Source: Clostridia bacterium | GTDB taxonomy: Bacteria; Bacillota; Clostridia; UMGS1883; UMGS1540 | Direction: 5' to 3' | Assembly: GCA_045533905.1 (NCBI GenBank) | Contig: JAZSIR010000003.1 | Coordinates: forward strand, 28,976-92,975 | Length of the DNA stretch: 64,000 bases | Part shown: positions 1 through 64,000 of the stretch, piece after piece | Layout of the letters: the number at the start of each line of letters is the position of its first letter | Numbering within the stretch: the stretch's first letter is position 1 | Made by a program: the position numbers and the translations under genes | The notes under the pieces: generated by a model | The model's input: the letters and a program-made list of their open reading frames with translations, nothing else | Told to the model about the DNA's origin: nothing | Database searches by the model: none

Positions 1-899
1 AAATCCTTCACGTGCGCAAGGTTTTCGGGCGGCGCGAAGGGGTAGTTCGTGCTGTCTGTTATGAGAATCATGCGCCCTACGCCTTTTGTATGGAGAAGAA
101 GCCTCTGAAGGTCGGGATGCACATGGATAGCGCACGAGTCACTGATAAGCTCGGCGTACATATCGGGCGCCGTCATGCAGTATTCATCGGGACCTACGCC
201 GCGCGTGCCGCCGTATAAAGGCTTCCGCCCCGTTGCATCCATAGCGTGCGTTAAAATGGTAGGGATGTATTCGCCGAGTGCGCGCACTTCGTCGGGCGTA
301 GCCTCGCTGTGCCCGAGGGCAAAGCGTACCTCGGGGTTTACCTGCCGCGCATATTCAAGGAACGGCATAAGACCTTCTCTTTCGGGCGCAACCGTCCAAA
401 CAAGCGCGTCGCGCCCTGCCGCATCGCAAAGCGCCTTGTATTCTTCGGGGAGTATCCCGTGCCGCCACGGGTTTGTATCATAATTTGCGCCGTATTTGGG
501 GTTTGTGTACGGCCCTTCCATATACATGCCGCGAATGGATTTTGCCTTGGGCATCGCCTCGCGAATCGTGCGAATACCTTCCATAAATTCGGCAAAGGGT
601 AAGCTATAAAGGGGCGAGGCGAGAATAGAGGTGGCACCGTGCCGGAGGAAAAACTCTGCCGCCTCGCGCGGCTTTTCATATGTTTCATATCCGCCGCCGC
701 CGTGCACATGGATATCCACAAAGCCGGGGCCGACATACGCGCCATGCGCGTCAATCTTCTCGGCACCCACCGGAATTTCCACATCGCGGCGCGGGCCGAA
801 AGCGGCAATGCGCTCGCCTTCTACGAGAAGCACACCGTCCCATACAATGCCTGTTTCAAGAACAAGCTGTGCGTTATAAATAGCTTTAATTTTCTCCAT
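1..899 (-). CDS. nagA: N-acetylglucosamine-6-phosphate deacetylase. It is partial: the N-terminus is in the window and the C-terminus runs off the left edge.
   Basis: Minus-strand translation from the ATG at 899 reads MEKIKAIYNAQLVLETGIVWDGVLLVEGERIAAF...GPGFVDIHVHGGGG...ILITDST. These are the NagA metal-binding motifs, and there is no stop before position 1. The ORF track does not list it because the frame is open-ended. Confidence 0.75.
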   Translation of the reverse strand, partial: MEKIKAIYNAQLVLETGIVWDGVLLVEGERIAAFGPRRDVEIPVGAEKIDAHGAYVGPGFVDIHVHGGGGYETYEKPREAAEFFLRHGATSILASPLYSLPFAEFMEGIRTIREAMPKAKSIRGMYMEGPYTNPKYGANYDTNPWRHGILPEEYKALCDAAGRDALVWTVAPEREGLMPFLEYARQVNPEVRFALGHSEATPDEVRALGEYIPTILTHAMDATGRKPLYGGTRGVGPDEYCMTAPDMYAELISDSCAIHVHPDLQRLLLHTKGVGRMILITDSTNYPFAPPENLAHVKD

Positions 900-1014
900 A
901 GTAAAAGCTCCCTTCAGGGTTTCTTTATCTTATTTATAGCACAGAAGAAAAGAAAAAGTCAATAGAAGCCGAAAAAGACGAAAAAATTTCGTTTTTTAAT
1001 TTTTTTCGTGTAGC

Positions 1015-1042
1015 TTGACACGGTCTCATAACGTGCTATAAT
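1015..1042 (+). promoter_or_regulatory. sigma-A-type promoter for the GH116 gene. It lies in a divergent intergenic region shared with nagA.
   Basis: TTGACA at 1015-1020, a 16-nt spacer, and an extended -10 TGcTATAAT at 1034-1042. AGGAG lies at 1063-1067, 9 nt before the ATG at 1077. Confidence 0.6.
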
Positions 1043-1076
1043 GAAAGTAAATAAAGCTTTTTAGGAGTGTTTTACT

Positions 1077-3593
1077 ATGCGGTACGAAGGTGCAAAACGA
1101 AATGCAATTTCTTTCCCGCTCGGCGGCATCGGTACGGGCAGTATCGGTCTTTCCGGTGACGGGCGGCTCGTTGACTGGGAAATTTTCAATCGCCCCGCAA
1201 AGGGAAGCATCAATCGGTATTCCCATTTTGCCATCCGCGCCATCCGCGGCGAGCGCATCACGGCTGCCGTTTTAAACGGGGATATGACGCGTTCTTATAT
1301 GGGGCAGTATGAAAAACGCACATTCGCAGGTTTTGGCTTTGGGCCTGACGGCGATACGATGTGCGGCTTTCCGCATTTTCGAAATGTGACGTTCGACGGC
1401 GCGTTCCCTATGGCCACGCTCACGTTTTCGGACGAAGCATTCCCCGCCGCCGTTCGGATGACGGCCTTTAACCCCTTCATCCCGCGCGATGCGAAAAACT
1501 CTTCGCTTCCTGCCGCCTTTTTTGAATTTGAGGTGGAGAATACGGAAAAAGAGGAAATCCGCTACGAGATTGCGCTTTCCGTCAATAACCCCTATAAGGC
1601 GGCGCGGCACGCACACGATATGGGGGGAGAAATCAAAACACTCTTTTTGTATAACGCGGGTGCCGATACAGAAAGCACCGAATACGGCGATATGACGATT
1701 GCCACAGACAGCGCCGAAACGCAGGTGCAAACATATTGGTACCGCGGCAAGTGGCGCGACAGTATCGTTTCCTTCTGGAATGATTTTTCGGGCGAAATGA
1801 CCCTTCGCGACCGCCAGTATGATGAGACGGGCGACTGCGACACGGGCACGCTCGTAGCATGCGTAAACGTCCCCGCGGGCGAAAAGAAAAAGCTTCGCTT
1901 TGTATTTTCGTGGAACGTGCCGAACAATTTTGCCTACTGGACAAAAGATGAAAAAAGACAAACGCCGTGGAAAAATTATTACGCCACCGTTTTTGAAAAT
2001 TCGAAAGAAACAGCACAGTATGCCCTCTCCAATTGGGAAATGCTGTATTCCCGTACGGAAAAATTTAAAAATGCGCTTTATGCTACCACGCTTCCCGAAG
2101 GACTCACCGAAGCGGCGGCGGCAAACCTTTCCGTTTTGAAATCGCCCACCGTTTTGCGCCTTTCCGACGGGTCGTTCTACGGCTGGGAGGGCGTGCACGA
2201 GCGCGAAGGGTCGTGCGAGGGTACGTGCCAGCACGTCTGGAACTATGCGTATGCCCTTTGCTTTTTGTTCCCCGAGCTTGAAAGATCTATCCGTGAAATG
2301 GAATTTCAGTATAGTACCGACGAAAACGGGCGCATGGGCTTTCGTATTCAGCTTCCGCTCGGCGCGCCGATGGCGGAATTTCGCGCCTGCCTTGACGGGC
2401 AGATGGGCGCCGTCATCAAGTGTTACCGTGAGTGGAAAATCTCGGGCGACACCGCGTGGCTTCGCAAAAACTGGAACGATATAAAAAGAGTTCTGGAATA
2501 CGCGTGGAGCGACAAAAATCCCGACGAGTGGGACAAAAACCGCGACGGTGTACTCGAAGGTCGCCAGCATCACACGCTCGATATGGAGCTGTTCGGTCCC
2601 TCCTCGTGGCTCGAAGGTATGTACCTTTTGGCACTTTCCGCGGCCGCGGAAATGGCGGAGGCTATGGGCGAAGCCGATAAAGCCGCCGAGTGGCGCACCC
2701 TTTTTGAAAAGGGCAGAGCGTGGACGCGCGAAAATCTTTTTAACGGCCGCTATTTCATACAGAAAATTGACCTTACCGATAAAAATATGACCGATAAATT
2801 CGAGGCTTCCGCCGAATACTGGAACGACGAGGCGGGGCAAATTAAGTACCAAATCGGCGAAGGCTCGTCAATCGATCAGGTGCTCGCCCAGTGGCATGCC
2901 GATATCCTGGGTCTTGGCGATATTTTTGACAAAGAACAGCTTTCCATGGCCCTTTCGCATATGATGGAAAATAACTTTAAACCCACGATGCGCGGCTTTA
3001 CTAACCCGTGGCGCATTTTCTCGTTAAATGATGAAGCCGGTACGGTCATTTGCGACTATCCGGAAGATGCCGAAAAACCGAAAATCCCGATTCCGTACTG
3101 CGAAGAGACGATGACGGGGTTTGAATATGCCTTCGCAGGTCTTCTCTGCGCACGCGGCAAAGTAGAGGACGGCGCCCGTGTCGCCCGCGCCGTGCGCGAG
3201 CGGTTTGACGGGGAGAAGCGAAACCCGTGGAACGAATTTGAGTGCGGCAGTAACTATGCCCGCTCGATGGCAAGCTATGCGCTCATCCCGATTTTAAGCG
3301 GCTTTACGTTTGATATGCCGAAAGGGCACATCGGCTTTAGCCCCTATAAGGCGGACGAATTCTCCGCCATCTGGAGTCTCAATAGCGCATGGGGCACCTT
3401 CACGCTTTCGGAAAAGACCGCGAAGGTAGAAATTTTAGAAGGCAGCCTTACGCTTTCCTCTCTCGGTCTTCCGTTTGCGGCATCCGTTTCCGCTTTCAAA
3501 ATTGACGGACAGGAGACGGCATTTACGTTCTCGGACGGCACGATTCAGTTTACCAAAACCGATATTTCGGAAAGTGTGGAGATTTCGCTATGA
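1077..3593 (+). CDS. GH116-family beta-glucosidase, of the glucosylceramidase GBA2 / bile-acid beta-glucosidase type
   Basis: 838-aa ORF. The N-terminus FPLGGIGTGSIGLSGDGRLVDWEIFNRP is typical of GH116, and an (alpha/alpha)6 catalytic region follows. No signal peptide. Confidence 0.7.
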   Translation: MRYEGAKRNAISFPLGGIGTGSIGLSGDGRLVDWEIFNRPAKGSINRYSHFAIRAIRGERITAAVLNGDMTRSYMGQYEKRTFAGFGFGPDGDTMCGFPHFRNVTFDGAFPMATLTFSDEAFPAAVRMTAFNPFIPRDAKNSSLPAAFFEFEVENTEKEEIRYEIALSVNNPYKAARHAHDMGGEIKTLFLYNAGADTESTEYGDMTIATDSAETQVQTYWYRGKWRDSIVSFWNDFSGEMTLRDRQYDETGDCDTGTLVACVNVPAGEKKKLRFVFSWNVPNNFAYWTKDEKRQTPWKNYYATVFENSKETAQYALSNWEMLYSRTEKFKNALYATTLPEGLTEAAAANLSVLKSPTVLRLSDGSFYGWEGVHEREGSCEGTCQHVWNYAYALCFLFPELERSIREMEFQYSTDENGRMGFRIQLPLGAPMAEFRACLDGQMGAVIKCYREWKISGDTAWLRKNWNDIKRVLEYAWSDKNPDEWDKNRDGVLEGRQHHTLDMELFGPSSWLEGMYLLALSAAAEMAEAMGEADKAAEWRTLFEKGRAWTRENLFNGRYFIQKIDLTDKNMTDKFEASAEYWNDEAGQIKYQIGEGSSIDQVLAQWHADILGLGDIFDKEQLSMALSHMMENNFKPTMRGFTNPWRIFSLNDEAGTVICDYPEDAEKPKIPIPYCEETMTGFEYAFAGLLCARGKVEDGARVARAVRERFDGEKRNPWNEFECGSNYARSMASYALIPILSGFTFDMPKGHIGFSPYKADEFSAIWSLNSAWGTFTLSEKTAKVEILEGSLTLSSLGLPFAASVSAFKIDGQETAFTFSDGTIQFTKTDISESVEISL

Positions 3594-4507
3594 AAACGCT
3601 GAAGGTCACCACGGCGGAAATTGCTCATATCTGCGGCGTTTCGCAAGGTACGGTGGACCGCGCACTAAACGGCCGCCCCGATATCAAGGCGGAAACGAAG
3701 CAGAAAATTTTGGCGGTGGCGCGGCAGTACGGCTGGCGCGAGCATCTTTCCACCGCTCCCGATAAAATTATCGGGCAAATCGGCATTGTGGTTTTTAATC
3801 TTGATAACGAATACTTTACGGAGCTGATTTCGGAGCTTGAGTACGCCCTCGCCGAAAAAGGGCTCGGTGCTACGATTATGCTCAGCCACTATGATAAGGA
3901 AAGAGAAATTGAATGTATTCGCAATCTCTATAATATGGGCGTTTTGGGCATTGTGCTTTGCACCGTGCAGACGGACGAGGCATTTGCAAAGTATCTCGAG
4001 CTTTTCGATATTCCCATTGTAGCGGTCGGCAACCCCATTTCGGGGCGGCCGTATGTGGGGATTGACGATTTTGTCGCTATGCGCGATATGACGGCGCATG
4101 TACTTTCGAAAAACCCCAAAAAGCTTCTCTATTTTTCGCCCGCGCTTTTCTACCCCGATGCCGCGGCGCAAAAAAGGCGGTATGAAGGGTTTCTTTCTGC
4201 GGCAGGGGGAAGAGAGTACGAGGTGATAACCTCGCCCGACGCGCTTTTAGAAGAATACCCCGAGGGCACGCATATGATTTGCTCTACCGACTATTACGCG
4301 CTAAAAGCGTACTTTAAAACGCGCGGCGCCCGTATCACGGGGTTTGATAATATTCGCGCCCTTGAAAAGTATAAAATTTCTGTCGATTCCGTGGGATATT
4401 CCGCCGCGGAAATTGCAAGAGGGGTTCTTCGGGTACTTACCGAAGGTGAAGAAGAAAATATATTGGTGGAACACCGCATTGTTCCCCATGAAGAGAGCGG
4501 TAACTGA
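3590..4507 (+). CDS. LacI-family transcriptional regulator
   Basis: N-terminal HTH TTAEIAHICGVSQGTVDRALNGRP followed by a periplasmic-binding-protein-like sugar-binding fold. The ATGA overlap with the GH116 stop suggests translational coupling. Confidence 0.8.
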   Translation: MKTLKVTTAEIAHICGVSQGTVDRALNGRPDIKAETKQKILAVARQYGWREHLSTAPDKIIGQIGIVVFNLDNEYFTELISELEYALAEKGLGATIMLSHYDKEREIECIRNLYNMGVLGIVLCTVQTDEAFAKYLELFDIPIVAVGNPISGRPYVGIDDFVAMRDMTAHVLSKNPKKLLYFSPALFYPDAAAQKRRYEGFLSAAGGREYEVITSPDALLEEYPEGTHMICSTDYYALKAYFKTRGARITGFDNIRALEKYKISVDSVGYSAAEIARGVLRVLTEGEEENILVEHRIVPHEESGN

Positions 4508-4522
4508 TACCGCTCTTTTCGC

Positions 4523-4552
4523 TTGACGAAAGCGCCCGAGATGTGGTAAAAT
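4523..4552 (+). promoter_or_regulatory. Putative promoter for the 2-hydroxyacid dehydrogenase gene
   Basis: TTGACG at 4523-4528, an 18-nt spacer, and an extended -10 TGgTAAAAT. GGAGGA lies 6 nt upstream of the GTG at 4583. Confidence 0.45.
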
Positions 4553-4582
4553 ATAGGAAATTCTGTTTTGGGAGGAAGAAGC

Positions 4583-5536
4583 GTGAAAATCGTAGTACTG
4601 GACAGGCTCACCCTTGGAGAAGATTTAGATATATCAGCCGCCGAAAATTTCGGCACGGTTGTTTCCTATGATACCACCGCCCCCTCGGAGGTGGCGATGC
4701 ACATCGGAGATGCCGATGTGGTTTTTGTAAACAAAGTAAAACTGCAGGCAGAAAATCTGAAAGATGCAAAAAATCTAAAGCTCATTTGCGTAGCGGCCAC
4801 GGGGTACGATAATATCGACCTCGCATTTTGCCGCACGCGCGGCATCGCTGTGTGCAACGTGCCGGGCTACTCGGTATACAGCGTAGCGCAGGTGACGGTG
4901 GGCATGGTCCTTTCGCTCGTGAACCGATTCGCCGAGTACACAAGATACACAAAGGACGGCACGTACCAAAAAGGCAGCTCCGCCAATATTTTAACGCCCG
5001 TTTACCACGAGCTCCTCGGCAAAACCTGGGGCATCGTGGGGTATGGCGGCATCGGCGGGCGCGTGGGCGAAATTGCACGGGCACTCGGCTGTAAGGTACT
5101 TGCCTATAAGAGAACACCCGTAGAAGGGGTAGAGTGCACGGATATTGACACACTGCTTCAAAAGAGCGATATCGTCTCGGTACATATTCCGCTTTCGGAT
5201 GCTACACGCGGCCTCATAAGCCGCGAGCGCCTTGCAAAAATGAAGAAAACCGCTATTTTGGTAAACACCGCCCGCGGCGCGGTAACGGATGAGGCGGCCG
5301 TATGCGAGGCGATACTCGAAGGGAACCTCGCCGGCTTTGGCACGGACGTGTATTCGAAAGAGCCGTTTGGGGAAGATAGTCCCCTTGCGCGCATCGCCGC
5401 GGAGGACAACGTCATTTTAACGCCGCACATGGCGTGGGGCACAATCGAAGCGAGAGAGCGCTGCTTTGGCGAAATGCTTCATAATACGGAAGCCTTTTTT
5501 GAAGGCAAAGAGCGAAATCGCGTGGATTTACAGTAG
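4583..5536 (+). CDS. D-isomer-specific 2-hydroxyacid dehydrogenase (glycerate dehydrogenase / hydroxypyruvate reductase-like)
   Basis: Rossmann motif GIVGYGGIGGRVGEIARALG, and catalytic R/E/H residues in the C-terminal half (HMAWGT). The start was moved to a GTG with a good RBS. The ORF track extends upstream to a TTG. Confidence 0.8.
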   Translation: MKIVVLDRLTLGEDLDISAAENFGTVVSYDTTAPSEVAMHIGDADVVFVNKVKLQAENLKDAKNLKLICVAATGYDNIDLAFCRTRGIAVCNVPGYSVYSVAQVTVGMVLSLVNRFAEYTRYTKDGTYQKGSSANILTPVYHELLGKTWGIVGYGGIGGRVGEIARALGCKVLAYKRTPVEGVECTDIDTLLQKSDIVSVHIPLSDATRGLISRERLAKMKKTAILVNTARGAVTDEAAVCEAILEGNLAGFGTDVYSKEPFGEDSPLARIAAEDNVILTPHMAWGTIEARERCFGEMLHNTEAFFEGKERNRVDLQ

Positions 5537-5634
5537 CTTTTTCGCGAAAATCGCGTTTTAGGATTGCAATTTCAGAGGATTTATGGCATACTGTATAGGA
5601 AGAAATTTCTTTGGCGTTTACAAGGAGGCAAAAT

Positions 5635-6990
5635 ATGCATAACGAAAAAAGAAGCAACTTTACGGGCAAGCTCGGGTTCGTGCTGGCGGCCGCAGGAAGC
5701 GCTGTGGGCCTTGGCAACATCTGGCGCTTCCCGTATCTTGCCGCAAAATACGGCGGCGGTATATTCCTGCTCGTATATCTGATTTTAACCGTAACCTTCG
5801 GCTTTTCTCTTATGCTTACGGAAATTGCCATCGGCAGAAAAACGGGGCAGAGCGCTATCGGCGCGTATAAAAAGCTCCAAGAAAAGTACGCCTTCATCGG
5901 CTGGCTCGGCGCACTTGTGCCGGCGATTATCCTGCCGTACTATTCCGTAATCGGCGGGTGGGTAACGAAGTATTTTTATCTCTTTTTGACGGGGCCCGCC
6001 AAAGCTATGGAAGACGGTATCGACTTTTTCAGCGCTTTCATATCGAGCACGTGGGAACCGCTTCTTTGGTTCGGCATCTTCCTCGGCATTACGGCGCTCG
6101 TTGTGGTACTCGGCGTGGAAAAGGGCGTTGAGAAGGTCAGCAAAATTATGATGCCTGTCCTCGTAGCCCTCTCGATAGGACTTGCTATATATAATATGAC
6201 GCTTCCGGGTGCTATGGAAGGCGTTAAGTTTTATCTTTTGCCGGACTTTTCAAAGTTCTCCGTTGAGCTTGTGCTTGGCGCGATGGGGCAGCTTTTCTAC
6301 TCTATGTCCATTGCCATGGGCATTATGATTACATACGGTTCCTATATGAAAAAGGATGTAAACATCGAAAAAGCAGTACACCAGATTGAGCTTTTTGATA
6401 CCGGCATTGCCTTTTTAGCCGGTCTTATGATTGTGCCGGCTACGTACGCACTTTCGGGCTCTGCGGGCGTGGACAAAGGCCCCGGTCTTATGTTCGGCAC
6501 ACTGCCCGGTGTGTTCGCCGGGATTGAAGGCGGCAATATTTTAGGGGCGCTTTTCTTCCTACTTGTATTTTTCGCGGCACTTACCTCTTCCATTTCTCTT
6601 ATGGAAACGGTAGTTTCTCTTTTGCAGGATAAACTGCACTGGCGCCGCGGCACATCTTGTCTTGTTGTCTTTTTGGGTGCCATCGCACTTGGCGTGCCCG
6701 CTTCGCTTGGTAACGGCCCGTGGGGCGGCGTGCTTATTATGGGCAAAAACTTCTTAGACTTTTTCGACTTTGTTTCCAACAGCGTTATTATGCCGATTGT
6801 GGCATTTTTAACCTGCATTTTCGTGGGCTATGTCATAAAACCGAAAACAGTTATTGCGGAGCTTGAGGAAACGGCACCGTTTAGCGCAAAGCGCCTTTAT
6901 ACTGTCATTATCCGCTACATTGCCCCGATTTGTATTCTGGGGATTCTGATTTCCTCTGTTTTGGAGGGACTCGGGCTCTTTGTAATCTAG
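5635..6990 (+). CDS. Neurotransmitter:sodium symporter (SNF) family transporter
   Basis: NSS signature GLGNIWRFPYLAAKYGGGIFLLVYL at the N-terminus, with about 11-12 TM segments. The start was moved to an ATG after AAGGAGG. Confidence 0.85.
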   Translation: MHNEKRSNFTGKLGFVLAAAGSAVGLGNIWRFPYLAAKYGGGIFLLVYLILTVTFGFSLMLTEIAIGRKTGQSAIGAYKKLQEKYAFIGWLGALVPAIILPYYSVIGGWVTKYFYLFLTGPAKAMEDGIDFFSAFISSTWEPLLWFGIFLGITALVVVLGVEKGVEKVSKIMMPVLVALSIGLAIYNMTLPGAMEGVKFYLLPDFSKFSVELVLGAMGQLFYSMSIAMGIMITYGSYMKKDVNIEKAVHQIELFDTGIAFLAGLMIVPATYALSGSAGVDKGPGLMFGTLPGVFAGIEGGNILGALFFLLVFFAALTSSISLMETVVSLLQDKLHWRRGTSCLVVFLGAIALGVPASLGNGPWGGVLIMGKNFLDFFDFVSNSVIMPIVAFLTCIFVGYVIKPKTVIAELEETAPFSAKRLYTVIIRYIAPICILGILISSVLEGLGLFVI

Positions 6991-6995
6991 AAAAA

Positions 6996-7036
6996 CGGCC
7001 ACTGCAGTTTTCTATGTAAACTGCAGTGGTTTTCTT
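6996..7036 (+). terminator. Rho-independent terminator after the SNF transporter gene
   Basis: 12-bp perfect stem CCACTGCAGTTT / AAACTGCAGTGG with a 7-nt loop, followed by TTTTCTT. Confidence 0.7.
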
Positions 7037-7129
7037 ATGTAAAAACCGCTAAAAAACAGCAAAAGAATCTATTTTTTTTGCGCAATCCGTCTTTTTTTGA
7101 AGAAAAAGAATTTTTCTTGCAAAAAAGAC

Positions 7130-7158
7130 TTGATAATTTTTTAACAATGTGGTATAAA
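7130..7158 (+). promoter_or_regulatory. Putative promoter for ldh, and possibly for the whole hdr/flx/sdh operon
   Basis: TTGATA, a 17-nt spacer, and an extended -10 TGgTATAAA in an AT-rich intergenic region. Confidence 0.5.
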
Positions 7159-7209
7159 GTATATAGAAAAATAGGTTTTACAACAAGAAATTGAAGGAAG
7201 GGCAGCACT

Positions 7210-8157
7210 ATGAGTAAGATTACCATCATCGGGGCCGGAAGCGTCGGCGCCACCATCGCGTACACCATTTCCGCAGAGAACTTGGCATCGGAAATTGTAC
7301 TTATCGACATCAACAAAAAGAAAGCGGGCGGGGAAGTGCTCGACATTATGCAGGGCACAAGCTTCCGCGATTCTATTTCCATTTCCTCGGGCGATTATGA
7401 AGATGCCGTGGGGTCTGACATTGTAATTATTACTTCGGGCATTGCAAGAAAACCGGGGCAGACCCGCATCGACCTTGCGCAGACGAATGTAAACATTATC
7501 AAAGAGATTGCACCGAAGATTGCGGCGGCCGCACCGAATGCCACGTATATTATCGTAAGCAATCCCGTAGATATTATCACATATGTATTTATGAAGAAAT
7601 CGGGGCTTCCTGAAAACCAGATTCTGGGCTCCGGCACCATGCTCGACACTTCGCGTCTTCGTCATGCGCTTGCCGAGCATTTCGGTGTAGCGCAGAGAGG
7701 CGTGCATGCGTACGTATTCGGCGAACACGGTGACACAGGCTTTGTACCGTGGACAAACGCGCGCATTTCCGTTACGGGTGTAGAGGAATACGCAGCACTT
7801 GCCCGTGCCTGCGGGGATGACATTCCGCCGCTCGATACGGCACAGATTGAAGACCGCGTCCGCAAATCCGGTGGCACGATTATTGAAGGTAAGGGTGCTA
7901 CGTATTACGCAGTTGCGATGAGCGTATGCCGCCTTTGCAGCGTTATCGGGGCAGAAAAGAGCTCCATCGCCACCGTGTCTACTATGATGCACGGCGAATA
8001 TGACCTTGAGGATGTTTGCCTCAGCGTTCTTACCCGCGTAGGGCGCGGCAAGGTTATCGGTCGCCTGCCCATTCCGCTTTCAGACGAAGAGTATGAAAAG
8101 CTCCACAAGAGTGCAAACGCGCTGAAGAATGTAATCAGTCAGTTGGATCTTTCCTAA
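7210..8157 (+). CDS. ldh: L-lactate dehydrogenase (NAD-dependent)
   Basis: KITIIGAGSVGATIAY Rossmann motif, LIDINKKKAGGEVLD, IVSNPVDI, and the catalytic His region GEHGD. Length 315 aa. Confidence 0.9.
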   Translation: MSKITIIGAGSVGATIAYTISAENLASEIVLIDINKKKAGGEVLDIMQGTSFRDSISISSGDYEDAVGSDIVIITSGIARKPGQTRIDLAQTNVNIIKEIAPKIAAAAPNATYIIVSNPVDIITYVFMKKSGLPENQILGSGTMLDTSRLRHALAEHFGVAQRGVHAYVFGEHGDTGFVPWTNARISVTGVEEYAALARACGDDIPPLDTAQIEDRVRKSGGTIIEGKGATYYAVAMSVCRLCSVIGAEKSSIATVSTMMHGEYDLEDVCLSVLTRVGRGKVIGRLPIPLSDEEYEKLHKSANALKNVISQLDLS

Positions 8158-8177
8158 AAAAGAGAGGGTGAAAAACG

Positions 8178-8966
8178 ATGAAATACAGCTACTATCCCGG
8201 TTGTACGCTGCGCACAAAGGCAAAAGACCTTGATGCATATGCAAGAAAATCGGCAGAGGCCTTAGGGTTTACTCTGGAAGAAATTGAAGATTGGCAGTGC
8301 TGTGGCGGCGTGTATCCTTTGGGCACAGATGAAATCGCCTCGAAGCTTTCATCTGTACGCGCACTCGCGGCCGCGCGCGATAAAAATGAGCCGATTGTTA
8401 CGCTTTGTTCCGCTTGCCATCATGTGCTCGTGCGCGTGAATGACGATATGAAGAACGTGCCGAAAATCCGTGACGCGGCAAACCGCTACATGGGGCTTGA
8501 CGTACCGTACACAGGTGAAACCGAAGTGCTCCATTTTCTCGAAGTGCTTCGCGATAAGATTGGGTTTGACGAACTTTCCAAAAAGGTCGTAAATCCCCTA
8601 AAGGATAAGAAAATCGGCGCCTACTATGGTTGCCTTCTCCTTCGTCCCGGTCAGGTTTTGCAGTTTGACGATCCCGAAAACCCCACGATTATTGAAGATT
8701 TTATTCGCGCTATCGGCGCTACGCCTGTTTCTTACAGCATGCGCAACGAATGTTGCGGCGGCTATGCTTCTTTACGAGATGGCGAACGCGCAAAGGATAT
8801 GTGCGAAACGATTATGGAAAATGCAGAAGGGTTTGGCGCCGAAATGCTCATTACCGCCTGCCCGCTTTGCATGTACAACTTAAATAAATCGGAGCGCCTT
8901 CCGGTATACTACTTTACCGAACTTCTCGCCGAGGCGCTCGGCGTAAAGGAGGCGGCGCTTTCATGA
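8178..8966 (+). CDS. hdrB: Heterodisulfide reductase subunit B-like protein with two CCG domains
   Basis: Two Cys-rich CCG domains: C...CCGG...CSACHH and C...CCGG...CPLCMYN. It starts only 20 nt after the ldh stop, with no terminator between them. Confidence 0.85.
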   Translation: MKYSYYPGCTLRTKAKDLDAYARKSAEALGFTLEEIEDWQCCGGVYPLGTDEIASKLSSVRALAAARDKNEPIVTLCSACHHVLVRVNDDMKNVPKIRDAANRYMGLDVPYTGETEVLHFLEVLRDKIGFDELSKKVVNPLKDKKIGAYYGCLLLRPGQVLQFDDPENPTIIEDFIRAIGATPVSYSMRNECCGGYASLRDGERAKDMCETIMENAEGFGAEMLITACPLCMYNLNKSERLPVYYFTELLAEALGVKEAALS

Positions 8967-9352
8967 ACAAGACGGAAAAACAGGTAGAAAGAATTCGTGA
9001 AATCAGCGGCGTAAATCCGTATAAGTGCATGAAGTGCGGCAAGTGCTCCGCCACATGCCCCTCTTACGATGCCATGGATATAAAGCCGCATCAGTTTGTT
9101 TCGTACGTGCTTCGCGGTGACGTGGAGGCGCTGGCGAAATCCAAATCGCTGTATGCTTGCCTTGCCTGCTTTGCCTGCGTGGAGCGCTGCCCGCGAAACG
9201 TAGAGCCGGCAAAGCTTATCGATGCCGCACGCCAGATGGTGGTGCGCACGAGGGGCGAAGAAGGCCTCTCGCCTGACGAAATTCCCGCACTTTTAGACGA
9301 AAAGACACCACAGCAGCTACTTGTGAGTGCCTTCAGAAGATACAGGAGGTGA
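8963..9352 (+). CDS. hdrC: Heterodisulfide reductase subunit C-like ferredoxin with 2x[4Fe-4S]
   Basis: CMKCGKCSATCP and CLACFACVERCP motifs. ATGA overlap with hdrB. Confidence 0.85.
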   Translation: MNKTEKQVERIREISGVNPYKCMKCGKCSATCPSYDAMDIKPHQFVSYVLRGDVEALAKSKSLYACLACFACVERCPRNVEPAKLIDAARQMVVRTRGEEGLSPDEIPALLDEKTPQQLLVSAFRRYRR

Positions 9353-9358
9353 GGAAAG

Positions 9359-11347
9359 GTGCAGAGAGTTGGCGTATTTGTTTGCCATTGTGGCAGTAAC
9401 ATCGCTGCAACGGTAGACGTTAAACGTGTAGTAGAAGAAGTAAAGAAAGAACAGGGCGTTGTGCATGCGGAGGATTATCCGTACATGTGCTCGGAAGCAG
9501 GGCAGGCCATCATTGCCGCCGCGATCCGTGAAAAGAAATTAAGCGGTATCGTCGTATGCTCCTGCTCGCCGCGTATGCATGAAGCTACCTTCAGAAAAGC
9601 GGCAGAGCGTGCAGGGCTGAACCCCTACATGGTCGAAATCGCAAATATCCGCGAGCACTGCTCCTGGATTCATAAGGATATGGAAGAGGCAACGGAGAAG
9701 GCAGTGATTCTTGCCCGTGCCGCGATTGCCAAGGTGCATTTGAATTCCCATCTTACCCCGGGCGAGAGCCTCGTAACAAAGCGTGCCCTCGTAATCGGCG
9801 GCGGTATTGCCGGTATTCAGACGGCAATCGATATTGCCGAAGCCGGCTACAAGGTGGATATCGTGGAAAAGACGCCTTCCATCGGCGGCAAAATGAGTCA
9901 GCTTGACAAAACGTTCCCCACGCTCGACTGCTCCGCCTGTATTCTTACCCCGAAAATGGTGGAAGCTGCGGCGCATCCCAATATCACGATTTACACCTAT
10001 AGCGAAGTGGAAAAGGTTTCGGGCTTTGTGGGTGACTTTACGGTCGATATCCGCAAAAAAGCCAGAAGCGTAGATATCAATAAATGTACAGGCTGCGGTC
10101 TTTGTCAGGAAAAATGCCCTTCTAAAAAGGCAAAGAGCGAATTTAACCAAGGTCTTTCCACAAGAAGCGCAATTTACACGCCGTTTGCACAGGCAATTCC
10201 GAATGTGCCGGTTATCGATCGCGAAAGCTGCGTGAAGTTTAAAACCGGCAAGTGCGGTCTTTGCGAAAAGATTTGTCAGGCCGGCGCGATTGACTATACA
10301 CAAAAGGATGAAATTTTCTCTGAAAAGTACGGCGCAATTGTAGTTGCCACAGGCTTTGACACAATTAAGCTTGATAACTACGGCGAATATGCTTATAATG
10401 AAAGCCCCGATGTTATCACCTCACTCGAACTCGAGCGCATCATGAATGCGGCAGGCCCCACAAAGGGACATCTCGAACGCCTTTCGGACGGCAAGCACCC
10501 CCACGAAATCGTATTTATTCAGTGCGTAGGCAGCCGCTGTGATGACCATAGAGGGAAGCCCTACTGCTCTAAAATCTGCTGTATGTACACAGCAAAGCAC
10601 GCCATGCTCATCCGCGATAAGTATCCGGATGTAAATGTAACGGTATTTTATATCGACGTGCGTACCCCCGGCAAAAACTTCGATGAGTTTTACCGCCGCG
10701 CCGTGGAGGAATACGGTGTAAATTATATCAAGGGTCAGGTCGGCAAGGTTGTTCCCCAGCCGGACGGCAGCCTTTTAGTGCAAGGCTCCGACCTTCTCGA
10801 TAACCGCCAGATTAAAATGCGCGCGGATATGGTTGTGCTTGCAACGGCAATTGAACCGAACGCTTCGGTTCGTAAGATTGCCACACAGCTTACCGCAAGC
10901 ATCGATACGAATAACTTCTTAACGGAAGCCCACCCGAAGCTTCGCCCCGTAGAATCGCCGACAGCCGGCGTATTCCTCTCCGGCGTATGTCAGGGTCCGA
11001 AGGACATTCCGGAAACCGTTTCGCAGGCAGGTGCCGCGGCGGTTAAGGTTATCGGTTTACTTGCAAAAGATAAGCTTCTCACAAACCCCTGCACCGCAAA
11101 GTCGGATATTCTCCTTTGTAACGGTTGCTCGGTTTGCCAAAATGTTTGCCCCTACGGTGCAATCAGCTATGAAGATAAGGAAGTCAATGACCACGGCATC
11201 CGTGAAACGAGACGTGTTGCGGTTGTAAACGGTGCGCTCTGCCAGGGCTGTGGCGCCTGTACCGTAGCTTGTCCGTCGGGTGCGATGGATCTTCAGGGCT
11301 TCTCAAACAGACAAATTCTTGCGGAGGTGGATGCGATATGTCGGTAG
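9359..11347 (+). CDS. hdrA: Heterodisulfide reductase subunit A-like FAD/Fe-S protein
   Basis: N-terminal Cys cluster VCHCGSN, FAD-binding motif VIGGGIAGIQTAIDIAEAGYKV, inserted ferredoxin domains CTGCGLCQEKCP and CGLCEKICQAG, and C-terminal CNGCSVCQNVCP / CQGCGACTVACP. GTG start after AGGAGGTG. Confidence 0.85.
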   Translation: MQRVGVFVCHCGSNIAATVDVKRVVEEVKKEQGVVHAEDYPYMCSEAGQAIIAAAIREKKLSGIVVCSCSPRMHEATFRKAAERAGLNPYMVEIANIREHCSWIHKDMEEATEKAVILARAAIAKVHLNSHLTPGESLVTKRALVIGGGIAGIQTAIDIAEAGYKVDIVEKTPSIGGKMSQLDKTFPTLDCSACILTPKMVEAAAHPNITIYTYSEVEKVSGFVGDFTVDIRKKARSVDINKCTGCGLCQEKCPSKKAKSEFNQGLSTRSAIYTPFAQAIPNVPVIDRESCVKFKTGKCGLCEKICQAGAIDYTQKDEIFSEKYGAIVVATGFDTIKLDNYGEYAYNESPDVITSLELERIMNAAGPTKGHLERLSDGKHPHEIVFIQCVGSRCDDHRGKPYCSKICCMYTAKHAMLIRDKYPDVNVTVFYIDVRTPGKNFDEFYRRAVEEYGVNYIKGQVGKVVPQPDGSLLVQGSDLLDNRQIKMRADMVVLATAIEPNASVRKIATQLTASIDTNNFLTEAHPKLRPVESPTAGVFLSGVCQGPKDIPETVSQAGAAAVKVIGLLAKDKLLTNPCTAKSDILLCNGCSVCQNVCPYGAISYEDKEVNDHGIRETRRVAVVNGALCQGCGACTVACPSGAMDLQGFSNRQILAEVDAICR

Positions 11348-11775
11348 AAAAAGAATTTAGACCTAAAATCGTTGCATTCTGCTGTAACTGGTGCAGCTAT
11401 GCAGGCGCAGACCTTGCCGGCAGCAGCCGCCTTGCCTACCCTGCAGATGTAAAAATCATTCGTGTGCCCTGCTCGTGCAGAGTCAACCCCATGTTCATTT
11501 TGCGCGCATTCGAAAAAGGGGCCGACGGTGTAATCCTTTGCGGTTGCCACCCGGGCGACTGCCACTATTCCACCGGTAACTATTACGCCAGAAGAAGAAT
11601 GACGCTTCTCTTCTCTCTTCTCGACTATCTCGGCGTAGAAGAAGGCCGCACCCGTGTAGAATGGGTTTCTGCGGCAGAGGGCGTGAAGTTCTCTGAGACG
11701 ATGAACGAATTTGTAGAAAAAATCCGTTCCCTCGGCGAAAATGTAAGATTGGGGGATTTACGATGCAAAAATTAG
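11338..11775 (+). CDS. mvhD: MvhD-like [2Fe-2S] electron-transfer protein, the FlxD equivalent
   Basis: FCCNWCSYAGAD...VPCSCRVNP...ILCGCHPGDCHY, the MvhD fold. The start was moved to an internal ATG with a GGAGG RBS, and it overlaps the hdrA 3' end. Confidence 0.8.
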   Translation: MSVEKEFRPKIVAFCCNWCSYAGADLAGSSRLAYPADVKIIRVPCSCRVNPMFILRAFEKGADGVILCGCHPGDCHYSTGNYYARRRMTLLFSLLDYLGVEEGRTRVEWVSAAEGVKFSETMNEFVEKIRSLGENVRLGDLRCKN

Positions 11776-12737
11776 TAAGCCGCGCAAAAGCGCTTCTTTC
11801 GGACGGCACCGTCGCGCGCGTACTCGGCTGGAAAAATGGCGACCTTGGCACAAACCCCGAACCCGCCTTCTTTGAAAGCGAAGATGCGCTGAGAGATTTT
11901 GTATACGATGCCTTTTGCGGCGCAAATTTATCGAAATATTTAATTGAAGCTTCCAAAAAGGAAGGAAAAACGCTTGTGTTCTTAAAGCCGTGCGACACGT
12001 ATAGCGCAAACCAGCTTTTAAAGGAACACAGAGTCTCGCGCGATAAGATTTATGTTATCGGCGTAGGCTGCAATGGTAAAATCAGCGCGGAAAAAATCCG
12101 TGAAAAAGGCATTCGCGGCATCGAAAAGGTAGAAGGCACAGATGCTTTTGCACCTTTGGAAACTTTAAAGGTGCAAACGATTTACGGCGAATGCGAGGTA
12201 GCATATAACGATGTGATGCTCGAGCGTTGCCACGTATGTAAAGGCAAAGAGCATAAGATTTATGATGAAATTATCGGCGAAAGCCGCGACACCTGTGACC
12301 GCGACCGCATGGAGCGCGTACGCGAGATTGAAAAAATGTCGCCGGCAGAAAAATTCGCCTTTTTCCAGAGCGAGCTTTCCCGCTGCATCCGCTGCAATGC
12401 TTGCCGCAACGTATGCCCTGCCTGCAGCTGCAGAAAGTGCGTGTTTGACAGCACAAAGTTTGATAGCGCACAGAAAGCAAACGCGGATTCCTTCGAAGAA
12501 AAAATGTTCCACGTTATCCGCGCATTCCACGTGGCGGGCCGTTGTACCGACTGCGGCGAGTGCAGCCGCGTTTGTCCCCAAAACATTCCGCTTCACCTTT
12601 TTAACCGTAAGCTCATCGGGGATATAAACGAGTTTTACGGCGAATATCAGGCGGGCGAGGATGCAGAAACCGTAGGTCCGCTTACCGCCTTCACCGAGGG
12701 CGACATGGAACCTTCGGAAGCCAGAGAAAGGAGATAG
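11763..12737 (+). CDS. Fe-S oxidoreductase subunit, FlxC-like, with a 4Fe-4S dicluster domain
   Basis: CIRCNACRNVCPACSC and CTDCGECSRVCPQN motifs. It is translationally coupled to mvhD upstream and to the AsrA-like gene downstream. Confidence 0.65.
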   Translation: MQKLVSRAKALLSDGTVARVLGWKNGDLGTNPEPAFFESEDALRDFVYDAFCGANLSKYLIEASKKEGKTLVFLKPCDTYSANQLLKEHRVSRDKIYVIGVGCNGKISAEKIREKGIRGIEKVEGTDAFAPLETLKVQTIYGECEVAYNDVMLERCHVCKGKEHKIYDEIIGESRDTCDRDRMERVREIEKMSPAEKFAFFQSELSRCIRCNACRNVCPACSCRKCVFDSTKFDSAQKANADSFEEKMFHVIRAFHVAGRCTDCGECSRVCPQNIPLHLFNRKLIGDINEFYGEYQAGEDAETVGPLTAFTEGDMEPSEARERR

Positions 12738-12741
12738 CCGC

Positions 12742-13770
12742 ATGAAAAAGATTGAAAAAGCAAAGCTTTCCGCGCTTTTCGCCGCTATTTCCGAGGAAGC
12801 AAGCTTGATTCTCCCTGTAAAGGAAGGCAGCGAAACAAACTTCGGTCTCTGGAGCGCGGAAGCAGAAGTAGATCTCGACACACTCAAAACCGTAAAATCG
12901 GCAAAAGACGCCTTCTTCCCGCAGTGCGAAACGCTCTACACCTGCCACAAGGAAGACGGGCACCTTCGCATCACGCCGGGCGAGAGAATGGACGAAGATT
13001 TTGTTCTCTTCGGCGTGCGCGCCTGCGATGCCCGCGGCTTTGAAGTGCTCGACCGTGTATTTCTCACGGACCCCGTAGACTCCTTCTATAAAGCCAGAAG
13101 AGAGCACGGCACCGTGGTCTCGATGGCGTGCACAAGACCGGAAGAAACATGTTTTTGTACGACTTTTGGGATTGACAGCGCCGAAGGGGGCGCCGATGTC
13201 GATACGATTTTTGTAGGCGATGCGCTCTACTGGAAAGCAAACACCGAAAAGGGCGAAGCGCTCACCTCTCGTCTTTCCGCACTTTTTGAGGATGCAGACG
13301 AAGCCGCGGCCGAAGGCACAAAAGAAGAAATTCGCGCCATTATGAAGAAGCTCCCGTATGCCGACCTTACAACGGAAGGCTGGGGCGGCGCGGAAGAAAA
13401 AGAAAAGTTCGATTCTCCCCTTTGGGAAGAACTCTATAAGCCGTGCCTTGCGTGCGGTACCTGCACCTTTGTGTGCCCGACCTGCCAGTGCTATGATATT
13501 AAGGACTATACAACCGGAAACGGCGTACAGCGCTATCGCTGCTGGGATTCCTGCATGTATTCCGACTTTACCATGATGGCACACGGCAATAACCGTACAA
13601 GCCAGATGCAGCGCTTCCGTCAGCGCTTTATGCACAAACTCATGTATTATCCGAAGAATAATGACGGTCTCTTCTCCTGCGTAGGCTGCGGCCGATGCGT
13701 AGAGAAGTGTCCGCAGGGTCTTAATATCGCAAAAGTTATGCGCGCGTTTTCGCAGAAGGAGGGTAAGTAA
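12742..13770 (+). CDS. Fe-S subunit similar to anaerobic sulfite reductase subunit A and sulfhydrogenase beta; FlxB-like
   Basis: C-terminal region CLACGTCTFVCPTCQCYD...RYRCWDSCMYSDFTMMAHGN...CVGCGRCVEKCPQG. It is collinear with the AsrA/HydB cysteine pattern. Confidence 0.7.
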   Translation: MKKIEKAKLSALFAAISEEASLILPVKEGSETNFGLWSAEAEVDLDTLKTVKSAKDAFFPQCETLYTCHKEDGHLRITPGERMDEDFVLFGVRACDARGFEVLDRVFLTDPVDSFYKARREHGTVVSMACTRPEETCFCTTFGIDSAEGGADVDTIFVGDALYWKANTEKGEALTSRLSALFEDADEAAAEGTKEEIRAIMKKLPYADLTTEGWGGAEEKEKFDSPLWEELYKPCLACGTCTFVCPTCQCYDIKDYTTGNGVQRYRCWDSCMYSDFTMMAHGNNRTSQMQRFRQRFMHKLMYYPKNNDGLFSCVGCGRCVEKCPQGLNIAKVMRAFSQKEGK

Positions 13771-13772
13771 AA

Positions 13773-14627
13773 ATGTGTGAATGCAATTGCCATGAAAACT
13801 ATACGGAAGACACGCTTATCCCGAAGGTAGGTATTATTACGGATATCCGCACGGAAACGCCGGATGTAAAAACCTTCCGCGTCAATGCCCCCGAGGGCGG
13901 CAAGCTTTTTGAGCATATGCCGGGGCAGTGCGCCATGCTTTGTGCACCGGGCGTTTCGGAAGCGATGTTTTCGATTACTTCTTCGCCCACAAATCGTGAA
14001 TTTCAAGAATTCAGCATTAAAAAGTGCGGCGAGCTTACCGATTATCTCCATAGCCTTACGGTGGGCGACGAAATTACCGTACGCGGACCGTACGGTAACC
14101 ATTTCCCCGTAGAAACAGAGCTCCGCGGGAAAAACCTTCTGTTTATTGCCGGCGGTATCGGTCTTGCGCCGCTCCGCTCCGTTATAAATTACGTACTCGA
14201 TAACCGCGAAAATTACGGCACAGTCGATATTTTATACGGTTCCCGTTCGTCGGCAGACCTTGTACAGCTGAAAGAAATTCAGGAAGTCTGGGCGAAGACT
14301 GCGGGCGTTAACGTATATCTCACAATCGACCGCGAGGAGGAAGGCTGGGACGGCCACGTAGGCTTCGTACCGGCATACCTGAAGGAAATCGGTTTTTCCA
14401 CGGATAAGACGGCACTACTTTGCGGTCCCCCCATTATGATTAAGTTCGTACTTGCGGCACTTATGGAAATGGGCTTTTCCAAAGAGCAGGTATATACCAC
14501 ACTCGAGCTTCGTATGAAGTGCGGCGTCGGCAAGTGCGGCCGATGCAATATCGGTACCCAATACGTCTGCATAGACGGTCCGGTATTCCGCTGCGACGAA
14601 ATCGACGAAATGCCAAACGAGTATTAA
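13773..14627 (+). CDS. FAD/NAD(P)H-binding oxidoreductase with a C-terminal [2Fe-2S]; similar to AsrB and sulfhydrogenase gamma; FlxA-like
   Basis: Ferredoxin-NADP reductase-like fold (RGPYGNHF, LLFIAGGIGLAPL) and a C-terminal CGVGKCGRCNIGTQYVCIDGPVF. Confidence 0.75.
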   Translation: MCECNCHENYTEDTLIPKVGIITDIRTETPDVKTFRVNAPEGGKLFEHMPGQCAMLCAPGVSEAMFSITSSPTNREFQEFSIKKCGELTDYLHSLTVGDEITVRGPYGNHFPVETELRGKNLLFIAGGIGLAPLRSVINYVLDNRENYGTVDILYGSRSSADLVQLKEIQEVWAKTAGVNVYLTIDREEEGWDGHVGFVPAYLKEIGFSTDKTALLCGPPIMIKFVLAALMEMGFSKEQVYTTLELRMKCGVGKCGRCNIGTQYVCIDGPVFRCDEIDEMPNEY

Positions 14628-14645
14628 GAGAGGAGCGAAAAAGAG

Positions 14646-15320
14646 ATGGAAAAAATGGTTAACGTATACTTTTTCGGTAAAAAATACAGTGTACCGGCAG
14701 ACCTTACGATTATGACGGCTATGGAATATGCCGGCTATACCCTCAAAAGAGGTTGCGGTTGCCGTCACGGTTTCTGCGGCGCCTGCGCCACAATTTACCG
14801 CATTAAGGGTAAAAATGAACTGAAAACCTGTCTGGCCTGCCAGACGCAGGTGGAAGAGGGCATGTACATTGCAAGCATCCCGTTCTTCCCGACAGATAAG
14901 AGAACGTACGATATAGGGGAAGTACGTCCCGACCAGCGCGTGATGATGGAGCTGTACCCCGAAATTTACAGCTGTATCGGCTGTAACGCCTGTACAAAGG
15001 CCTGTACACAGAGCCTCTCCGTTATGCAGTACATTGCATACGCCCAGCGCGGCGAATTCGAAAAGTGCGCAGAAGAATCGTTTGACTGCGTAGGCTGCGG
15101 CTGCTGCAGCGTTCGCTGCCCCGCAGGCATCTCCCACCCGATGGTAGGTCTTCTTTCGCGCCGTCTTGTGGGCAAATACATCGCCCCCCGCGCAGAGCAT
15201 CTTAAAAACCGCGTAGACGAAATCAACCACGGTGAGCACGATGCCCTTATCGAGCAGATCATACAAAAACCGATCGCGGAAATGCAGGAACTGTATAACA
15301 CCAGAGACATTGAGAAGTAG
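14646..15320 (+). CDS. Succinate dehydrogenase / fumarate reductase iron-sulfur subunit-like protein (SdhB/FrdB family) with no membrane anchor
   Basis: N-terminal [2Fe-2S] motif CGCRHGFCGACA, then CIGCNACTKACT and CVGCGCCSVRCPAG cluster motifs. Length 224 aa. Confidence 0.65.
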   Translation: MEKMVNVYFFGKKYSVPADLTIMTAMEYAGYTLKRGCGCRHGFCGACATIYRIKGKNELKTCLACQTQVEEGMYIASIPFFPTDKRTYDIGEVRPDQRVMMELYPEIYSCIGCNACTKACTQSLSVMQYIAYAQRGEFEKCAEESFDCVGCGCCSVRCPAGISHPMVGLLSRRLVGKYIAPRAEHLKNRVDEINHGEHDALIEQIIQKPIAEMQELYNTRDIEK

Positions 15321-15334
15321 GAGGGAGAAAGGTT

Positions 15335-16933
15335 ATGTTTACAGCTGAAATGCTCGAATCTATCAAAAAGGTAGAAGCCACAAGAGCGGAGCGTATGAAA
15401 ACCGAGCCGAGAAGAATGACGGCTGAGGAAAAAGACGAGCTCCTGCGCGCCTATCACCCGGACTACCGTGCAGACGGGTTTGATGAAATTTTAGTCGGCC
15501 CGAATAGAGGCGAAAAGGCTCCGAAGGAACTCGCAGGCCTTCTCCATTCCAACAGCCGCATCCTTGGAGTAGATATTGATTTAAACAAAGTCGATTATGA
15601 CGTAGACGTTCTCGTTATCGGCGGCGGCGGCGCAGGCTCTTCTGCGGCGATTGAAGCCCATGAAGCGGGTGCCAATGTTATGATCGTTACAAAGCTTCGC
15701 ATCGGCGATGCAAACACTATGATGGCAGAAGGCGGCATTCAGGCGGCCGATAAGGAAAATGACTCTCCCGCACAGCATTATCTCGATGCTTTCGGCGGCG
15801 GTCACTTTGCGGCCCGTCCCGAACTTCTTCGCCGTCTCGTTATGGAAGCACCTGATGCAATCCGCTGGCTGAATGACCTTGGCGTTATGTTCGATAAGGA
15901 CAAAGACGGCCGCATGGTCACCACCCACGGCGGTGGTACTTCGAGAAAGAGAATGCGCGCCTGCAAGGACTATTCCGGTGCAGAAATCATGCGCACCCTT
16001 CGCGACGAAGTTATTAACCGCGGCATTCCGGTAGTGGAATTCACTTCCGCAGTAGAACTTATCAAAGACGATAAGGGGCAGGTAGCCGGTGCTGTTCTTA
16101 TGAATATGGAAACGGAGGATTACCTCGTAGCACGCGCCAAAACCGTTGTTATTGCAACGGGTGGTGCAGGCCGTCTCCATTACCAGAACTTCCCCACCTC
16201 AAACCACTACGGCGCCACAGCTGACGGTCTCGTCCTCGGCTACCGCGCAGGCGCACCGCTTCTTTATCAGGATACTATTCAGTACCACCCGACAGGCGTT
16301 GCCTATCCGTCCCAGATTTTCGGCGCTCTCGTTACCGAAAAGGTACGTTCCCTTGGCGCAATGCTTGTAAACCGTGACGGTGAAGCCTATGCCCATCCGC
16401 TCGAAACGCGTGACGTTTCCGCATCCGCCATTATCCGCGAATGTGCCAATGGAAAAGGCGTAGAAACACCTTTGGGCAGCGGCGTTTGGCTCGATACCCC
16501 GATGATTGAAATCCTCGGCGGCGAAGGTACAATCGAAAAGCGTATTCCGGCAATGATGCGTATGTACTTAAACTACGGCATCGATATGCGCAAAGTGCCG
16601 ATTCTCGTTTACCCCACGCTGCATTACCAAAACGGCGGTCTTGAAATCGGCGGCGAAGGCTACACGAAAGCCATCCCGAACCTTCTCGTAGCCGGCGAAG
16701 CCGTAGGCGGCATCCACGGCAGAAACCGCCTCATGGGTAACTCTCTCCTCGACATTATTGTATTCGGCAGAAACGCCGGTAAGGCGGCCGCAAAACGTGC
16801 AGGGGAAGTTACACTTGGCGAGATGAATCTTGACCATGTAAATGCATACGCAGAAGAACTTTCGAAGAAAGGCCTCGGCGGCGAAGCTGTTTCTCCGCTC
16901 CTTCTGCCGAAGTATGCACGGCACGAAAGATAA
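15335..16933 (+). CDS. FAD-dependent fumarate reductase / succinate dehydrogenase flavoprotein-like subunit (FrdA/SdhA/NadB superfamily), soluble
   Basis: VLVIGGGGAGSSAAIEA dinucleotide fold, MMAEGGIQAA (non-covalent FAD type, with no His), the HPTG substrate motif, and GRNRLMGNSLLD. It carries an unusual N-terminal extension of about 90 aa. Confidence 0.7.
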   Translation: MFTAEMLESIKKVEATRAERMKTEPRRMTAEEKDELLRAYHPDYRADGFDEILVGPNRGEKAPKELAGLLHSNSRILGVDIDLNKVDYDVDVLVIGGGGAGSSAAIEAHEAGANVMIVTKLRIGDANTMMAEGGIQAADKENDSPAQHYLDAFGGGHFAARPELLRRLVMEAPDAIRWLNDLGVMFDKDKDGRMVTTHGGGTSRKRMRACKDYSGAEIMRTLRDEVINRGIPVVEFTSAVELIKDDKGQVAGAVLMNMETEDYLVARAKTVVIATGGAGRLHYQNFPTSNHYGATADGLVLGYRAGAPLLYQDTIQYHPTGVAYPSQIFGALVTEKVRSLGAMLVNRDGEAYAHPLETRDVSASAIIRECANGKGVETPLGSGVWLDTPMIEILGGEGTIEKRIPAMMRMYLNYGIDMRKVPILVYPTLHYQNGGLEIGGEGYTKAIPNLLVAGEAVGGIHGRNRLMGNSLLDIIVFGRNAGKAAAKRAGEVTLGEMNLDHVNAYAEELSKKGLGGEAVSPLLLPKYARHER

Positions 16934-16948
16934 ATAAAAAAGTAAGAC

Positions 16949-16977
16949 GGGCGAAACTGTAAAAAACGGTTTCGCCC
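16949..16977 (+). other. Stable hairpin with no U-tract between the sdhA-like gene and the transporter gene
   Basis: GGGCGAAAC / GTTTCGCCC, a 9-bp stem with a loop of about 10 nt. No T-run follows it. Confidence 0.4.
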
Positions 16978-17011
16978 ACAAGTCTGTAATCTTGGAAAGG
17001 TAGGAAGGAAA

Positions 17012-18283
17012 ATGACTCTGTTTGGCGGCGTAATTCCTGTAAACGGGATTACCTTTTTGATGTTTTGTGTATTTGTGATTGCGGCAGTGGGCTATGCGCT
17101 CGGTCGCATTACGATAAAAGGTGTAAACCTCGGCACAGCAGGCGTATTTATCGTAGCGCTTTTGTTTGGTTGCTTTTTCTTTGCACCGCTTTCGGCCCAG
17201 CTTCCGAATTATACGGATAAGGCGCTGAAAATCATTGAAAATTTAGGCCTTATTTTGTTTGTAACGTCCGTTGGCTTTATTGCAGGGCCGAAATTCTTCA
17301 GCAATATGAAGAAAAACTTTAAGTCCTATGTATTTTTAGGCATCTTGATTATTTTGGCAGGCGGTCTTTCCGCGGTAGCTTGCATCTACCTTGGCGAAGT
17401 GTTTGGCTACGGTGCTACCATCGAAACACGCGAAGGCTTTGTGGCGATGATTGTCGGTCTTCTTTCCGGCTCTCTTACTTCCACTCCCGCCTTTTCCGCC
17501 GCAAAAGACACCGTTTTGCCGGAGTTTGAAAGCCTCGTATCCGTCGGTCACGGCATTGCGTACATATTCGGCGTTTTGGGCGTAGTCCTGTTTGTACAGC
17601 TGATTCCGAAAATGTGCCGCGCCAATATGGACGAGGAAAGAGCAAAGCTCACCGCCGTTTCCGATGGCGAAGCGAAGAAAGAATACAAAGGCAAGCTCAT
17701 TCATCTTGATGGCTTCGGCTTTGGTGCGTTTGCCCTCGCTGCGATTTTGGGCGTTTTGGTTGGTATGATTAAAATTCCGCTTACGGGCGCAGGCTATGCC
17801 TCTCTCGCTGCAGGCGAAGGCATAAAGGGCACAGCGTTTTCCCTCACCACTACGGGCGGTTGCCTTTTAATGTCCCTCGTATTCGGGCATTTCGGCAGAG
17901 CCGGTCGCATTTCCTTAATGCCCCAGGAATCTACACTCAAGGTTTTCCGTGAGCTTGGTCTTATGCTTTTCTTAATCGGCGCAGGTATCCCGGGCGGCGC
18001 AGAATTCGTTGCGAATTTTGACCCCATGTATTTCGTATACGGCGTAATTATGACAATTGTGCCGATGCTTGTCGGCTACTTCTTTGCAAAGTATGTACTG
18101 AAGCTCAGCCTTCTCAATAACCTCGGTTCCATCACGGGCGGTATGACATCTACCCCGGCGCTCGGCACGCTTATCAACACCGCCGGCACAGAAGCCGTAG
18201 CCGCCGCCTACGCCGCAACATACCCGATTGCGCTCATTGCCGTTGTGCTTGTATCGCAGTTTTTGATTATTTTATTTAAATAA
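17012..18283 (+). CDS. AAE-family (AspT/YidE/SucE-like) transporter, putatively a C4-dicarboxylate / succinate exchanger
   Basis: 423-aa polytopic membrane protein with duplicated Asp-Al_Ex-like halves (GTAGVF...; ITGGMTSTPALG). It lacks the TrkA_C inserts. Confidence 0.55.
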   Translation: MTLFGGVIPVNGITFLMFCVFVIAAVGYALGRITIKGVNLGTAGVFIVALLFGCFFFAPLSAQLPNYTDKALKIIENLGLILFVTSVGFIAGPKFFSNMKKNFKSYVFLGILIILAGGLSAVACIYLGEVFGYGATIETREGFVAMIVGLLSGSLTSTPAFSAAKDTVLPEFESLVSVGHGIAYIFGVLGVVLFVQLIPKMCRANMDEERAKLTAVSDGEAKKEYKGKLIHLDGFGFGAFALAAILGVLVGMIKIPLTGAGYASLAAGEGIKGTAFSLTTTGGCLLMSLVFGHFGRAGRISLMPQESTLKVFRELGLMLFLIGAGIPGGAEFVANFDPMYFVYGVIMTIVPMLVGYFFAKYVLKLSLLNNLGSITGGMTSTPALGTLINTAGTEAVAAAYAATYPIALIAVVLVSQFLIILFK

Positions 18284-18295
18284 AGGAGAAAAACA

Positions 18296-19138
18296 ATGCG
18301 TGAAATTTCTGTAAGCCTTGTTACCGATACCGTAGAAAAGCTTTGCATCGACGCGAACAATCACCTTCCCGAAGATGTAAAGTGTGCCATTTGCGACTGT
18401 CGCGCGAAAGAAGACGGCGAAATTGCAAAAGGCGTTCTCGATAACATCATTGAAAACTTTGAAATTGCGGACCGCGAAAATGTACCGATTTGTCAGGATA
18501 CCGGCATGGCCTGCGTGTTCCTTGAAATCGGGCAGGATGTACACTTTGTGGGCGGCGACCTTTCCGAAGCCATTCACGAAGGCGTACGTCGCGGCTATGA
18601 TAAAGGCTATCTTCGTAAATCCGTTGTAAAAGATCCCGTTCGCCGCGGCAACACCGGCGATAACACCCCCGCGATGATTTACACAGAAATCGTACCGGGC
18701 GAAAACGTAAAAATCACTGTAGGCCCGAAGGGCTTCGGCAGCGAAAATATGAGCCGCATTTGCATGTTCAAGCCGTCCCACGGCATTGAAGGTATTAAGA
18801 ACTTCATTTTGGAAACCGTTGAAATTGCGGGGCCGAACCCCTGCCCGCCGATGGTTGTGGGCGTTGGTATCGGCGGCACATTCGATAAGGCCGCACTTCT
18901 TGCAAAGAAGGCACTTATGCGCCCCATCGATTCTGAAAACCCCGACCCGTATTATGCCGACCTTGAAAAGGAAATGCTCGAAAAAATCAACGAGCTCGGC
19001 ATCGGGCCCCAGGGCTTTGGCGGCAGAACCACCGCAATCGGGCTCAATATCGAAACGATGCCCACGCACATTGCAGGTATGCCGTGCGCTATCAACATTA
19101 ACTGCCACGTAACGCGGCATAAAACGGAGGTGCTCTAA
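18296..19138 (+). CDS. Class I Fe-S hydro-lyase alpha subunit (fumarate hydratase FumA N-terminal / tartrate dehydratase TtdA family)
   Basis: 280 aa, with VPICQDTGMA and GGTFDKAA motifs of the Fe-S L-hydro-lyase alpha family. Confidence 0.8.
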   Translation: MREISVSLVTDTVEKLCIDANNHLPEDVKCAICDCRAKEDGEIAKGVLDNIIENFEIADRENVPICQDTGMACVFLEIGQDVHFVGGDLSEAIHEGVRRGYDKGYLRKSVVKDPVRRGNTGDNTPAMIYTEIVPGENVKITVGPKGFGSENMSRICMFKPSHGIEGIKNFILETVEIAGPNPCPPMVVGVGIGGTFDKAALLAKKALMRPIDSENPDPYYADLEKEMLEKINELGIGPQGFGGRTTAIGLNIETMPTHIAGMPCAININCHVTRHKTEVL

Positions 19139-19139
19139 T

Positions 19140-19697
19140 ATGGCCAGAAAAATTACATTGCCCCTTACAGAGGAGCTTGCAAAAACTTTAAAGGCCGGTG
19201 ACGAAGTTCTTTTAACCGGTACCATTTACACTTCCCGCGATGCCGGCCATAAGCGTATGTGCGAAGCACTCGCACGCGGCGAGGAATTGCCGTTTGACCC
19301 GAAGGATGCCACGATCTACTACGTAGGCCCCACGCCCGCAAAGCCGGGTCAAGTTATCGGCTCTGCAGGTCCCACCACAAGCGGCAGAATGGACGCCTAT
19401 GCGCCTACGATGATGCGTGTCGGCGCACGCGGCATGATTGGTAAGGGCGCACGCCTTCCTGAAGTAGTGGATGCAATGCGCGAAAATGCAGGGGTATACT
19501 TTGGCGCTATCGGCGGCGCAGGTGCGCTTTTAGCCAAATGCATTAAGAGCGCAGAACTGATTGCCTATGAGGATTTAGGGGCAGAAGCGCTTCGCAAACT
19601 CTACGTAGAAGATATGCCGCTTGTAGTCATTATTGACAGCGAAGGCACCAATTTGTACGAAAAAGGAAGGGAAGCTTACCTCGCTTCCAGAAAATAG
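19140..19697 (+). CDS. Class I Fe-S hydro-lyase beta subunit (fumarate hydratase / tartrate dehydratase beta)
   Basis: 185 aa, with the beta-subunit signature GTIYTSRDAGHKRM...GPTTSGRMD. Confidence 0.8.
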   Translation: MARKITLPLTEELAKTLKAGDEVLLTGTIYTSRDAGHKRMCEALARGEELPFDPKDATIYYVGPTPAKPGQVIGSAGPTTSGRMDAYAPTMMRVGARGMIGKGARLPEVVDAMRENAGVYFGAIGGAGALLAKCIKSAELIAYEDLGAEALRKLYVEDMPLVVIIDSEGTNLYEKGREAYLASRK

Positions 19698-19740
19698 TTG
19701 TGTATTTTGTACAAAAATTAAACAATTTTCGGCAAAAGTA

Positions 19741-19769
19741 TTGAAATTATGCCAAAAAGGTGATAGAAT
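19741..19769 (+). promoter_or_regulatory. Promoter for hup
   Basis: TTGAAA, a 17-nt spacer, TAGAAT. An AAAGGAAAGGAG RBS follows. Confidence 0.55.
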
Positions 19770-19804
19770 GACAATATGAATGAAAAAGGAAAGGAGTGAA
19801 TGAA

Positions 19805-20077
19805 GTGAATAAAGCTGAACTCATCGCAGCAATCGCAGCAAAAGCAGAAATCTCCAAGAAGGATGCTGATAAGGCTCTGGCAGCAATGCTCGCCACAGTT
19901 ACGGAAGAATTAAAGGCAAAGAAGAAGGTACAGTTGATCGGTTTCGGTACTTTCGAAACTCGTCAGCGTGCAGCACGTAAGGGTAAGAACCCGCAGACAG
20001 GTGCTGAAGTTACAATTCCGGCAGCAACCGTTCCGGTATTCAAGGCCGGTAAGGCTCTGAAGGAAACTGTAAAATAA
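19805..20077 (+). CDS. hup: DNA-binding protein HU
   Basis: MNKAELIAAIA...GFGTFETRQRAARKGKNPQTGAEV. The start was moved to a GTG 9 nt after GGAG. Confidence 0.9.
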   Translation: MNKAELIAAIAAKAEISKKDADKALAAMLATVTEELKAKKKVQLIGFGTFETRQRAARKGKNPQTGAEVTIPAATVPVFKAGKALKETVK

Positions 20078-20091
20078 GATACAGGCAAAAA

Positions 20092-20131
20092 AGAAGCTTC
20101 TCCACGTGTGGAGAAGCTTCTTCTCGTTTTT
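20092..20131 (+). terminator. Rho-independent terminator of hup
   Basis: Perfect 14-bp stem AGAAGCTTCTCCAC/GTGGAGAAGCTTCT followed by TCTCGTTTTT. Confidence 0.8.
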
Positions 20132-20170
20132 GCGGTGTTTTTCGAAAATGAACAGACTAAGACAAATATT

Positions 20171-20410
20171 CTTCTTGCCTTTTTGCGTTCTGGACTGTGG
20201 GGATAGGAAAAAAGATGCAGAAGGGCAAAACTCCACCCGCCGTCGTACATGCGTACTACAAGTGGTGGAGTTTTGTCCTAGCAAAAAGGCGCATATACGA
20301 AGGGACTCTCCAAAATGGAGAGCCCCTTCCTTTGGAAGATTACTTTTAGAGAACGAACCGGCTAAGAAAAATATTTTCCCCGCCTTTTTGCGTTCTGGAC
20401 TTTTTTTACG
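20171..20410. repeat. Copy 1 of a conserved intergenic element of about 190-240 nt: B-box, 5' hairpin module, variable hairpin, B-box
   Basis: Compared with 35595-35810, the following are shared. GGGGATAGGAAAAAAGA..GCAGAA. The hairpin AAAACTCCACC-[26-nt loop containing GTACATGCGTAC]-GGTGGAGTTTT. TAGCAAAA(A)GGCG. The 3' box (T/C)GCCTTTT(T)GCGTTCTGGACTTTTTTTAC. An extra B-box lies at 20171-20196. Confidence 0.6.
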
Positions 20411-20420
20411 AGTCCAAAGC

Positions 20421-20621
20421 TTATTTCATGTCGTTTTCTGCCTTCATGATCATCTTCTTAACCATCTGACCGCCTACAGAACCGGCCTGCTTGCTGGTAA
20501 GGTCGCCATTGTAGCCGTCTTTAAGGTTTACGCCAACTTCGTTTGCAGCTTCCATCTTGAACTTGTCAAGTGCTGCACGTGCTTCGGGAACGAGTGTTCT
20601 GTTATTATTTCTGTTTGCCAT
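20421..20621 (-). CDS. Small acid-soluble spore protein, alpha/beta type
   Basis: 66 aa, ...LVPEARAALDKFKMEAANEVGV...GDLTSKQAGSVGGQMVKKMI. This is the canonical SASP signature. Confidence 0.85.
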   Translation of the reverse strand: MANRNNNRTLVPEARAALDKFKMEAANEVGVNLKDGYNGDLTSKQAGSVGGQMVKKMIMKAENDMK

Positions 20622-20791
20622 TTTTGTTTACTCCTTTAAAATAAATTGTTTTTGTCGGTGCAGTAGTTAGTTTGAACAGTTTGCACTTTTATATGTAGCC
20701 AATTTTTTGTATTTCGGGAAAAAATTCTTGAAGAAAAATGCAAAATATGATACTATTATAGGGAATGATAAAACCGAAAGAGGTACACGCG

Positions 20792-23383
20792 ATGCAGAAA
20801 ATCACCCCGATGATGCAGCAATACTTTGAAATCAAAGAAGCGTATAAAGATGCGATACTGTTTTTCCGTCTCGGCGATTTTTACGAGATGTTTTATGACG
20901 ATGCCGTGCTTTGCGCGCGCGAACTTAAAATTACGCTAACGGGAAAAAGCTGCGGTCAGGAAGAAAAGGCGCCGATGTGCGGCGTGCCCTTCCATTCGGC
21001 GGATGAGTATATTTCTACCCTTGTATCGCGTGGGTATAAAGTTGCCATTTGCGAGCAGGTGGAGGACCCGAAGGCGGCAAAAGGCATTGTACGGCGCGAC
21101 GTTGTAAGAATTGTAACGCCCGGCACCACGCTTGACGAAAAGATTTTAACCCAGCGCGGCGAAAATTATATTTGTTCCGTTTTTAAAAACGGAGATGAAA
21201 GCGGCGTTACCTTCTGCGAAGCCTCCACGGGTAAAATGCAGGCCACCACGTTTTCGGACGATGCCGAGGGGCACCTCCTCGCCGAAGAAATTCTTCGTAT
21301 GTATCCGGCGGAAATTATTTATAATCTCGAAGCCGGCGAATGTGAAAAGGTAAAAAATGCCGCAAAGTACGCGGGGAGCCTCACCGTTTTATATAATGAT
21401 ATGTATTTTGCCGAAGACTATGCGGCCGAAGCTGTTTTTGACCAGTTCGGCGCGAAGAAGGAGAAACTGCCGCCGTATGCTATGCGTTCTACCGGCGCAC
21501 TCCTTTCGTACCTTTCGCAAACGCAAAAGGTAAAGCCAAGGCATATTACCGATATTGAAGTATACCAGACGGCGCAGTTTATGGAAATGGATATGGCCGC
21601 ACTTTCGAATCTCGAACTCTGTAAGAATATGCGCGACCGCGAAAAGCGCTTTTCTCTCTACTGGGTGCTCGATAAATGCAAAACCACCATGGGCTCGCGC
21701 ACGATGCGCGCGTGGCTCCTTCGTCCGCTACTTAATTGTGCGCGTATTCTGGCGCGCCATACGGCGGTGGAAGAATTTACAAAAAATCCGCTCCTTCTCG
21801 ATGCCGTACGCGAGCTTTTGGAAGAAGTTTCCGATATGGAGCGTCTTTCCGGCCGCGTCGTTATGGGCACCGTAAGCCCCAGAGATTTATTAAAGCTTCG
21901 CGCATCTTTAGCCGTTTTGCCGGAGCTGAAAGCCAAAATGCAAACGGCCACAGCAAAACTGCTTCTCGAAGAGACGGCAGAAATCGACCCGCTTCCCGCG
22001 CTTTGTGATTTAATTGAACGCGCCATAAATCCCGAGCCGCCGCTTGCCATTCGCGATGGGAACATTATTCGCGAAGGCTTTTCGGAGGAGCTTGATGCCC
22101 TTCGCCGCGCTATGCATGACGGCGCCGGCATTATCCATGAAATCGAAGCGGAGGAAAGAGAACGTACCGATATTAAAAATCTCCGCATCCGCTTTAACAA
22201 AGTTTTCGGCTATTATATTGAAGTTTCCAATTCCCATCTCGATAAGGTACCCGAGGACTATATAAGAAAGCAAACCACCGTAGGCGGCGAACGCTTTATT
22301 ACCGAGCGCCTCAAAGAAGTGGAAAGTATGATACTCGGCGCCTCCGAAAAGAGCACGGCGCTTGAATATTCGCTTTTCCAGGAGGTGCGCGCCCGCATCG
22401 CGGAAGAAACAGAAAAACTCCAGCGCACGGCGCACGCCGTCGGCGTTTTGGATGCACTCGCATCCCTTGCCGCGGTAGCTTTGCGAAACCGCTTTGTCCG
22501 TCCCGAGGTCGATACTTCGGAAAGCATTGAAATTCACGGCGGACGTCACCCCGTAGTAGAGCTCGCCTTGGACGATGCCCTCTTTGTCCCAAATGATACA
22601 CGGCTCGACACCGATAAAAACCGCCTTGCGATTATCACAGGGCCCAATATGGCCGGTAAATCTACATATATGCGCCAGATTGCGCTGATTACCATTATGG
22701 CGCAAATGGGCAGCTTTGTGCCGGCGGACTATTGCCGCATCGGCATTGTGGACAAGGTTTTCACGCGTATCGGCGCGTCGGACGATCTTTCCACAGGCCG
22801 CAGTACCTTTATGGTGGAAATGAGCGAGGTGGCAGATATTTTGCGCCACGCCACAAAGCGAAGCCTATTGGTGCTCGACGAAATCGGGCGCGGTACAAGC
22901 ACGTATGACGGGCTTTCCATCGCCTGGGCGGTGCTCGAACACTGCGCCACGCGCATTGGCGCGAGAACGCTTTTTGCCACGCATTACCATGAGCTTACAA
23001 AGCTTGAGGATAAAATGGAGGGCGTTGTAAACTATAACATTGCCGCCAGAAAACGTGGAGACGATATTATTTTCCTTCGTAAAATTGTACCCGGTGGCAC
23101 AGACGATAGCTACGGCATAGAGGTAGCCCGCCTTGCAGGCGTACCCGAAGGTGTTACAAAGCGTGCAAAAGCCATTTTAAAGGAAATTGAAGAAGGAAAT
23201 GGGGGCGTCACGGTGCGCGGGGCGTCAAAAAAAGAAGCCGAGCCCACGCTTCAAATGGGTTTTGCCGCTATGGGGCAAAACGAAATTTTAGAGGAGCTTC
23301 GCACCATAGATGCTGAAACGCTCTCGCCCATTGAAGCCTTAAATGCGCTTTATAAACTTACGAAAAAAGCAAGAGAAGTATAG
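20792..23383 (+). CDS. mutS: DNA mismatch repair protein MutS
   Basis: N-terminal mismatch-binding domain TPMMQQYFEIK..FFRLGDFYEMF, and a Walker A GPNMAGKSTYMRQ. The start was moved to the ATG at 20792. Confidence 0.9.
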   Translation: MQKITPMMQQYFEIKEAYKDAILFFRLGDFYEMFYDDAVLCARELKITLTGKSCGQEEKAPMCGVPFHSADEYISTLVSRGYKVAICEQVEDPKAAKGIVRRDVVRIVTPGTTLDEKILTQRGENYICSVFKNGDESGVTFCEASTGKMQATTFSDDAEGHLLAEEILRMYPAEIIYNLEAGECEKVKNAAKYAGSLTVLYNDMYFAEDYAAEAVFDQFGAKKEKLPPYAMRSTGALLSYLSQTQKVKPRHITDIEVYQTAQFMEMDMAALSNLELCKNMRDREKRFSLYWVLDKCKTTMGSRTMRAWLLRPLLNCARILARHTAVEEFTKNPLLLDAVRELLEEVSDMERLSGRVVMGTVSPRDLLKLRASLAVLPELKAKMQTATAKLLLEETAEIDPLPALCDLIERAINPEPPLAIRDGNIIREGFSEELDALRRAMHDGAGIIHEIEAEERERTDIKNLRIRFNKVFGYYIEVSNSHLDKVPEDYIRKQTTVGGERFITERLKEVESMILGASEKSTALEYSLFQEVRARIAEETEKLQRTAHAVGVLDALASLAAVALRNRFVRPEVDTSESIEIHGGRHPVVELALDDALFVPNDTRLDTDKNRLAIITGPNMAGKSTYMRQIALITIMAQMGSFVPADYCRIGIVDKVFTRIGASDDLSTGRSTFMVEMSEVADILRHATKRSLLVLDEIGRGTSTYDGLSIAWAVLEHCATRIGARTLFATHYHELTKLEDKMEGVVNYNIAARKRGDDIIFLRKIVPGGTDDSYGIEVARLAGVPEGVTKRAKAILKEIEEGNGGVTVRGASKKEAEPTLQMGFAAMGQNEILEELRTIDAETLSPIEALNALYKLTKKAREV

Positions 23384-23393
23384 GAGAAAAAAG

Positions 23394-23861
23394 ATGAAGC
23401 TCAAGAAAATTTTATACGCGGCCGTGATTGCCGCCGTATACGCCGCACTCACTCTGATTTTTGCACCCATCAGCATGGGCCCTGTACAGTGTCGCGTTTC
23501 CGAAGCGCTTTGCGTTTTGCCGATGCTTTCGCCCGTAGCCATTCCCGGCCTTTTCATAGGGTGCCTCATTGTCAATATCTTCCTCGGCTCTATCTATGAT
23601 ATCATTTTCGGCTCGCTCACGACGCTCGTGGCGGCGTATCTCTCATGGCGCTTTCGTAAGAACCGCTGGCTCGCCGTATTTTTCCCGGTTATCTTAAATG
23701 CCATCATTGTTGGCGGATATTTGGGGCTTTTCCTGCCGGATGCTCCCGCGGTTTGGTTTTGTATGCTCACGGTGGGCATTGGCGAGGCGCTCTCCTGCTA
23801 CGGGATAGGGCTTGCACTGTTTCCGATGTTTAAAAAACTTTTCACAAGGTTGTATCTGTAA
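23394..23861 (+). CDS. QueT-like small membrane protein (putative queuosine-precursor transporter family)
   Basis: 155 aa with 4-5 TM segments and an ECF-S/QueT-like topology. It overlaps the mutS 3' end. The start was set at the ATG after AGGAG. Confidence 0.45.
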   Translation: MKLKKILYAAVIAAVYAALTLIFAPISMGPVQCRVSEALCVLPMLSPVAIPGLFIGCLIVNIFLGSIYDIIFGSLTTLVAAYLSWRFRKNRWLAVFFPVILNAIIVGGYLGLFLPDAPAVWFCMLTVGIGEALSCYGIGLALFPMFKKLFTRLYL

Positions 23862-23879
23862 AAGAAAGGGGAATGTAAA

Positions 23880-24089
23880 ATGCCTCCGGAATATAAACCG
23901 CTTTTAATCGTGGCCGTTATTTTTCTCGGCTTTCCCGTTTACTTTTTGCCCAGCTATGTGGCGGCCAAGCGCGAGCATCCAAAAAGAAAGAAAATCCTCT
24001 ACTGGAATCTTTGCACCGCGTGGACCGGGCTAATCGCCTGGGCTATCTTGATGTTTTGGGCAGCTAAAAAAACAGAAACAGAAGAATAA
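23880..24089 (+). CDS. Superinfection-immunity-like small membrane protein (Imm_superinfect family)
   Basis: 69 aa. YFLPSYVAAKREHPKRKKILYWNLCTAWTGLIAWAILMFWAA matches the YFLP..IA..R.H.....I...N...GWT..GWI.AL.WA pattern. Confidence 0.55.
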   Translation: MPPEYKPLLIVAVIFLGFPVYFLPSYVAAKREHPKRKKILYWNLCTAWTGLIAWAILMFWAAKKTETEE

Positions 24090-24116
24090 AAGGGATGTAA
24101 AAAAGGCGTAGAACGC

Positions 24117-24150
24117 AAAAAGGACTCTCCAAAATGGAGAGTCCTTTTAC
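24117..24150. terminator. Bidirectional rho-independent terminator between the Imm-like gene and lon
   Basis: AAAA-GGACTCTCC-AAAAT-GGAGAGTCC-TTTTAC. The same hairpin sequence recurs at 20302 and 32487. Confidence 0.75.
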
Positions 24151-24157
24151 TTTGTTC

Positions 24158-26536
24158 TTATGCGCGCACATTGTCTAAGCTCTGCGGGGCAGTCATAAAA
24201 TCAAGCTCTGCCTCCGCGCGCTTTTCTTTTGCAAGTAGCGAGAGGGCGAAAACTTCGTCCATCGTCGATACCGGCACAATGGAAAGGGCATCGCGTACTT
24301 CGCGCGGCAGTTCCTCTGTATCGCGCATATTTTCGCGCGGGATAAGCACAAGCTTTTTGCCAAGGCGGTGTGCCGCGGTGAGCTTTTCCAAAATGCCGCC
24401 CACAGGCAGTACACGGCCGCGAAGTGTAATTTCCCCTGTCATCGCAATATCGCCGCGTACAGGGCGATTTGAAAGCGCTGAGGCAATGGCCGTGGCAATC
24501 GTAATGCCGGCAGAAGGGCCGTCCTTCGGTACTGCGCCCTCAGGTACATGCAGGTGAATGTCGCGCGTTTTATAAAAGTCGGGCGAGATGCCGAGCGTTT
24601 CGGCACGCGCGCGGATAAAGCTTATAGCGGCGCTTGCCGATTCCTTCATCACATCACCAAGGCATCCTGTAAGCTGCACCTTGCCGTCGCCGTCGAGAGC
24701 TGCCACTTCAATGCGAAGCGTCTCGCCGCCCACAGCCGTCCAGGCAAGGCCCGAGGCCGTGCCCACTTCGGGGCGGTTTCCTTCCGCATCGCGGATAAAC
24801 TTGTATTTTCCGAGAAGGTCCTCCAGATTTTTCGCCTGTACGGTCACGCTTTCTTCGCCTTTGTCGATTTTCGCGGCAATGCGGCGGCAAAGATGTGCAA
24901 TCTCGCGTTCAAGTGTTCTGACGCCTGCTTCTCTTGTGTAATGCTCAATGATGCCGCGCACCGCATCGCGCCGCACTTTTACGGAGTGCCCCGCGAGCCC
25001 GTGCGAGGCGAGCGTTTTGGGGAGAAGGTGGCGCATGGCAATTTCAAGCTTTTCGTTTTCTGTGTAGCCGGAAATTTCGATAATCTCCATGCGGTCGTAA
25101 AGCGGCGCGGGAATATCCGCGGCGGTGTTTGCGGTCGTGATAAACATCACGTTGTCAAGCGGGAATGCAACTTCGAGATAATGGTCGCGGAACGTGTGGT
25201 TTTGTGCAGGGTCGAGTACCTCTAAAAGTGCCGAGGCAGGGTCGCCCTTGTAATCTTTCCCCAGCTTATCAATTTCATCGAGTAGAATCAGCGGATTTTC
25301 CGTTTTCGCACGGCGCACGGCATCTGCAATGCGCCCGGGCATCGAACCGATGTACGTTTTGCGGTGGCCGCGGATTTCCGCTTCATCGTGCACACCGCCG
25401 AGGGAAACGCGCACATAGCTTCGCCCAAGTGCCTCGGCTACGGATTTTGCAATCGAGGTTTTACCTACGCCCGGCGGGCCTACAAGGCACAAAATCTGCC
25501 CGCGCATATTGCCTGCAAGCTTTTTTACGGCAAGATGCTCTAAAATACGCTCTTTCACGCGCGTAAGGCCGTAATGGTCGCGGTCTAAAATCTTGCGTGC
25601 ACGGGCGAGGGAATCGTTTTCCTTCGTAAAAATGCCGTAGGGCATATCGAGAAGGGTTTCAAGATACGTATAAATGACGGCACTTTCAGGCGAGGTGGGG
25701 TTTTGGCGGCGAAGCTTTAAAAGCTCCTTTTCCGCTTTTGCGCGTACCTCATCGGGAAGCGCGCGTGTGTAAATTTTATTTTCAAAGGCAGCAATGTCCT
25801 CTTCAAAATCATCCCCGAGCTCGCGGGAGATGACCTGCAGCTGCTCTCTTAAATACGCCTCTTTTCTGTGCTGCGCCAGATTTTCCTGCACGCGGGAGGT
25901 AATATCATTCTCCGTGCGGAGCACCTCCACCTCACCTTCTAAAATCGTAATAAAGGTGTGGGCGCGCTCGAAAATGTTGCGCTCTTCTAAAATCGCCTGC
26001 TTGTCGGCCGTGCGCACAAAGAAATTCGAGGCGAGAAAATCGAGATATTTTCCGAAATCCGTTTCCTCGGAAATGCTGCGGTACAGGTCCGCACTGGCAC
26101 GCTTATTGAGCTGAAAATATTCGGCAAAAAGGCGGTCAATCACGCGGCGCATTGCCTCGGTATCGAGTGAGGTGATGCCGCGGCGAAGCGAACGGACCTG
26201 CCGTACGCTGCAGCGGAAATAGTCACCCTCGGTGTCAAGCTCCATAAGTTCTGCACGGTAAAGACCTTCCACCAAAACGCGCACACAGTTTTGCGGCAGG
26301 CGCAGCATCTGGCGGATGCGCGCCACGGTGCCCATATGGTACAGGCCTTCCGCCCCCGGGTTATTGTCGCCTGCATCTGTTTGTGTAGCGAGAAATGCGG
26401 TCTGCCCGTTTTGCATGGCGGCCTCAAGCGCCGCAATGGATTTTTCGCGTGCCACATCGAAATGCAGAACCATATATGGATAAATTACAATGCCGCGCAC
26501 GGGGATCAGCGGCATTGACAGAGTCTGTCTCGGCAT
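24158..26536 (-). CDS. lon: ATP-dependent Lon protease
   Basis: LON N-domain, AAA+ Walker [10 protein letters not shown], and a proteolytic domain with the PKDGPSAG serine motif. The start was moved to the internal ATG with a GGAAAGGAG RBS. Confidence 0.9.
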
Positions 26537-26703
26537 AAAAATGCGCTCCTTTCCTGTGTTTATTACAGTATAGCGCATTTTCCGCCTCTTTTCAAGTGTT
26601 TCTTACAAACTTCGCGCGGAGAAACGCTTGTAATTTCAGGCAGAGGCGGGATTTTCGGTGAAAGGCGGGCATATATACTAAAAAGAAAGGGGGCAAGCAT
26701 TCT

Positions 26704-27570
26704 TTGAGCCTGCATTCTGTTTTGGAAGTCCTGCCGTCGGAGATGGCGCGTCTTGTGCGGGAAAGCGGCATCCCGGAAGAAGGCATCCGTGAAATCCGCT
26801 TCCGCACGGGTGCGCCGCCTGTTTTGGTGGCGGATACGGTGCACGTTTTAGGCACAGAGCGCCCCGATGCGGCGATGCTGCAGAAAATTTCCGCACGCCT
26901 TTGCCAGAACTCTCTCTATGCGCGGCAGGAGGAGCTGCGCCACGGGTTCATCACACTGCCCGGCGGCCACCGCGCAGGTCTTTCCGGCCGCACCGTTTTG
27001 GAGGATGGGCGCGTCCGTGCCCTTACGGAAATTTCCTCTGTCAATATCCGCATCGCGCACGAGGTGCGGGGCGCGGCCGACAGCGTCTTGCCGCACATCG
27101 TATGCGGCAGAGAGGTGTATAATACACTGGTCATCTCACCGCCGGGCGCGGGGAAAACAACGCTTCTTCGCGATATTGCAAGGCAGCTCGGGAGCGAAAA
27201 ATACGGCTTTCGCACAGGCCTTGCCGATGAGAGAGGCGAAATTGCCGCTATGCACCGCGGCACGCCCGGGTGCGACGTGGGCATTTTTACGGATGTATAT
27301 GACGGATGCCCCAAAGCGGTGGCAATGGAAATGCTTCTGCGCGGTATGAGCCCGCGCGTCGTCATCACAGATGAAATCGGCGGCGAGGCAGATGCCGCAG
27401 CCGTGCGCGACCTTGTCCGCGCGGGCGTGCGCGTTATCGCGTCTGCTCACGGCGAAAGCCGCGGGGAGGTTCTTTCCCGCCGCGGCGTGGGCGCCCTTCT
27501 TTCGGAAGGCGTGTTTCAAAGGGTTGTAGTTCTCGGCGGCATCGGAAAAATTGTATCCGTCTCTTCATAA
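26704..27570 (+). CDS. spoIIIAA: Stage III sporulation protein AA (SpoIIIAA ATPase)
   Basis: Collinear with B. subtilis SpoIIIAA: EVLP..., GGHRAGLSGR, NIRIAHE, Walker A ISPPGAGKTTLLRD, DERGEIAA, CPKA, and Walker B VITDEIGG. TTG start. No spoIIIAB-AH genes follow. Confidence 0.8.
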   Translation: MSLHSVLEVLPSEMARLVRESGIPEEGIREIRFRTGAPPVLVADTVHVLGTERPDAAMLQKISARLCQNSLYARQEELRHGFITLPGGHRAGLSGRTVLEDGRVRALTEISSVNIRIAHEVRGAADSVLPHIVCGREVYNTLVISPPGAGKTTLLRDIARQLGSEKYGFRTGLADERGEIAAMHRGTPGCDVGIFTDVYDGCPKAVAMEMLLRGMSPRVVITDEIGGEADAAAVRDLVRAGVRVIASAHGESRGEVLSRRGVGALLSEGVFQRVVVLGGIGKIVSVSS

Positions 27571-27604
27571 AAACCGCGCATTTCAGTCTTTTTATGCAGA
27601 AGGC

Positions 27605-27633
27605 TTGACGGCAAACGGAAAATCCTGTATACT
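27605..27633 (+). promoter_or_regulatory. Putative promoter for nadK-argR-recN
   Basis: TTGACG, a 17-nt spacer, TATACT. Confidence 0.45.
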
Positions 27634-27668
27634 AAATGTATACTTTATGCATAAAAAGGGAAACCGAT

Positions 27669-28511
27669 ATGAAAATTGGTATTATTGTCAACACAACCAA
27701 AGACGAAGGATTTGCCTTTACAAGCCGTCTTTTGCCGCTTCTGGCGAAAACGGAGGAGATTTCCCTCGCGCCCGAAGTGCACGCTGCTTTTCCTATGTAT
27801 GCAAAGGCCACGGGAGAAACACTCTATAAAGAGCAGGATATGCTTTTGGCACTCGGCGGGGATGGCACGCTTCTTCGCGCGGCACGCCACGCCGCACCGT
27901 ATCAAACGCCCGTTCTGGGCATCAACCTCGGTAGTGTGGGCTTTTTAAGCGGTGCCGAGCCGGAGGCCTTTTTGCAAGAGGGCGCCGCGGCACTCCTGCG
28001 TGAGGTTACGATTGAAAACCGGATGATGCTGGAGGTGTTCGTCACCCGCGGCGGCGAGAAAATGGAAAGCTTCTATGCTTTAAACGATGCCGTTATCCGT
28101 GGCAAAGCCACGGAACCGCTTCTTCGTATGCAGGTGTCGGCCGACGAAAGCCTTCTGGCCTCGTATGTGGCGGACGGTATCATCTTCGCAACACCCACGG
28201 GCTCCACGGCCTATTCTTTCGCCGCAGGCGGTGCACTTGTGCATCCGGCGATGGAGGCCCTTCTTGTTACGCCCATCTCGCCCTATATGCTGCATGCGCG
28301 GCCGGTGGTGCTCCCCGGTGAAAGCGTTTTAGAGGCAGCTTTCTCAAGCAAAATGAGCGGCGCGGCCTATCTTAATGTGGACGGCGAGGATAAAATGCCG
28401 CTTATACCCGGCGATGTGGTAACGGTCAGAAAAGCGCCGTGCCGTGCACAGATCGCAACGCTCTTCGGAAAATCTTTTTTAGAGATATTAAAACAGAAAT
28501 TGAAGGGATAA
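27669..28511 (+). CDS. nadK: NAD kinase
   Basis: GGDGTLL motif, NDAVI, and TPTGSTAYSFAAGG. Confidence 0.9.
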   Translation: MKIGIIVNTTKDEGFAFTSRLLPLLAKTEEISLAPEVHAAFPMYAKATGETLYKEQDMLLALGGDGTLLRAARHAAPYQTPVLGINLGSVGFLSGAEPEAFLQEGAAALLREVTIENRMMLEVFVTRGGEKMESFYALNDAVIRGKATEPLLRMQVSADESLLASYVADGIIFATPTGSTAYSFAAGGALVHPAMEALLVTPISPYMLHARPVVLPGESVLEAAFSSKMSGAAYLNVDGEDKMPLIPGDVVTVRKAPCRAQIATLFGKSFLEILKQKLKG

Positions 28512-28515
28512 GAAA

Positions 28516-28965
28516 ATGAAACGCAAACGGCAGAATGCGATATTACAGATTATAGAAGAAATGTGCATCCGCACGCAGGAGGAGCTTTCGGAAGCACTTC
28601 TGGCGCGTGGTTTTGAGGTGACACAGGCCACCGTTTCACGCGATATCAAGGAGCTTTGCCTTCTCAAAAAGCAGACGGCGGGCGGCAGCCGCTATACGGC
28701 GCCTTCCGGCGAAGGCTTCCGCGAGAGTGCCTCACGCACACATTCCATTTTCCATAGCGCTGTAAAAACGGTAGACTCGGCCATGCACACGATTGTGATT
28801 CACACCCTTCCCGGTATGGCCAATGCCGCGGCAATCACGCTCGAATCGATGGAATGGCCGGAAATTTTAGGAACCATTGCGGGCGATGACACGGTGCTCG
28901 TAATCCTTCGGGACACGGAAACGGCAAGGCTGATTGCCGCGCGGCTTTCCGAAATGCTCGGATAA
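28516..28965 (+). CDS. argR: Arginine repressor
   Basis: 149 aa, with a winged HTH (RQNAILQIIEE...TQATVSRDIKEL) and the C-terminal GTIAGDDT oligomerisation motif. Confidence 0.85.
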   Translation: MKRKRQNAILQIIEEMCIRTQEELSEALLARGFEVTQATVSRDIKELCLLKKQTAGGSRYTAPSGEGFRESASRTHSIFHSAVKTVDSAMHTIVIHTLPGMANAAAITLESMEWPEILGTIAGDDTVLVILRDTETARLIAARLSEMLG

Positions 28966-28978
28966 AGGAGGCGTTTTT

Positions 28979-30601
28979 ATGCTTTGCAGATTGGCCATTT
29001 CGAATATTGCGGTAATCGACAAAGCGGAAATCACGCTTTCCGATGGTCTTACGGTGCTCACGGGTGAAACGGGCGCAGGTAAATCGCTTATTATGGATGC
29101 GATTACAATGGTGCTCGGGCAGAGAACGGGGCGTGATATTATCCGTGCCGGCGAAAAATGTGCCATTTGTGAGGCCGCATTCTTTGCGCCGCATCCGCTT
29201 TCGGATGAGGACGGTATGCTCATTATGCGCCGCGAGCTTTATGCCGACGGGCGAAATCTTTGCTCTATAAACGGCAGTATGACTACGGTGGCAGGGCTCC
29301 GTGAAGCAGGCGAGAGCCTTCTGGCCATTCACGGCCAGCACGATACCGAAGCACTTATGCACCGCACAAATCACCTTGGCTTTTTAGATGCCTACGCCAA
29401 AACAGAAAAAGAGCTTTTGGCATACAAGGCTTTGTATACAGAAAGAAAAACGCTTCTGGCGGAAATCGAGGCGCTTTCCGAAGCGGGCGGTGAGAAGGAA
29501 AAGCGGATGGAGATGCTCGCCTTCTGGATTTCGGAAATTGAAGCGGCAGCGCCTGAAATTGGCGAGGATGAAGCCCTTTTCGAAAAGAGGGAGTACCTTC
29601 GCCACAGCGAGAAAATCCGCACCTCGGCGGCCCGCGCCTATGCGGCACTTTCGGGAGAGGAAGGAAGCGCAAGGGATCTTCTTTCCGAAGCGGTGCGCGC
29701 GCTTGACGCCGTTTCCGATTTTGACCCGCGCCTTCTTGCAGCGGCAGAATCCGTGCGGAACGCTTTGTACGAGGCGGAGGAGACGGGTAATGTGCTGCGG
29801 GATATTTTTGAAGAAGAAGCCGATGGCGCGGCGCTTGACGAAATCGAGGCGCGGCTTGACATTTTACAGAAATTAAAAGGAAAATACGGCGGCACCCTCG
29901 AGCGCGTTTTAGAAGAAAAAGAAAATATGCAAAAGGAATATGCTGCGACAGAGTCGGCCGATGCACGCCTTTTTGAAGCGAGACGGGCGCTTTCTGCCGT
30001 GGAAGAAAAACTCGAGGAGGCCGCGGGGGTCCTTTCTGAAAAGAGAAAGAAAGGCGCGCTTATTTTTGCAAAGTCCGTAATGGACGAGCTTTCGGCACTG
30101 GATATGGAAAAGGTGCGCTTTTCCGTGGAGGTTACGGAGAAGGAGTACGGCGAGACGGGGGCAGACAATGTGGAATTTTTCATTTCCACAAACCCTGCAG
30201 AGGCTCTAAAACCGCTTTCGAGAATTGCCTCGGGCGGTGAGCTTTCGCGCATCTGCCTTGCAATGCGCTCGACGATGGCGGATACGGAAGAAGGAAAGAA
30301 TCAGACGCTGATTTTTGACGAAATTGATACGGGTATCAGCGGCCGTGCGGCCGCACGCGTCGGCGAAAAGCTCTGCGCGCTCGGCAAGAGCCGGCAGGTC
30401 ATATGTGTTACACATCTGCCGCAGATTGCATCGCGTGCCGCGTCGCAGTTCAAAATTGATAAAAAAGATACGGGATCGGGCTTTTCAACGATCGTGACGC
30501 CGCTTGACAAAGCGGGGCGCATTTTGGAAATTGCGCGGATGATAAGTGGCGATGCCGTTACGGAAAAAACGATGCAGACAGCGGAGGAAATGCTCGGATA
30601 A
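28979..30601 (+). CDS. recN: DNA repair protein RecN
   Basis: N-terminal Walker A LTGETGAGKS, a long coiled-coil, and a C-terminal SMC signature. The start was moved to the ATG after AAAGGAGG. Confidence 0.9.
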   Translation: MLCRLAISNIAVIDKAEITLSDGLTVLTGETGAGKSLIMDAITMVLGQRTGRDIIRAGEKCAICEAAFFAPHPLSDEDGMLIMRRELYADGRNLCSINGSMTTVAGLREAGESLLAIHGQHDTEALMHRTNHLGFLDAYAKTEKELLAYKALYTERKTLLAEIEALSEAGGEKEKRMEMLAFWISEIEAAAPEIGEDEALFEKREYLRHSEKIRTSAARAYAALSGEEGSARDLLSEAVRALDAVSDFDPRLLAAAESVRNALYEAEETGNVLRDIFEEEADGAALDEIEARLDILQKLKGKYGGTLERVLEEKENMQKEYAATESADARLFEARRALSAVEEKLEEAAGVLSEKRKKGALIFAKSVMDELSALDMEKVRFSVEVTEKEYGETGADNVEFFISTNPAEALKPLSRIASGGELSRICLAMRSTMADTEEGKNQTLIFDEIDTGISGRAAARVGEKLCALGKSRQVICVTHLPQIASRAASQFKIDKKDTGSGFSTIVTPLDKAGRILEIARMISGDAVTEKTMQTAEEMLG

Positions 30602-32481
30602 TGGCCATTTTACAGGTACAGAAGCTCGGGGTCGGCTTTGGGGAGCGTATGCTTTTTCACGGGGGCGACCTTGCAGTGGAAAAACAGGATAAAATCGGAA
30701 TTATTGGTGGAAACGGCGTCGGTAAAACGACGCTTTTTCGCGTACTGACGGGAGATTTGCGCGCCACGGAGGGTGGCATCGCGGCTGCAAGCGATATTAA
30801 AATCGGGTATTTGGAGCAGCATGCCCTCGCAGACAGCGACCAGACGCTCTACGATGCCGTTTTGTCGGTCTTTCTACCGCTGATGGAGATGGAAGAGGCT
30901 CTTTCGCGGATTGCTGCGGAAATTGACAAAGGCACGGGCGATATGGAGCTCCTTTTAAAGCGGCAGCATATGCTTACGGAAGAATTGCAGGATAAGGGCG
31001 GGCTTACGTATAAAAGCCGCCTTCGCGCCGTGCTTTTGGGCGTCGGCTTTACGGAAGAAATGCTCGCGCGGCCCGTTCGCGTCCTTTCAGGCGGCGAGCG
31101 CACGATGGCAAGCCTTGTGCGGCTCCTCCTTTCAGAACCCGATATTATTCTCCTCGACGAGCCTACAAACCATCTCGATATGGAAGCGTGCGCGTGGCTT
31201 GAGGAATACCTTCGCGCCTATAAGGGCGCGGCGCTCATCATCTCGCACGACCGCTATTTTTTAGACCGCGTCACAAATAAAACGCTTCTCATCGCGGGCG
31301 GGCGCTTTACTTCGTATGAAGGCGCATACACCGAATTTATGAAAAAAAGAAAGGCCGAATACGCCTTTGAAAAACGGCAGTACGAAAAACAGCAGGAAGA
31401 AATTCGCCGCATTGAGGGGATTATCGAAACCCAGAAGCGCTTTAACCGCGAGCGGAATATCCGTATGGCCGAGAGCCGGCAAAAGCAGATTGACCGCATA
31501 AAGAGCGATATGGAAAGACCGCCTGAGGACGAGGCCGGCATCCGTCTTTCCTTCAAAGCGGCGGCCGACAGTGCCCATGATGTCCTTCGCGCGGAAGGTG
31601 TTTCCATGGCCTTTGACGGCGAAAGCCTTTTTAAGAATATAAACCTTGAAATTTATAAAAATGAACGCGTGTTTCTGCTCGGGCGAAACGGCTCGGGGAA
31701 AACGACGCTCTTCTCCATCCTGCGCGGTGCGCGCGAAGGGGACGGGGGAACTGTCCGCCTCGGCTCGCGCGTGGTATTAGGGTACTATGACCAGACACAA
31801 AGCGATTTGCCGCCCCAAAAAACGGCGCTCGAAGTCGTTCGTGACGCGTTTCCGAAGAAAACGGAAACGGAATTACGCTCATCACTTGCTGCCCTCGGCA
31901 TTCGCGGCGAAGCGGTGCACGCCGAGATCGGCACACTTTCGGGCGGCGAGCGCGCAAAGGTGGCGCTTGTGCGGCTCCTTCTCGGTGCGCCGAACTTCCT
32001 GCTACTCGACGAGCCTACAAACCACCTTGATATTGACGCGAAAGAGGCACTTGAAGATGCGCTTCTTTCCTATGGCGGCACGCTCCTTGCCATTTCCCAT
32101 GACCGTTATTTTATCAATAAGCTCGCAACGCGCATTCTCTCGCTTTCGGGCGAAACCGTAAAAAGCTTTGACGGGGATTATGAATATTATCTTCGAAAAC
32201 GCGAGGAGGCGCCCCAAAAGGTAGAGACCGCCGCTCCCAAAAAAGAAAACACCTATAAAGAGGAAAAGGCGCAAAAGGCTGAGGAACGCAAAAAGAAAAA
32301 CCGCATACAGAAGCTTGAAATCGAGATTGCGGAAACAGAAGAAGCAATCGAAAAGAAAAATGCGGAGCTCGCAGACGCGGGTGCGGACTATGCGCGCGCC
32401 ATGGCGCTTTCCGAGGAAATTGCAGAGCTTGAAGAAAAGCTTCTCGCCCTCTATGCCGAGTGGGAGAAAATAGCAGAATAG
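30601..32481 (+). CDS. ABC-F family ATPase (tandem ABC domains, no TMD; Uup/YheS-like ribosome-associated factor)
   Basis: Two Walker A motifs (GGNGVGKTT; GRNGSGKTT), two LSGGE signatures, and a C-terminal charged coiled-coil. The ATG overlaps the recN stop. Confidence 0.85.
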   Translation: MAILQVQKLGVGFGERMLFHGGDLAVEKQDKIGIIGGNGVGKTTLFRVLTGDLRATEGGIAAASDIKIGYLEQHALADSDQTLYDAVLSVFLPLMEMEEALSRIAAEIDKGTGDMELLLKRQHMLTEELQDKGGLTYKSRLRAVLLGVGFTEEMLARPVRVLSGGERTMASLVRLLLSEPDIILLDEPTNHLDMEACAWLEEYLRAYKGAALIISHDRYFLDRVTNKTLLIAGGRFTSYEGAYTEFMKKRKAEYAFEKRQYEKQQEEIRRIEGIIETQKRFNRERNIRMAESRQKQIDRIKSDMERPPEDEAGIRLSFKAAADSAHDVLRAEGVSMAFDGESLFKNINLEIYKNERVFLLGRNGSGKTTLFSILRGAREGDGGTVRLGSRVVLGYYDQTQSDLPPQKTALEVVRDAFPKKTETELRSSLAALGIRGEAVHAEIGTLSGGERAKVALVRLLLGAPNFLLLDEPTNHLDIDAKEALEDALLSYGGTLLAISHDRYFINKLATRILSLSGETVKSFDGDYEYYLRKREEAPQKVETAAPKKENTYKEEKAQKAEERKKKNRIQKLEIEIAETEEAIEKKNAELADAGADYARAMALSEEIAELEEKLLALYAEWEKIAE

Positions 32482-32486
32482 AAGAA

Positions 32487-32516
32487 GGGACTCTCAATTT
32501 TTGAGAGTCCCTTTTT
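32487..32516 (+). terminator. Rho-independent terminator after the ABC-F gene
   Basis: GGGACTCTC-AATTTTT-GAGAGTCCC-TTTTT. Confidence 0.8.
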
Positions 32517-32517
32517 A

Positions 32518-34233
32518 CTAGTCTAAAAGCCTCGCTTCAGGAAAAGCTTCCATGTTTTCTTGGATATATGCGAGAGTGTTCGGGAACTTTTCTGTAATGG
32601 CAATCGCAGCATACCGAACGTGCGGCGCATCCGCGGCGGCACGCGGTACAAATTCGATTTCCACGTGGTATAGGGTTTCCCACGAATTATAGATAGAGGG
32701 GTGCAAATCTTCGTAGGAAAGGGTGAGGACATCCTTTCGAAGTGCCGCGAGAAGTGCATCGTAGTCTTCTACGTCTTCGCCACCATTTACATGTACGCGG
32801 ATAATGTCACGGTCTTCCACAAACGCCTCTTCGCAAAGCATCTTGTAGGCATCGTTTTCATAGAGTTTATTCATAATCTCCATCATAGCGCTGTCGGGCA
32901 CTTCGTAGGTACGCGCGAGCGTTTTGCCGTTTTGCAGCGTATAGCGAATGTGGATGCGCGTATAATACGGCTCCTCTCGCACTTCATAGCGCGTTTTCGG
33001 CACATTCTCTAAAAGCGAGCGGTGCGAGGCGAGGATTTCTTTGATTACGGCAGGGTCAGCGGTGCGCGGCTCCGCGTCGCGGTAATAATAGTGGTAGATG
33101 GAAGCGGAAGCGATATCCGCTTTGTCGGGCACGCGTGTTTCGTAGCCGAAAAAGGGCGTGAAGGCGAAAAGGCAGGTAAGTATGGCGAAAGAAGCCAAAA
33201 AGCCGAGGAACCCTTTGTAGGCATAGAGCACGTTCCGCGTCTTTTTCAAAACCATTTCACACGCCGCATAGGAGAAGAGCGCAGCCAGCACCAAAATAAG
33301 AATGAATACGGGGGTATTTTCGAGCATATACGAGGAAAATACCGCAAACGCCGCCGAGGTTACGAGAAACGTGATAAGATACTTAAAGACGGGACGAAGA
33401 AAACCGAACGCCGCCACATCGCCCACTGCCTCCATGCGCCGCTTTCTGTAGAGAAGATACGCGAGCACGTAGAAAACCACGGCAATATCGATAAACTTCA
33501 CAAAATCCCACGCCGTTATATTTTCGCGGAAATAATGGTCCATAAAGCCATAGCAGAAGACCACAAAATTGTTTTCGGCTAAAGTTTCAAAGAGGGCATC
33601 CGCACCCGAAAAGCCAAAGAGGAACACTTCTCCGAGCATGCTACCTGCCGCAACGAGTAGGAAAAGAACAGAATGTAAAAGCGCATTCACGGCAACAGCC
33701 GCAAAGCCGTTCCCCGTAAGGAGCGCGGCGAGCGTTGCCACGGAAAAGAGAAGGAACAGTGCCACGAGGTTATATCCTATCCAAAGAAGGCAATCTGCTA
33801 CTGTGAAAAACGCACTATAACCGCCGAGAGATAAAAGACAGAGAAGTATGCCGTTTATCAGTACGGGCACGAACATAAGCGTGAAAGCGGCAAGGAGCGT
33901 GCTCCCGAAAATAGCACCGCGCGTCGCCGGCAGGCTATGCACGAAGAGCGCCGCTTTTTTGGCGTGCACGAAATGAAAAACGAGGAGTGCCACCACCGTC
34001 GGCACGGCGATGGATAAAAGAATCGGAACGGTAATGTATGCGCCGTGCAAAATAACGGGGAAGTCCTTAAAATAGTCCGCCGGCATGTGCGAAAAATCCT
34101 GTTCGCAGTTCAAAAAGACGGAGAGCACGGTGGAGATAAATAAAAGCACAAAGTAGAGAAGTGCACCGGGCGAAAAGCGTTTTACGGTTTCTTTATAAAT
34201 GCCTTTATTAAAAAATGATGTTTTTGAAATCAT
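32518..34233 (-). CDS. ABC-2-type transporter permease with a C-terminal extracytoplasmic domain
   Basis: 571 aa with about 10 TM helices followed by a soluble domain of about 200 aa. The 3' end overlaps the upstream ABC ATPase gene. Confidence 0.6.
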   Translation of the reverse strand: MISKTSFFNKGIYKETVKRFSPGALLYFVLLFISTVLSVFLNCEQDFSHMPADYFKDFPVILHGAYITVPILLSIAVPTVVALLVFHFVHAKKAALFVHSLPATRGAIFGSTLLAAFTLMFVPVLINGILLCLLSLGGYSAFFTVADCLLWIGYNLVALFLLFSVATLAALLTGNGFAAVAVNALLHSVLFLLVAAGSMLGEVFLFGFSGADALFETLAENNFVVFCYGFMDHYFRENITAWDFVKFIDIAVVFYVLAYLLYRKRRMEAVGDVAAFGFLRPVFKYLITFLVTSAAFAVFSSYMLENTPVFILILVLAALFSYAACEMVLKKTRNVLYAYKGFLGFLASFAILTCLFAFTPFFGYETRVPDKADIASASIYHYYYRDAEPRTADPAVIKEILASHRSLLENVPKTRYEVREEPYYTRIHIRYTLQNGKTLARTYEVPDSAMMEIMNKLYENDAYKMLCEEAFVEDRDIIRVHVNGGEDVEDYDALLAALRKDVLTLSYEDLHPSIYNSWETLYHVEIEFVPRAAADAPHVRYAAIAITEKFPNTLAYIQENMEAFPEARLLD

Positions 34234-35101
34234 ACCCGAGACCTCCTAACTCATAAATAAATACTTCCTCAAGCGTAAGGCTGATGCGCTCGCAAAGAAG
34301 CGGTTTTCTTTCAGAAAGTGCCGCGGCCGCTTCGTCGCCCTTTGCGATAACCGTGTATACAGAGCCGGTTTTCGAAATATGTAAAAGCCCCGGAAGCGAT
34401 TCTAAAAAGGCATGCGCGTCTTCTTCGAACGAAACCTGAAATTTGCAAACACCGCCGCGCACTTCATCGAGCGGCTTTTCAAGAAGCAGCTTCCCTTCAT
34501 GGATAATGCCCACATAATCGCAGATATCTTCAAGCTCGCGAAGATTGTGGGAGGAGACCAAAACGGTAAGTTCGCGGTCCGCAACGTCCGCAATCACAAG
34601 ATTTAAAATCTGCTTTCGCATAACGGGGTCAAGCCCGTCGAGCGGCTCGTCTAAAATCAGCACTTCGGGCATCGAAGAAAGGGAGAGCCAGAAGGCGACC
34701 TGTCTTCTCTGTCCTTTCGAGAGCTTTCGGATTTGCTTTTTCTCATCGAGATGAAACACCTCACGAAGCTTTTCGTAGCGCTCCGTACTAAAGGCAGAAT
34801 ACGTATCTTTATAAAAAGCGGCCATTTGTTTTATGGTGTAGGTGCCGAAAAAGTACCAGTCATCGGCAATGCTTAAAATCTTTTCTTTTATGGCGGTGTT
34901 TTCATATACCGCTTCGCCGCCGACTGTGATTTCGCCGCCCTCGGGGCGCATCGCGCCTATGATGTGGTTTATAATCGTTGTTTTACCCGCACCGTTCGGG
35001 CCGATAAGGCCGTAAATGGCGCCTTTCGGCACATGCATGGAAAACGAATCGAGCACCGCGAAATCATCGAAATGCTTTGTGACGTTCGATACACAAATCA
35101 T
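34208..35101 (-). CDS. ABC transporter ATP-binding protein
   Basis: Walker A GPNGAGKTT, signature LSKGQRRQ, Walker B LILDEP. Confidence 0.85.
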   Translation of the reverse strand: MICVSNVTKHFDDFAVLDSFSMHVPKGAIYGLIGPNGAGKTTIINHIIGAMRPEGGEITVGGEAVYENTAIKEKILSIADDWYFFGTYTIKQMAAFYKDTYSAFSTERYEKLREVFHLDEKKQIRKLSKGQRRQVAFWLSLSSMPEVLILDEPLDGLDPVMRKQILNLVIADVADRELTVLVSSHNLRELEDICDYVGIIHEGKLLLEKPLDEVRGGVCKFQVSFEEDAHAFLESLPGLLHISKTGSVYTVIAKGDEAAAALSERKPLLCERISLTLEEVFIYELGGLGYDFKNIIF

Positions 35102-35470
35102 CTAAAATTCCTCCTTTACTTTGGAAATGGCACGCTCTATATCCTCTTTCGATTCGCCGAGATATAAAAGTGCGCGCGTAGTTTCTTCGAGGGTTTTGTA
35201 AAGCGCTGCGATTTTTTGTATGTCTCGTGCGCCGTGTGCCCCCGAGACAAAATTGCCTTTTCCGAGGACGCTGTAAATGTACCCGTCAGATTCCAGCTGC
35301 TTGTACGCCTTTTGCACGGTATTCGGGTTTACGGTAAGGCTTACAGAAAGCTCGCGAACAGACGGAAGCTGTTCGCCTTCTGCGAGCACACCGCTTATAA
35401 TCTGCGCGCGAATACCGTCTTCAATTTGTACATGCAAACTGCGGCTGTCCTTGTAATCAATGGAAAGCAC
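35102..35470 (-). CDS. GntR-family (YtrA-like) transcriptional regulator
   Basis: Winged HTH LPSVRELSVSLTVNPNTVQKAYKQLESDGYIYS. The start was moved to a GTG preceded by GGGAGGTG. The ORF track extends further upstream. Confidence 0.75.
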   Translation of the reverse strand: MLSIDYKDSRSLHVQIEDGIRAQIISGVLAEGEQLPSVRELSVSLTVNPNTVQKAYKQLESDGYIYSVLGKGNFVSGAHGARDIQKIAALYKTLEETTRALLYLGESKEDIERAISKVKEEF

Positions 35471-35485
35471 GGGTTCACCTCCCTT

Positions 35486-35546
35486 TACTAACTGTACTAG
35501 TACACGTGATACAGTTACTATATCATGCAGTATTTCGTTTGTCAAT
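35486..35546 (-). promoter_or_regulatory. Promoter and palindromic operator of the gntR-ABC operon
   Basis: Inverted repeat TACTAACTGTA-N13-TACAGTTACTA, matching 10 of 11 positions. It overlaps a minus-strand TTGACA-17-TATAGT promoter. Confidence 0.55.
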
Positions 35547-35594
35547 ACTTTTTTGGAAAATAATGAAAAAGAGTGGGTTTTTACAACTTCTTTT

Positions 35595-35810
35595 GGGGAA
35601 TAGGAAAAAAAGAGGCAGAACGTTAAAACTCCACCCGACGCCGTACATGCGTACTGCGAGTGGTGGAGTTTTGACGTAGCAAAAGGCGTATAACCGAAGA
35701 AAAATCGAACATATGAGATTTTTCGTCTATAGAAAGATTTTCTTATGTTGTAAAATCTCTGTTTCTGTATTTTTGTTGCCTTTTGCGTTCTGGACTTTTT
35801 TTACATTCCT
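35595..35810. repeat. Copy 2 of the conserved intergenic hairpin / B-box element
   Basis: The modules and their order match those at 20197-20410. There is a compensatory change in the long-range helix: GCAAAAGGC / GCCTTTTGC here versus GCAAAAAGGCG / CGCCTTTTTGC in copy 1. Confidence 0.6.
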
Positions 35811-37327
35811 TACTCGTGGAGAGCGCGGAGTTCCTTGAGCGTTTCTGCTACAAGTACATCGCCGCCCTCGGGCGAAACCTGGTTACAGTAAATGGTAGCA
35901 CTGTAGCCGTGGTTTTTGATGGCACGCTCGTGGGCAAGGTACCCTGTGCGGTTCCCTTCCGGCTGGTCGGTAAGCTGAATAATAAAGGTCTGTGTAAACG
36001 GGCTCTTTGCCTGAATCTGATGCTGGTAATCAATGTACAGCTCAAAGGCATTCGTCGCAAAGGCTACATCACCTATGGAGATTACGTGCAGCTCCATATC
36101 GGTCGTCTTCGTTTTCTGCTGTTCTTCGTATCTTGCAAGAATGCCGCGGAAACGGTTCAGCTTTGCTTCGAGCTTTGCGCGGTCTTCAAAACGTTCAAAG
36201 GCGGTGCCGTCTGTCTTCGGCACATAGGTATCGATAAGTGCCTGCAACTCGCGTTTTGAAAATTCGTACTGTTCTTTCGAAATAAGGCGCTGAGGAAGCT
36301 TGATGGTCTTTACAGTATGTTTTACGCGCGCGTCGCGGATTTTATCCTTCTTGGCCCACTCGAGTACTTCGTCAAACGCCGCCGAGATGCGCTCGGCAAT
36401 ATCATAGCGGTTGTACATTTCCCACGGGCGGTTTAAGAGATGTGCATTCGGCACCTCGCCAAATTTCAGCGCGTAGCGGCGTGCTTCTGCTTCCTTGTAG
36501 TGGAGTGTGCGGGGCGACATATCGCCTGCGGCGGCGCACTGCGAAAGAATATGAATATCGCCGTGTTTTTTGCGGATAAGCTCGCGCACTTCGTTCCAGT
36601 AGTCGGCCGTGAGCATTTCCTCCTGCTCGGAGTTTTGGGAGGGACACGGCACGTTGATGATAGCGCCCGTGAGCTTGTCATTTTTGTCAAAGGTGTAGAG
36701 AAGGTTTACGTAGTGGTCCACATTGCCTTCATAACCGATAAAGTTTTCGTCTTTCGTCGGACCGTACATTTTGGCGTGACCGTCCACGGCGAGAGGGTTA
36801 TTTGCGCCGTTTTCGGCACCGGGGCGAAGGGACCAGTCATCCGAATATAAAACGCGGCGGCTGTGCGCTACCACGGCATAGCCGTAGCCATACGCATAGG
36901 AGCCTTCGTCTCTTGTGTCATAGGCTTCGCAGATAGCTTCCACCGCGAGATTTGACATATAGTCGCGGTATTCGAGTGCAGGGAAGATTTCGATGCCTTC
37001 ATGCGGAAGGCGGGCAAAGGCGGGGTCTTTGTCAAGTCCTGCGCCGCAGTGTGTGTGCGTAATATTAAAGAGTACTTTTTCGGCGGGGATTTCGGGACGG
37101 GTCTTCGTAAGCTTTGCGCGGATATCTTCGATAATAGAACGCCCAGCAACAAAGTCACCCGACATGAAGATGGCAATGTCTTCTCCGTCCTCCACAACGA
37201 GGCAATTTACCATGATGGGGTCGAGTATCCCCTTCGAGAGACGTACACGGAACTGCCCCGGAATATTGACCGGCTCGTCAATCGATACATCTCTTCTGCT
37301 CCAACCAAATTTAAGCATTTTCGTCAC
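35810..37327 (-). CDS. Neutral/alkaline ceramidase-like hydrolase, cytoplasmic
   Basis: The N-terminal region resembles the neutral ceramidase N-domain (...ILDPIMVNCLVVEDGEDIAIFMSGD...VLFNITHTHCGAG versus THTHSGPGG). No signal peptide. GTG start, 4-nt overlap with the upstream GH5 gene. Confidence 0.45.
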   Translation of the reverse strand: MTKMLKFGWSRRDVSIDEPVNIPGQFRVRLSKGILDPIMVNCLVVEDGEDIAIFMSGDFVAGRSIIEDIRAKLTKTRPEIPAEKVLFNITHTHCGAGLDKDPAFARLPHEGIEIFPALEYRDYMSNLAVEAICEAYDTRDEGSYAYGYGYAVVAHSRRVLYSDDWSLRPGAENGANNPLAVDGHAKMYGPTKDENFIGYEGNVDHYVNLLYTFDKNDKLTGAIINVPCPSQNSEQEEMLTADYWNEVRELIRKKHGDIHILSQCAAAGDMSPRTLHYKEAEARRYALKFGEVPNAHLLNRPWEMYNRYDIAERISAAFDEVLEWAKKDKIRDARVKHTVKTIKLPQRLISKEQYEFSKRELQALIDTYVPKTDGTAFERFEDRAKLEAKLNRFRGILARYEEQQKTKTTDMELHVISIGDVAFATNAFELYIDYQHQIQAKSPFTQTFIIQLTDQPEGNRTGYLAHERAIKNHGYSATIYCNQVSPEGGDVLVAETLKELRALHE

Positions 37328-39285
37328 TCCTTAACAATTAAATAATACATGGACTGTGCTTCCTTACCGATGGTGAAGGAAAGCTTGCCGTTTTCGTGTT
37401 TTGTGGGGAGAGTGCCTATATAGAAGCCTTCGGGGCTTACGGCCCAAACTTTAAGACCTTCTACCTCTGTGTCAATCGTGATATCGGCTTCAATAACCTC
37501 GATAAGTACCGGCGGTTTACCGATATCGAGCATGAGATCGCCTTCGAATTTTGCGTCTGTATTTTCTGCGCGGCCGACAGCGGTGAGAAGAATATTGTCG
37601 GATTTTGTGATGTCTGCATCCGAAAGCGTGCTCATCGCGATGGTGGCAAAATCGGTGTGGCAATCAATCGAAACGCCGTCGAGCTCCTGCTTGCCGTTTT
37701 TAAGGAGGAAGCCGTAGGCGCATTTTGTTTTCGGCGTATTGATGTAGCCGTAGTTTTTGCCCCAGCTTCTGTAAAGCTCGCCCGTATCGGAAAGGCTTTC
37801 CGTTCTTTCGCCCGGCCATTCTCTGTCTTCGGCGAATTCTTTAAAATCGTAGTTTGCGATAACACGCGAAACTTCCACGTTTTCGTGTGCCGCCGTCCAG
37901 TCATGCATGTGCTTGGAAATCGGGCGGATTTCCACGGTGTTCTTTGCTTCCTGCACGTCGCCGCGGCGTGTCATTAAGGCCGCATGCTGGAAAAGACCGA
38001 ACTTTGCCGGGTCATTCCATGCACTGAAAATACCCTGACGGTACGGAACGCCGCCGATTTTCTCGGCGAAAATTTCCTTGCCGAGCATATTCATGTTCTC
38101 AAGGCGTGCAGAGTAGGAGTATGTATGAATGGCAAAGCCGCTCCAGCCCTGAAGTAAACCTACTGCGGCGCAGAAAAGCGGAGACTCTGCGCGGTACGCG
38201 TTCGGCCACGGCATATCCCATTCGGAAATGTAGGTCGGCTTATCTTTTGCGGTGGCAAACGCCGAGTGCGAAAGGAGCGAATAGTCCCGCCCAGTGATGC
38301 CGCGGTTTTGACCGTGCTTCTCGAATTCTCCCCAGCGCCAGTCATAGTAGTAGGTATGGTCATCGTAAAAGTCGGTAAGAAGCTGTGTTTTCATATTGGC
38401 GGGCGAGGAAATCCAGTTCGTGCCCGTAATCGGGATTTTTACGCCCACTTCGCGCATATGAGAAAGCATAATGCGGTAGTATTCTTCCTGCAGCTCCGTC
38501 TTAAAGTCGATAAAGTCTTCGTCCTCGTAATCCGAAAAGTCTACATCGGCGGCCTTCTTGTCTTTTCCGTTCTTTTGAAGCCACGCGTCAAAAAGGTTTG
38601 CAAGTTCCGTTTTGTACGGCTCAGTGAAAAGCGGATGGCTCTTTGTGAAAAGGTCACTTTCGTTTACGATTTCCGCGAGGACGAAAACGGGGTCGTCACA
38701 GTACCGGAGCCCTGTGTACGGGTTTTCGTGCTGCCAAAGCTCGGTGCAAAGCTCTTTCTGAAGCTCGATAAGGCGCGGATTATATACGCAGTACGGCTTT
38801 GCCGCGTCAAGAAGCTCTTTGGCATTGTCCACATTCTCGTCGGATTTGAAGCGGCGGTAGGTGAACATATCCATATAGCAGTAAATACCTTCTTTTTTGA
38901 GGCAATACACGAGATAGTCAAGTCTGTCCATACTCTCGGGGTCAAGATGGCCGCCCGTTACTCTCTTGCCCTTTGTGAAGGCGAAGATGTTCGGCGTGTG
39001 CCACTCGGAATCGAGCTGATGGAAACGAACGAGGTTTAAACCGATTTTAGCGAGGCGCTTTGCAAGCTTTTCGGCATAGTCCTTCTCGGGGAAGCAGCCC
39101 CAGCCGTTGAAGTTCGTGCCCCAGAATTTTACGGGTGTACCGTCTTCAAACACAAACTGTCTGCCCTCTGTCTTCAGAAAGCCGTGCTTACCTGCCGGTT
39201 TTTCTCCTTCGAATACGAAGGAAATGTCCACGGGAACATCATCGTGGAAAAAAGGATAGGGAATCCACTTTGTCAAAAATATCAC
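37324..39285 (-). CDS. Glycoside hydrolase family 5-like enzyme, cytoplasmic
   Basis: TIM-barrel clan GH-A motifs: VKFWGTNF, acid/base EIVNESD, nucleophile YISEWD. 653 aa, no signal peptide. Confidence 0.6.
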   Translation of the reverse strand: MIFLTKWIPYPFFHDDVPVDISFVFEGEKPAGKHGFLKTEGRQFVFEDGTPVKFWGTNFNGWGCFPEKDYAEKLAKRLAKIGLNLVRFHQLDSEWHTPNIFAFTKGKRVTGGHLDPESMDRLDYLVYCLKKEGIYCYMDMFTYRRFKSDENVDNAKELLDAAKPYCVYNPRLIELQKELCTELWQHENPYTGLRYCDDPVFVLAEIVNESDLFTKSHPLFTEPYKTELANLFDAWLQKNGKDKKAADVDFSDYEDEDFIDFKTELQEEYYRIMLSHMREVGVKIPITGTNWISSPANMKTQLLTDFYDDHTYYYDWRWGEFEKHGQNRGITGRDYSLLSHSAFATAKDKPTYISEWDMPWPNAYRAESPLFCAAVGLLQGWSGFAIHTYSYSARLENMNMLGKEIFAEKIGGVPYRQGIFSAWNDPAKFGLFQHAALMTRRGDVQEAKNTVEIRPISKHMHDWTAAHENVEVSRVIANYDFKEFAEDREWPGERTESLSDTGELYRSWGKNYGYINTPKTKCAYGFLLKNGKQELDGVSIDCHTDFATIAMSTLSDADITKSDNILLTAVGRAENTDAKFEGDLMLDIGKPPVLIEVIEADITIDTEVEGLKVWAVSPEGFYIGTLPTKHENGKLSFTIGKEAQSMYYLIVKE

Positions 39286-39395
39286 CTCAGAAATAGTAGT
39301 TTATACTTGCATTATATCATATTTTCAGGTATAATCTACCCAGAAACCGAAAAAAACCAATGAAAAACAGTACATTTTGAAGGTGGGAGGTAAAG

Positions 39396-40181
39396 ATGAG
39401 AGGGAAATTTGAAAAAAATGAACTCGGCATCCGAATCACGAGCGTACAAGGCTTTCGCGGCTTTCCGCCCATGTTCCATGCACATATGGAGTTTATTTAT
39501 GTACTTTCAGGGGAAGTTAAAATCAATATTGACGATGTGCGCCACACCCTCACAAAGGGGCAAATGAGCATGGCCTTTCCGTATGCCATCCACAGCTATC
39601 AAAATGCACCGGATGCGGAGGTTTTCGTGCTTTTGTTCTCGCCCGCGGCCGTGCCCGGCTTTGAAAAAGAGCTTTCGGCCGTTCGCCCGGTCACTCCGTA
39701 TGTGGAGGACGCCCGGATATTTTTGCCGCTTCTTGAGAAAATCTTGGCGTTTTACGGGGAGGAGGGCACTTCGGCCAAAACGGCAGAGGCATATCTTAAC
39801 GCCCTTCTCGGGGAAATCCTTCTTTCCATCCCGCTTACGGATGCTGACAATACGGATTTAAGCACCACACAGAAAATTCTCGTCTACTGCTCGGAACATT
39901 ATAAAGAAAATATCACGATTGGGAAGGTGGCGCATCATTGTTTCGTGAGCGAGAGCACGGTCACGAAAATTTTTGCCGCAAAGCTCGGCTGTTCATTTCG
40001 CGAATACATCAATATTCTTCGAATTAGTGACGCGAAGAGCCTTCTTAAAAATACAGACCTTAAAATTATCGAAGTCATGCTCGCCTCAGGGTACCAAAAC
40101 CAGAGTAGCTTTAACCGTGTGTTCGGGTCAGTGGTAGGGATGAGCCCGCGTGCATATCGAGATAAATACAGGAAAAAATAA
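39396..40181 (+). CDS. AraC-family transcriptional regulator with a cupin sensor and an HTH
   Basis: C-terminal dual HTH ...ESTVTKIFAAKLGCSFREYINILRI...SGYQNQSSFNRVF. Divergent from the GH5/ceramidase operon. Confidence 0.8.
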   Translation: MRGKFEKNELGIRITSVQGFRGFPPMFHAHMEFIYVLSGEVKINIDDVRHTLTKGQMSMAFPYAIHSYQNAPDAEVFVLLFSPAAVPGFEKELSAVRPVTPYVEDARIFLPLLEKILAFYGEEGTSAKTAEAYLNALLGEILLSIPLTDADNTDLSTTQKILVYCSEHYKENITIGKVAHHCFVSESTVTKIFAAKLGCSFREYINILRISDAKSLLKNTDLKIIEVMLASGYQNQSSFNRVFGSVVGMSPRAYRDKYRKK

Positions 40182-40193
40182 GGAGAGAAAAAG

Positions 40194-41372
40194 ATGTTTT
40201 ACGAAAAAACAAACATTTTCCCGTCAGACGGCGTGTCGAACTACCGTATCCCGAGCTGCATAGCAACAAAAAATGGTACCTTTATCGCATTTGCAAATGA
40301 TAGAAAAAATACGCTTATGGACCGCGCTGTGGAAATCTCCGTTGCCAGCTGCCGAAAGGAAGCAGGCGGCGCGTGAACAAAGGCCGAAACGCGCGTAGCA
40401 ATCCCCGACTGGGCGATTCAAGCAGGTGCGCTTACGTATGACGAAGAAATCGATAAAGTCATCTATTTCAGCGTCCGTATGGCGGTAGCTACGAACGAGT
40501 GGTACATCTATTCCAAGGAAGAACTCGCGGAAATTGCCGCAAAAACCCGCGAAAAAGAGAAAGCGGCAGGCGCAAAGGATGGCCACTACCGCCTCGTTTC
40601 CACCGATGACGGCAAAACGTGGACAGAGGAAGAGCACATTCCGCTCCCGATTCTTAAAAAACACATCGACGGAAAGGAATATTCTGTTTGCGGACAAACA
40701 CACGGCTGTGCCCACGGCATTCAGCTTAAAAACAGCAAGTATCGCGGAAGACTCGTTTCGCCTGCACGCTTTACCATCGGCCAGTTTGATAACCGCGAGG
40801 ACCTTAAACAGTGCGTATATAACTGCGCCATTTATTCCGATGACCACGGCAAAACGTGGAAAACCTCGGGTAGCGTGCAGATTACAACGGGCGAAGGTAC
40901 GCTTATTGAAAACCGTGACGGAAGCCTTACCTATAATTCCAGAGCGTACCATCAGGACGGGCGGCGCCGCCTTGCCACGTCCTATGATGGCGGCGAAACG
41001 TGGGAGGATTTCCGCGAAGACGATTTCCTCCTTGAGGAAAAGAAGCAAGGCTGCAATGCTTCCTTTATCCGCGTGGAGCTTTCTGAAATTTTGGACACTT
41101 CGCTTCTCCCCCAAAACGCGGAAGGGCTCGTGCTCTTTGCAAACCCGAGGGCAGAAACGCGTGAGAATATGTGCATCTGCATTTCATATGACGGCGGCAG
41201 AACATGGGCAGACATAAAGGTCGTAGACCCCGGATTTGCCTCCTATTCGTCCCTTGCATGGAACAAGGGAACGCAAACCTTCTGTCTTCTCTATGAGCAC
41301 GGCGAAGAGCACGCGAACAGTTCCGGCATATCGGCAATTGAATTTGACCTCGAATGGCTTCTTGCGAAATAA
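40194..41372 (+). pseudogene. Exo-alpha-sialidase (GH33, BNR/Asp-box) interrupted by a single in-frame TGA at 40374-40376
   Basis: ORF 40194-40376 carries the YRIP motif. ORF 40479-41372 is in the same frame and has four Asp-boxes: STDDGKTW, SDDHGKTW, SYDGGETW, SYDGGRTW. The only interruption is one TGA. TGA is used as a stop elsewhere in the window. Confidence 0.65.
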
Positions 41373-41376
41373 AAAA

Positions 41377-41406
41377 GGGCGGCTGCACCGTAGCCGCTTT
41401 TTTATT
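41377..41406 (+). terminator. Rho-independent terminator after the sialidase gene
   Basis: GCGGCT-GCACCGT-AGCCGC followed by TTTTTTATTTATTTTTT. Confidence 0.7.
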
Positions 41407-41483
41407 TATTTTTTGTTGCATATATTCCGTCTCTTTGAACATAATAAGGAATGTAGTTTCGCATTCTACATCTTTTTTTCTAT

Positions 41484-41520
41484 CTCCTATAGGGAAAAGA
41501 CGGCCACATGGCCGTCTTTT
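41484..41520 (+). terminator. Second rho-independent terminator; it may end a short unannotated transcript
   Basis: AGACGGCCACATGGCCGTCT hairpin followed by TTTTTCTTTTC. It is preceded by a possible TTGCAT-18-CATAAT promoter about 70 nt upstream. Confidence 0.5.
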
Positions 41521-41559
41521 TCTTTTCTTTTATTTTCTGTTCTGCAGGTACAGGCCGTG

Positions 41560-41951
41560 CGGCTCGCAGACGAACCCTACGAGTTCGGTACAATCTCTCC
41601 TTCTCCGCAAAACGATTTTCTGGTGTATGGAGAGATACGGTGCGCTCATGCCCTCTACCGACCGCCTTCGGCGGTGCCCGGTATTTGGCGCGTGCTCCCG
41701 ACTCCGCAGTCTGCAAAGTTCCTTTGCAGCTGCTTCGACGAACTCTCGAGAGGTCTCATCCCGTTTTTCCTGCTCCTCAAAAGAAAGAAGCTGTTTTTTG
41801 GCTGCGGAGAGATACTCTGCGCCGGCGATTTTTCGACCATCTGCGATGGTGCCCGAAAAATCCTGCCGTGCTCGAGACTCCGCAGTCCGCCCGTCTTCGA
41901 CGCGCGGCTGCTTCGACGAACTCTACGAGTTCTCACTCTCCTTCTCCGCCA
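41560..41951 (+). repeat. Degenerate tandem repeats of about 160-175 nt, each ending in a tRNA-Ser 3'-end-like fragment
   Basis: Related blocks lie at about 41563, 41722 and 41893 (GCGGCT.GC..GACGAAC(C/T)CTACGAGTTC...). Two end in CTCTCCTTCTCCGC(C)A, at 41595-41608 and 41937-41951. This sequence is identical to the 3' end of the adjacent tRNA-Ser(GCT) but lies on the opposite strand. Confidence 0.5.
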
Positions 41952-41984
41952 AACAAAAAAGAGATACGAATGTATCTCTTTTTC
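41951..41984 (-). terminator. Terminator of the tRNA-Ser operon (minus strand)
   Basis: AGAGATAC-GAAT-GTATCTCT, flanked by an A-run and a T-run. It lies directly after the tRNA 3' end. Confidence 0.7.
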
Positions 41985-42076
41985 TGGCGGAGAAGGAGAG
42001 ATTCGAACTCTCGCACCAGTTTCCCAGCCTACTCCCTTAGCAGGGGAGCCCCTTCGACCTACTTGGGTACTTCTCC
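41985..42076 (-). tRNA. tRNA-Ser (anticodon GCT)
   Basis: 92 nt: GGAGAAG-TA-CCC..GGG-CTCCC-CTGCTAA-GGGAG, a long variable arm, GAGAG-TTCGAAT-CTCTC, CTTCTCC-G-CCA. The D stem is 3 bp, typical of class II tRNAs. Confidence 0.85.
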
Positions 42077-42167
42077 ATATATTAAATTTTCCGTGCCGTC
42101 AATCCTGCAAGGCAGGCCGATGAAGGCGACGGGCCATTGGTGGCGATGCTTTGCAGGAGACGGAATG

Positions 42168-42254
42168 TGGCGGAGAAGGTGGGATTCGAACCCACGGCTC
42201 TTTCGAGTCACTGGTTTTCAAGACCAGCTCCTTAAACCGCTCGGACACCTCTCC
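42168..42254 (-). tRNA. tRNA-Ser (anticodon TGA)
   Basis: 87 nt: GGAGAGG...CTGGT-CTTGAAA-ACCAG, a long variable arm, GTGGG-TTCGAAT-CCCAC, CTTCTCC-G-CCA. Confidence 0.85.
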
Positions 42255-42271
42255 CTGCATGAAACAAAAGT

Positions 42272-42300
42272 ATTATAGCAAAAAAAGCGCGCGGTGTCAA
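42272..42300 (-). promoter_or_regulatory. Consensus sigma-A promoter of the tRNA-Ser operon
   Basis: On the minus strand: TTGACA, a 17-nt spacer, TATAAT, about 17 nt upstream of the tRNA 5' end. Confidence 0.65.
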
Positions 42301-42360
42301 CTGTTTCGAAAAAAATAATTTATTTTGTTTTCTTTTTTTGGGAAAAGAGAGACTTTTTCC

Positions 42361-42468
42361 TTGACAAAGGAGAGGGGGCGTGGTACAATATATAAGATAA
42401 ATCTTTAAGTGCGATGCAGAGACGTCGGCAAGATTGTGAAAAGGTGCAGCGGAAGGCTGTATTTTTTG
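42361..42468 (+). promoter_or_regulatory. pyr operon promoter plus a leader with a PyrR-box-like motif and an attenuator hairpin
   Basis: TTGACA-17-TACAAT, with TGg upstream (extended -10). The leader UUUAAGUGCGAUGCAGAGACGUCGGCAAG resembles the B. subtilis PyrR binding loops (..CAGAGAGGCUG.CAAG). A GCAGC-GGAAG-GCUGU hairpin followed by AUUUUUU lies at about 42446-42468. Confidence 0.4.
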
Positions 42469-42505
42469 GCGCGTCTTGCTTTTTGTATGGAAAGGAACCT
42501 TAAAA

Positions 42506-43699
42506 ATGCAAGAGATAATGAACATCCTGAAGAAAAACGAGACAGGCGCCGGAAAAGAAGTGTTTCTCCGTCGCTTTGCACCCCATTTTTTAAATTTGGA
42601 TGATTTTGTGATTTTACCCGGCTTTTGCGATGTGCACGTGCATTTTCGTGAGCCGGGTTTTTCGTATAAAGAAACGATTTTGTCGGGCAGCCGCGCGGCG
42701 GCGCACGGCGGCTTTACCGCGGTGTGCACGATGCCGAATCTCGACCCTGTGCCCGATGATGCCGAAACTCTCGCACTCCAGAAGGAACTGATCGCGCGGG
42801 GCGCTGTTATCGGCGTATACCCTCTCGGCGCCATCACAAAAGGGGAAAAGGGAGAAGCACTTTCGGATATGGAAAATATGGACGCCATCGCATTTTCAGA
42901 CGACGGCCGCGGCGTACAAAGCGAAAGCACGATGCGCGAGGCGATGCTTCTCGCCAAAAAGTGCGGCAAGGTCATTGCGGCGCACTGTGAGGATAATAGT
43001 CTTCTCTATGGCGGATATATCCACGATGGGGCGTATGCGGCGGCACATAGCCACCGCGGCATCTCCTCGGAAAGCGAGTACGGGCCGATTGCGCGCGACA
43101 TTCGCCTTCTTCGCGAGACGGGGTGCGCCTACCATGTGTGCCATATCTCGACGAAGGAGAGCGTGGCGCTTATCCGCGAGGCAAAGCGCGAAGGCATCGA
43201 CATTACGTGCGAAACAGCACCGCATTATCTTATATTTGACGAAAATGACCTCGAAGAGGACGGCCGCTTTAAAATGAACCCGCCGCTTCGCGCGCGGGAA
43301 GACCGCGAGGCACTTATCGAAGGCGTACTCGACGGAACAATTGATATGATAGCGACCGACCACGCCCCCCATTCCGCCGAGGAAAAAGGGCGGGGCCTTG
43401 CAAAAAGTGCATTTGGCATTGTGGGAATCGAAACCTCGTTCCCCGCGATGTATACATACTTTGTAAAAACGGGCAGGATGACAATGGAGCGCCTTATAGA
43501 GCTTATGTGCATCGCACCGCGCGAGCGGTTCGGCATTCCTTTCGGAGAAGAGTTTTCCGTCTGGAACCTTGCCGAAAGCCGAAAGGTCTCCGCGGCGGAA
43601 TTTCTCTCGATGGGAAAAGCCACCCCGTTTTTAGATAAAGAACTTTATGGGGTCAATTACCTTACCGTCTCGGGCGGCAAGGTTGTATATGAAAGATAG
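42506..43699 (+). CDS. pyrC: Dihydroorotase
   Basis: Metal-binding motifs DVHVHFREPG, HVCHIS and ATDHAPH. The start was chosen at the ATG after GGAAAGGA, so the exact start is uncertain. Confidence 0.85.
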   Translation: MQEIMNILKKNETGAGKEVFLRRFAPHFLNLDDFVILPGFCDVHVHFREPGFSYKETILSGSRAAAHGGFTAVCTMPNLDPVPDDAETLALQKELIARGAVIGVYPLGAITKGEKGEALSDMENMDAIAFSDDGRGVQSESTMREAMLLAKKCGKVIAAHCEDNSLLYGGYIHDGAYAAAHSHRGISSESEYGPIARDIRLLRETGCAYHVCHISTKESVALIREAKREGIDITCETAPHYLIFDENDLEEDGRFKMNPPLRAREDREALIEGVLDGTIDMIATDHAPHSAEEKGRGLAKSAFGIVGIETSFPAMYTYFVKTGRMTMERLIELMCIAPRERFGIPFGEEFSVWNLAESRKVSAAEFLSMGKATPFLDKELYGVNYLTVSGGKVVYER

Positions 43700-43711
43700 G
43701 AGGAAATTACT

Positions 43712-46700
43712 GTGGCAAAAAGAAAAGACATTAAAAAAATCCTGATTATCGGCTCCGGGCCGATTGTTATCGGCCAGGCGGCGGAATTTGACTATGCCGG
43801 CACGCAGGCCTGCCTCGCTCTTAAAGAAGAAGGGTATGAGGTTGTACTTTGTAACTCGAACCCCGCAACGATTATGACAGACACCACAATTGCGGACAAG
43901 GTGTATATGGAGCCTTTAACACTCGAATACATCGCTAAAATCCTTCGCTACGAGCGTCCCGATGCTATCGTGCCCGGCATCGGCGGACAGACGGGGTTAA
44001 ACCTTGCGATGCAGCTTGAGAAAAAGGGCGTTCTGAAGGAATGTGAAGTAGAGCTTCTCGGCACCACGAGCGAGAGCATCGAGCGCGCAGAAGACCGCGA
44101 GCTTTTCAAAGAACTTTGTCAGGAAATCGGCGAGCCTACAATTCCCTCCGAAATTACATATGATTTAGAAGAAGCACGCCGCGCCGCAAGCGAAATCGGC
44201 TACCCCGTAGTGCTGCGCCCTGCGTTTACTTTGGGCGGCACAGGCGGCGGCTTTGCCAATAACGAAGAAGAGCTTATCGAAATCGGCACAAACGCCTTTA
44301 AGCTTTCGCCCGTACATCAGGTTCTTATCGAAAAGAGCGTGCGCGGCTATAAGGAAATCGAGTTTGAAGTTATGCGCGACGCGGAAGATACAGCCATCAC
44401 CATCTGCGGTATGGAAAACGTAGACCCCGTTGGCGTACATACGGGCGACTCGGTGGTTGTAGCCCCGATTATGACGCTTTCCGAAAAAGACGAAACAATG
44501 CTTCGCGAAAGTGCCATTAAAATTATCCGCGCCCTCAAAATTGAAGGCGGCTGTAACGTACAGTTTGCCCTGCACCCGACGACGAGCGAATACTACCTCA
44601 TCGAGGTAAACCCGCGCGTTTCGCGCTCTTCGGCACTTGCTTCGAAGGCAAGCGGCTACCCGATTGCGCGTGTTACGGCAAAAATCGCCGTGGGCATGAC
44701 GCTTTCGGAAATCCAGATTGCAAACACCACAGCGGCAAAGGAGCCGCGGCTTGACTATGTTATCGCAAAGCTTCCGCGCTTCCCGTTTGATAAATTTGCC
44801 TCCGCCCCCAACACCCTCGGCACGCAGATGAAGGCCACGGGTGAGGTTATGGGCATCGGCACAAATCTCGAAGAATGTCTCTTAAAATCCGTTCGCTCCC
44901 TTGAAATAGGCGCATATCACTTCCACCTGCCGAAGTTTGACAGTATGAATCGCGAGGAACTTCTCGAATACATTACGGAATTTAAGGACGATACGATTTT
45001 TGCCGTTGCGGCTCTTATGCGCCTCGGCACAGACGTTGCCACACTGCACGATATTACGAAAATCACGCCGTACTTCCTCGAAAGCATCGAGCGCATCGTG
45101 AAGATGGAAGAGGAAATTGCGAAAAACGCGGGCGATGTGAAAACACTTCTCGCGGCAAAGAAGATGGGCTTTTCCGATAAATACATCGCAAAGCTCTGGA
45201 ATATGACGGAGCTTTCGGTATTCGAGCTTCGCAAAAAGGAAAATATGTTCCCCGTTTACAAAATGGTGGATACGTTCCATACAGACGCATACATTCCGTA
45301 CTTCTATTCCACCTACACGGGCGAGAATGCTTCTATCGTAACGGATAAGAAGAAAATCGTGGTGCTCGGCGCAGGCCCCATCCGCATCGGGCAGGGCGTA
45401 GAGTTTGACTATTCGACCGTACACGCCGTAACCACCATTAAAAACTCCGGCTACGAAGCTATTATCATTAACAATAACCCCGAAACGGTTTCCACCGACT
45501 ATACAACGGCCGATAAGCTCTACTTTGAGCCGCTTTGCACCGAAGATGTTATGAACATTCTCGAAATGGAAAAGGCGGAAGGCGTTATTGCTTCCCTCGG
45601 CGGCCAGACGGCGATAAACCTTGCCGCACCGCTTCGCGACCGCGGCGTGCGCATCATCGGCACGGATTGCGATGCCATCGAGCGCGCCGAAAACCGCGAT
45701 AGCTTCGAAAAAATCCTCGAAGAACTGCACATTCCCCAGCCGAAGGGCAGAGCCGTCACGAAGATTGAGGACGGCGTAAAAGCTGCCGCGGAAATCGGCT
45801 ACCCCGTACTCGTACGCCCGAGCTTCGTTCTCGGCGGCCGCGCCATGCAGATTGTAGGCGGCGAGGAGCAGCTTCGTCACTACCTCAAAACGGCAGTTGC
45901 CATTGATGAGGACAAGCCTGTTCTCGTTGACAAATACATTCAGGGCAAGGAAGTCGAGGTGGACGCCATTTGTGACGGACGCGACGTATTCGTCCCCGGC
46001 ATCATGGAACTTGTAGAGCGCACCGGCGTTCACAGCGGTGACTCCATAAGCGTGTACCCCACGTTCAGTATTTCCGATAAAGTAAAAGGCACCATTTTAG
46101 GCTATGCCAAAAAACTCGGTCTTGGCATCGGCATTATCGGTCTTTACAATATCCAGTTTATTGTAGACGATAAGGATGATGTATATATCATCGAAGTAAA
46201 CCCGCGCTCCTCACGTACCGTTCCCTTCCTCTCGAAGGCCACGGGCTACAGCCTTGCGGATATTGCCACCGAGGTAATCCTTGGCAAGAGCCTTAAAGAA
46301 CAGGGCATCTTCGATTTGTACCCCGAAGAAAAGAACCGCTACTATGTAAAGGTGCCGGTATTCTCCTCGAACAAAATCCGCGGTCTTGACGCGTACCTCT
46401 CGCCGGAAATGAAGTCCACAGGCGAGGCGATTGGGTATGACGATAAGTTAAACCGCGCCCTTTATAAAGCCTTGCAGGCTTCCGGAATGCATCTGCAGAA
46501 CTACGGCACCGTATTTGCCACGATTGCCGATAAGGATAAGCCGGAGGCACTGCCCCTTATCCGCCGCTTCTATAACCTTGGCTTTAACATTGAAGCGACA
46601 GAAGGCACCGCAAAGTTCCTCAAAGAAAACGGCATCCGCACACACGTTCTTCGCAAAATCGGCGAGGGGAGCGACGAAATTCAGGAAGCACTCCGCCAGG

Positions 46701-46885
46701 GTCATATCGCCTATATCATCAACACACGCGATATCGGCGCGATGAGCCAGGAAACGGACGGCTATTATATCCGCCGTTACGCTACGGAAAATAACATCAC
46801 GATTTTCACCGCGCTCGACACTGTACGCGTACTTCTTGACGTACTCGAAGAAACCACGCTCAGCATCTCCACGATTGATGCCTAA
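43712..46885 (+). CDS. carB: Carbamoyl-phosphate synthase large subunit
   Basis: 1057 aa with duplicated ATP-grasp halves (two IIGSGPIVIGQ / VLGAGPIRIGQ motifs) and a C-terminal MGS-like domain. GTG start after GGAGGA. No carA is adjacent. Confidence 0.9.
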   Translation: MAKRKDIKKILIIGSGPIVIGQAAEFDYAGTQACLALKEEGYEVVLCNSNPATIMTDTTIADKVYMEPLTLEYIAKILRYERPDAIVPGIGGQTGLNLAMQLEKKGVLKECEVELLGTTSESIERAEDRELFKELCQEIGEPTIPSEITYDLEEARRAASEIGYPVVLRPAFTLGGTGGGFANNEEELIEIGTNAFKLSPVHQVLIEKSVRGYKEIEFEVMRDAEDTAITICGMENVDPVGVHTGDSVVVAPIMTLSEKDETMLRESAIKIIRALKIEGGCNVQFALHPTTSEYYLIEVNPRVSRSSALASKASGYPIARVTAKIAVGMTLSEIQIANTTAAKEPRLDYVIAKLPRFPFDKFASAPNTLGTQMKATGEVMGIGTNLEECLLKSVRSLEIGAYHFHLPKFDSMNREELLEYITEFKDDTIFAVAALMRLGTDVATLHDITKITPYFLESIERIVKMEEEIAKNAGDVKTLLAAKKMGFSDKYIAKLWNMTELSVFELRKKENMFPVYKMVDTFHTDAYIPYFYSTYTGENASIVTDKKKIVVLGAGPIRIGQGVEFDYSTVHAVTTIKNSGYEAIIINNNPETVSTDYTTADKLYFEPLCTEDVMNILEMEKAEGVIASLGGQTAINLAAPLRDRGVRIIGTDCDAIERAENRDSFEKILEELHIPQPKGRAVTKIEDGVKAAAEIGYPVLVRPSFVLGGRAMQIVGGEEQLRHYLKTAVAIDEDKPVLVDKYIQGKEVEVDAICDGRDVFVPGIMELVERTGVHSGDSISVYPTFSISDKVKGTILGYAKKLGLGIGIIGLYNIQFIVDDKDDVYIIEVNPRSSRTVPFLSKATGYSLADIATEVILGKSLKEQGIFDLYPEEKNRYYVKVPVFSSNKIRGLDAYLSPEMKSTGEAIGYDDKLNRALYKALQASGMHLQNYGTVFATIADKDKPEALPLIRRFYNLGFNIEATEGTAKFLKENGIRTHVLRKIGEGSDEIQEALRQGHIAYIINTRDIGAMSQETDGYYIRRYATENNITIFTALDTVRVLLDVLEETTLSISTIDA

Positions 46886-46895
46886 AGGAGAAACT

Positions 46896-47621
46896 ATGAA
46901 ACAGGGATTTTTTGAAATCATAGAAAACAAGGCCCTTACAAAAGACGTATATCGTATGCGTCTTTTGGGGGACACCAGCGCCATCCTGCGCCCCGGTCAG
47001 TTTGTAAATATTAAGCTCGATGGCCTCTATCTCCGCCGCCCCATTTCCGTTTGTGAAGTCGACGGCGATGTCCTCACCATTCTTTACAAGGTGGTAGGCA
47101 AAGGGACAGAGGCGATGGCGGCGATGCAGACGGGAAAGCTCGACGTACTCACGGGTCTCGGCAACGGGTATGATACGGCGCCCGCAGGCGATAGCCCCCT
47201 TCTCATCGGGGGCGGCGTAGGCGTGCCGCCGCTTTACGGCCTTTGCAAGAAACTCATTGCCGAAGGCAAAAAGCCGACGGTGATTTTAGGCTTTAACACA
47301 AAAGACGAAGTCTTCTATAAAGAGGAATTTGAAAAGCTGGGTGCCACTACGATTGTGACTACCGTAGATGGCTCTGCCGGCACGCGCGGCTTTGTAACGG
47401 ATGCCCTGCCCGCAGAGTATTCGTATTTTTACACCTGCGGTCCCGAGCCGATGCTAAAAGCCGTGTTCGCGGCTACGAAAACCGAGGGCCAGCTTAGCTT
47501 TGAAGAGCGCATGGGCTGCGGCTTTGGCGCCTGTATGGGATGCTCCTGCAAAACGATTTTCGGCAATCGCCGCATCTGTAAGGAAGGCCCCGTGCTTTTG
47601 AAGGAGGAGATTCTGTGGTAG
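46896..47621 (+). CDS. pyrK: Dihydroorotate dehydrogenase electron-transfer subunit
   Basis: FNR-like fold (RPISV, GGGVGVPPL) and a C-terminal [2Fe-2S] CGFGACMGCSC. The start was moved to the ATG after AAAGGAG. Confidence 0.85.
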   Translation: MKQGFFEIIENKALTKDVYRMRLLGDTSAILRPGQFVNIKLDGLYLRRPISVCEVDGDVLTILYKVVGKGTEAMAAMQTGKLDVLTGLGNGYDTAPAGDSPLLIGGGVGVPPLYGLCKKLIAEGKKPTVILGFNTKDEVFYKEEFEKLGATTIVTTVDGSAGTRGFVTDALPAEYSYFYTCGPEPMLKAVFAATKTEGQLSFEERMGCGFGACMGCSCKTIFGNRRICKEGPVLLKEEILW

Positions 47622-48526
47622 ATACACGCGTTTCCCTTTGCGGAATAGAACTCGAAAACCCCGTCATTCCCGCAAGCGGCACGTTCGGCTTCGGGTATGA
47701 ATTTGCCGAAGTTTACGATATCAATATGCTCGGTACCTTCTCGTTTAAGGGGACAACAAAAGAACCGCGCTTTGGCAATCCCACACCAAGAATTGCAGAA
47801 TGCACCGCGGGTCTTATCAACGCCGTGGGGCTTCAGAACCCCGGTGTCGATAAGGTCATTTCGGAAGAACTGCCGCGTATGAAAAAGTGCTTTCATAAAA
47901 AGGTAATGGCAAACATCAGTGGCTTTTCCGTGGAGGAATATGTACACTGCGCGGAAAAACTCGACGCGTGCGACGAGGTAGGCTGGCTGGAAGTTAACGT
48001 CAGCTGCCCGAACGTACACGGCGGCGGTATGAGCTTTGGTACCGTTCCCGAAAACGCGGCCGAGGTCACACGCGCCGTACGCGCCAAAACGAAAAAACCG
48101 CTTATCATTAAGCTTTCGCCGAATGTAACCGACATTGTCGCCATCGCACGGGCATGCGAGGCGGCCGGGGCAGACGGCATAAGCCTTATCAATACGCTAC
48201 TCGGTATGCGCATAAATCTCAAAACGGGCAAACCCGTCATCGCGAACACCATGGGCGGCTTTTCGGGTCCGGCCATTTTCCCGGTAGCTGTACGTATGGT
48301 CTATCAGGTGGCAAACGCCGTGAAAATCCCCGTCGTCGGCATCGGCGGCGTGGAAACGGCCGAAAACGTGATTGAGATGATGATGGCAGGTGCCACGGCC
48401 GTTGAAGTCGGCGCGGCAAACCTTGTAAATCCGTACGCCTGCCGCGATATTATTTTAGACCTGCCGCGCGTTATGGAAAAATACAAAATCAATTCGCTCT
48501 CCGAAATCATCGGAAGTGCAAGATAG
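47615..48526 (+). CDS. pyrD: Dihydroorotate dehydrogenase catalytic subunit (class 1B)
   Basis: [31 protein letters not shown], and the catalytic Cys region NVSCPNV. Confidence 0.9.
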
Positions 48527-48540
48527 AAAGGAAGAAGAAA

Positions 48541-49239
48541 ATGGGAAAAGATGTAATTATTGCCTGCGATTTTGACTCTGCAGAAAAATGCCTCGCTTTC
48601 CTCGATAAGTTTGAGGGGAAGAAGCCGTTTGTAAAAATCGGTATGGAGCTCTTTTACGGCGCAGGCCCCGACATTGTGCGCCAGATTAAAGAACGCGGCC
48701 ATAAAATTTTTCTCGATTTAAAGCTTTGCGATATTCCGAACACGGTGAAAAAGTCGATGGCGGTGCTTTCGAAGCTCGATGTGGATATGACAAATCTCCA
48801 CGCTTTCGGCACGATTCCGATGATGGAAGCGGCGATTGAAGGGCTTACGCGTCCCGACGGCACACGCCCCATTCTCATTGCCGTAACCCAGCTTACAAGC
48901 ACGGATGAAGCGCATATGAAGAGCGACCTTCTCATAAACGAACCGATTGACCGCGTGGTTATGCACTATGCAGAAAATGCAAAACGCGCAGGGCTTGACG
49001 GCGTAGTTTGCTCGCCGCTTGAGGCAGGCAAGGTGCACGAAGCTTGCGGCGAGAAGTTTTTAACCGTTACCCCCGGCGTTCGCTTTGCGGACGGCGATGT
49101 GGGCGACCAAAAGCGCATCACCACGCCCGAAGGCGCGAAGGCGCTCGGCTCTGACTACATCGTAGTCGGCCGCCCGATTACCGCGGCAGAAGACCCCGTT
49201 GCGGCATACGAAAGATGCATGAAAGAATTTGTAGGATAA
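48541..49239 (+). CDS. pyrF: Orotidine-5'-phosphate decarboxylase
   Basis: IIACDF...KIGMELF...[13 protein letters not shown]...YIVVGRPIT. Confidence 0.9.
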
Positions 49240-49257
49240 AAAAGGGGAGGAACGAAA

Positions 49258-49899
49258 ATGCAAAAGCAGATAGCAAAGGATTTACTTTCAATCAAGGCCG
49301 TATTCTTTAGACCGGACGAGCCCTTCACATGGGCAAGCGGCATTAAAAGCCCCGTTTACTGCGATAATCGCCTCACGCTCACAGCACCCGAGGTACGCTC
49401 GCACATCGAAAACGGTCTTGCAAGCCTTATAAAAGAACAGTACCCCGAAGCGGAAGTACTTATGGGCACTTCCACCGCAGGCATTGCGCACGCCGCAATT
49501 ACCGCGCACATTTTAGATATGCCGATGGGCTATGTCCGCTCCGGCAAAAAGGACCACGGCAGACAGAACCAGATTGAAGGCCGCCTTGAAAAGGGGCAGA
49601 AGGTTGTTGTTGTGGAAGACCTTATTTCCACCGGCGGCAGCGTTATCGAGGTTGTAGATGTACTGCGCGAGGCAGGCGCCGAGGTTTTGGGCGTTGTCAG
49701 CATCTTTACCTACGGTATGAAAAAAGGCCTTGTACGCCTCGAAGAAGCAAATGTAAAGAACATTTCGCTCACGAACTTTGATGTTATCGCCGAGATTGCC
49801 GCGGAAGAAGGCTATATTCGTCCCGAGGACGTAGCACGCCTTATCGCATTCCGTAATAACCCCTCGGATGAATCCTGGATACAGGGGGCGGCGAAATGA
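49258..49899 (+). CDS. pyrE: Orotate phosphoribosyltransferase
   Basis: PRPP-binding motif VVVVEDLISTGGS. Confidence 0.9.
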   Translation: MQKQIAKDLLSIKAVFFRPDEPFTWASGIKSPVYCDNRLTLTAPEVRSHIENGLASLIKEQYPEAEVLMGTSTAGIAHAAITAHILDMPMGYVRSGKKDHGRQNQIEGRLEKGQKVVVVEDLISTGGSVIEVVDVLREAGAEVLGVVSIFTYGMKKGLVRLEEANVKNISLTNFDVIAEIAAEEGYIRPEDVARLIAFRNNPSDESWIQGAAK

Positions 49900-50984
49900 A
49901 ACGGAGTGTAATCGATATTCTGGATTTATCCGTAGCGGAGGTGGACGCGCTTCTCGATACCGCCGAAGATATTATGGATAACCCGAAGAAGTACGCAGAA
50001 AAGTGCCACGGCAAAAAGCTTGCCACGCTCTTTTTTGAGCCCTCTACCCGTACGCGATTAAGCTTTGAAGCGGCGATGTACGAGCTTGGCGGCAATGTGC
50101 TCGGCTTTTCTGAGGCGAGCAGTTCTTCTGCCTCCAAAGGGGAGAGCATGGCAGATACCGCTAAAGTTTTAAGCTGCTATGCCGATATTATGGCCATTCG
50201 CCACCCGAAGGCAGGTGCCCCGTTTGTAGCGGCACAGAATGCTTCCGTACCTGTCATCAACGCGGGCGACGGCGGCCATTGCCATCCCACCCAGACCCTT
50301 GCGGACCTTTTAACGATTCGCAGAAAGAAGGGAACCTTAGAAAATCTCACCGTCGGCTTTTGCGGCGACCTCAAATACGGCAGAACCGTACACTCTCTCA
50401 TCGCCGCGCTCTCGAGATATCCGGGCACAAAATTTGTGCTGATTTCGCCCGAGGAGCTGGCTGTTCCGAGCTATGTAAAACGCGAGATTCTCGATGCGAA
50501 AAATATTGAGTATCGCCAGGCTACAAGCCTTGAAGCCGTGCTTCCGGACCTCGATATTCTCTATATGACGCGTATTCAAAGAGAACGCTTTGAAAACCCC
50601 GAGGAATATGAACGCCTGAAAGATAGTTATATCTTAACGGCCGACAAGCTTTCCCACGCGAGAGAGGCACTTATCGTAATGCATCCCCTGCCACGCGTGA
50701 ATGAAATCAGCGTTTCGGTGGATGACGACCCGCGCGCCTCGTATTTCCTGCAGGTACTCTGCGGCAAGTATATGCGCATGGCGCTCATTCTGAAGCTTCT
50801 TGAAAGCGCTGCGCACGATGTCGCACCTTTTTCTGAGGATGTGGTTATCGATAGACTCGAGTGCAAAAATCCCGCTTGCATCACTTCCTGCGAGCAGGAG
50901 CTGCCGCACACCTTCCGCCTTGTCAATGCAGAAAAGAAGATTTATCGCTGTGTGTACTGCGAAGAAAAAGTTACCGATAACTAA
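49896..50984 (+). CDS. pyrB: Aspartate carbamoyltransferase catalytic chain fused to a PyrI-type C-terminal zinc domain
   Basis: PyrB motifs STRTR, HPTQ, HPLP. A C-terminal stretch of about 55 aa, CKNPACITSCE...YRCVYCEEK, matches the PyrI Zn domain (CPNSNCISHAE...LKCKYCEKEF). The allosteric nucleotide-binding domain is absent. Confidence 0.8.
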   Translation: MKRSVIDILDLSVAEVDALLDTAEDIMDNPKKYAEKCHGKKLATLFFEPSTRTRLSFEAAMYELGGNVLGFSEASSSSASKGESMADTAKVLSCYADIMAIRHPKAGAPFVAAQNASVPVINAGDGGHCHPTQTLADLLTIRRKKGTLENLTVGFCGDLKYGRTVHSLIAALSRYPGTKFVLISPEELAVPSYVKREILDAKNIEYRQATSLEAVLPDLDILYMTRIQRERFENPEEYERLKDSYILTADKLSHAREALIVMHPLPRVNEISVSVDDDPRASYFLQVLCGKYMRMALILKLLESAAHDVAPFSEDVVIDRLECKNPACITSCEQELPHTFRLVNAEKKIYRCVYCEEKVTDN

Positions 50985-50990
50985 GAAATA

Positions 50991-51032
50991 CAAAAAGAGA
51001 GAGCAAGGAAAAATCCTTGCTCTCTCTTTTTA
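50991..51032. terminator. Bidirectional terminator between the pyr operon and the convergent U32-like gene
   Basis: AAAAA-GAGAGAGCAAGG-AAAAAT-CCTTGCTCTCTC-TTTTT. Confidence 0.8.
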
Positions 51033-52046
51033 TTGTAATACAAGGGAAGCCTCCAGCACCGCCTTGCAATAGCTGCATTTTGTGCAGTCCTTGTCGCAGG
51101 CGGTGGTCTTTTCCCAGAAGTCAGCGGGGATTTTGGAACTGTCAATTACATAAGGCGCGAAGGCGGGGCCAAAGCCCGGCTCAAAAAGGTCTAAGAGATT
51201 TCCGAAATACCGGCCCTTTGCATAGGCATCTATGACCATACCGGGCAGATGATGTGCGCGCGTGGCAAGCTTTACGGTGTCGGCAAGCCCTTCATAGTGG
51301 GCGATATCCTCAGGCCGGATCCAGGTATTTTGCAAAACGGAAACAAAGTTTTCTTTGTTTTTCAGGTGGTTCCAGCACATATACGGCATAAAGTCTATGT
51401 TTTTCCGTGCCGCAATTTCGGCCTCGTGCGCCACCATATTGTCGTGAAAAATCTGGCCGCTGCAATCCCGCATACAGCCGCTGTTGGCTAAAATCGTGAT
51501 TTTCTTGCCGTTTTCCTCCGCCCACTTTTTAAGGGCGCCGAGGCGTGCGAGGTCGCGGTTACATTCTTTTGCGACACAGAAGCTGTCAAAAAGGTGCGAT
51601 ACATACTGCATACCCTTCACGGAGGATATTTTCATATTCACGGAGGCCTTCCGATCTACTTCGGGGTATTCCTCTTTGACAATGTGCGCAATGGCAGGGG
51701 AGGTGGTGGTCACTACATCCGGCATAAGCCCTGCTTCTCCGAGGTGGTCAATGACAGAGCACACGCGTCCCCGAAGCACTTCGCTTATCGCTTCGGCACC
51801 GTAGCAGTTTGCATTGAAAAGTAAATCGGTTCGGATGCCCATCGCCTTGATTTCGGAAAGCTCGTCGAGCACCTTCCCGGAAAGGCCGTACTCAAAATAG
51901 CCGTCATACCCGCCGAGGGCAGAGCGCCCGCTGGGCGTACCCACAAAGGCATAGTATACCGATTCGATTCGGTCTTTATACCGCTTTACAATGGAGGGAA
52001 AGGGCATTTCTTCATTATGCTGGTACCCTACCGAAAGCTTTACCAT
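51030..52046 (-). CDS. Peptidase U32-family protein (RlhA/TrhP/UbiU-like, putative Fe-S hydroxylase/protease family)
   Basis: Similar to U32 N-terminal and core regions (..SVYYAFVGTPSGRSALGGY..; ITILANSGCMRDCSGQIF versus the U32 signature). C-terminal Cys cluster CDKDCTKCSYC. The start was moved to the ATG after GGAGG. Confidence 0.5.
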   Translation of the reverse strand: MVKLSVGYQHNEEMPFPSIVKRYKDRIESVYYAFVGTPSGRSALGGYDGYFEYGLSGKVLDELSEIKAMGIRTDLLFNANCYGAEAISEVLRGRVCSVIDHLGEAGLMPDVVTTTSPAIAHIVKEEYPEVDRKASVNMKISSVKGMQYVSHLFDSFCVAKECNRDLARLGALKKWAEENGKKITILANSGCMRDCSGQIFHDNMVAHEAEIAARKNIDFMPYMCWNHLKNKENFVSVLQNTWIRPEDIAHYEGLADTVKLATRAHHLPGMVIDAYAKGRYFGNLLDLFEPGFGPAFAPYVIDSSKIPADFWEKTTACDKDCTKCSYCKAVLEASLVLQ

Positions 52047-52047
52047 A

Positions 52048-53115
52048 TCAGTCTGCCTCCAGGTCGTGCTTTTTGGAAAGCGCGTTTGCATCTTCTGTGT
52101 GTGCGGCAATCTTCGACATCGCCCCAAGACCGCTTACGGCGGTGTTGCCGCCTTCTATGGCTTCATAGTCCGACCAGTCCACGCTCCAGAGCGGTTTTCT
52201 GCGGAAGGGCTTTTGGAATTTGTTTTTGAGAACATCTCTTTTTTCCAGTGAGACCATACACGCTCTCGTGCAGCCTTTTGCACCGCATACAGCCTGCCCT
52301 GTGTTATAGAGGTTTGCAGGCTTATAGTAGAAAGGAGAATGGGAAGCAGGCTTTACATCGTCGCGCCCTTCTTGATACGTGCCTTTTTCGCCATCCTCAC
52401 AAAGCTCGCCGCCGCGGAAGGCAATGTCGCACGCGTCGCAGTCCAGCTCGCCCCACTCTACCTCGTGGCCGGCAAGGGTAACCTTTACGGTCTTGGTGCC
52501 GCTGATGGCGCCGCCGGGGCACTCCCGCACACACGCTTTGCACTTATTGCAAAGCTGGGGGCCGTTATAGATGGGGTCGGCCTCAAGCTCGAGCTCCGTT
52601 AAAATTACGCCCACGCGTACGCGCGGCCCGAATTCGGGCGTTATGAGCATTTTGCTGTAGCCGATTTCGCCGAGGCCCGCGAGATACGCGCAGATGCGAA
52701 GATGCAGCATAATGTCCGGCTGCGGTTTCCCGGGCTCTACAGGCTTCGAATAATGCTTTCGGATATTGCCTTCATTGTCAATGCCGCGCCAGTCGCTCTG
52801 GTGTCCCAAAGGAATGGCTTCATAGCCTTCATCCTCAATGAAGCGGCACATATTGATTACCGTCATCGGAATATAGGTATAGGTGAGGCCGCCGTAGCCC
52901 ATAGCGGAATAGTTGGAGAAGAAGGTGCCTTCCTCAATGCCGCGAAGCGAGCCGCGCATCACACGAAAGCCCATAACAATCATACTTTTTGCCTCGGGCA
53001 TAATAAAGCGCGGGTCCATATGCGGCGGGCACCCTTCAAATCTGTCAAGCGTTGTGATCCCGCAGATATCGGCACCACACTGATAGGCCAGTTGTTTAAT
53101 CTCTTTTGCGTTCAT
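52048..53115 (-). CDS. QueG-like (epoxyqueuosine reductase / RdhA-superfamily) 4Fe-4S protein
   Basis: The N-terminus IKQLAYQCGADICGITTLD.. and LITPEFGPRVRVGVILTELELEAD..CNKCKACVRECPGGAI are collinear with the QueG DUF1730 + ferredoxin region. The second cluster motif is degenerate. Confidence 0.45.
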   Translation of the reverse strand: MNAKEIKQLAYQCGADICGITTLDRFEGCPPHMDPRFIMPEAKSMIVMGFRVMRGSLRGIEEGTFFSNYSAMGYGGLTYTYIPMTVINMCRFIEDEGYEAIPLGHQSDWRGIDNEGNIRKHYSKPVEPGKPQPDIMLHLRICAYLAGLGEIGYSKMLITPEFGPRVRVGVILTELELEADPIYNGPQLCNKCKACVRECPGGAISGTKTVKVTLAGHEVEWGELDCDACDIAFRGGELCEDGEKGTYQEGRDDVKPASHSPFYYKPANLYNTGQAVCGAKGCTRACMVSLEKRDVLKNKFQKPFRRKPLWSVDWSDYEAIEGGNTAVSGLGAMSKIAAHTEDANALSKKHDLEAD

Positions 53116-53124
53116 TTTTACACC

Positions 53125-54615
53125 TCATTTAATTTCTATAAGATAGACCGCGTTTGCAGTCAGCTTCAGCTTTATACTTCGGGATGCGGGAGACGAAGCG
53201 ATGGGGCGAAGGGTTCCTTCCCCGCGTAAAAGGCGGATTTCCTCTTCCGAAAGTGCGGGGGAGAGCCCCATTCTTTCGTATAGGCGGAAGGGATTTGTAT
53301 TTTCGCGGTCGATGCAATATACGATTGCCGTTTTGCCCTCGATATTACCATCAAAGACGAGCTCTTCCCAAACCTCCGGCAAATCCTCTTCGAATTTTTC
53401 GGCGCAGTAGGTAAGAAGGACGGCATAGTCGCCGTTTTCGTTTTTGGTGGGGATGACAAAAACATTTTTGTTTTCGCACTGCGCTGCAAGAAGGCCCCGG
53501 TGCAGCTTTGCTCCTAAAACGTGCGCATTATAAATGGGTTTTGCGAAGAAGTTTAGGGTAAAGAAGTTCCGAAAGCCCGAAAAATCCGTCACCATTTCGT
53601 GCTGGCCGGAAAGGCAAAGCATCAATTTTGAAATATGCCAGCCCTTTTCGATAATGGTAGCAACAAGCTTTACAAAATAGGCAGAAAACACTTCCGTTTC
53701 TCTTGCAATGAAGTAGGGGCATTCCTCAATATTATAAAAACCCTGCCCGGACATACCCCACTCGTCAATGATCATTTCCGTATTGTCAAAGCCGCATTTT
53801 TGGATAACGGCCAGCGTTTCCTCGTGCACGTGGACCCAGTTGCCAACGTTGAAGCCGCAGTATTCATTACAAAGCCGCCATACACCGGTGCCGCCGTAAT
53901 TGTGGTAGGAAATAAAGTCGAGCGGGAGCCGGTTTTCTTTGACGTACCCCAGAAAATCCTCTAAAAACGGGAGCCTGTGCGCAAGTGCGGGGCCGCCGAT
54001 GCGAAGCCGCTTTGACACGCTTTTTACACCTTTGGCAAAGGCACGGTACAGCTTGCAGTATTCCTGCGCGCGGATTTTCAAGCCCGCCTCGTCATCCGGC
54101 AGATCGGAAAGGAAGAAAAAGCGGATATCCGGCTCATTGAAGCACTGGAGATGCCAGCCGGAAACCGTTTCGATGCCGTACCGTTCCACAAGATGGGCGG
54201 TGTACGTGTGGCATATTTCTTCCCAAAGCGCATAGTCCAAAGGGGCAGAGGTATTGATAAGCTTTCCTTTATACCGCGTTTTGTTTTTACTTACGGAGGA
54301 GGTGGCATTTTTGTTGGTCGCAATGCACTCGGGCATCATCCCGTAGGCAATGAGAAGGTCATATCCCTTTTCGATAAGGTAGTCCAAGCGAAGGTCGCTG
54401 AGCCTGAAATCATAGGCAAGCGTCCCATCCCCGTCAAGATAGACGATATCCTCCAGCATCGCATAAATTCTGACAGTTTGTATAGCCCCATCCTTCGCCA
54501 TCCGGTCGAGAATCCGCCTGCCCCACGCATCTTCCACGGCGTCCGTCGGATGGAAAAGACAATTATTCCAGAAATTTTTCCGGTCTCGTATTTTTTCGCT
54601 GCCGATGGTTATCAT
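53125..54615 (-). CDS. Glycoside hydrolase, clan GH-A (GH39-like beta-xylosidase fold)
   Basis: CFNEPD (acid/base) and IDEWG (nucleophile) motifs. 496 aa, no signal peptide. Confidence 0.5.
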   Translation of the reverse strand: MITIGSEKIRDRKNFWNNCLFHPTDAVEDAWGRRILDRMAKDGAIQTVRIYAMLEDIVYLDGDGTLAYDFRLSDLRLDYLIEKGYDLLIAYGMMPECIATNKNATSSVSKNKTRYKGKLINTSAPLDYALWEEICHTYTAHLVERYGIETVSGWHLQCFNEPDIRFFFLSDLPDDEAGLKIRAQEYCKLYRAFAKGVKSVSKRLRIGGPALAHRLPFLEDFLGYVKENRLPLDFISYHNYGGTGVWRLCNEYCGFNVGNWVHVHEETLAVIQKCGFDNTEMIIDEWGMSGQGFYNIEECPYFIARETEVFSAYFVKLVATIIEKGWHISKLMLCLSGQHEMVTDFSGFRNFFTLNFFAKPIYNAHVLGAKLHRGLLAAQCENKNVFVIPTKNENGDYAVLLTYCAEKFEEDLPEVWEELVFDGNIEGKTAIVYCIDRENTNPFRLYERMGLSPALSEEEIRLLRGEGTLRPIASSPASRSIKLKLTANAVYLIEIK

Positions 54616-56276
54616 AGCTCCACCTGCCCTTCAAAAACGTTGTTCTCAAGAACGAGAGTTTTTACGGGCGCTTCCTTACAGATGGCATCTTCCTCGCGCT
54701 TTACAAACACATTATTTTGTATCGTGATCGCCCGGTGCTGCCGGTTTGCACGCTCCGGTCTGCAGCTGTGAATCTGAATATTTTTATATGCCGTGCCGCC
54801 AAATACGTTGCCTTCTATCAGAACATTTTCCACCGCGCCGCCTTCGGCCCAGAAGGTGAACAAATCGTCAATATATATATCCGCATTCCGAAGGGAGAGT
54901 GTATTGTTTTTGATGACCATATTTTTCGAGGAGAGGCGCATATGGGGGCAATCGGTGATCTTGTTGTTTTCGATGTGCACCTCGGGCATACTGCTTCTGT
55001 TTTCCACAATCATTCCTTTCAGAATGGGCGCGTCTTCTTCCAGTGTAACTAAAATGGCATCGCGTGTTTCTGCATCGAAGGTGAAGGCTTTCACTTTGGC
55101 CGTACACACCTCGTGCATCGATTCGGGGTCCGAGAAATAGAGAACATCGCCCTCGCGGAGCGGTACAATGCCCCGGTGTGCGGCGTGGAAGGTGTGCGCG
55201 AGTTCTATGCGGTTTTTATCGGGCACATGTATAACTTCCATATAAAAGCCGTGGATGTTCATAGCATCGTCATATGTGCTTCGAATCTCGGAATTTCGGA
55301 GCACAAACCGGCCTCTGCAATTGGTAAGGAAAACGCCATCGGCGGTGGTGGGGTAGTATTCGTGCCTTTCCGGCCGGGTTTTAATCTGCAGATTGTCAAT
55401 CGTGATATCTTCGCACACATCGGCAACAAAGCCCATGCCGCCTTGCCTGTAAATCCGCACATTCTCAAGGCGGATGTTTTTCGAGTTTTCACAGAAGAAC
55501 GCCTGCGTCTCGCGGTCATTGTCATAGGCAAAGCATAAAAGATCGCCCGGGAGAAAGGCGGCCTTTCGCGTATCGCCGATGTATTTGATATACACCCTTC
55601 CGTCCCCGCGCTCTTCCGCACAAAATAAAACATTCGGCGCGGCCTGATTCCGTGGCACATCTGTCGCATTTTCCGAATATAAAAATACAATGCCGGCTTC
55701 TTTTCGGTTGATTGCTTTGGTACTGATTTTGAGGTCCTTCGTCGAAAGATGCTCACTGCCGCAGGCAAAAACAATATCTCCGCTTACAATCGTATAGTCA
55801 AAAAGGGAACGGTCGAGAAAAATTTCAAAACCTTCCGCATCGGCAGAGCGAACCTCGGCGAAGGCATAGCGCAGGAAAGAAAAATCAATGCTGAAATTTT
55901 TAAGCGTCACGTTTTCGCACGCCTGCACAAAAAACGGCTGTATCCGGTCGCAAAAGACAAAGTCCGCACCGCCGCCGTCGATGGTGATGTTCTTGGCGCT
56001 TATAAGCGGAAAGGCCGTTTTTTTCGGCCGGCCGTCGCAAAAACTGGAACCGGAGGCGAAAATCGGATATGCACCGCATCCGTCTGCACCGATGTGGTAT
56101 GTACTCTTTTCAAATTCGATTACGGTTTCCGCGGCATCGCCTGCAGTTTTCAGAATTTCGGCAAGGTGCTTTGTAAGATTTTTGGTATTCGCGTGGATTT
56201 GCATATGGTTTTTCAAACAACCACTTCCCATATATAATGTTGACATCTCTATAGTTTTATTATATAATAAATGCAA
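54612..56276 (-). CDS. Right-handed parallel beta-helix repeat protein (putative glycosidase / polysaccharide lyase-like)
   Basis: Repeated PbH1-like segments (NITIDGGGADF..., NVTLKNFSIDF..., NIRLENVRIY..., NNTLSLRNADIYID). 4-nt overlap with the GH39-like gene. Confidence 0.45.
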   Translation of the reverse strand: MHLLYNKTIEMSTLYMGSGCLKNHMQIHANTKNLTKHLAEILKTAGDAAETVIEFEKSTYHIGADGCGAYPIFASGSSFCDGRPKKTAFPLISAKNITIDGGGADFVFCDRIQPFFVQACENVTLKNFSIDFSFLRYAFAEVRSADAEGFEIFLDRSLFDYTIVSGDIVFACGSEHLSTKDLKISTKAINRKEAGIVFLYSENATDVPRNQAAPNVLFCAEERGDGRVYIKYIGDTRKAAFLPGDLLCFAYDNDRETQAFFCENSKNIRLENVRIYRQGGMGFVADVCEDITIDNLQIKTRPERHEYYPTTADGVFLTNCRGRFVLRNSEIRSTYDDAMNIHGFYMEVIHVPDKNRIELAHTFHAAHRGIVPLREGDVLYFSDPESMHEVCTAKVKAFTFDAETRDAILVTLEEDAPILKGMIVENRSSMPEVHIENNKITDCPHMRLSSKNMVIKNNTLSLRNADIYIDDLFTFWAEGGAVENVLIEGNVFGGTAYKNIQIHSCRPERANRQHRAITIQNNVFVKREEDAICKEAPVKTLVLENNVFEGQVEL

Positions 56277-56334
56277 AGGAATACAATAGACAATTTGATA
56301 AATTTGTATGGTATTCGCTTATTCGGAGGGTTTT

Positions 56335-57075
56335 ATGGAAGATATACGTTTTGACGGCGTACTGCACACAAGAATCCGTAGCGTCGAGTACATCAGTGTA
56401 AACCGGAACCGGGGTTTTTCCTTTGGCTTCCGGGAGGGGAAGCCAAACCACACCTTTTTGTATCTCGAAAGCGGGAAAATGGAATACGACTTTGGGGAAG
56501 AGAAGATAGGCGTTCTGGCAGGGGAGTTTTTATACATTCCGCGGCAGCTGCCGTATACGGCCACGTATCTCCAAAACGGCACCACCACCAAAACGATTGT
56601 GTTCTCGGTAGAGGAGGAAGCGTTTTCGGTGATGGAGAAGCCCTTCCTCCGGAAAAGCCTTGCCATTTCGGCGGTGTTTGATTCGATTACGCCGGAAAAG
56701 ATGCGAAATACGGTGTTTTTATTTGCCAAGGCGTATGAGCTCATTTATCTTCTGGAAAATGAAAAAATGAATATCCCCGAAAAATACAAGCAGATTCTGC
56801 CCGCCATAGAAGAAATGAACCGCAAATATTTTGAAAACCGGAAAATGACATACTATGCAAGCCTTTCACATATGAGCGAATCTAACTTCCGCAAGCTTTT
56901 CAAGGAGTATACCGGTAAAACACCGATTGAATACCGCAATCTCGTCCGCCTTGCCGAAGTGAAAAAAATGCTTGCAAGTGGAGAGTTTACCGTAGCCGAA
57001 GCGGCGTATGCGGCCGGATTTAACAATATGTCCTTCTTTTATGAGGTCTATAACCGCGCGAAAAAGGAAATGTAA
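56335..57075 (+). CDS. AraC-family transcriptional regulator
   Basis: C-terminal HTH SLSHMSESNFRKLFKEYTGKTPIEYRNLVRLAEVKKML...AGFNNMSFFYEVY. Divergent from the glycosidase operon. Confidence 0.8.
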   Translation: MEDIRFDGVLHTRIRSVEYISVNRNRGFSFGFREGKPNHTFLYLESGKMEYDFGEEKIGVLAGEFLYIPRQLPYTATYLQNGTTTKTIVFSVEEEAFSVMEKPFLRKSLAISAVFDSITPEKMRNTVFLFAKAYELIYLLENEKMNIPEKYKQILPAIEEMNRKYFENRKMTYYASLSHMSESNFRKLFKEYTGKTPIEYRNLVRLAEVKKMLASGEFTVAEAAYAAGFNNMSFFYEVYNRAKKEM

Positions 57076-57160
57076 AAAAGTCCGGATTGCAAAAAGGCAA
57101 TTACAGTTTTTCTTGTTTTTATGCCCTTCTGTTTCTTTTTTTCCTATTCCCCCAAAAACT

Positions 57161-57201
57161 AAAAGGGACTGTAAAAACTTAGTTTTTACAGTCCCTTTTT
57201 C
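57161..57201. terminator. Bidirectional terminator between AraC and capD
   Basis: AAAA-GGGACTGTAAAAAC-TTAG-TTTTTACAGTCCC-TTTTT. Confidence 0.8.
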
Positions 57202-57211
57202 TGATTCACCG

Positions 57212-59041
57212 TCAGTTCGGCTGGTATTTATACGTGGGAACAACTTCGGAAATAATTTTCTTTACGGATTCTGTATCTGCAGAAAGTGCGCTTTCAAGTT
57301 TCGCGAGCTTTTCCTGCAGAACCTCGGGGCTTATATCGAGCGGCTGGCCGACGAAAATTTTGCTGTGTGCCGTCTTGGTGAGACCTTCCTCCGCCATCAG
57401 AAGCTCTTCGTAAAGCTTCTCGCCGGGACGAAGACCGGTAAACTCAATTTCGATATCCTTTCCGGGGCGGTAGCCGGAAAGACGGATCATCTTTTCCGCA
57501 AGCTCACAGATGCGGACAGGGCTTCCCATATCGAGAACGAAAATTTCGCCGCCCTTTGCATATGCGGCCGCCTGCAGTACAAGCTGCGCGGCTTCCGGAA
57601 TGGTCATAAAGAAGCGGGTGATTTCGGGGTGTGTTACCGTTACGGGGCCGCCGGCCATAATCTGTTTCCGAAAACGCGGGATTACGGAGCCGTTGGAGCC
57701 GAGAACATTGCCGAAGCGAACGGCCACAAATTCGGTTTTGCTATGCCCGCGCTTCGACTGCACAATCATTTCGCACATACGCTTTGTAGCGCCCATTACA
57801 TTCGTGGGATTTACCGCTTTGTCGGTAGAAATCATAACGAAGCGGCGCACGCCGAATTCTTCAGCACACTGCACAGTGTTATATGTGCCGAACACGTTAT
57901 TTTTAATTGCTTCCGCAGGGCTGTCTTCCATCAGCGGCACATGCTTATGGGCGGCCGCGTGGAACACAATTTCCGGGCGGTGTGTTTCAAAAATTTTTGC
58001 AAGCCTTGCGCGGTCACGTACAGAAGCAATCAGAACGCGAAGGTCAAGATTCGGATATTTTTCAGAAAGCTCGTTCTGGAATTCATAGGTGGTATTTTCA
58101 TAAATATCCACGATGACAAGTCTGCGCGGGGAGTATTTTGCAATTTGCCGGCAAAGCTCGCTGCCGATGGAACCACCGCCACCCGTTACCAGAACGACCT
58201 TATCGTAGATTTCCTGCTGCAAAAGCTGATTGTCGAGCGTAATCGGGTCACGCTCGAGTAAGTCTTCAATGGCTACCTCGCGCATCTGCATAAGGGTACT
58301 CTTGCCGTGAAGCAAGGCCTCCATACCGGGGAGAATCTGCACCTTTTTGCCGGTGGAACTGCAAATATCCAGGATTTCTGTTTTGTCCTTCGGCGAAACA
58401 TCATAAATGGCAAAGATAATTTCTTCCACATTTTCTGCCTTTACGATTTCCGGAATATCCTCACGTGTGCCGAGCACCCGGGTGCCGTATACACGCTGGT
58501 GGAGCTTCATCATACTGTCATCGATAAGGCCTACCACGCGGTAGTTAAGCCTATCACTTTCTTTGATATCGCGGAGAAGTGAAACGGCAAGTTTCCCTGC
58601 ACCGATAATCAGAACGCGTTTACCGCCCTTGCCGCCGCGCCCGCTTACAAGCTTACACAAAAAGCGGATGCCGAGGCGGAAGGCTGCGATCAGCATCGTA
58701 ATATCTATGGCCGCTGTGAAATTCAGCTTCGGATAGAATATACCGTCTGCCAAAAAGAGACCGGATAAAATCGTAGCTACACCTGCCACGGCGCATGCAA
58801 ATAAAAGGCGCATATATTCCGATATACTGGCAAAGAGCCAGTCCACCTGATAAATATGAAACGCCGACAGAGAGGCCAGATAGAAAACGGAAGCAACACA
58901 AATTACGGGAAGCCCTTTTGTGAAGTACCAGCCAAACTCAGCGAGCGGGAAAATGCTTATCAGGACGAATATATACGCGAAGAAGCATAAAAGAATATCG
59001 ATGGGAAAAACGTAGCGATTTCGTATGTTTAATTTAATCAT
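57212..59041 (-). CDS. Membrane-anchored polysaccharide biosynthesis protein CapD/PglF-like (UDP-sugar 4,6-dehydratase)
   Basis: N-terminal TM helices, a CoA-binding-like domain, and an SDR fold VLVTGGGGSIGSELCRQI. Confidence 0.8.
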   Translation of the reverse strand: MIKLNIRNRYVFPIDILLCFFAYIFVLISIFPLAEFGWYFTKGLPVICVASVFYLASLSAFHIYQVDWLFASISEYMRLLFACAVAGVATILSGLFLADGIFYPKLNFTAAIDITMLIAAFRLGIRFLCKLVSGRGGKGGKRVLIIGAGKLAVSLLRDIKESDRLNYRVVGLIDDSMMKLHQRVYGTRVLGTREDIPEIVKAENVEEIIFAIYDVSPKDKTEILDICSSTGKKVQILPGMEALLHGKSTLMQMREVAIEDLLERDPITLDNQLLQQEIYDKVVLVTGGGGSIGSELCRQIAKYSPRRLVIVDIYENTTYEFQNELSEKYPNLDLRVLIASVRDRARLAKIFETHRPEIVFHAAAHKHVPLMEDSPAEAIKNNVFGTYNTVQCAEEFGVRRFVMISTDKAVNPTNVMGATKRMCEMIVQSKRGHSKTEFVAVRFGNVLGSNGSVIPRFRKQIMAGGPVTVTHPEITRFFMTIPEAAQLVLQAAAYAKGGEIFVLDMGSPVRICELAEKMIRLSGYRPGKDIEIEFTGLRPGEKLYEELLMAEEGLTKTAHSKIFVGQPLDISPEVLQEKLAKLESALSADTESVKKIISEVVPTYKYQPN

Positions 59042-59751
59042 ACAGGTTCACATCTCCTTGTGCTCATCATAGAATTCGCGCGTTCGGTAAAGAGGGCATC
59101 CGCCTCTTTCGGAAATCTTCTGTGCACATAGCGGAAGGCCTTCTGCATTCCGCATTTTCGGGTAGTGGTATTATGCATATCGCTGGAAAAAATAAGGGGT
59201 ACGCCCGAGGAAAGCATCTTTTTTAGAAATCTTCTTCCGCGGAAGGAGGAAGCGATGCCTGCATTGAGCTGATAGGTAACGGGAAGCCCCCGAAGATCTG
59301 CCATAATACGGTCAGCCTGCGCATATCGTTCGATATGGGCCATAACCGGCAGGAACCCTTTCAGGGTGAGGGAATATATCCATTCACTCCATTCGGGGTT
59401 ATATCTTGTGAAAGGAAGCTCTAAAAGCATATACGGAGAATCGCCTATGCAAATCTTGTCTATGCCGGGCATATCGTGAATGGCCTGATCGAAAAACAAT
59501 TCCGCACCGAGGAGAAGCTCGGGAAGCGGCAGGGCACTTTCTTCCATAGCTGCCCGAAGCAAAGAAACACTTTTTTCGCGGCGCTCCCAAAAGAGCTCCA
59601 GCGCATTTTCTTTATGCAGAATCAGGTGCGGGGTGGCGGCCACAGTGCGAACGCCCTGCTTATAGGCGTCAGAAAGCATCTCAAGGCTTTCGGACACACT
59701 CCGGGCGCCGTCATCTATACCGGGAAGAATATGTGTATGTAAATCAAGCAT
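59038..59751 (-). CDS. Protein-tyrosine phosphatase CpsB/YwqE (PHP family)
   Basis: MLDLHTHILPGIDDGA...ATPH motifs. Confidence 0.85.
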   Translation of the reverse strand: MLDLHTHILPGIDDGARSVSESLEMLSDAYKQGVRTVAATPHLILHKENALELFWERREKSVSLLRAAMEESALPLPELLLGAELFFDQAIHDMPGIDKICIGDSPYMLLELPFTRYNPEWSEWIYSLTLKGFLPVMAHIERYAQADRIMADLRGLPVTYQLNAGIASSFRGRRFLKKMLSSGVPLIFSSDMHNTTTRKCGMQKAFRYVHRRFPKEADALFTERANSMMSTRRCEPV

Positions 59752-59756
59752 TCAAA

Positions 59757-60527
59757 TCACTTCTTTTTTGCGGCGTTTTCAATTTCCTCTTCTCTGTCAT
59801 CGCCGTAGTATGCGGCGCGGGAACGATAATTCCGCCGGTAATAGCCGTATGTACGGGAAGCACTTTCACTGCCGACCATAATGGCACCGAGAATTTTGGC
59901 ACCGGCTTTCGCTACCGTTTCCATCGTTTCGTCCAGTGCATCATACTGGGTAACATTCTCACGGATAACGAGCACCACGCCCGTTGCATACTTCATAGCA
60001 ATTGCGGCGTCGGTAACTACCGTGATTGGCGGCGTGTCTATAAAAATATAATCATATCTTTCGCGAAGCGTGTCAAGAAGCTTTGCAAACTCTTCTGTTT
60101 CCAGAAGCTCGGCGGGGTTCGGGGGGATGGTGCCTGCCGTCATACAGTCGAGATTTTCTCTTACATTCTTCTTGATGGCTGTTTCAAGGTCAGTAAACCC
60201 GCAAAGGACATTCGAAACGCCTTCTGCTCTTTCAAGACCTAAATATTTGTGCACTCTGGCCTTGCGCAGGTCACAGTCCACGACAATAACCTTCGCACCG
60301 GTCTGCGCAAACGTGATGGCGAGATTGATGTTCGTAGTGGATTTGCCTTCGCCGGGGGTAGCGCTCGTAACGACGATAACCTTACCCTTATCCGACTTCG
60401 GCATCGAGAACATAACACTTGTACGGATGGCTTTATACGTTTCCACCGTATTGAAGTTGGAGGCGTCGGAGAGAATGCGGTCTGTTGCAAGAACTTCAGT
60501 CTGGTTTTTCTTCTTGAATATCATCAT
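59757..60527 (-). CDS. BY-kinase ATPase (CpsD/YwqD-like tyrosine-protein kinase)
   Basis: Walker A VTSATPGEGKSTT, DxD, and a C-terminal Tyr cluster YGYYRRNYRSRAAYYGDD. Confidence 0.85.
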   Translation of the reverse strand: MMIFKKKNQTEVLATDRILSDASNFNTVETYKAIRTSVMFSMPKSDKGKVIVVTSATPGEGKSTTNINLAITFAQTGAKVIVVDCDLRKARVHKYLGLERAEGVSNVLCGFTDLETAIKKNVRENLDCMTAGTIPPNPAELLETEEFAKLLDTLRERYDYIFIDTPPITVVTDAAIAMKYATGVVLVIRENVTQYDALDETMETVAKAGAKILGAIMVGSESASRTYGYYRRNYRSRAAYYGDDREEEIENAAKKK

Positions 60528-60536
60528 TTTCCCTCC

Positions 60537-61223
60537 TTACTGTGCTACGTTGCCTAAGATGGAGATGCCGTAGCGCTTTTCCACATCTTCGCCACGGTGT
60601 ACAGTCTTATCAAAATAGTTCCGCAAAAATACCAGAACAAAGGCAAGCCCGGCGCCAATAATAAAGCCGAGAAGGGCGCTTCTTGTCTTATTTGTGCCGA
60701 GCGGTGTGGATTCTTCACCTACGGGGTCTACTACAACAACATAGCCGCCGTTCAGCACATTTTTGAGCTTGTCGGGCGCTTTGTTCAGAATCGCCATCGC
60801 GATGTTGCGGGCATCCTCAGGATTGGAATTTATAACGGAAACGGACAGAAGCTCCGTGTCATTTACAGAGGAAACGGAAGTCATAGAGCGGATGGCCTTC
60901 CAGCTGTAGTAGCCGCCGGTGGCTTCGCTGACATCGTTCAGAAACGAGCGGGAGCGGAGAACTTCTATGTACACTTCACCAAGAGCGCGGGAAGTAAAAA
61001 TATCACTCTGGTCAATCGTGTCGCCTGCAAGTACGGCTGTTTTGTTGCTGACGTAGAGCAGGCCGTCTGCCTTATAGCGCGGTGCGGTGAAGAAGGCAGT
61101 TCTTACAAACATAAACACTGCGAAGAGGACAGCAAGTCCCGCAATGAAAAATTTATTTGCCCAGACGAGATAAAAAAGATCTGTGATAGCGAATTCTTTG
61201 TTATTCTGGTTCAAAGGTTTCAC
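60537..61223 (-). CDS. Wzz/CpsC-like chain-length determinant (BY-kinase transmembrane activator)
   Basis: Two TM segments flanking a periplasmic domain. It is adjacent to the kinase gene. Confidence 0.75.
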   Translation of the reverse strand: MKPLNQNNKEFAITDLFYLVWANKFFIAGLAVLFAVFMFVRTAFFTAPRYKADGLLYVSNKTAVLAGDTIDQSDIFTSRALGEVYIEVLRSRSFLNDVSEATGGYYSWKAIRSMTSVSSVNDTELLSVSVINSNPEDARNIAMAILNKAPDKLKNVLNGGYVVVVDPVGEESTPLGTNKTRSALLGFIIGAGLAFVLVFLRNYFDKTVHRGEDVEKRYGISILGNVAQ

Positions 61224-61329
61224 TCCCCATTTTGATAATTATATAAAGAAGTATATCAAAAAAACCGCGGAGTGTCAAGGATTTTCGAAAAAGAAACTTT
61301 GCCCCTCCGGCGGCAAAAACCGAAAAATC

Positions 61330-61358
61330 TTGCGCATTCGGAAAAAATGTGCTACAAT
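61330..61358 (+). promoter_or_regulatory. Putative promoter for metF-metH
   Basis: TTGCGC, a 17-nt spacer, and an extended -10 TGcTACAAT. Confidence 0.45.
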
Positions 61359-61388
61359 AGAAAAAATAAGGAAAGAAGGAATGTACGG

Positions 61389-62264
61389 ATGAAATTAACA
61401 GAACTTTTTAAGGATGATGCTCTGCATCTGTCTTTTGAGGTGTTTCCGCCAAAGACGGATTCGGCTTTTGACTCGGTCAAATCTGCCACGGAAGAGATTG
61501 CAAAGCTTCGTCCTTCCTTTATGAGCGTTACCTACGGCGCCGGCGGTGGCACAAGCCGCTATACGCTTGAGATTGCCAAAAACATCAAGGCGCAGTATGG
61601 CGTGCCGACACTGGCGCATCTTACGTGTGTATCGTCCACGCGCGAAACGGTGCAGGAAAAAATCCGCGAGATGCGCGAGGCGGGCATTGAAAACGTAATG
61701 GCGCTTCGCGGGGACCTTACGCCCGAGCTTTTAGAGAGCGACAGAAGCGGATGGGCCTATCGCCATGCGACAGACCTCATTTGCGATATCCGCGAAGGCG
61801 GCGCCGATTTCTGCATCGGTGCGGCCTGCTACCCGGAGGTGCACCCCGAAAGCGAAAACCAGAAAGAGGATATCCGTTACCTCAAAGAAAAAGTGGATGC
61901 CGGATGTTCGTTCCTTACGACACAGATGTTTTTTGATAATAATCTTCTGTATAATTTTCTCTATAAAATCCGTGAGGCCGGCATTTCCGTGCCTGTGATT
62001 CCCGGCATTATGCCGATCACAAATGCAAAGCAGGTGGAGCGCGCACTTACGCTTTCCGGCTCCTTTGTGCCCCAGCGGTTTAAGAGCCTTGTCGATAAAT
62101 TCGGACATTCGCCGCTTGCTATGCGCGATGCGGGCATCGCCTACGCGACCGACCAGATTATTGACCTTTTTGCAAACGGTATCCAGAACGTACATGTATA
62201 TTCTATGAACAAGCCGGAGGTTGCCGAGAAAATTCAGAGCAATCTGTCTGCGATTTTAGGATAA
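61389..62264 (+). CDS. metF: 5,10-methylenetetrahydrofolate reductase
   Basis: FEVFPPKT, SVTYGAGG, and TCV motifs. The start was moved to an internal ATG. No metV or hdr genes are adjacent. Confidence 0.85.
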   Translation: MKLTELFKDDALHLSFEVFPPKTDSAFDSVKSATEEIAKLRPSFMSVTYGAGGGTSRYTLEIAKNIKAQYGVPTLAHLTCVSSTRETVQEKIREMREAGIENVMALRGDLTPELLESDRSGWAYRHATDLICDIREGGADFCIGAACYPEVHPESENQKEDIRYLKEKVDAGCSFLTTQMFFDNNLLYNFLYKIREAGISVPVIPGIMPITNAKQVERALTLSGSFVPQRFKSLVDKFGHSPLAMRDAGIAYATDQIIDLFANGIQNVHVYSMNKPEVAEKIQSNLSAILG

Positions 62265-62265
62265 T

Positions 62266-62934
62266 ATGGAAACGATTGTATATACAAAAACTTTTCCGGC
62301 GCCGCCCATCGGGCACGAAGAAATTCTTCGCTACGCCGGCGCGGCGGAGAAAGATAAGGAAATCATAGAGGCGTGCCTTTCGGAAGTGCTTCCGAAGCTT
62401 TCGTATAAGGTTTGCTATATGGAGCTTCCCGCGCTCCATACGGAAGACGGTGTAAGCCTTGGCGCTTTTGCACTTTCCGGCGAAACCGCAAAAAAGCACC
62501 TTGCAGGTTGTCATACGGCCATTGTATTTGCTGCTACAATCGGCATAGAAATGGACAGGCACATTGCAAAATACGGCAGGTTGTCTCCTTCAAAAGCACT
62601 TTTTATGCAGGCCATAGGCGCAGAACGCATCGAAAGCCTTTGCGATGCATTTTCGAAAGAGATGGAAACGGAATACGCGGCAAAAGGCGCATACACGCGC
62701 CCGCGCTTCAGTCCCGGGTATGGAGACCTGCCGCTTTCCGTGCAGGGAGATATATTCGCGGTCCTTTCGCCTCACCGCAAAATCGGCCTTTCATTAAATG
62801 AAAGCCTTCTGATGTCGCCCACAAAATCGGTGACGGCGTTCATCGGCGTTTCAAAAACGGCATGTGCGGGCGAAGAAGAGCACAACTGCATAATTTGTGG
62901 GAAGAAGGACTGTGCATACAGGAGAGACGTATGA
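62266..62934 (+). CDS. Methionine synthase activation-domain protein (stand-alone AdoMet-binding reactivation domain of split MetH)
   Basis: 222 aa resembling the MetH C-terminal activation domain, with a C-terminal Cys motif CIICGKKDC. ATGA overlap with metH. Confidence 0.55.
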   Translation: METIVYTKTFPAPPIGHEEILRYAGAAEKDKEIIEACLSEVLPKLSYKVCYMELPALHTEDGVSLGAFALSGETAKKHLAGCHTAIVFAATIGIEMDRHIAKYGRLSPSKALFMQAIGAERIESLCDAFSKEMETEYAAKGAYTRPRFSPGYGDLPLSVQGDIFAVLSPHRKIGLSLNESLLMSPTKSVTAFIGVSKTACAGEEEHNCIICGKKDCAYRRDV

Positions 62935-64000
62935 ATATTTTAGAGTATCTGAAAGAAAATATTGTATTTTTGGATGGCGGCACAGGCACGCTCTTGCAGG
63001 AAGCAGGGCTTCGCCCGGGGGAAAAGCCTGAAACCTGGAACCTTTCGCATCCTGATGTGGTGAAGAATATCCACAAAGCGTACTATGATGCCGGCAGTAA
63101 TATCGTAAGCGCCAACACCTTCGGCGCAAACCTTCTGAAGTTTTCGGAGGCGGAGCTTGAAGAAGTCATCCGTGCGGCGATGGAAAATGTAAAAGCAGCC
63201 AGGGATGAAAGCTGCGGCACACAGGAAAAATGGGTTGCCTTTGACATTGGCCCCACCGGCCGTATGCTCGCCCCGTACGGCGATTTCGATTTTGAAGAGG
63301 CCGTTTCTGTCTTTGCGGCGAGTGTGCGCCTTGCCGAAAAATACGGTGCTGAAATTCTGTTCATCCAGACGATGAATGATAGCTACGAAACAAAAGCCGC
63401 GGTTCTTGCGGCAAAAGAAAACAGCAGTCTCCCCGTTTTTGTAGGGAATGCCTACGGGGAGGACGGCAAGCTTATGACGGGTGCATCCCCCGCCGCGATG
63501 GTGGCGATGCTTGAGGGGATGGGTGCCGATGCCATCGGCGTCAACTGTTCGCTCGGGCCGCGTGCCCTTTCGGGCGTTATCGAGGAATATCTCGCGCACG
63601 CCTCGGTGCCCGTGCTTTTAAAACCGAATGCAGGCCTTCCGCGTGCTGAAAGCGGCAAAACGGTCTACGATGTCCTGCCGGAGGAATTTGCGAAAGAATC
63701 TGCAAAGCTTATAGAAAAAGGCGTTCGCATCGCAGGCGGCTGCTGCGGCACAACGCCTCTCTATATAGAAGAACTCATAAAAAAAGCAAAGCGTTTGAAA
63801 CCCGCGGAAATCGTGCCGAAACGCGAAACCGTGGTTTCTTCCTACACCCATACCGTTTCGTTTGGCGACAGCCCCGTTTTAATCGGGGAGCGCATTAATC
63901 CCACAGGGAAAAAGCGGTTCAAGGAAGCGCTCCTTCGGGGGGATATGGAATATATTCTCCGCGAAGGCGTAGCACAGAAAGAACGCGGGGTGCACATTCT
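62931..64000 (+). CDS. metH: Methionine synthase (cobalamin-dependent), N-terminal homocysteine-binding and pterin-binding part. It is partial and runs off the right edge of the window.
   Basis: Hcy S-methyltransferase motifs LDGGTGT, GAD, GVNCSLGP and GGCCGTTP. Open to the window end. Confidence 0.85.
   Translation, partial: MNILEYLKENIVFLDGGTGTLLQEAGLRPGEKPETWNLSHPDVVKNIHKAYYDAGSNIVSANTFGANLLKFSEAELEEVIRAAMENVKAARDESCGTQEKWVAFDIGPTGRMLAPYGDFDFEEAVSVFAASVRLAEKYGAEILFIQTMNDSYETKAAVLAAKENSSLPVFVGNAYGEDGKLMTGASPAAMVAMLEGMGADAIGVNCSLGPRALSGVIEEYLAHASVPVLLKPNAGLPRAESGKTVYDVLPEEFAKESAKLIEKGVRIAGGCCGTTPLYIEELIKKAKRLKPAEIVPKRETVVSSYTHTVSFGDSPVLIGERINPTGKKRFKEALLRGDMEYILREGVAQKERGVHI

Follow-up and report, generated by a model that had tools for sequence, protein, structure and literature searches.

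Whether a soluble fumarate reductase-like enzyme can be supplied with electrons by an adjacent Hdr/Flx module, and whether ferredoxin might be reduced in the same reaction, is the question raised by a gene cluster in a 64,000-nt stretch of a Clostridia genome, referred to here as the window. The cluster comprises 13 co-directional genes on the + strand (7210–19697) in the order LDH-family, hdrB, hdrC, hdrA, mvhD/flxD, flxC, flxB, flxA, frdB, frdA, AAE transporter and a two-subunit class I fumarase. The initial annotation had counted twelve; the genes it listed all lie on the + strand where it had placed them, and Pfam and NCBIfam agree with its assignments. With moderate confidence, we read the cluster as a 'succinate operon' that would encode the complete reductive route from oxaloacetate to succinate, including its export, linked to Hdr/Flx and bifurcating.

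Boundaries and conservation of the cluster

The cluster is a real operon. Upstream, a strong bidirectional terminator-like hairpin (6997–7031; a 14-bp stem, then a T-rich tail on both strands) appears to close the SNF-transporter gene and to insulate the operon. The promoter annotated at 7130 is readable as TTGATA–17 nt–TATAAA with a TGn extension (7130–7158, + strand), a promoter-like site purely by consensus match. The tight packing described earlier holds for junctions with overlaps of 4–13 nt or gaps of 1–20 nt, but the frdA–transporter gap measures 78 nt and carries a stable RNA hairpin (16945–16985, + strand; 12+4 bp, without a T tract) of –25.1 kcal/mol (z –5.19), which 0/200 shuffles equalled in folding. 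The cluster had also been described as free of internal terminators; strong terminator-like hairpins indeed occur only outside it (6997–7031 and 20091–20122). The T-tract-free hairpin nevertheless lies between frdA and the genes for the transporter and fumarase, so transcription as one unit cannot be taken for granted. The first strong downstream hairpin (20091–20122, + strand; 14-bp stem) follows an HU gene, which has its own promoter-like site at 19741–19769.

Co-conservation of the hdr/flx and frd genes in relatives, on which the initial annotation had staked its proposal, is observed: all related loci with enough sequence for an assessment (56/56), from Oscillospiraceae, Acutalibacteraceae, Lachnospiraceae, Christensenella and Anaerovoracaceae, share a colinear nine-gene core, hdrBCA-mvhD-flxCBA-frdBA, so the clustering is not due to chance. 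The mapping of 80 gut-clade loci was confined to homologues of genes from the window, and for nine more diverse contexts all neighbouring genes were listed. The core genes keep the same order in Pyramidobacter (Synergistota). In Proteinivorax the cluster is rearranged but complete and adjoins a DcuC carrier gene, and a rearranged cluster in Anoxynatronum adjoins a non-homologous class II fumarase gene; both neighbours would represent independent links to C4-dicarboxylates. Desulfovirgula has hdrC-hdrB-frdB-frdA alone with no visible electron-input module, and in Bathyarchaeota and Asgard archaea frdBA is combined with hdr genes and with different modules for electron input. As frdBA is also found with a NuoF-like protein gene in Gammaproteobacteria, with ETF and acyl-CoA dehydrogenase genes in WOR-3, and alone, Hdr is not obligatory for it.

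The Hdr/Flx module and the proposed routes of its electrons

HdrB (8178–8966) carries two complete CCG motifs (PF02754 twice), the C...CCG...CxxC pattern occurring twice in the sequence, and matches 7bkb_B and 5odc_B over nearly its whole length (E 1e-31 to 1e-29); its top NCBIfam matches are the SdhE (MFR) and HdrB models, with SdhE at 148 bits against a cut-off of 500. It is followed by an HdrC-like subunit with 2x[4Fe-4S] (8963–9352; Fer4_8/Fer4_17 and HdrC NCBIfam models) and by HdrA (9359–11347), the canonical bifurcating flavoprotein with FAD and multiple [4Fe-4S] clusters, which matches the solved bifurcating HdrA 5odc_A end to end (residues 3–660, E 1.4e-200). The HdrA2 NCBIfam model gives 795 bits, the NCBIfam matches of HdrA, HdrB, HdrC and FrdA all lying under the curated cut-offs. 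The MvhD/FlxD-like [2Fe-2S] connector (11338–11775; PF02662 FlpD, E 4e-55) starts with ATG 11338, which lies within the mechanical ORF 11269–11775. The FlxC-like Fe-S protein (11763–12737; Fer4_8, weak PF04432) combines a weakly FrhB_FdhB_C-like N-terminal part with a dicluster domain, and its counterparts in Pyramidobacter and Asgard archaea have PF04432 (FrhB_FdhB_C) matches on record. The module ends with a FlxB-like Fe-S protein of AsrA/HydB type (12742–13770; Fer4_22, E 8e-31; ShyB/HydB/AsrA NCBIfam models) and a FlxA-like NAD(P)H:FAD:[2Fe-2S] entry subunit of AsrB/HydG type (13773–14627; FAD_binding_6, NAD_binding_1 and DHODB_Fe-S_bind).

As in the methanogen MvhAGD-HdrABC and Fdh-Hdr-Fmd complexes (PDB 5odc, 7bkb, 8rvu), HdrA is present end to end together with HdrB, HdrC and MvhD, and the core bifurcating at the HdrA FAD is therefore complete. 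By comparison, the electron input in the window is the Flx NAD(P)H module rather than a hydrogenase or formate dehydrogenase, and the electrons are proposed to end, through FrdBA, on fumarate rather than on CoM-S-S-CoB. FlxA would oxidise NAD(P)H, and the electrons would travel by way of FlxB/FlxC and MvhD to the HdrA FAD, where HdrA would send the high-potential electron through HdrC, the CCG non-cubane clusters of HdrB, FrdB and the FrdA FAD to fumarate, while the low-potential electron would leave via the HdrA ferredoxin domains to ferredoxin. The net reaction would be 2 NADH + fumarate + Fd(ox) → 2 NAD+ + succinate + Fd(red, 2 e–), which is thermodynamically allowed by the textbook potentials of NADH (–320 mV), fumarate/succinate (about +30 mV, E0') and ferredoxin (about –450 mV). 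Judged from its sequences, the Hdr/Flx module is probably NADH-oxidising and ferredoxin-reducing. If so, the reduced ferredoxin could drive Rnf or a hydrogenase, and fumarate reduction would conserve energy without a quinone.

The gene content, the domain and cofactor motifs, the catalytic residues and the co-conservation are direct observations, and they support the core of the initial annotation, in which Flx-Hdr feeds a soluble FrdAB with attached fumarate supply and succinate export, although its details on LDH, SdhB and novelty needed correction. From them we infer complex formation, direct HdrB-to-FrdB transfer, NADH as the donor and bifurcation, the last solely because HdrA is present. 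Comparative genomics lends good support to the bifurcating NADH:fumarate/ferredoxin reading.

NADH-driven fumarate reduction is strongly exergonic by itself, and Hdr/Flx might serve just to wire NAD(P)H oxidation to FrdBA, with all electrons going to fumarate and no ferredoxin reduced. Soluble NADH-dependent fumarate reductases do exist, such as the five-subunit Hydrogenobacter thermophilus enzyme cited in PMC13147460, and the gammaproteobacterial frdBA is paired with a plain NuoF-like NADH module. We nevertheless consider such a wire unlikely, as a full-length HdrA with all its ferredoxin-type domains is kept with MvhD in 56/56 loci, which would be costly for this purpose. To our knowledge, every biochemically characterised HdrA-MvhD system is bifurcating, which also speaks against a simple conduit. 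Furthermore, H2 inhibits succinate formation in Pseudoclostridium thermosuccinogenes, which fits ferredoxin coupling (PMC7282089).

Alternatively, instead of a single wired complex there could be two enzymes coupled by a thiol: Flx-HdrABC would reduce a disulfide, as has been proposed for DsrC in Desulfovibrio, and a TfrAB-like FrdBA with HdrBC would re-oxidise the thiol with fumarate. TfrA is the best NCBIfam match of FrdA, FrdB, HdrC and HdrB jointly tile the TfrB profile (positions 19–88, 121–218 and 263–477), HdrB keeps all Cys of the disulfide-reducing clusters, and the Desulfovirgula arrangement would suit such a shuttle. However, each cluster has one hdrB/hdrC pair, so one CCG site would have to serve the carrier in both directions, reducing and re-oxidising it, and no thiol-carrier or DsrC-like gene was found in the nine diverse contexts with fully listed neighbours. 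Nor, as far as we know, do Clostridia make CoM/CoB. In addition, type E succinate:quinone reductases and methylmenaquinol:fumarate reductase contain CCG proteins that work with no thiol substrate, and their SdhE is the top model match of HdrB. On balance, a shuttle seems to us quite improbable.

FrdBA and the C4-dicarboxylate genes

In the bifurcating reading, FrdBA would be a soluble, quinone-independent fumarate reductase that yields succinate with electrons from the adjacent Hdr/Flx proteins. FrdA (15335–16933; FAD_binding_2, E 6e-68) is a soluble TfrA/FrdA-like flavoprotein whose predicted structure (AF2 pLDDT 93) has E. coli FrdA (1kf6_A) as its best fold match. The substrate motifs noted in the initial annotation are present, and H318-P-T, E335, R338, H430 and R465 show no variation among 93 clade members; the odd N-terminal extension is likewise present, conserved and about 88 aa long. 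The domain and motif check of FrdA found no Succ_DH_flav_C domain and no covalent-FAD His, and we predict a non-covalent-FAD flavoprotein with the full set of fumarate-site residues. FrdB (14646–15320) was described as SdhB-like. The resemblance is loose: the domain plan, in which an N-terminal [2Fe-2S] domain is combined with a helical 2x[4Fe-4S] one, is shared, but the final cluster motif reads CxxCxxCxxxCP in full, HdrC ranks first among the structural matches, and sequence profiles yield generic ferredoxins only; the FrdB model has moderate inter-domain confidence (pTM 0.62). FrdB is expected to carry one [2Fe-2S] and two [4Fe-4S] clusters, with neither FrdA nor FrdB predicted to be membrane-anchored. 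In 9/9 diverse contexts, and in all gut-clade loci whose sequence extends upstream of frdA, the two genes are adjacent, and in P0123 they are fused, suggesting that their products form one enzyme.

FrdA reaches the cut-off of no curated model, NadB models score only moderately under the SdhA/FrdA models (256 vs 279–331 bits), there is a good alignment with solved NadB structures (1knp, TM 0.71), and the WOR-3 context hints at other pathways for some clade members. Yet an L-aspartate oxidase or another unsaturated-acid reductase, with fumarase and transporter genes as coincidental neighbours, is very unlikely, because the Fe-S partner is always adjacent and sometimes fused, both carboxylate-binding His/Arg pairs are invariant, and frdA is found in linkage with class I fumarase here, class II in Anoxynatronum, DcuC in Proteinivorax and the Arg102 MDH in most loci. 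The window cluster and the nine fully listed contexts contain no nadA/nadC; an L-aspartate oxidase, which the initial annotation had named among the findings that would overturn its proposal, is not indicated by score or context.

The first gene (7210–8157; Ldh_1_N/Ldh_1_C) encodes an LDH-family NAD-dependent 2-hydroxyacid dehydrogenase, predicted mdh, whose IARKPGQTR motif puts Arg at LDH specificity position 102, occupied by Gln in bona fide LDHs. Arg102 is found in 46/46 operon-linked homologues read, and Q102R is reportedly the classical LDH-to-MDH switch described by Wilks et al. in 1988. The product, annotated before as L-LDH, is most likely a malate dehydrogenase, so that the pathway would run from oxaloacetate through malate and fumarate to succinate. 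A true L-LDH, with Hdr/Flx serving lactate/pyruvate electrons in a LutABC- or Ldh/Etf-like manner that has nothing to do with fumarate, can practically be set aside: the LDH equivalog TIGR01771 scores above its cut-off (319 vs 303.55 bits), the nearest solved structures are deposited as L-LDHs, and CCG/Fe-S proteins act in lactate utilisation, with weak LutA/LutB and LdhH model matches here, but position 102 is Arg, not Gln, throughout the genes read, and the LDH-family gene, upstream in 45/53 loci, is absent from 8/53, whereas hdr-flx-frd is never split.

In the 'succinate operon', malate from the dehydrogenase would be converted to fumarate by the class I fumarate hydratase, encoded by alpha (18296–19138; Fumerase PF05681, E 3e-119) and beta (19140–19697; Fumerase_C PF05683, E 4e-58) subunit genes. 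The AAE-family transporter (17012–18283; Asp-Al_Ex twice, PF06826, E 4e-57 in two stretches), a candidate succinate exporter, would release the product; the position of its gene varies among relatives.

Relation to known systems

As a hypothesis the arrangement, which the initial annotation believed to be uncharacterised in bacteria, is not new. This operon type and the bifurcation idea were already out in 2019–2020 for another Clostridium-like bacterium, P. (Hungateiclostridium) thermosuccinogenes; the paper on its 'succinate operon' (PMC7282089) refers to a preprint of Koendjbiharie & van Kranenburg from 2019. Compared by published description, its cluster unites fumarase, seven Flx-Hdr genes, a two-gene fumarate reductase and a putative succinate transporter, with NADH-dependent fumarate reduction proposed to be coupled to ferredoxin reduction; RNA-seq showed about 4-fold higher expression under CO2 limitation, not significant for every subunit (PMC7282089). 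By comparison, the window cluster adds the Arg102 LDH-family (MDH-type) gene in front and has fumarase last, its transporter belongs to the AAE family whereas the other is given as 'hypothetical protein' only, and its host is of a mesophilic animal-gut Clostridia lineage. A tfrAB/flxABCD-hdrABC link was also reported for tubeworm symbionts and Thioflavicoccus (PMC6315080), and the symbiont arrangement is discussed again, with co-expression cited, in PMC13147460. In agreement with the initial annotation, the searched literature yielded no biochemical characterisation of any member of this operon type.

The same seven protein types (HdrA, HdrB, HdrC, FlxD, two Fe-S proteins and FlxA) make up FlxABCD-HdrABC of Desulfovibrio vulgaris, as cited in PMC7282089 and PMC6315080. 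The gene order in the window is inverted (hdrBCA-flxDCBA), with frdBA, fumarase and mdh alongside. For Desulfovibrio, Ramos et al. in 2015 reportedly proposed a DsrC-type disulfide as the high-potential acceptor and described alcohol dehydrogenase genes as neighbours.

The Methanothermobacter thiol:fumarate reductase TfrAB (NF004900/NF004898) resembles the window proteins as a soluble, anchorless fumarate-reducing flavoprotein with CCG-domain chemistry. By comparison, TfrB is a single protein (2Fe-2S, dicluster and two CCG domains), the parts of which are split over FrdB, HdrC and HdrB in the window; FrdA lacks about 120 C-terminal residues of TfrA, has the extra N-terminal part, and scores far under the equivalog cut-off of this top NCBIfam match (331 vs 718 bits). 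A CoM/CoB donor is implausible in Clostridia. In type E SQR and methylmenaquinol:fumarate reductase (SdhABE; NF042965 SdhE), a CCG-domain protein likewise partners an SdhAB-type dimer, but SdhE provides attachment to the membrane and to the quinol pool, whereas the window cluster has no quinone-related or membrane subunit. The Hydrogenobacter thermophilus fumarate reductase (Miura et al. 2008, via PMC13147460) is similarly soluble, NADH-linked and multi-subunit and works in the reductive direction; compared by description, it differs in being called non-bifurcating.

Gene layout and boundaries of the operon

Thirteen consecutive genes on the + strand fill positions 7210–19697 of the window, as delineated by gene calls and identified by Pfam and NCBIfam. 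The first encodes an Ldh_1-family dehydrogenase (7210–8157) and is followed by the genes for HdrB with two CCG domains (8178–8966), HdrC (8963–9352), HdrA (9359–11347), an MvhD/FlpD protein (ATG at 11338, end at 11775), an FlxC-like Fe-S protein (11763–12737), an AsrA/HydB-like Fer4_22 protein (12742–13770) and an AsrB/HydG-like FAD/NAD(P)H/[2Fe-2S] protein (13773–14627). The remaining genes encode a 224-aa Fe-S protein, FrdB (14646–15320), a 532-aa FAD_binding_2 flavoprotein, FrdA (15335–16933), an Asp-Al_Ex (AAE) transporter (17012–18283) and the two subunits of a class I fumarase (18296–19138 and 19140–19697). Every gene type named in the initial annotation was recovered by Pfam and NCBIfam, with thirteen genes in place of the twelve it counted. 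The tight packing it described applies to junctions with overlaps of 4–13 nt or gaps of 1–20 nt, and breaks down between frdA and the transporter gene, where a 78-nt gap forms the sole long intergenic gap in the operon.

A promoter-like sequence, TTGATA-17-TGnTATAAA, is located at 7130. Strong terminator-like hairpins are found only outside the cluster, at 6997–7031 and 20091–20122, in agreement with the earlier claim that no internal terminator exists. The 78-nt gap does contain a hairpin (16945–16985; 12-bp inner stem, −25.1 kcal/mol, z −5.2), which was rejected as an intrinsic terminator because it is not followed by a T tract. The close spacing and the lack of a strong internal terminator are indirect signs that the genes may be co-transcribed. 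This hairpin could cause partial termination or attenuation, or stabilize the upstream mRNA; since the position of the transporter gene varies among relatives, it may also be the seam of an insertion. An Rfam scan of 6800–20800 matched no known RNA family. The terminator at 6997–7031 separates the operon from its upstream neighbours (4568–6990), a gene for a D-isomer-specific 2-hydroxyacid dehydrogenase and a gene for an SNF-family sodium symporter. At the downstream end, a HU gene (19796–20077) begins 98 nt past fumB and possesses its own promoter-like site from 19741 (TTGAAA-17-TGnTAGAAT). The first strong terminator after the operon, at 20091–20122, falls downstream of HU, and transcripts of the operon could continue into HU.

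Hdr, Flx and Frd subunits and the proposed electron route

The best-supported reading of the nine core genes, hdrBCA, mvhD, flxCBA and frdBA, is that they encode one wired Flx-Hdr-Frd system. Gene content, cofactor motifs, catalytic residues and co-conservation are observed directly, and from them we infer complex formation, the electron donor and bifurcation. In this arrangement, FlxA would oxidize NAD(P)H, and the electrons would travel through FlxB/FlxC and then MvhD to the FAD of HdrA. The high-potential branch would continue from HdrC through HdrB, FrdB and FrdA to fumarate, and the low-potential branch would reduce ferredoxin. With textbook potentials of −320 mV for NADH, +30 mV for fumarate and about −450 mV for ferredoxin, the reaction 2 NADH + fumarate + Fd(ox) → 2 NAD+ + succinate + Fd(red) is estimated to be exergonic by ~40 kJ/mol.

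The FlxABCD-HdrABC gene set is complete, comprising HdrA, HdrB with two CCG domains, HdrC, the MvhD-like FlxD, FlxC, FlxB and FlxA (NAD(P)H/FAD/2Fe-2S). Residues 3–660 of HdrA align to residues 5–649 of a structurally characterised bifurcating HdrA (5odc_A; E 1.4e-200), and the N-terminal, thioredoxin-reductase-like, inserted and C-terminal ferredoxin domains are all present. HdrB matches solved HdrB chains at E values of about 1e-31 and contains two complete CCG motifs (C...CCG...CxxC twice; ten Cys), with PF02754 detected in two stretches. By comparison, the NCBIfam equivalog cut-offs are not reached for HdrA2 (795 vs 1100), HdrB (135 vs 345) or HdrC (56 vs 160), indicating that these proteins are homologous to the methanogen enzyme but not that enzyme itself. 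The window system thus shares a full-length HdrA and a two-CCG HdrB with the 5odc-type bifurcating HdrABC, and differs from it in these sub-cut-off scores. The strongest rival, a non-bifurcating NADH:fumarate reductase, would dispense with the ferredoxin branch; the full-length likeness of HdrA to a bifurcating homologue favours bifurcation.

Among the curated NCBIfam models, FrdA scores best with TfrA (331 bits), followed by SdhA/FrdA (279) and NadB (256), all below their cut-offs. The match to the TfrA equivalog (331 vs 718 bits) is limited to profile positions 6–423 of 546. Aligned with E. coli SdhA, FrdA carries the catalytic set of the HPT His, Thr-Glu, the proton-donor Arg and a second His and Arg. 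Seven residues (H318, P319, T320, E335, R338, H430, R465) show no variation across 93 FrdA-clade sequences and T334 is kept in at least 90% of them, which bears out the substrate-binding HPT/R motifs attributed to the flavoprotein in the initial annotation. Asn127, also invariant in the clade, takes the alignment position of E. coli SdhA His45, the residue of the covalent 8-alpha-FAD linkage. FrdA ends ~60 aa past its FAD domain, and Succ_DH_flav_C (PF02910) gave no match in it at E ≤ 0.01. No gene for a membrane anchor subunit is present in the cluster, where the AAE transporter is the only membrane protein, consistent with the pair having been described as anchorless. FrdA therefore shares its catalytic residues with the flavoprotein of complex II (SdhA/FrdA), whereas the covalent-FAD His, Succ_DH_flav_C and the membrane anchors are missing. 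L-aspartate oxidase, previously named as the identity that would overturn the fumarate assignment, was rejected on scores and gene context: the NadB equivalog TIGR00551 is not reached (256 vs 452.75 bits), a gene for the Fe-S partner always adjoins frdA or is fused to it, and no nad genes occur in the window cluster or in nine fully listed diverse contexts.

The N-terminal extension of FrdA, earlier put at about 90 aa, comprises ~88 aa, is conserved in the clade (HPDY...GxNxG) and is predicted with pLDDT values of 90–97. The whole predicted model (pLDDT 93, pTM 0.92) has E. coli FrdA as its top fold match (1kf6_A, TM 0.72). In a representative-library search, the extension was restricted to about ten 50%-identity clusters. 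A 727-aa clade member, the database protein P0123, is a natural fusion in which the N-terminal ~220 aa correspond to an FrdB-type Fe-S protein and the remainder to an FrdA-type flavoprotein, which argues, at the level of sequence, that FrdB and FrdA are two subunits of a single enzyme.

TfrB of thiol:fumarate reductase combines 2Fe-2S, dicluster and two CCG domains in one polypeptide. This is distinct from the window, in which these elements are split over FrdB, HdrC and HdrB; no CCG-fused FrdB was found among the 120 best FrdB homologues. Fused TfrB and the type E SdhE, both among the NCBIfam matches of HdrB, are precedents for electron transfer from a CCG protein to an SdhAB-type dimer. A less likely thiol-shuttle scheme would have two enzymes in place of one wired Flx-Hdr-Frd system.

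Conservation, partners and substrate

A scan of a one-genome-per-species collection yielded at least 590 candidate stretches encoding a relative. The best 80 of these loci, with 71–92% FrdA identity, originate from animal and human guts, and their hosts are Oscillospiraceae, Acutalibacteraceae, Lachnospiraceae (Dorea, Blautia, Fusicatenibacter, Sporofaciens), Christensenella, Anaerovoracaceae and unclassified Clostridia; Pseudoclostridium thermosuccinogenes does not appear by name among these 80. When the window proteins were mapped onto the loci with enough upstream sequence, the core hdrB-hdrC-hdrA-mvhD-flxC-flxB-flxA-frdB-frdA was colinear in 56 of 56, including all seven protein types of FlxABCD-HdrABC; the co-conservation of hdr/flx with the frd genes that had been suggested as a check is therefore observed. 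The accessory genes are less constant: the Arg102 dehydrogenase gene described below lies upstream in 45 of 53 loci, fumAB lies downstream of the core in 38 of 56, and an AAE homologue is present in 37 of 56 at variable positions. Single FrdB clusters at 90% identity each hold thousands of metagenome sequences. The closest locus among the matches listed, L002 from a goat-rectum Clostridia MAG (FrdA 92% identical), has the same snf and HU flanks; within the 80 gut-clade loci, homologues of both flanking genes recur in the arrangement of the window in L002 only, and HU also in L003. FrdA proteins 71–92% identical are spread over Lachnospiraceae, Oscillospiraceae, Christensenellaceae, Anaerovoracaceae and one MAG labelled Treponema. 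Probably either the cluster is transferred horizontally as a whole or there is contamination in the bin labelled Treponema.

More distant members of the FrdA clade were read in their own contigs, in nine contexts. Pyramidobacter (Synergistota) has the nine core genes in the window order, and Proteinivorax hydrogeniformans has frdBA-hdrBCA-mvhD-flxCBA followed by a DcuC C4-dicarboxylate carrier. Anoxynatronum sibiricum shows the Proteinivorax arrangement, with a non-homologous class II fumarase in front of it and a gene of the acetyl-CoA hydrolase/transferase family behind it (L089, 17292–18788). This family, AcetylCoA_hydro, includes succinyl-CoA:acetate CoA-transferases, and the neighbour hints at further processing of succinate in this organism in place of export. 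Desulfovirgula thermocuniculi contains hdrC-hdrB-frdB-frdA only (L087, 8020–11599), with no hdrA or flx nearby, a split equivalent of TfrAB. In a Bathyarchaeota contig (L082, 744–9415), 2-oxoacid:ferredoxin oxidoreductase genes lead directly into hdrA-mvhD-hdrC-hdrB-frdB-frdA, and an Asgard archaeon (L086, 1344–11656) combines hdrCBA, a 999-aa Fe-S/flavoprotein, mvhD, an FrhB-like gene and frdBA. The Frd-Hdr link is thus old and recurrent. No Hdr accompanies the N-terminally extended frdBA beside a NuoF-like protein in Gammaproteobacteria (L083, 9330–12903), or the likewise extended frdBA of WOR-3, which has an ETF-alpha/ferredoxin pair on one side and an acyl-CoA dehydrogenase on the other (L084, 7892–12724); in GCA_902567285.1, frdA-frdB stands alone. 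The frdBA pair behaves as a module able to take other partners.

The Gammaproteobacteria and WOR-3 contexts suggest other electron donors, or even other substrates, in those lineages; for the window cluster, a flavoprotein acting on a substrate other than fumarate is an unlikely rival. For the Hdr-linked loci, fumarases of two non-homologous types and C4-dicarboxylate carriers from two unrelated families lend independent support to the fumarate link. In the window, the previously claimed AAE/SucE-type exchanger and two-subunit class I fumarase both matched their Pfam families: the adjacent fumarase genes by Fumerase (E 3e-119) and Fumerase_C (E 4e-58), and the transporter, a putative succinate exporter, by PF06826 (E 4e-57) in two stretches corresponding to the two Asp-Al_Ex membrane repeats.

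The product of 7210–8157, annotated initially as L-LDH, passes the LDH equivalog TIGR01771 (319.4 vs 303.55 bits), has its nearest solved structures deposited as L-LDHs, and carries the NAD-type Asp33 at the end of beta-2 ('LIDIN'). At specificity position 102 it has Arg (IARKPGQTR; R80), where T. maritima and other aligned LDHs have Gln, and Arg102 recurs in all 46 operon-linked homologues read. Arg at this position is the classical mark of an enzyme specific for oxaloacetate and not pyruvate, as reported from Q102R work on Bacillus LDH. The MDH HMM cut-off is not reached (217 vs 351.85), which together with Arg102 indicates an LDH-clade family with an MDH-type determinant. The L-LDH identity was rejected on Arg102, and the gene probably encodes a malate dehydrogenase, as judged from this residue. 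With such a first step, the operon would cover the route from oxaloacetate through malate and fumarate to succinate, plus export. A lactate-linked role of the cluster, to which the LDH scores point, is the weakest rival in view of Arg102.

Precedents, implications and other window genes

The functional proposal of the initial annotation was largely sound in gene content, catalytic residues and co-conservation; besides the L-LDH, its claim of novelty must be given up, as the hypothesis appears in two earlier papers (PMC7282089; PMC6315080). The "succinate operon" described in P. thermosuccinogenes has seven genes for an Flx-Hdr complex and two for a fumarate reductase, together with those for a fumarate hydratase and a putative succinate transporter, and its RNA-seq signal rose about 4-fold under CO2 limitation, not significantly for every subunit (PMC7282089, 2020). 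By published gene content, the same component list is found at 8178–19697 of the window. In tubeworm symbionts and Thioflavicoccus, tfrAB and korABCD are interspersed with flxABCD-hdrABC, and a complex was proposed (PMC6315080, 2019); this tfrAB/flx-hdr link was later restated with co-expression cited (PMC13147460, 2026). The available passages of the earlier papers do not mention that an Arg102 MDH-type gene regularly belongs to the operon, nor do they mention the FrdA N-terminal extension and its conservation, the FrdB-FrdA fusion, the minimal hdrCB-frdBA unit or the breadth of partner modules (Archaea, other phyla). The searched literature contained no report of purification or activity of an Hdr/Flx-linked fumarate reductase. 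The idea is therefore not new, and the window cluster, which is widespread and amenable to experiment, is a strong candidate for a bifurcating enzyme of a new class.

We tentatively propose, with doubt slightly outweighing confidence, that the N-terminally extended FrdAB is a portable high-potential acceptor module placed on varied input machines, and that it belongs, in hundreds of Clostridia species from gut and rumen, to one nine-subunit, quinone-free bifurcating NADH:fumarate/ferredoxin oxidoreductase. The input partners may be Hdr with Flx in Clostridia and Synergistota, Hdr with 2-oxoacid:ferredoxin oxidoreductase in Bathyarchaeota, Hdr with an FrhB-like protein in Asgard archaea, a NuoF-like protein in Gammaproteobacteria and ETF in WOR-3. 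If so, this would be a bifurcating-enzyme class without prior biochemical demonstration, fumarate would join crotonyl-CoA, heterodisulfide, pyruvate and NADP+ as high-potential acceptors driving flavin-based electron bifurcation, and Clostridia without a quinone-linked fumarate reductase would make succinate and gain energy by a fumarate "respiration" through ferredoxin and Rnf or hydrogenase. Given how common the cluster is (at least 590 stretches and thousands of metagenome FrdB sequences), it could contribute meaningfully to how succinate and hydrogen are balanced in gut and rumen ecosystems. The cluster is also of interest for bio-succinate production, and its mesophilic gut versions offer additional source organisms for the decisive biochemical work.

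Ten other window genes run against Pfam encode housekeeping functions only (GH116, Lon, SpoIIIAA, NAD kinase, RecN-like, ABC ATPases), with no Rnf, hydrogenase, PEP carboxykinase or quinone genes among these ten. The ORF at 20106–20639 (+) had no Pfam match at E ≤ 0.01, and those at 3590–4507 (+), 35810–37327 (−) and 32518–34233 (−) had none at E ≤ 1e-12. Since the last of these adjoins an ABC ATPase gene, it may encode the permease of that ATPase.

Follow-up and report, generated by a model that had tools for sequence, protein, structure and literature searches.

The 64,000-nucleotide stretch of clostridial DNA analysed here (the window) raises the question of what the repeated, structured element lying next to its SASP gene is, which strand carries its fold and how it came to be where it is. 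The first-pass annotation had described two full copies of an intergenic unit of about 190 nt, made of (i) a 5' box, (ii) a conserved hairpin, (iii) a box complementary to the start of the last one, (iv) a variable insert and (v) a 3' box, and had proposed a novel non-coding RNA or a REP/MITE-like family. The repeated element is real, with all five features present in the stated order. Copy 1 occupies 20199-20416 and copy 2 occupies 35595-35809, both full length and on the plus strand; the unit measures about 215 nt instead of 190, its ends lying at 20416 and 35809.

Copies 1 and 2 share a 79-nt core of 87% identity. Their 5' boxes, GGGGATAGGAAAAAAGATGCAGAA at 20199 and GGGGAATAGGAAAAAAAGAGGCAGAA at 35595, match exactly or almost exactly, and the 3' box GCGTTCTGGACTTTTTTTAC is found at 20390-20409 and 35785-35804. 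The hairpin arms AAAACTCCACC...GGTGGAGTTTT (20227-20274 and 35625-35672) enclose a GTAC-ATGC-GTAC mini-hairpin and, when the whole window is scanned, occur without mismatch in these two copies only. Boxes iii and v read TAGCAAAAAGGCG with CGCCTTTTTGC in copy 1 and TAGCAAAAGGCG with GCCTTTTGC in copy 2, so that the length contrast previously reported, 5A/5T versus 4A/4T, is present in the sequence. Besides this pairing, a long terminal stem forms between box i and the end of box v. When folding is compared with that of shuffled sequences, z is -8.4 for copy 1 and -7.8 for copy 2. The similarity between the two copies is well beyond chance, as judged from core identity, fold z-scores and an independent covariance model.

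The features of the window are given below; helix names (P1 to P3) and the T-type hairpin refer to the family described thereafter.

20091..20131, plus strand: terminator hairpin and T-run of the HU gene, preceding copy 1; 14-bp stem, then CTCGTTTTTG
20139..20196, plus strand: partial upstream copy, 3' module only, ending in the solitary 3' box (GCCTTTTTGCGTTCTGGACT)
20199..20416, plus strand: copy 1, full; 66.2 bits, E = 5.7e-13 (for 20199-20292)
20199..20224, plus strand: copy 1, P1 5' arm (box i); partner 20392-20416
20223..20278, plus strand: copy 1, P2 helix (GGGCAAAACTCCACC / GGTGGAGTTTTGTCC) around the P2b hairpin (GTCGTAC-ATGC-GTACTAC)
20281..20291, plus strand: copy 1, P3 5' arm (box iii), GCAAAAAGGCG; consensus helices 6 and 7
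20292..20380, plus strand: copy 1, variable insert; hairpin GAAGGGACTCTCCAAAATGGAGAGCCCCTTC at 20299-20329
20381..20416, plus strand: copy 1, P3 3' arm (CGCCTTTTTGC) then P1 3' arm (GTTCTGGACTTTTTTTACGAGTCC), together box v
24090..24149, minus strand: truncated copy, 3' terminal module only (plus-strand reading GGGATGTAAAAAAGGCGTAGAACGCAAAAAGG)
35565..35594, plus strand: probable degenerate remnant upstream of copy 2, T-type hairpin 3' arm and spacer (GGGTTTTTACAACTTCTTTTG)
35595..35809, plus strand: copy 2, full; 74 bits, E = 1e-14; z = -7.8
57066..57153 (read 57153-57066), minus strand: copy 3, short form; 28 bits, E = 2e-4
57165..57195, minus strand: T-type terminator hairpin GGGACTGTAAAAACTAAGTTTTTACAGTCCC, preceding copy 3

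The two full copies are accompanied by further members. Copy 3 has a 5' box, GGGGGAATAGGAAAAAAAGAAACAGAAGGGC, and a 3' box, GCCTTTTTGCAATCCGGACTTTTTTACATTTCC, without the P2 domain (the central hairpin); the hairpin preceding it comes after the stop codon (57212-57214) of the minus-strand ORF 57212-59041, and the 3' end of copy 3 contains the TAA stop (57073-57075) of a plus-strand AraC-like ORF (56308-57075). The truncated copy at 24090-24149 is fused to a hairpin, GGACTCTCCAAAATGGAGAGTCC, followed by TTTTAC, and begins 2 nt past the stop codon of a plus-strand gene (24087-24089). The 3' box reported as solitary at 20171-20196 does exist (GCGTTCTGGACT at 20185-20196, one of three exact matches in the window, the other two being the 3' boxes of copies 1 and 2), but it terminates a partial copy of 58 nt, 20139-20196, that matches 20344-20401 at 83% identity. 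The hairpin of the copy 1 insert, GAAGGGACTCTCCAAAATGGAGAGCCCCTTC, is found again at 24121-24143 and 32484-32513. The HU terminator hairpin has an A-tract in front and is therefore usable in both directions. As the annotation had indicated, both full copies adjoin the 3' ends of minus-strand genes: the SASP stop codon (20421-20423) lies 4 nt past the end of copy 1, and that of the ORF 35810-37327 directly touches copy 2. The degenerate stretch at 35565-35594 resembles the upstream regions of other family members, which suggests a former T-type hairpin. A predicted minus-strand promoter at 35545-35517 belongs to the downstream regulator gene.

These copies belong to a large family. A 5'-box pattern, scanned once against species-representative genomes, retrieved at least 118 loci, an arbitrary subset of the matches in the scanned genomes, and the first 80 matches listed come from about 59 or more species-level assemblies (MAGs). 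Nearly all listed loci are in MAGs from ruminant, rodent and human guts that carry the labels Acutalibacteraceae, Oscillospiraceae or 'Clostridia'; one, L030, in a Neisseria coding region, is a chance match. Many listed loci lie less than 100 nt from a contig end, as expected because repeats break assemblies. Downstream of the 5' box, the family consensus reads GGGGATAGGAAAAAAAGATGCAGAACGGACAAACYGAGC-[variable hairpin]-CTTRCCCGAAGGCGTAC-loop-GTACGTCGAGNGGYGARGTTTGTTCGTAGCAWAAA..-[variable region with a strong hairpin]-..TTTWTGCGGTCTGSRCTTTTTTTACATCCCC. Most full copies measure 220-260 nt, the whole range being 47-280 nt, and the shortened forms (47, 77, 90, 145 and 190 nt) lack the interior and keep both ends. 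A covariance model built from 43 copies, all from outside the window, recovers copy 2 (74 bits, E = 1e-14), copy 1 (66 bits, E = 6e-13) and copy 3 (28 bits). Since this model finds them without having included them, the window copies are members of the family; their lineage is diverged and richer in G+C, and has no P2a hairpin, unlike the consensus.

The family is apparently undescribed and consists of a large set of non-coding repeats of about 220 nt in uncultured gut Clostridia, within the Oscillospirales. Rfam 15 detects only two tRNAs in the whole window, with no other family at the gathering threshold, and comparison of the copy 1 region at E up to 10 yields sub-threshold noise only; no match was obtained for eight loci with consensus-type and expanded copies, and the L017 copy at E up to 10 gave noise. 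No insertion sequence matched either. A full-text literature search with motif strings and related topics returned nothing specific. With one match in 2.9 million viral contigs, a phage association was rejected. So was a small protein-coding gene, as no ORF is conserved: in 23 of 46 copies the 5' box lacks its ATG, and elsewhere the end of the frame is variable.

RNAalifold, applied to 46 full copies, gave a consensus fold for the strand reading 5' GGGGAUAGGAAAAAAAG ... CUUUUUUUACAUCCCC 3'. A terminal stem of about 22 bp, P1 (GGG/CCC, A7G/CU7, UGCAGA/UCUGCG), is followed by a U-tract and contains a conserved three-way-junction domain formed by P2 (ACGGACAAACY / RGUUUGUUCGU), the variable hairpin P2a, and P2b (GGCGUAC / GUACGUC), which stands on a conserved purine-rich internal loop, CGAA/GAGN. 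P3 (GCAWAAAGGC / GCCUUUWUGC), which corresponds to boxes iii and v, is a long-range helix enclosing the variable region; the family fold supports the conserved helix that the annotation had proposed around the variable hairpin, with its final U-tract. Copy 1 adopts the family fold with an MFE of -90.6 kcal/mol. When K-turn, sarcin-ricin and hammerhead cores were compared by eye with the conserved loops, none fitted.

In the 46 full copies, 96.7% of helix cells are paired, compared with 86.6% in shuffles, and double-sided changes are seen in 26 of the 47 consensus pairs, compared with 14.3. The covariation score is 0.320 versus 0.143 in shuffles, none of 500 shuffles reaching 0.320, and it falls to 0.04-0.06 when partners are slid by 1-3 columns. 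P3 itself covaries, GCAAAAAGGC/GCCTTTTTGC in some members versus GCATAAAAC/GTTTTATGC in others, with double changes in 7 of its 10 pairs. The compensatory change first noticed between two copies is thus borne out family-wide. The fold itself depends on the strand. Helix cells hold 157 G.U pairs versus 14 A.C, and an A.C is a G.U on the opposite strand; the alignment-fold energy is -39.1 for the plus strand versus -11.7 for the minus strand; and all 46 copies, folded singly, have their lower MFE on the plus strand (means of -84.0 versus -72.0 kcal/mol). The fold is conserved through compensatory changes, and on the plus strand only.

The element occupies a particular position with respect to genes. 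According to a crude ORF finder, from which all context counts were taken, a convergent gene lies beyond the 3' end in 39 of the 50 copies that have a downstream neighbour, with its stop codon at most 15 nt from the end of the element in 36 of these 39 cases, and promoter regions between divergent genes contain none of the 43 classifiable copies. In 18 of these 43 contexts, both neighbours are on the opposite strand. The abutting genes encode UDP-GlcNAc 2-epimerase, class-III aminotransferase, KsgA, ProC, enolase, SerRS, transaldolase, TatD and Fe-alcohol dehydrogenase, i.e., unrelated housekeeping functions, and gene-specific cis-regulation was rejected because the adjoining genes are unrelated.

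Such a location would be expected of a structured 3' UTR or terminator acting in cis for the abutting minus-strand gene, one of the two readings offered by the annotation. In most copies, the opposite-strand gene has its stop codon 0-10 nt away from the 3' end, a transcript of that gene would cross the element and meet the T hairpin, itself a predicted terminator in that direction, and the truncated copy at 24090-24149 retains exactly the gene-proximal part. The fold is however specific to the plus strand, that of the minus strand being much weaker, with A.C mismatches where the plus strand has G.U, and this reading is therefore unsupported; furthermore, 11 of the 50 copies have no such gene, and the neighbours are functionally unrelated. 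We consider it highly improbable.

On both sides, the copies show features of intrinsic terminators. Past ...ACATCCCC, a T-run is usual: in 45 of 59 copies, the first 8 nt beyond the element contain at least four T. Upstream, most copies follow a T-tailed hairpin at a distance of 6-10 nt; when a stem of at least 10 bp, a T-rich tail and a distance of no more than 16 nt were required, 59 of 116 copies qualified versus 18 of 580 random positions. This hairpin is usually of the T type, and sometimes a gene-specific terminator, such as that of HU before copy 1, or the 3' end of another copy; whichever of these precedes, 3-22 nt separate it from the 5' end of the copy. Copies that lack a hairpin have an A-tract directly in front (..AAAAG|GGGATAGG), and P1 may there replace the terminator stem. 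P1 is not called by a simple terminator scan, because its arms are about 200 nt apart; a stem closing over such a distance is atypical for an intrinsic terminator, and P1 is best described as a putative one.

The T-type hairpin, GGGGCTGTAAAAAAAC-loop-GTTTTTTTACAGCCCC (GGGGCUGUAAAAAAAC-loop-GUUUUUUUACAGCCCC), scores as a terminator and is widespread in gut Clostridia. Its stem resembles P1 (GGGGCTGTAAAAAAAC versus GGGGATAGGAAAAAAAG, and GTTTTTTTACAGCCCC versus CTTTTTTTACATCCCC). In loci centred on the element, 50 of 51 T hairpins touch an element, whose 5' end is always the side facing the hairpin. An unbiased metagenome scan for the hairpin itself retrieved at least 120 loci; among those listed, a canonical 5' box is adjacent in 17, and about 10 more have diverged 5' boxes adjacent. 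As few scanned loci have an adjacent 5' box, T hairpins also stand alone as intergenic terminators, at about one per locus and not at high density. The repetition of ...TTTTTTTACAKCCCC, in the T-hairpin arm and at the element end, was considered as a target duplication or att core and rejected as a general rule; the T arm and the element end usually differ (ACAGCC versus ACATCC), and the two arms of the T hairpin show covariation.

Comparison of orthologous sites with and without the element, in genomes 77-97% identical, gives insights into its movement. In L088, L118 and L042, a stop codon is followed by 6-7 nt, a plain hairpin (GGCTGT...ATAGCC) and TTTTTTATTGCA..., the last part being the next promoter. 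The same site in L182 shows the stop codon, a T hairpin, TCTTTTTAG, a full element ending in ACAGACCC, and then TTTTTTGTTGCA...; the composite of T hairpin, spacer and element thus replaces the resident terminator hairpin, as the three other loci have the plain hairpin there, and the T-run past the element is the resident terminator's own. With flanks 97% identical, L237 has a T hairpin alone, whereas L133 and L147 have a T hairpin and the start of an element, at which their contigs break. L104 and L057 have flanks and element in common and differ by the T hairpin, and L155 and L044 are reciprocal, a T hairpin and an element in one corresponding to an ordinary terminator in the other. None of these comparisons, two of them cut by contig ends, displays a single clean insertion event. 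The SASP-MutS locus of two relatives, L119 and L120 (80% identical), which have a different SASP with its own terminator and no element, was too diverged to be used as an empty site.

Other arrangements also point to proliferation. L052 contains three tandem 153-nt units, and the layout of copy 1, a partial 3' part followed by a full copy, recurs in L122, L088 and L118. The median identity over the first 95 nt is 98% within an assembly versus 75% between assemblies. From the filled and empty sites, the tandem arrays, the deletion forms that retain both ends and the within-genome identity, it follows that the element proliferates. It is, in sum, a dispersed, proliferating, non-coding repeat placed at intrinsic terminators, with a fold kept on one strand; what it is, where it is placed and which strand folds are all well supported.

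The other reading offered by the annotation, an independent plus-strand sRNA, had the strand right. It would make the element a multi-copy family of independently transcribed, trans-acting RNAs, insulated by the upstream terminator and ending at their own P1 and U-tract, with loops that bind a protein or a target. The plus-strand-specific fold with its conserved unpaired purines, the U-tract after the 3' end, the terminator just upstream and the peripheral expansions of P2a and P2b in L003, L098 and L095, which resemble those of functional RNAs, would all suit such RNAs. A promoter is what this reading lacks: neither a sigma-70-type promoter nor any conserved sequence other than the terminator was found upstream of the element, and the consensus sequences for sigma-H, -E, -F, -G and -K do not fit there either. 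Read-through could not supply the plus-strand RNA in the 18 of 43 contexts mentioned above, because both neighbours are on the other strand. An sRNA family also fits poorly with several copies per 64 kb and contigs that break at the element, with deletion forms that retain only both ends, and with presence or absence at orthologous sites together with tandem and partial copies. We therefore regard it as unlikely.

A mobile element of a known kind was the remaining suggestion. The copies could be a classical MITE, i.e., a DNA transposon shortened by deletion and mobilized in trans by a transposase recognizing its terminal inverted repeats, the hairpin potential being a by-product. Inverted-repeat-like ends are indeed present: GGGGATAGGAAAAAAAG...CTTTTTTTACATCCCC, which correspond to consensus helices 1 and 2, are imperfect termini, about 17-22 nt long and interrupted by an AGG/AC internal loop. 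The element is moreover small and without ORF, every deletion form keeps both ends, and insertion polymorphism goes together with within-genome homogeneity. The target-site duplication of fixed length expected of a MITE was not found at 60 3' ends, at 116 5' ends or at the filled and empty site; the left flank is a hairpin tail or A-tract and the right flank a T-run, and such T-runs could hide a short one. In the at least 118 loci, there is no longer element with the same ends (no 5'-box/3'-box pair is more than 520 nt apart) and no nearby transposase, and no protein family recurs among the 403 ORFs within 2.5 kb of the copies in the 8-kb loci. Internal helices covary on one strand only, which is not required of a double-stranded DNA transposon, and copies in L104, L113 and L031 are interrupted by a genuine MITE, about 270 bp long and bounded by clean terminal repeats, which looks quite different. 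This origin appears quite improbable to us.

Our results are probably best explained by a non-autonomous, selfish structured repeat, embedded in terminators, that spreads via a folded, single-stranded form of its plus strand. We infer the mechanism of this spread, and any function for the host, from the patterns described above. The architecture of the element is that of a giant intrinsic-terminator hairpin, and terminator positions are where it is found. A folded single-stranded plus-strand intermediate, either RNA or DNA, would be the propagating form, the conserved junction and the CGAA/GAGN loop could serve as its recognition surface, and it would land beside an intrinsic terminator hairpin or replace it. 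The plus-strand fold is taken as a requirement for propagation because covariation among recent copies reflects what propagating lineages keep. P1 and its U-tract, with the adjacent T hairpin, would preserve the termination of neighbouring genes, so that insertions could be tolerated; the little cost to the host predicted from preserved termination would in turn explain the avoidance of promoter regions.

A more specific and doubtful possibility is that it represents a new kind of small mobile structured RNA, or folded single-stranded DNA, that targets intrinsic terminators and propagates via its plus-strand fold, as a non-autonomous retroelement or a recombinase substrate. The three-way junction and the purine-rich loop could then be the recognition or catalytic core, and the T-type hairpins could be empty sites or relics.

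If confirmed, the terminator-embedded repeat would provide a large structured-repeat family for major uncultured gut bacteria of ruminants, rodents and humans, the Acutalibacteraceae and Oscillospiraceae, and would explain the recurrent contig breaks in their MAGs. A sizeable share of gene-end terminators would be built from, or invaded by, one repeated module. Covariation on one strand, with neither promoter nor protein partner, also raises the question of which single-stranded intermediate is involved and which enzyme copies it. In practice, the family alignment can be used for a new Rfam-type model, and the element as a strain-typing marker.

Several known systems are reminiscent of this element. 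An IS200/IS605-derived element (PATE, or omega/reRNA), which would insert 3' of a fixed tetra- or pentanucleotide, have subterminal hairpins but no terminal inverted repeats and be linked to tnpA or tnpB, was rejected: left flanks are variable (..TTTTTAG, ..TTTTCG, ..AAAAG and others), the termini are inverted repeats, no neighbouring ORF recurs, and Rfam gives no IS605-orfB or HEARO match. MITEs share its size, absence of ORF, inverted-repeat-like termini, copy number and insertion polymorphism, but differ by the target-site duplication and autonomous partner, neither of which was found here, and by the strand-specific internal covariation of our element. Uptake sequences (DUS/USS) form, as inverted pairs of one short conserved motif, the terminators of many genes, and the T-type hairpin is likewise an inverted pair at gene ends; unlike them, it comes with no evidence of DNA uptake and at about one per locus.

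In its choice of target, the element resembles class C (IIC) group II introns, which insert right after intrinsic terminator hairpins and in the same orientation as these, and whose RNA fold is selected. This likeness is a functional analogy only, as the element starts with GGGGAUAGG and has neither a GUGYG 5' end, domains V/VI nor an intron-encoded protein; it measures 220-260 nt (about 220 nt versus more than 500 nt for introns) and matches no intron of Rfam.

In its behaviour, it is closest to structured interspersed repeats of the REP/BIME and BOX/ERIC/bcr1 kinds. REP/BIME (REPIN) sequences of Proteobacteria are abundant, species-specific extragenic palindromes found at gene 3' ends and outside promoters, between convergent or co-directional genes, as modular composites and tandem arrays, and can serve as terminators or mRNA 3' structures. 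Short imperfect palindromes at gene 3' ends, excluded from promoters, are likewise found here (T hairpins and P1), and the T-type hairpin resembles a REP doublet. Our element differs by its conserved, multi-helix interior of about 200 nt with a three-way junction, by its clostridial hosts and unrelated sequence, and in that no RAYT-type transposase was seen near its copies in the 8-kb loci. BOX (S. pneumoniae), ERIC (enterobacteria) and bcr1 (B. cereus group) are, like it, small, dispersed, non-coding modular repeats with optional internal modules, intergenic and near genes, with stable predicted RNA folds and compensatory changes. Their sequences are unrelated, bcr1 and RUP have target duplications whereas this family has none, and our family is tied to terminator hairpins, with a terminal stem homologous to such a hairpin and a strong strand asymmetry. 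Among these systems, it is therefore a small structured interspersed repeat set apart by a closing stem that resembles a terminator hairpin, a complex and conserved interior, and a strict asymmetry between strands.

The T-type hairpin, a small terminator hairpin often found just upstream of the 5' end of the element, is itself often adjoined in human-gut contigs by another conserved hairpin, AAAATGCCGGnATCCCnnCCGGCATTTT (22 matches among the 120 metagenome loci listed, L123-L242; examples are L130, L138, L158 and L194), which suggests combinations of T hairpins with further repeat modules. The T hairpin also varies between strains. Its loop is inverted, reading CTTGCG in one contig (L237, 582-611) and GCAAG in two others (L133, 1522-1550; L147, 32-60), with flanks 97% identical, and the outer stem is GTG/CAC in the former as against GGGG/CCCC in the latter two.

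In some element copies, peripheral stems such as P2b, a hairpin of the three-way-junction domain, are enlarged by extensive structured additions, as opposed to simple truncation:
L003 and L098: P2b loop with an insert of about 200 nt
L095: insert after P2b
L117: interior replaced by a series of hairpins

An unrelated second MITE, of about 270 bp, was also observed; its terminal inverted repeats are clean (TAGGGTGAAATGAGTTATCCGAACC... / ...GGTTCGGATAATTCCTTTCACCCTA). In some element copies it interrupts the stretch between P2a and P2b, apparently at a TA:
L104 (minus strand), L113 and L031: second MITE within the element
L024, 5660-5931, and L017, 1-141: free copies of the second MITE

Within the window, the following features were considered:
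20299-20329: 'variable' hairpin of copy 1, GGGACTCTCC..GGAGAGCCCC
24121-24143 and 32484-32513: near-identical recurrences of this hairpin
35517-35545, minus strand: predicted near-consensus promoter (TTGACA, 17 nt, TATAGT, with TG)
41988-42076 and 42171-42254, minus strand: two tRNA genes, each having a long variable arm
56308-57075, plus strand: AraC-like ORF

Two other genes have the recurrences of the copy 1 hairpin as their terminator hairpins. The predicted promoter lies between copy 2 and the minus-strand ORF starting near 35473, which it would serve. The AraC-like ORF extends into copy 3, the 3' end of which supplies its final three codons and TAA stop (..AAG GAA ATG TAA). Apart from the two tRNA genes, the window has no Rfam match.

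Contigs of many assemblies terminate within or directly beside the element (the start of L120 and of L147, the end of L133, and many of the loci L001-L118 from the genome scan), which makes the repeat a systematic source of breaks in the assembly of these MAGs.

Finally, 3' of the site that is filled by the element in L182 (minus strand) and occupied by a plain terminator hairpin in the orthologous L088, L118 and L042, a promoter is followed by a conserved, structured-looking leader, AAAATGGAATCGGGTGAAAATCCCGAACGGGCACGCCGCCGT..., which looks like a candidate riboswitch.

Follow-up and report, generated by a model that had tools for sequence, protein, structure and literature searches.

A conserved, structured core of about 102 nt interrupts the T-loop in tRNA 3'-end copies beside a Clostridia tRNA-Ser operon and at other tRNAs

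The window analysed here is a stretch of 64,000 nucleotides from a Clostridia bacterium (contig JAZSIR010000003.1, positions 28,976 to 92,975), and the locus of interest is a non-coding island with a tRNA-Ser operon. Both tRNA genes, tRNA-Ser(GCT) (41985-42076) and tRNA-Ser(TGA) (42168-42254; 58.2 bits in Rfam), lie on the minus strand and were identified by ARAGORN as well as by Rfam. They are transcribed from a promoter on the same strand (42300-42272), TTGACA-17-TATAAT with a TG upstream of the -10 box, which agrees with the consensus at 12 of 12 positions and is kept in the compared loci L001 and L088. The 91-nt spacer between the two genes (42077-42167, minus strand) contains a long hairpin, found by the inverted-repeat scan, with arms at 42103-42114 and 42147-42158 that pair CCTGCAA with TTGCAGG and CCGTC with GACGG; in L088 the outer stem, read by eye, carries a compensatory change to CCGCC/GGCGG. 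A preliminary description of this DNA had reported the two genes, their perfect promoter and the inverted repeat of the spacer, and all three are confirmed. A bidirectional terminator hairpin, AAAAAGAGATAC / GTATCTCTTTTT (41956-41983, found by the inverted-repeat scan and given no strand), is common to tRNA-Ser(GCT) and to the adjacent repeat unit C, and its orthologue in L001 is the hairpin at 117-149 of that locus.

The left boundary of the island is an AT-rich stretch on the plus strand (41373-41524) with two terminator hairpins, one directly after a sialidase-like gene (41373-41403) and the other at 41491-41524. A small RNA had been proposed at 41407-41520, and we observed nothing in its favour apart from these two hairpins, which also explain a sub-threshold match to the Rfam family MicX (31 bits, against a gathering score of 75). 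The open reading frames that cross the island have no Pfam match and run through the antisense of the tRNAs. They are spurious, as had been supposed, and we rejected the possibility that the island is coding.

Between this boundary and the operon, positions 41537-41951 hold a module of about 175 nt, twice in full and once in truncated form. Read on the tRNA (minus) strand, the module begins with an inverted copy of the tRNA-Ser(GCT) 3' end, continues with the 5' strand of the T-stem and TTCG, then with a conserved core of about 102 nt containing two covarying hairpins, and ends with T, then AT, the 3' strand of the T-stem, the 3' strand of the acceptor and CCA. On that strand each block amounts to an incomplete tRNA-Ser 3' end, with the core splitting its T-loop after GTTCG, and each is preceded by an inverted copy of the same tRNA end. 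The order of the flanks places the split after G57, with the core replacing A58. Collinear direct-repeat families spaced by 170-178 nt in the repeat scan, together with a three-way alignment, bear out the units A (partial, 41535-41612), B (41613-41783) and C (41784-41954), so the degenerate tandem blocks of the preliminary description are real and similar to each other. The 19-mer CGTGCTCNNGACTCCGCAG occurs twice here, against 0.15 occurrences expected; the divergence of the copies is too great for Tandem Repeats Finder to detect the array.

The inverted tRNA-end copies are equally clear. The 16-nt sequence CTCTCCTTCTCCGCCA lies at 41936-41951 on the plus strand and, as the tRNA end itself, at 41985-42000 on the minus strand, with the hairpin 41956-41983 between them, exactly the inverted copy across the terminator that had been reported; a second copy with one mismatch is found at 41595-41610. 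With up to three mismatches this sequence is matched four times in the window, whereas 0.45 matches are expected and none of 100 shuffles reached four. It had been stated that these copies are inverted rather than direct. The inverted copies do exist, but the other end of each unit carries a degenerate direct copy, so that this part of the statement does not hold.

In unit C, the foldback arm (41917-41951, plus strand, from the inverted-repeat scan) consists of a hairpin, CGAACTC-TAC-GAGTTC, followed without interruption by the inverted T-arm and acceptor end of the tRNA. At its start, 5 nt (41917-41921) complement the GTTCG next to core C on the tRNA strand, and its final 16 nt match the tRNA perfectly; in the orthologous unit of L001 this segment is degenerate. 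Core C (41814-41916, minus strand; 103 nt; nhmmer E=2e-24, covariance model 104 bits) is made of TCGAAGCAG, the hairpin P3, CTGCGGAGTC, the long hairpin P2 and GCGCAGAGT, inserted after the GTTCG (41917-41921) of a T-loop. It is followed by the direct degenerate copy of the tRNA 3' end, ATCTCTCC..GCAGCCA (41799-41813, minus strand), which spans T-loop positions 59-60, the T-stem 3' strand, the acceptor and CCA. Unit B has the same organization: a foldback arm (41739-41783, plus strand) with the GTTCG complement, a hairpin and a degenerate inverted tRNA-end copy (TTTTCCTGCTCCTCAAAAG); core B (41637-41738, minus strand; 102 nt; E=1.2e-22, 102 bits), of the same architecture as core C with CGG/CCG instead of CTC/GAG at the base of P2; and the direct degenerate copy ATCTCTCCATACACCA (41621-41636, minus strand). 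Unit A (41537-41610, minus strand, from the repeat scan and the alignment) is truncated. All that remains is the first 34 nt or so of the core (41537-41570) with GTTCG (41571-41575), the hairpin and a tRNA-end copy, inverted and perfect over 17 nt (41592-41608).

The preliminary description had regarded the 3' end of the tRNA-Ser as a possible integrase attachment site, and comparison with relatives shows that the tRNA-Ser(GCT) 3' end is a real and repeatedly used site of site-specific recombination. The segment used in the relatives runs from the T-loop to CCA. In L090, whose pyrC is 80% identical, a tyrosine-integrase element of about 7 kb is bounded by the tRNA on one side and by a 23-nt direct repeat, TTCGAATCTCTCCTTCTCCGCCA, on the other, the repeats extending from the T-loop to CCA. 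In L001 (pyrC 88% identical) the site for this element is empty, and a 95-nt module, shared with L090 and absent from the window, lies between 10-nt repeats, GGCGGAGAAG. The number of core-bearing units also varies, from 2.5 in the window to at least one in L001, where the contig ends inside a unit, and none within the 21 kb read in L090. The window, L001 and L090 are three different occupied or empty states of the same tRNA end. In the window itself, direct repeats of the tRNA 3' segment, degenerate at 41799-41813 and 41621-41636, bound the insert; no integrase gene or remnant was detected inside the island (no open reading frame with a Pfam match), and the only one at this tRNA is in the 7-kb element of L090. 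Among 80 pyrC loci from GTDB, the arrangement of tRNA-Ser and units is shared by L001 only. In other strains the left flank could not be traced, since the sialidase-like protein lacks close relatives, the next best match being 60% identical.

The core is not confined to tRNA-Ser. With T-loop position and orientation unchanged, it is present in three contigs from other gut and rumen bacteria (L082, L084 and L085), where it is carried by a fragment derived from tRNA-Arg(ACG), a fragment derived from tRNA-Glu(CTC) and, in L084, a complete tRNA-Arg(CCT) gene. Each core has on both sides the sequence of the tRNA at its own locus: for Ser GAGAG/TAGAG-TTCG|core|T-ATCTCTCC.., for Arg GGGAG-TTCG|core|T-ATCTCCCCCGGCGCACCA and for Glu GGGG-TTCG|core|T-CTCCCCTAGGCACTACCA. 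These three contigs are the true relatives found by the metagenome pattern scan, each at a different tRNA, the other two of its five matches (L081 and L083) being due to chance; the closest genome, L001, carries an orthologous unit. The known copies, five full and two partial, all come from one exact-pattern scan, which does not capture decayed or divergent ones. Both nhmmer and the covariance model (R1) recover exactly these copies, with E values of 1e-20 to 1e-35, and no further copy in the window and the other loci (0.7 Mb). Core B and core C are 71% identical, whereas core C is 80% identical to the core of L085 and 79% to that of L084, and is closer to these foreign copies than to its neighbour. 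The preliminary description had interpreted the blocks as decayed attachment-site scars or products of inversions, which does not account for a conserved core with covarying hairpins that recurs in the T-loops of other tRNAs.

In L084 the whole tRNA is present, with a 7-bp acceptor stem and the D, anticodon and T stems, and with its own promoter and terminator. Its Rfam tRNA match is below threshold, its 5' part matches tRNA regions in public records, and when the core is deleted in silico, ARAGORN calls tRNA-Arg(cct). There is neither a duplicated 3' end nor a second tRNA nearby, and the presence of the core within a complete, unduplicated tRNA gene indicates that it can be a simple insertion. 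In L082, L084 and L085 a strong terminator directly follows CCA. L082 and L085 have perfect 18-nt direct repeats of the tRNA end next to terminator stems that have diverged, which could be due to selection for a function instead of passive survival. A foldback copy of the tRNA end is present at three different tRNAs; this recurrence suggests a systematic mechanism, for which the simple insertion model offers no explanation.

We examined whether the core has a conserved structure. In the proposed helices, 88.7% of the cells are paired, compared with 25-40% when the partners are slid. Pairs changed on both sides number eight, a count reached by 1 of 500 shuffles, and the covariation score is 0.307 against 0.137 in shuffles, none of 500 reaching the observed value; the test uses only six related sequences, from which the structure itself was derived. 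The core fits a structured single-stranded nucleic acid whose helices are kept by compensatory change beyond both the shuffled and the slid controls. The tips of P3 differ between the orthologous units of the window and L001 and yet still pair, P3 and P2 are unlike in size and sequence, and the distal stems vary freely in sequence. Taken singly, the cores have modest folding z-scores (-0.3 to -3.1). As for the strand, the tRNA strand folds more stably in five of five cores, and the counts of G-U and A-C pairs (2 and 2) do not indicate one. An invariant pairing is predicted between the GUUCG on the 5' side, the would-be exon, and CGAGC inside the core. We rejected a kink-turn in the conserved GA/GCA internal loop since the neighbouring triplet covaries as Watson-Crick pairs, and also a target-site duplication or palindromic junction GTTCG|TCGAAG since the Glu copy reads TCGGAG and mismatches its own T-loop. 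No target-site duplication is seen at the junctions, the core lacks terminal inverted repeats, and on the tRNA strand each copy is preceded by GTTCG.

Searches for known relatives of the core gave no match. Against Rfam 15 (E up to 10) only the tRNAs pass, the region 41540-41950 stays far below every threshold, and no copy matches an intron family. Phage, plasmid and IMG/VR searches did not match the core; the IMG/VR pattern matches L086, L087 and L115-L117 were discarded as chance occurrences in coding DNA, and with the interrupted tRNA as a blastn query, plasmids and phages gave matches to the tRNA 5' part only. No transposase, integrase or reverse transcriptase lies beside any core copy, no recombinase near the units of L084 or L085, and no tnpB, iscB or isrB gene adjoins a copy; an autonomous TnpA/TnpB partner was not found in the window, the compared loci, IMG/VR, phages or plasmids. 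The genes nearby have housekeeping roles (sialidase-like, pyrC, TetR, gltX and a HAD-like gene, the last read by eye). No filled and empty pair was found for the core itself: TetR orthologues, used to look for an empty site of L085, led to loci (L091-L114) with a different synteny and with neither core nor tRNA-Glu. Exact lookup of flanking proteins, aimed at further copies, returned no contigs. A full-text literature search retrieved no description of T-loop insertions in bacterial tRNA genes, the nearest paper dealing with anticodon-loop and D-loop introns (PMC13011429).

We favour, with a probability of about one half, the interpretation that the core is a small non-autonomous insertion element specific for the T-loop, or an intron-like RNA, that persists in dispensable duplicates of tRNA ends. 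It would recognise the universal GTTCGA of T-loops, acting as DNA or as an intron-like RNA. A cell would not survive its insertion into an essential tRNA, so that copies would persist in T-arm copies that are dispensable, whether the tRNA 3'-end duplicates left by integrases at hot spots or a redundant tRNA, Arg(CCT) being an example. Accretion, by successive events next to the tRNA, would have built the array, and not recent local duplication. Against this interpretation stand the small number of copies, all from one exact-pattern scan, the lack of terminal inverted repeats, of a target-site duplication, of an adjacent transposase, integrase or reverse transcriptase and of a filled and empty pair, the recurring foldback copies, the perfect 18-nt tRNA ends of L082 and L085, the modest z-scores and the G-U counts that do not point to a strand. 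Small non-autonomous elements with strict targets are well known, such as MITEs, the palindrome-associated derivatives of IS200/IS605 (PATEs) and IS1397/ISKpn1, which insert in the loops of REP palindromes. Like them, the core is about 100 nt long, has no open reading frame and a hairpin near each end, and has a fixed orientation and a fixed target inside a hairpin loop; like the IS200/IS605 derivatives, it lacks terminal inverted repeats and target duplication and follows a fixed 4-5-nt target on one strand. Unlike PATEs, its sub-terminal hairpins P3 and P2 are dissimilar with sequence-free distal parts, and it has no autonomous partner or transposase that we could find. To our knowledge, no small insertion element with a T-loop target has been described. 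If confirmed, the core would represent a previously undescribed class addressed to the most conserved tRNA loop, and would reveal a second layer of parasitism at integrase hot spots, living in tRNA-end duplicates left by others. Because a structured insert interrupts the gene, tRNA finders are blind to such copies, and some of the "missing" tRNAs of metagenome-assembled genomes may be explained in this way.

A version in which the core acts at the RNA level, either as a new bacterial tRNA intron or self-processing insert or as a guide-RNA scaffold, is doubtful. The foldback tRNA-end copies would then be footprints of its copying mechanism and, for a guide RNA, the 18-nt 3' tail (the tRNA end) would direct an unlinked nuclease or recombinase to tRNA genes. 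The organization recalls the omega RNAs of TnpB/IscB, with a conserved scaffold, about 18 nt equal to the flanking target and then a terminator, and the GTTCG left of the insert could serve as an adjacent target motif. In contrast to omega RNAs, neither a TnpB/IscB gene near any copy nor a match to an omega-RNA type in Rfam was obtained, and the 18 nt are simply explained by the host T-arm. Scaffold and target together provide a testable lead to an activity, in Clostridia of the gut and rumen, that is guided by RNA or processes it.

Other explanations have to be weighed against the insertion of a T-loop-specific element. A local tandem duplication of tRNA-Ser and spacer, with a period of about 180 nt, decayed to pseudogenes or neutral scars, would fit the period of the units (171-178 nt), which nearly equals the 183-nt offset from one tRNA gene to the other, and the decayed tRNA-end copies of units B and C. 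It is very improbable, being contradicted by the lack of similarity between the core and the tRNA body, the core copies at Arg and Glu tRNAs in other contigs, the lower identity between cores B and C than between core C and the foreign copies, and the covarying hairpins. A miniature integrative element, moved as a block of about 190 nt by an integrase encoded elsewhere (CIME-like accretion), seems rather unlikely. The unit would comprise terminator, foldback, GTTCG and core, and would form a tiny circle whose 18-nt identity segment is the tRNA 3' end; the array would be stacked integrations and the core a recombination or regulatory module of the element instead of a separate insertion. In its favour, the order of tRNA, terminator, unit, direct tRNA-end repeat and old terminator is the exact product expected of one crossover in the 18-nt segment, L082 and L085 have perfect repeats, the same tRNA serves a proven integrase element with repeats from T-loop to CCA, and the 95-nt module of L001 and L090 is a very small insert between tRNA-end repeats. 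Williams reportedly described, in Nucleic Acids Res in 2002, tyrosine-integrase elements at the T-loop sublocation of tRNA genes and their tandem accretion and CIME remnants. Such elements share with the present locus the direct repeats from T-loop to CCA, an intact tRNA at one end with a displaced 3' fragment and the old terminator at the other, and several nested repeats at one tRNA, L090 being an example at this very tRNA. They differ in that the units here are about 190 nt and encode no protein, that what is conserved in them lies within the displaced fragment, in its T-loop, and that one and the same core is associated with four tRNA specificities and also interrupts a tRNA gene that is not duplicated. 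L084, with neither a duplicated 3' end nor a second tRNA nearby, speaks against integration as a block; so do the attP arms of the real integrase element, which carry AAAGGGAAAAC repeats without similarity to the core. Moreover, covarying hairpins with sequence-free distal stems are unusual for protein-binding attachment arms, and one core family would require integrases of three or four tRNA specificities.

Two further explanations place the function in RNA. In a T-loop intron, the core would be excised and the exons joined, tRNA-Arg(CCT)::core would be functional and the fragments would be products of intron mobility. The interrupted tRNA-Arg(CCT), with its stems, promoter and terminator, and the predicted GUUCG/CGAGC pairing are consistent with it, and known introns likewise are structured inserts in otherwise complete, expressible tRNA genes. 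Bacterial tRNA introns belong to group I, rarely to group II, and have at least about 200 nt. The core differs from them by its 102 nt, far below known self-splicing introns, by its place in the T-loop and by the absence of a group I or group II match in Rfam. As regards the bulge-helix-bulge introns that archaea have at non-canonical positions, we know of no archaeal splicing endonuclease in bacteria. Joining of the exons would give TTCG-T-NN, with T at position 58 instead of the near-universal A58, although ARAGORN accepts the tRNA, and most copies sit in non-functional tRNA fragments. In a survey of 4,934 complete bacterial genomes, tRNA introns were present only in the anticodon loop, plus one in the D-loop (PMC13011429). 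Such an intron is quite improbable. Finally, a family of host small-RNA genes on a tRNA-like scaffold, with the core as the functional part, is unlikely. Transcription of its members, along the tRNA strand, would start at a promoter of their own or come from read-through, and processing would resemble that of tRNAs, through the acceptor/T-arm mimic and the CCA end. The terminators directly after CCA in L082, L084 and L085, the full promoter-to-terminator unit of L084, the structure kept by compensatory change (including between the orthologous units of the window and L001), the more stable folding of the tRNA strand in all five cores and the perfect 18-nt tRNA-end copies of L082 and L085 argue for it. 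Against it, four different tRNAs in different genomes, each with flanks specific to that tRNA, are not where a host gene would be expected; the relative L090 lacks it, units B and C have no terminators of their own and decayed tRNA-end copies, and CCA is base-paired and not free in the foldback units. The 3'ETS-leuZ of E. coli is a small RNA derived from the 3' external transcribed spacer of a tRNA, and the present units similarly are structured, RNA-like sequences directly downstream of tRNA genes on the same strand. They differ from 3'ETS RNAs by the terminator that lies between the tRNA and the units, by the tRNA-end copies within the units and by the recurrence of these units at unrelated tRNAs.

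Both ARAGORN and Rfam called the two tRNA-Ser genes on the minus strand, GCT at 41985-42076 and TGA at 42168-42254, and the operon promoter TTGACA-17-TATAAT (42300-42272, minus strand), which the preliminary description had called perfect, scores 12/12. The inverted repeat reported in the 91-nt spacer between them is also present. The claim that the tRNA 3' end reappears inverted across the terminator hairpin was borne out: the 16-nt end CTCTCCTTCTCCGCCA has an inverted copy at 41936-41951, beyond the hairpin at 41956-41983. A second, perfect inverted copy of 17 nt lies at 41592-41608, and the window holds four tRNA-end matches versus 0.45 expected. The degenerate tandem blocks correspond to three units, A (truncated), B and C, delimited by collinear repeat families with a spacing of 170-178 nt. 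As a whole, the earlier observation was thus confirmed.

The ORFs crossing the island, previously judged spurious, indeed match no family. We also observed that all three plus-strand frames lack stop codons (TAA, TAG, TGA) across the 548 nt of 41491-42038. The 64-kb window has no longer stretch of this kind, and none of 500 dinucleotide shuffles of 41400-42300 reached it (maximum 213); repeats and base composition account for part of its length. In the AT-rich stretch 41373-41524(+), a scan located terminator-like hairpins at 41373-41403 and 41491-41524, and a third, weaker one was seen by eye near 41448-41480. We found no evidence for the sRNA suggested within the terminator-bounded segment 41407-41520; a MicX match at 41362-41525 (31 bits vs a gathering score of 75) arises artefactually from the hairpins at its two ends.

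The units carry a conserved segment of about 102 nt, the core (core C, 41814-41916(-); core B, 41637-41738(-)), and comparison by eye revealed compensatory differences between the hairpins of units B and C. We scanned metagenomes with a single pattern common to B, C and the orthologous unit of the closest relative (L001), and obtained three true relatives, on contigs L082, L084 and L085, and two further matches that were due to chance. The L082 unit is convergent with tRNA-Arg(ACG) and the L085 unit with tRNA-Glu(CTC); in both, the final 18 nt are a perfect match for the adjacent tRNA, with a terminator directly behind them. Read on the tRNA strand, the units place TTCG, preceded by the local tRNA's T-stem 5' strand, before the core. 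The core runs through TCGRAGCAG, hairpin P3, CTGCGGAGTC, NNN-GA-GC-A, the long variable hairpin P2, GC-GYA-NNN and T, and after it come T-loop positions 59-60, the 3' strands of the T-stem and then of the acceptor, and CCA. The cores form one family with a common T-loop position and orientation, and given this shared layout the core looks like an insertion of about 102 nt after T-loop G57, replacing A58.

The copy on L084 lies inside a complete tRNA-Arg(CCT) gene (7614-7787, minus strand), itself downstream of a HAD-like gene. ARAGORN missed this tRNA gene because of the 102-nt T-loop insert; when the core was removed in silico, ARAGORN called tRNA-Arg(CCT). The stretch 5' of this core has an Rfam tRNA match below threshold (25.4 bits vs 29), and it aligns with tRNA regions of Prevotella and Bacillus-phage records. 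The gene has a promoter, TTGCCT-17-TATAAT (7827-7799), and a 17-bp terminator directly after CCA (7612-7575), with no second tRNA-end copy nearby. This copy demonstrates that the core can occur as a simple insertion. Among 4,934 complete bacterial genomes surveyed, tRNA introns were reported in the anticodon loop only, bar one D-loop group II intron (PMC13011429).

We then considered the fold, using a MAFFT alignment of six copies, RNAalifold and a hand alignment. The helices proposed from these sequences are 88.7% paired, versus 25-40% with partners slid; 8 of 20 pairs changed on both sides (1/500 shuffles), and the covariation score was 0.307 vs 0.137 (0/500 shuffles). The basal three pairs of P2 are CTC/GAG, CGG/CCG or CGC/GCG depending on the copy, and distal P2, wholly different in sequence between copies, is always a stable hairpin. 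The tRNA strand gave the more stable fold in all five cores (tRNA strand/other: -46.8/-46.5, -49.4/-46.6, -57.0/-48.3, -55.9/-41.5 and -49.1/-43.4 kcal/mol). G-U and A-C counts in the shared helices (2 vs 2) favour neither strand, and single-sequence folding z-scores were modest. For six related sequences from which the structure was itself derived, the covariation is good but not conclusive evidence.

Cores B and C are 71% identical, and core C shares 80% identity with the Glu-associated copy and 79% with that inside tRNA-Arg(CCT); since B and C are less alike than C and these foreign copies, we rejected a recent local duplication. In the L001 unit, P2 resembles that of core C and the P3 tip that of core B, which points to exchange among copies. 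The L001 contig begins inside a unit, and tandem units may disrupt short-read assembly; if so, arrays of the element are perhaps under-represented in metagenome-assembled genomes.

Comparison of 80 pyrC loci from related uncultured Clostridia showed the tRNA-Ser/unit arrangement in the window and L001 only (pyrC 88% identical). In L001 the tRNA and the old terminator are separated by an additional AT-rich module of 95 nt, which has a terminator of its own and is bounded by the 10-nt direct repeat GGCGGAGAAG. At the same place, a third relative, L088/L090 (pyrC 80% identical), carries an element of about 7 kb encoding a tyrosine integrase, HTH genes, a Phage_rep_org_N protein and a ParE/RHH pair; it is bounded by the tRNA and the 23-nt direct repeat TTCGAATCTCTCCTTCTCCGCCA, which spans T-loop to CCA. 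A nearly identical 95-nt module adjoins this repeat in L090, so L001 represents an empty site for the 7-kb element. No unit occurs in the 21 kb read of L090. One tRNA end thus has three allelic states in three close relatives, which proves an integrase hot spot; the proposed scar of repeated site-specific recombination is to this extent upheld, the overall interpretation only partly. In L090 (1-9460), both att arms of the element carry AAAGGGAAAAC repeats, probably arm-type integrase sites. Past its far end lie another integrase gene (1-723) and, on the opposite strand at about 2210-2240, a degenerate sequence resembling a T-arm; they suggest further integration history.

We favour, with a probability of about one half, the reading that the island is an accretion array, at this hot spot, of an undescribed structured element of about 102 nt. 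The element would insert in T-loops, its copies would persist in dispensable tRNA-end copies, and successive accretion at the hot-spot tRNA would build the array. The core behaves like a site-specific, presumably mobile, miniature insertion element. Like IS200/IS605 derivatives, it lacks inverted repeats and target duplication and is inserted on one strand, 3' of a short fixed target; unlike them, it has dissimilar end hairpins and no autonomous partner was seen. The scaffold, 18 nt and terminator recall the layout of transposon guide RNAs, but the core copies have no nuclease gene near them. No copy matched an Rfam 15 family at E up to 10, and phage, plasmid and IMG/VR collections yielded none. 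In the fragment-type units (window, L082, L085), the split T-arm is also preceded by a copy of the same tRNA end that is inverted and uninterrupted, the "palindrome" of the preliminary description. This foldback is perfect over 16-17 nt in units C and A and degenerate in unit B, L001, L082 and L085; its recurrence at three different tRNAs suggests a by-product of how units arise. Alternatively, each unit would be a mini-integrative element, a circle of about 190 nt integrated at the tRNA end. The order tRNA, terminator, foldback, GTTCG-core, tRNA-end repeat, old terminator is also exactly what such an integration would yield by a single crossover in the 18-nt segment, and this explanation therefore stays a rival, albeit a less probable one.

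The island is flanked by a sialidase-like (BNR) gene and pyrC. The former (40194-41372, plus strand) aligns in one frame with its homologues over all of their 392 aa, but a TGA in that frame (40374-40376) leaves an ORF of the last 297 aa only. A pseudogene, a sequencing error or a recoded stop may lie behind this. The spacer of the tRNA-Ser pair forms a long hairpin kept in relatives (window, 42077-42167(-); L001, 351-445; L088, 3552-3647), and in L088 its outer stem reads CCGCC/GGCGG instead of CCGTC/GACGG, a compensatory change. The two genes of this pair lie only 13 nt apart in other Clostridia (L101-L106). Upstream of pyrC, a near-consensus promoter TTGACA-17-TACAAT (42361-42389(+)) precedes a sub-threshold PyrR-binding-site match (42398-42486(+), 32.4 bits vs a gathering score of 54), and the region 42361-42486 is probably an ordinary pyrimidine attenuator.
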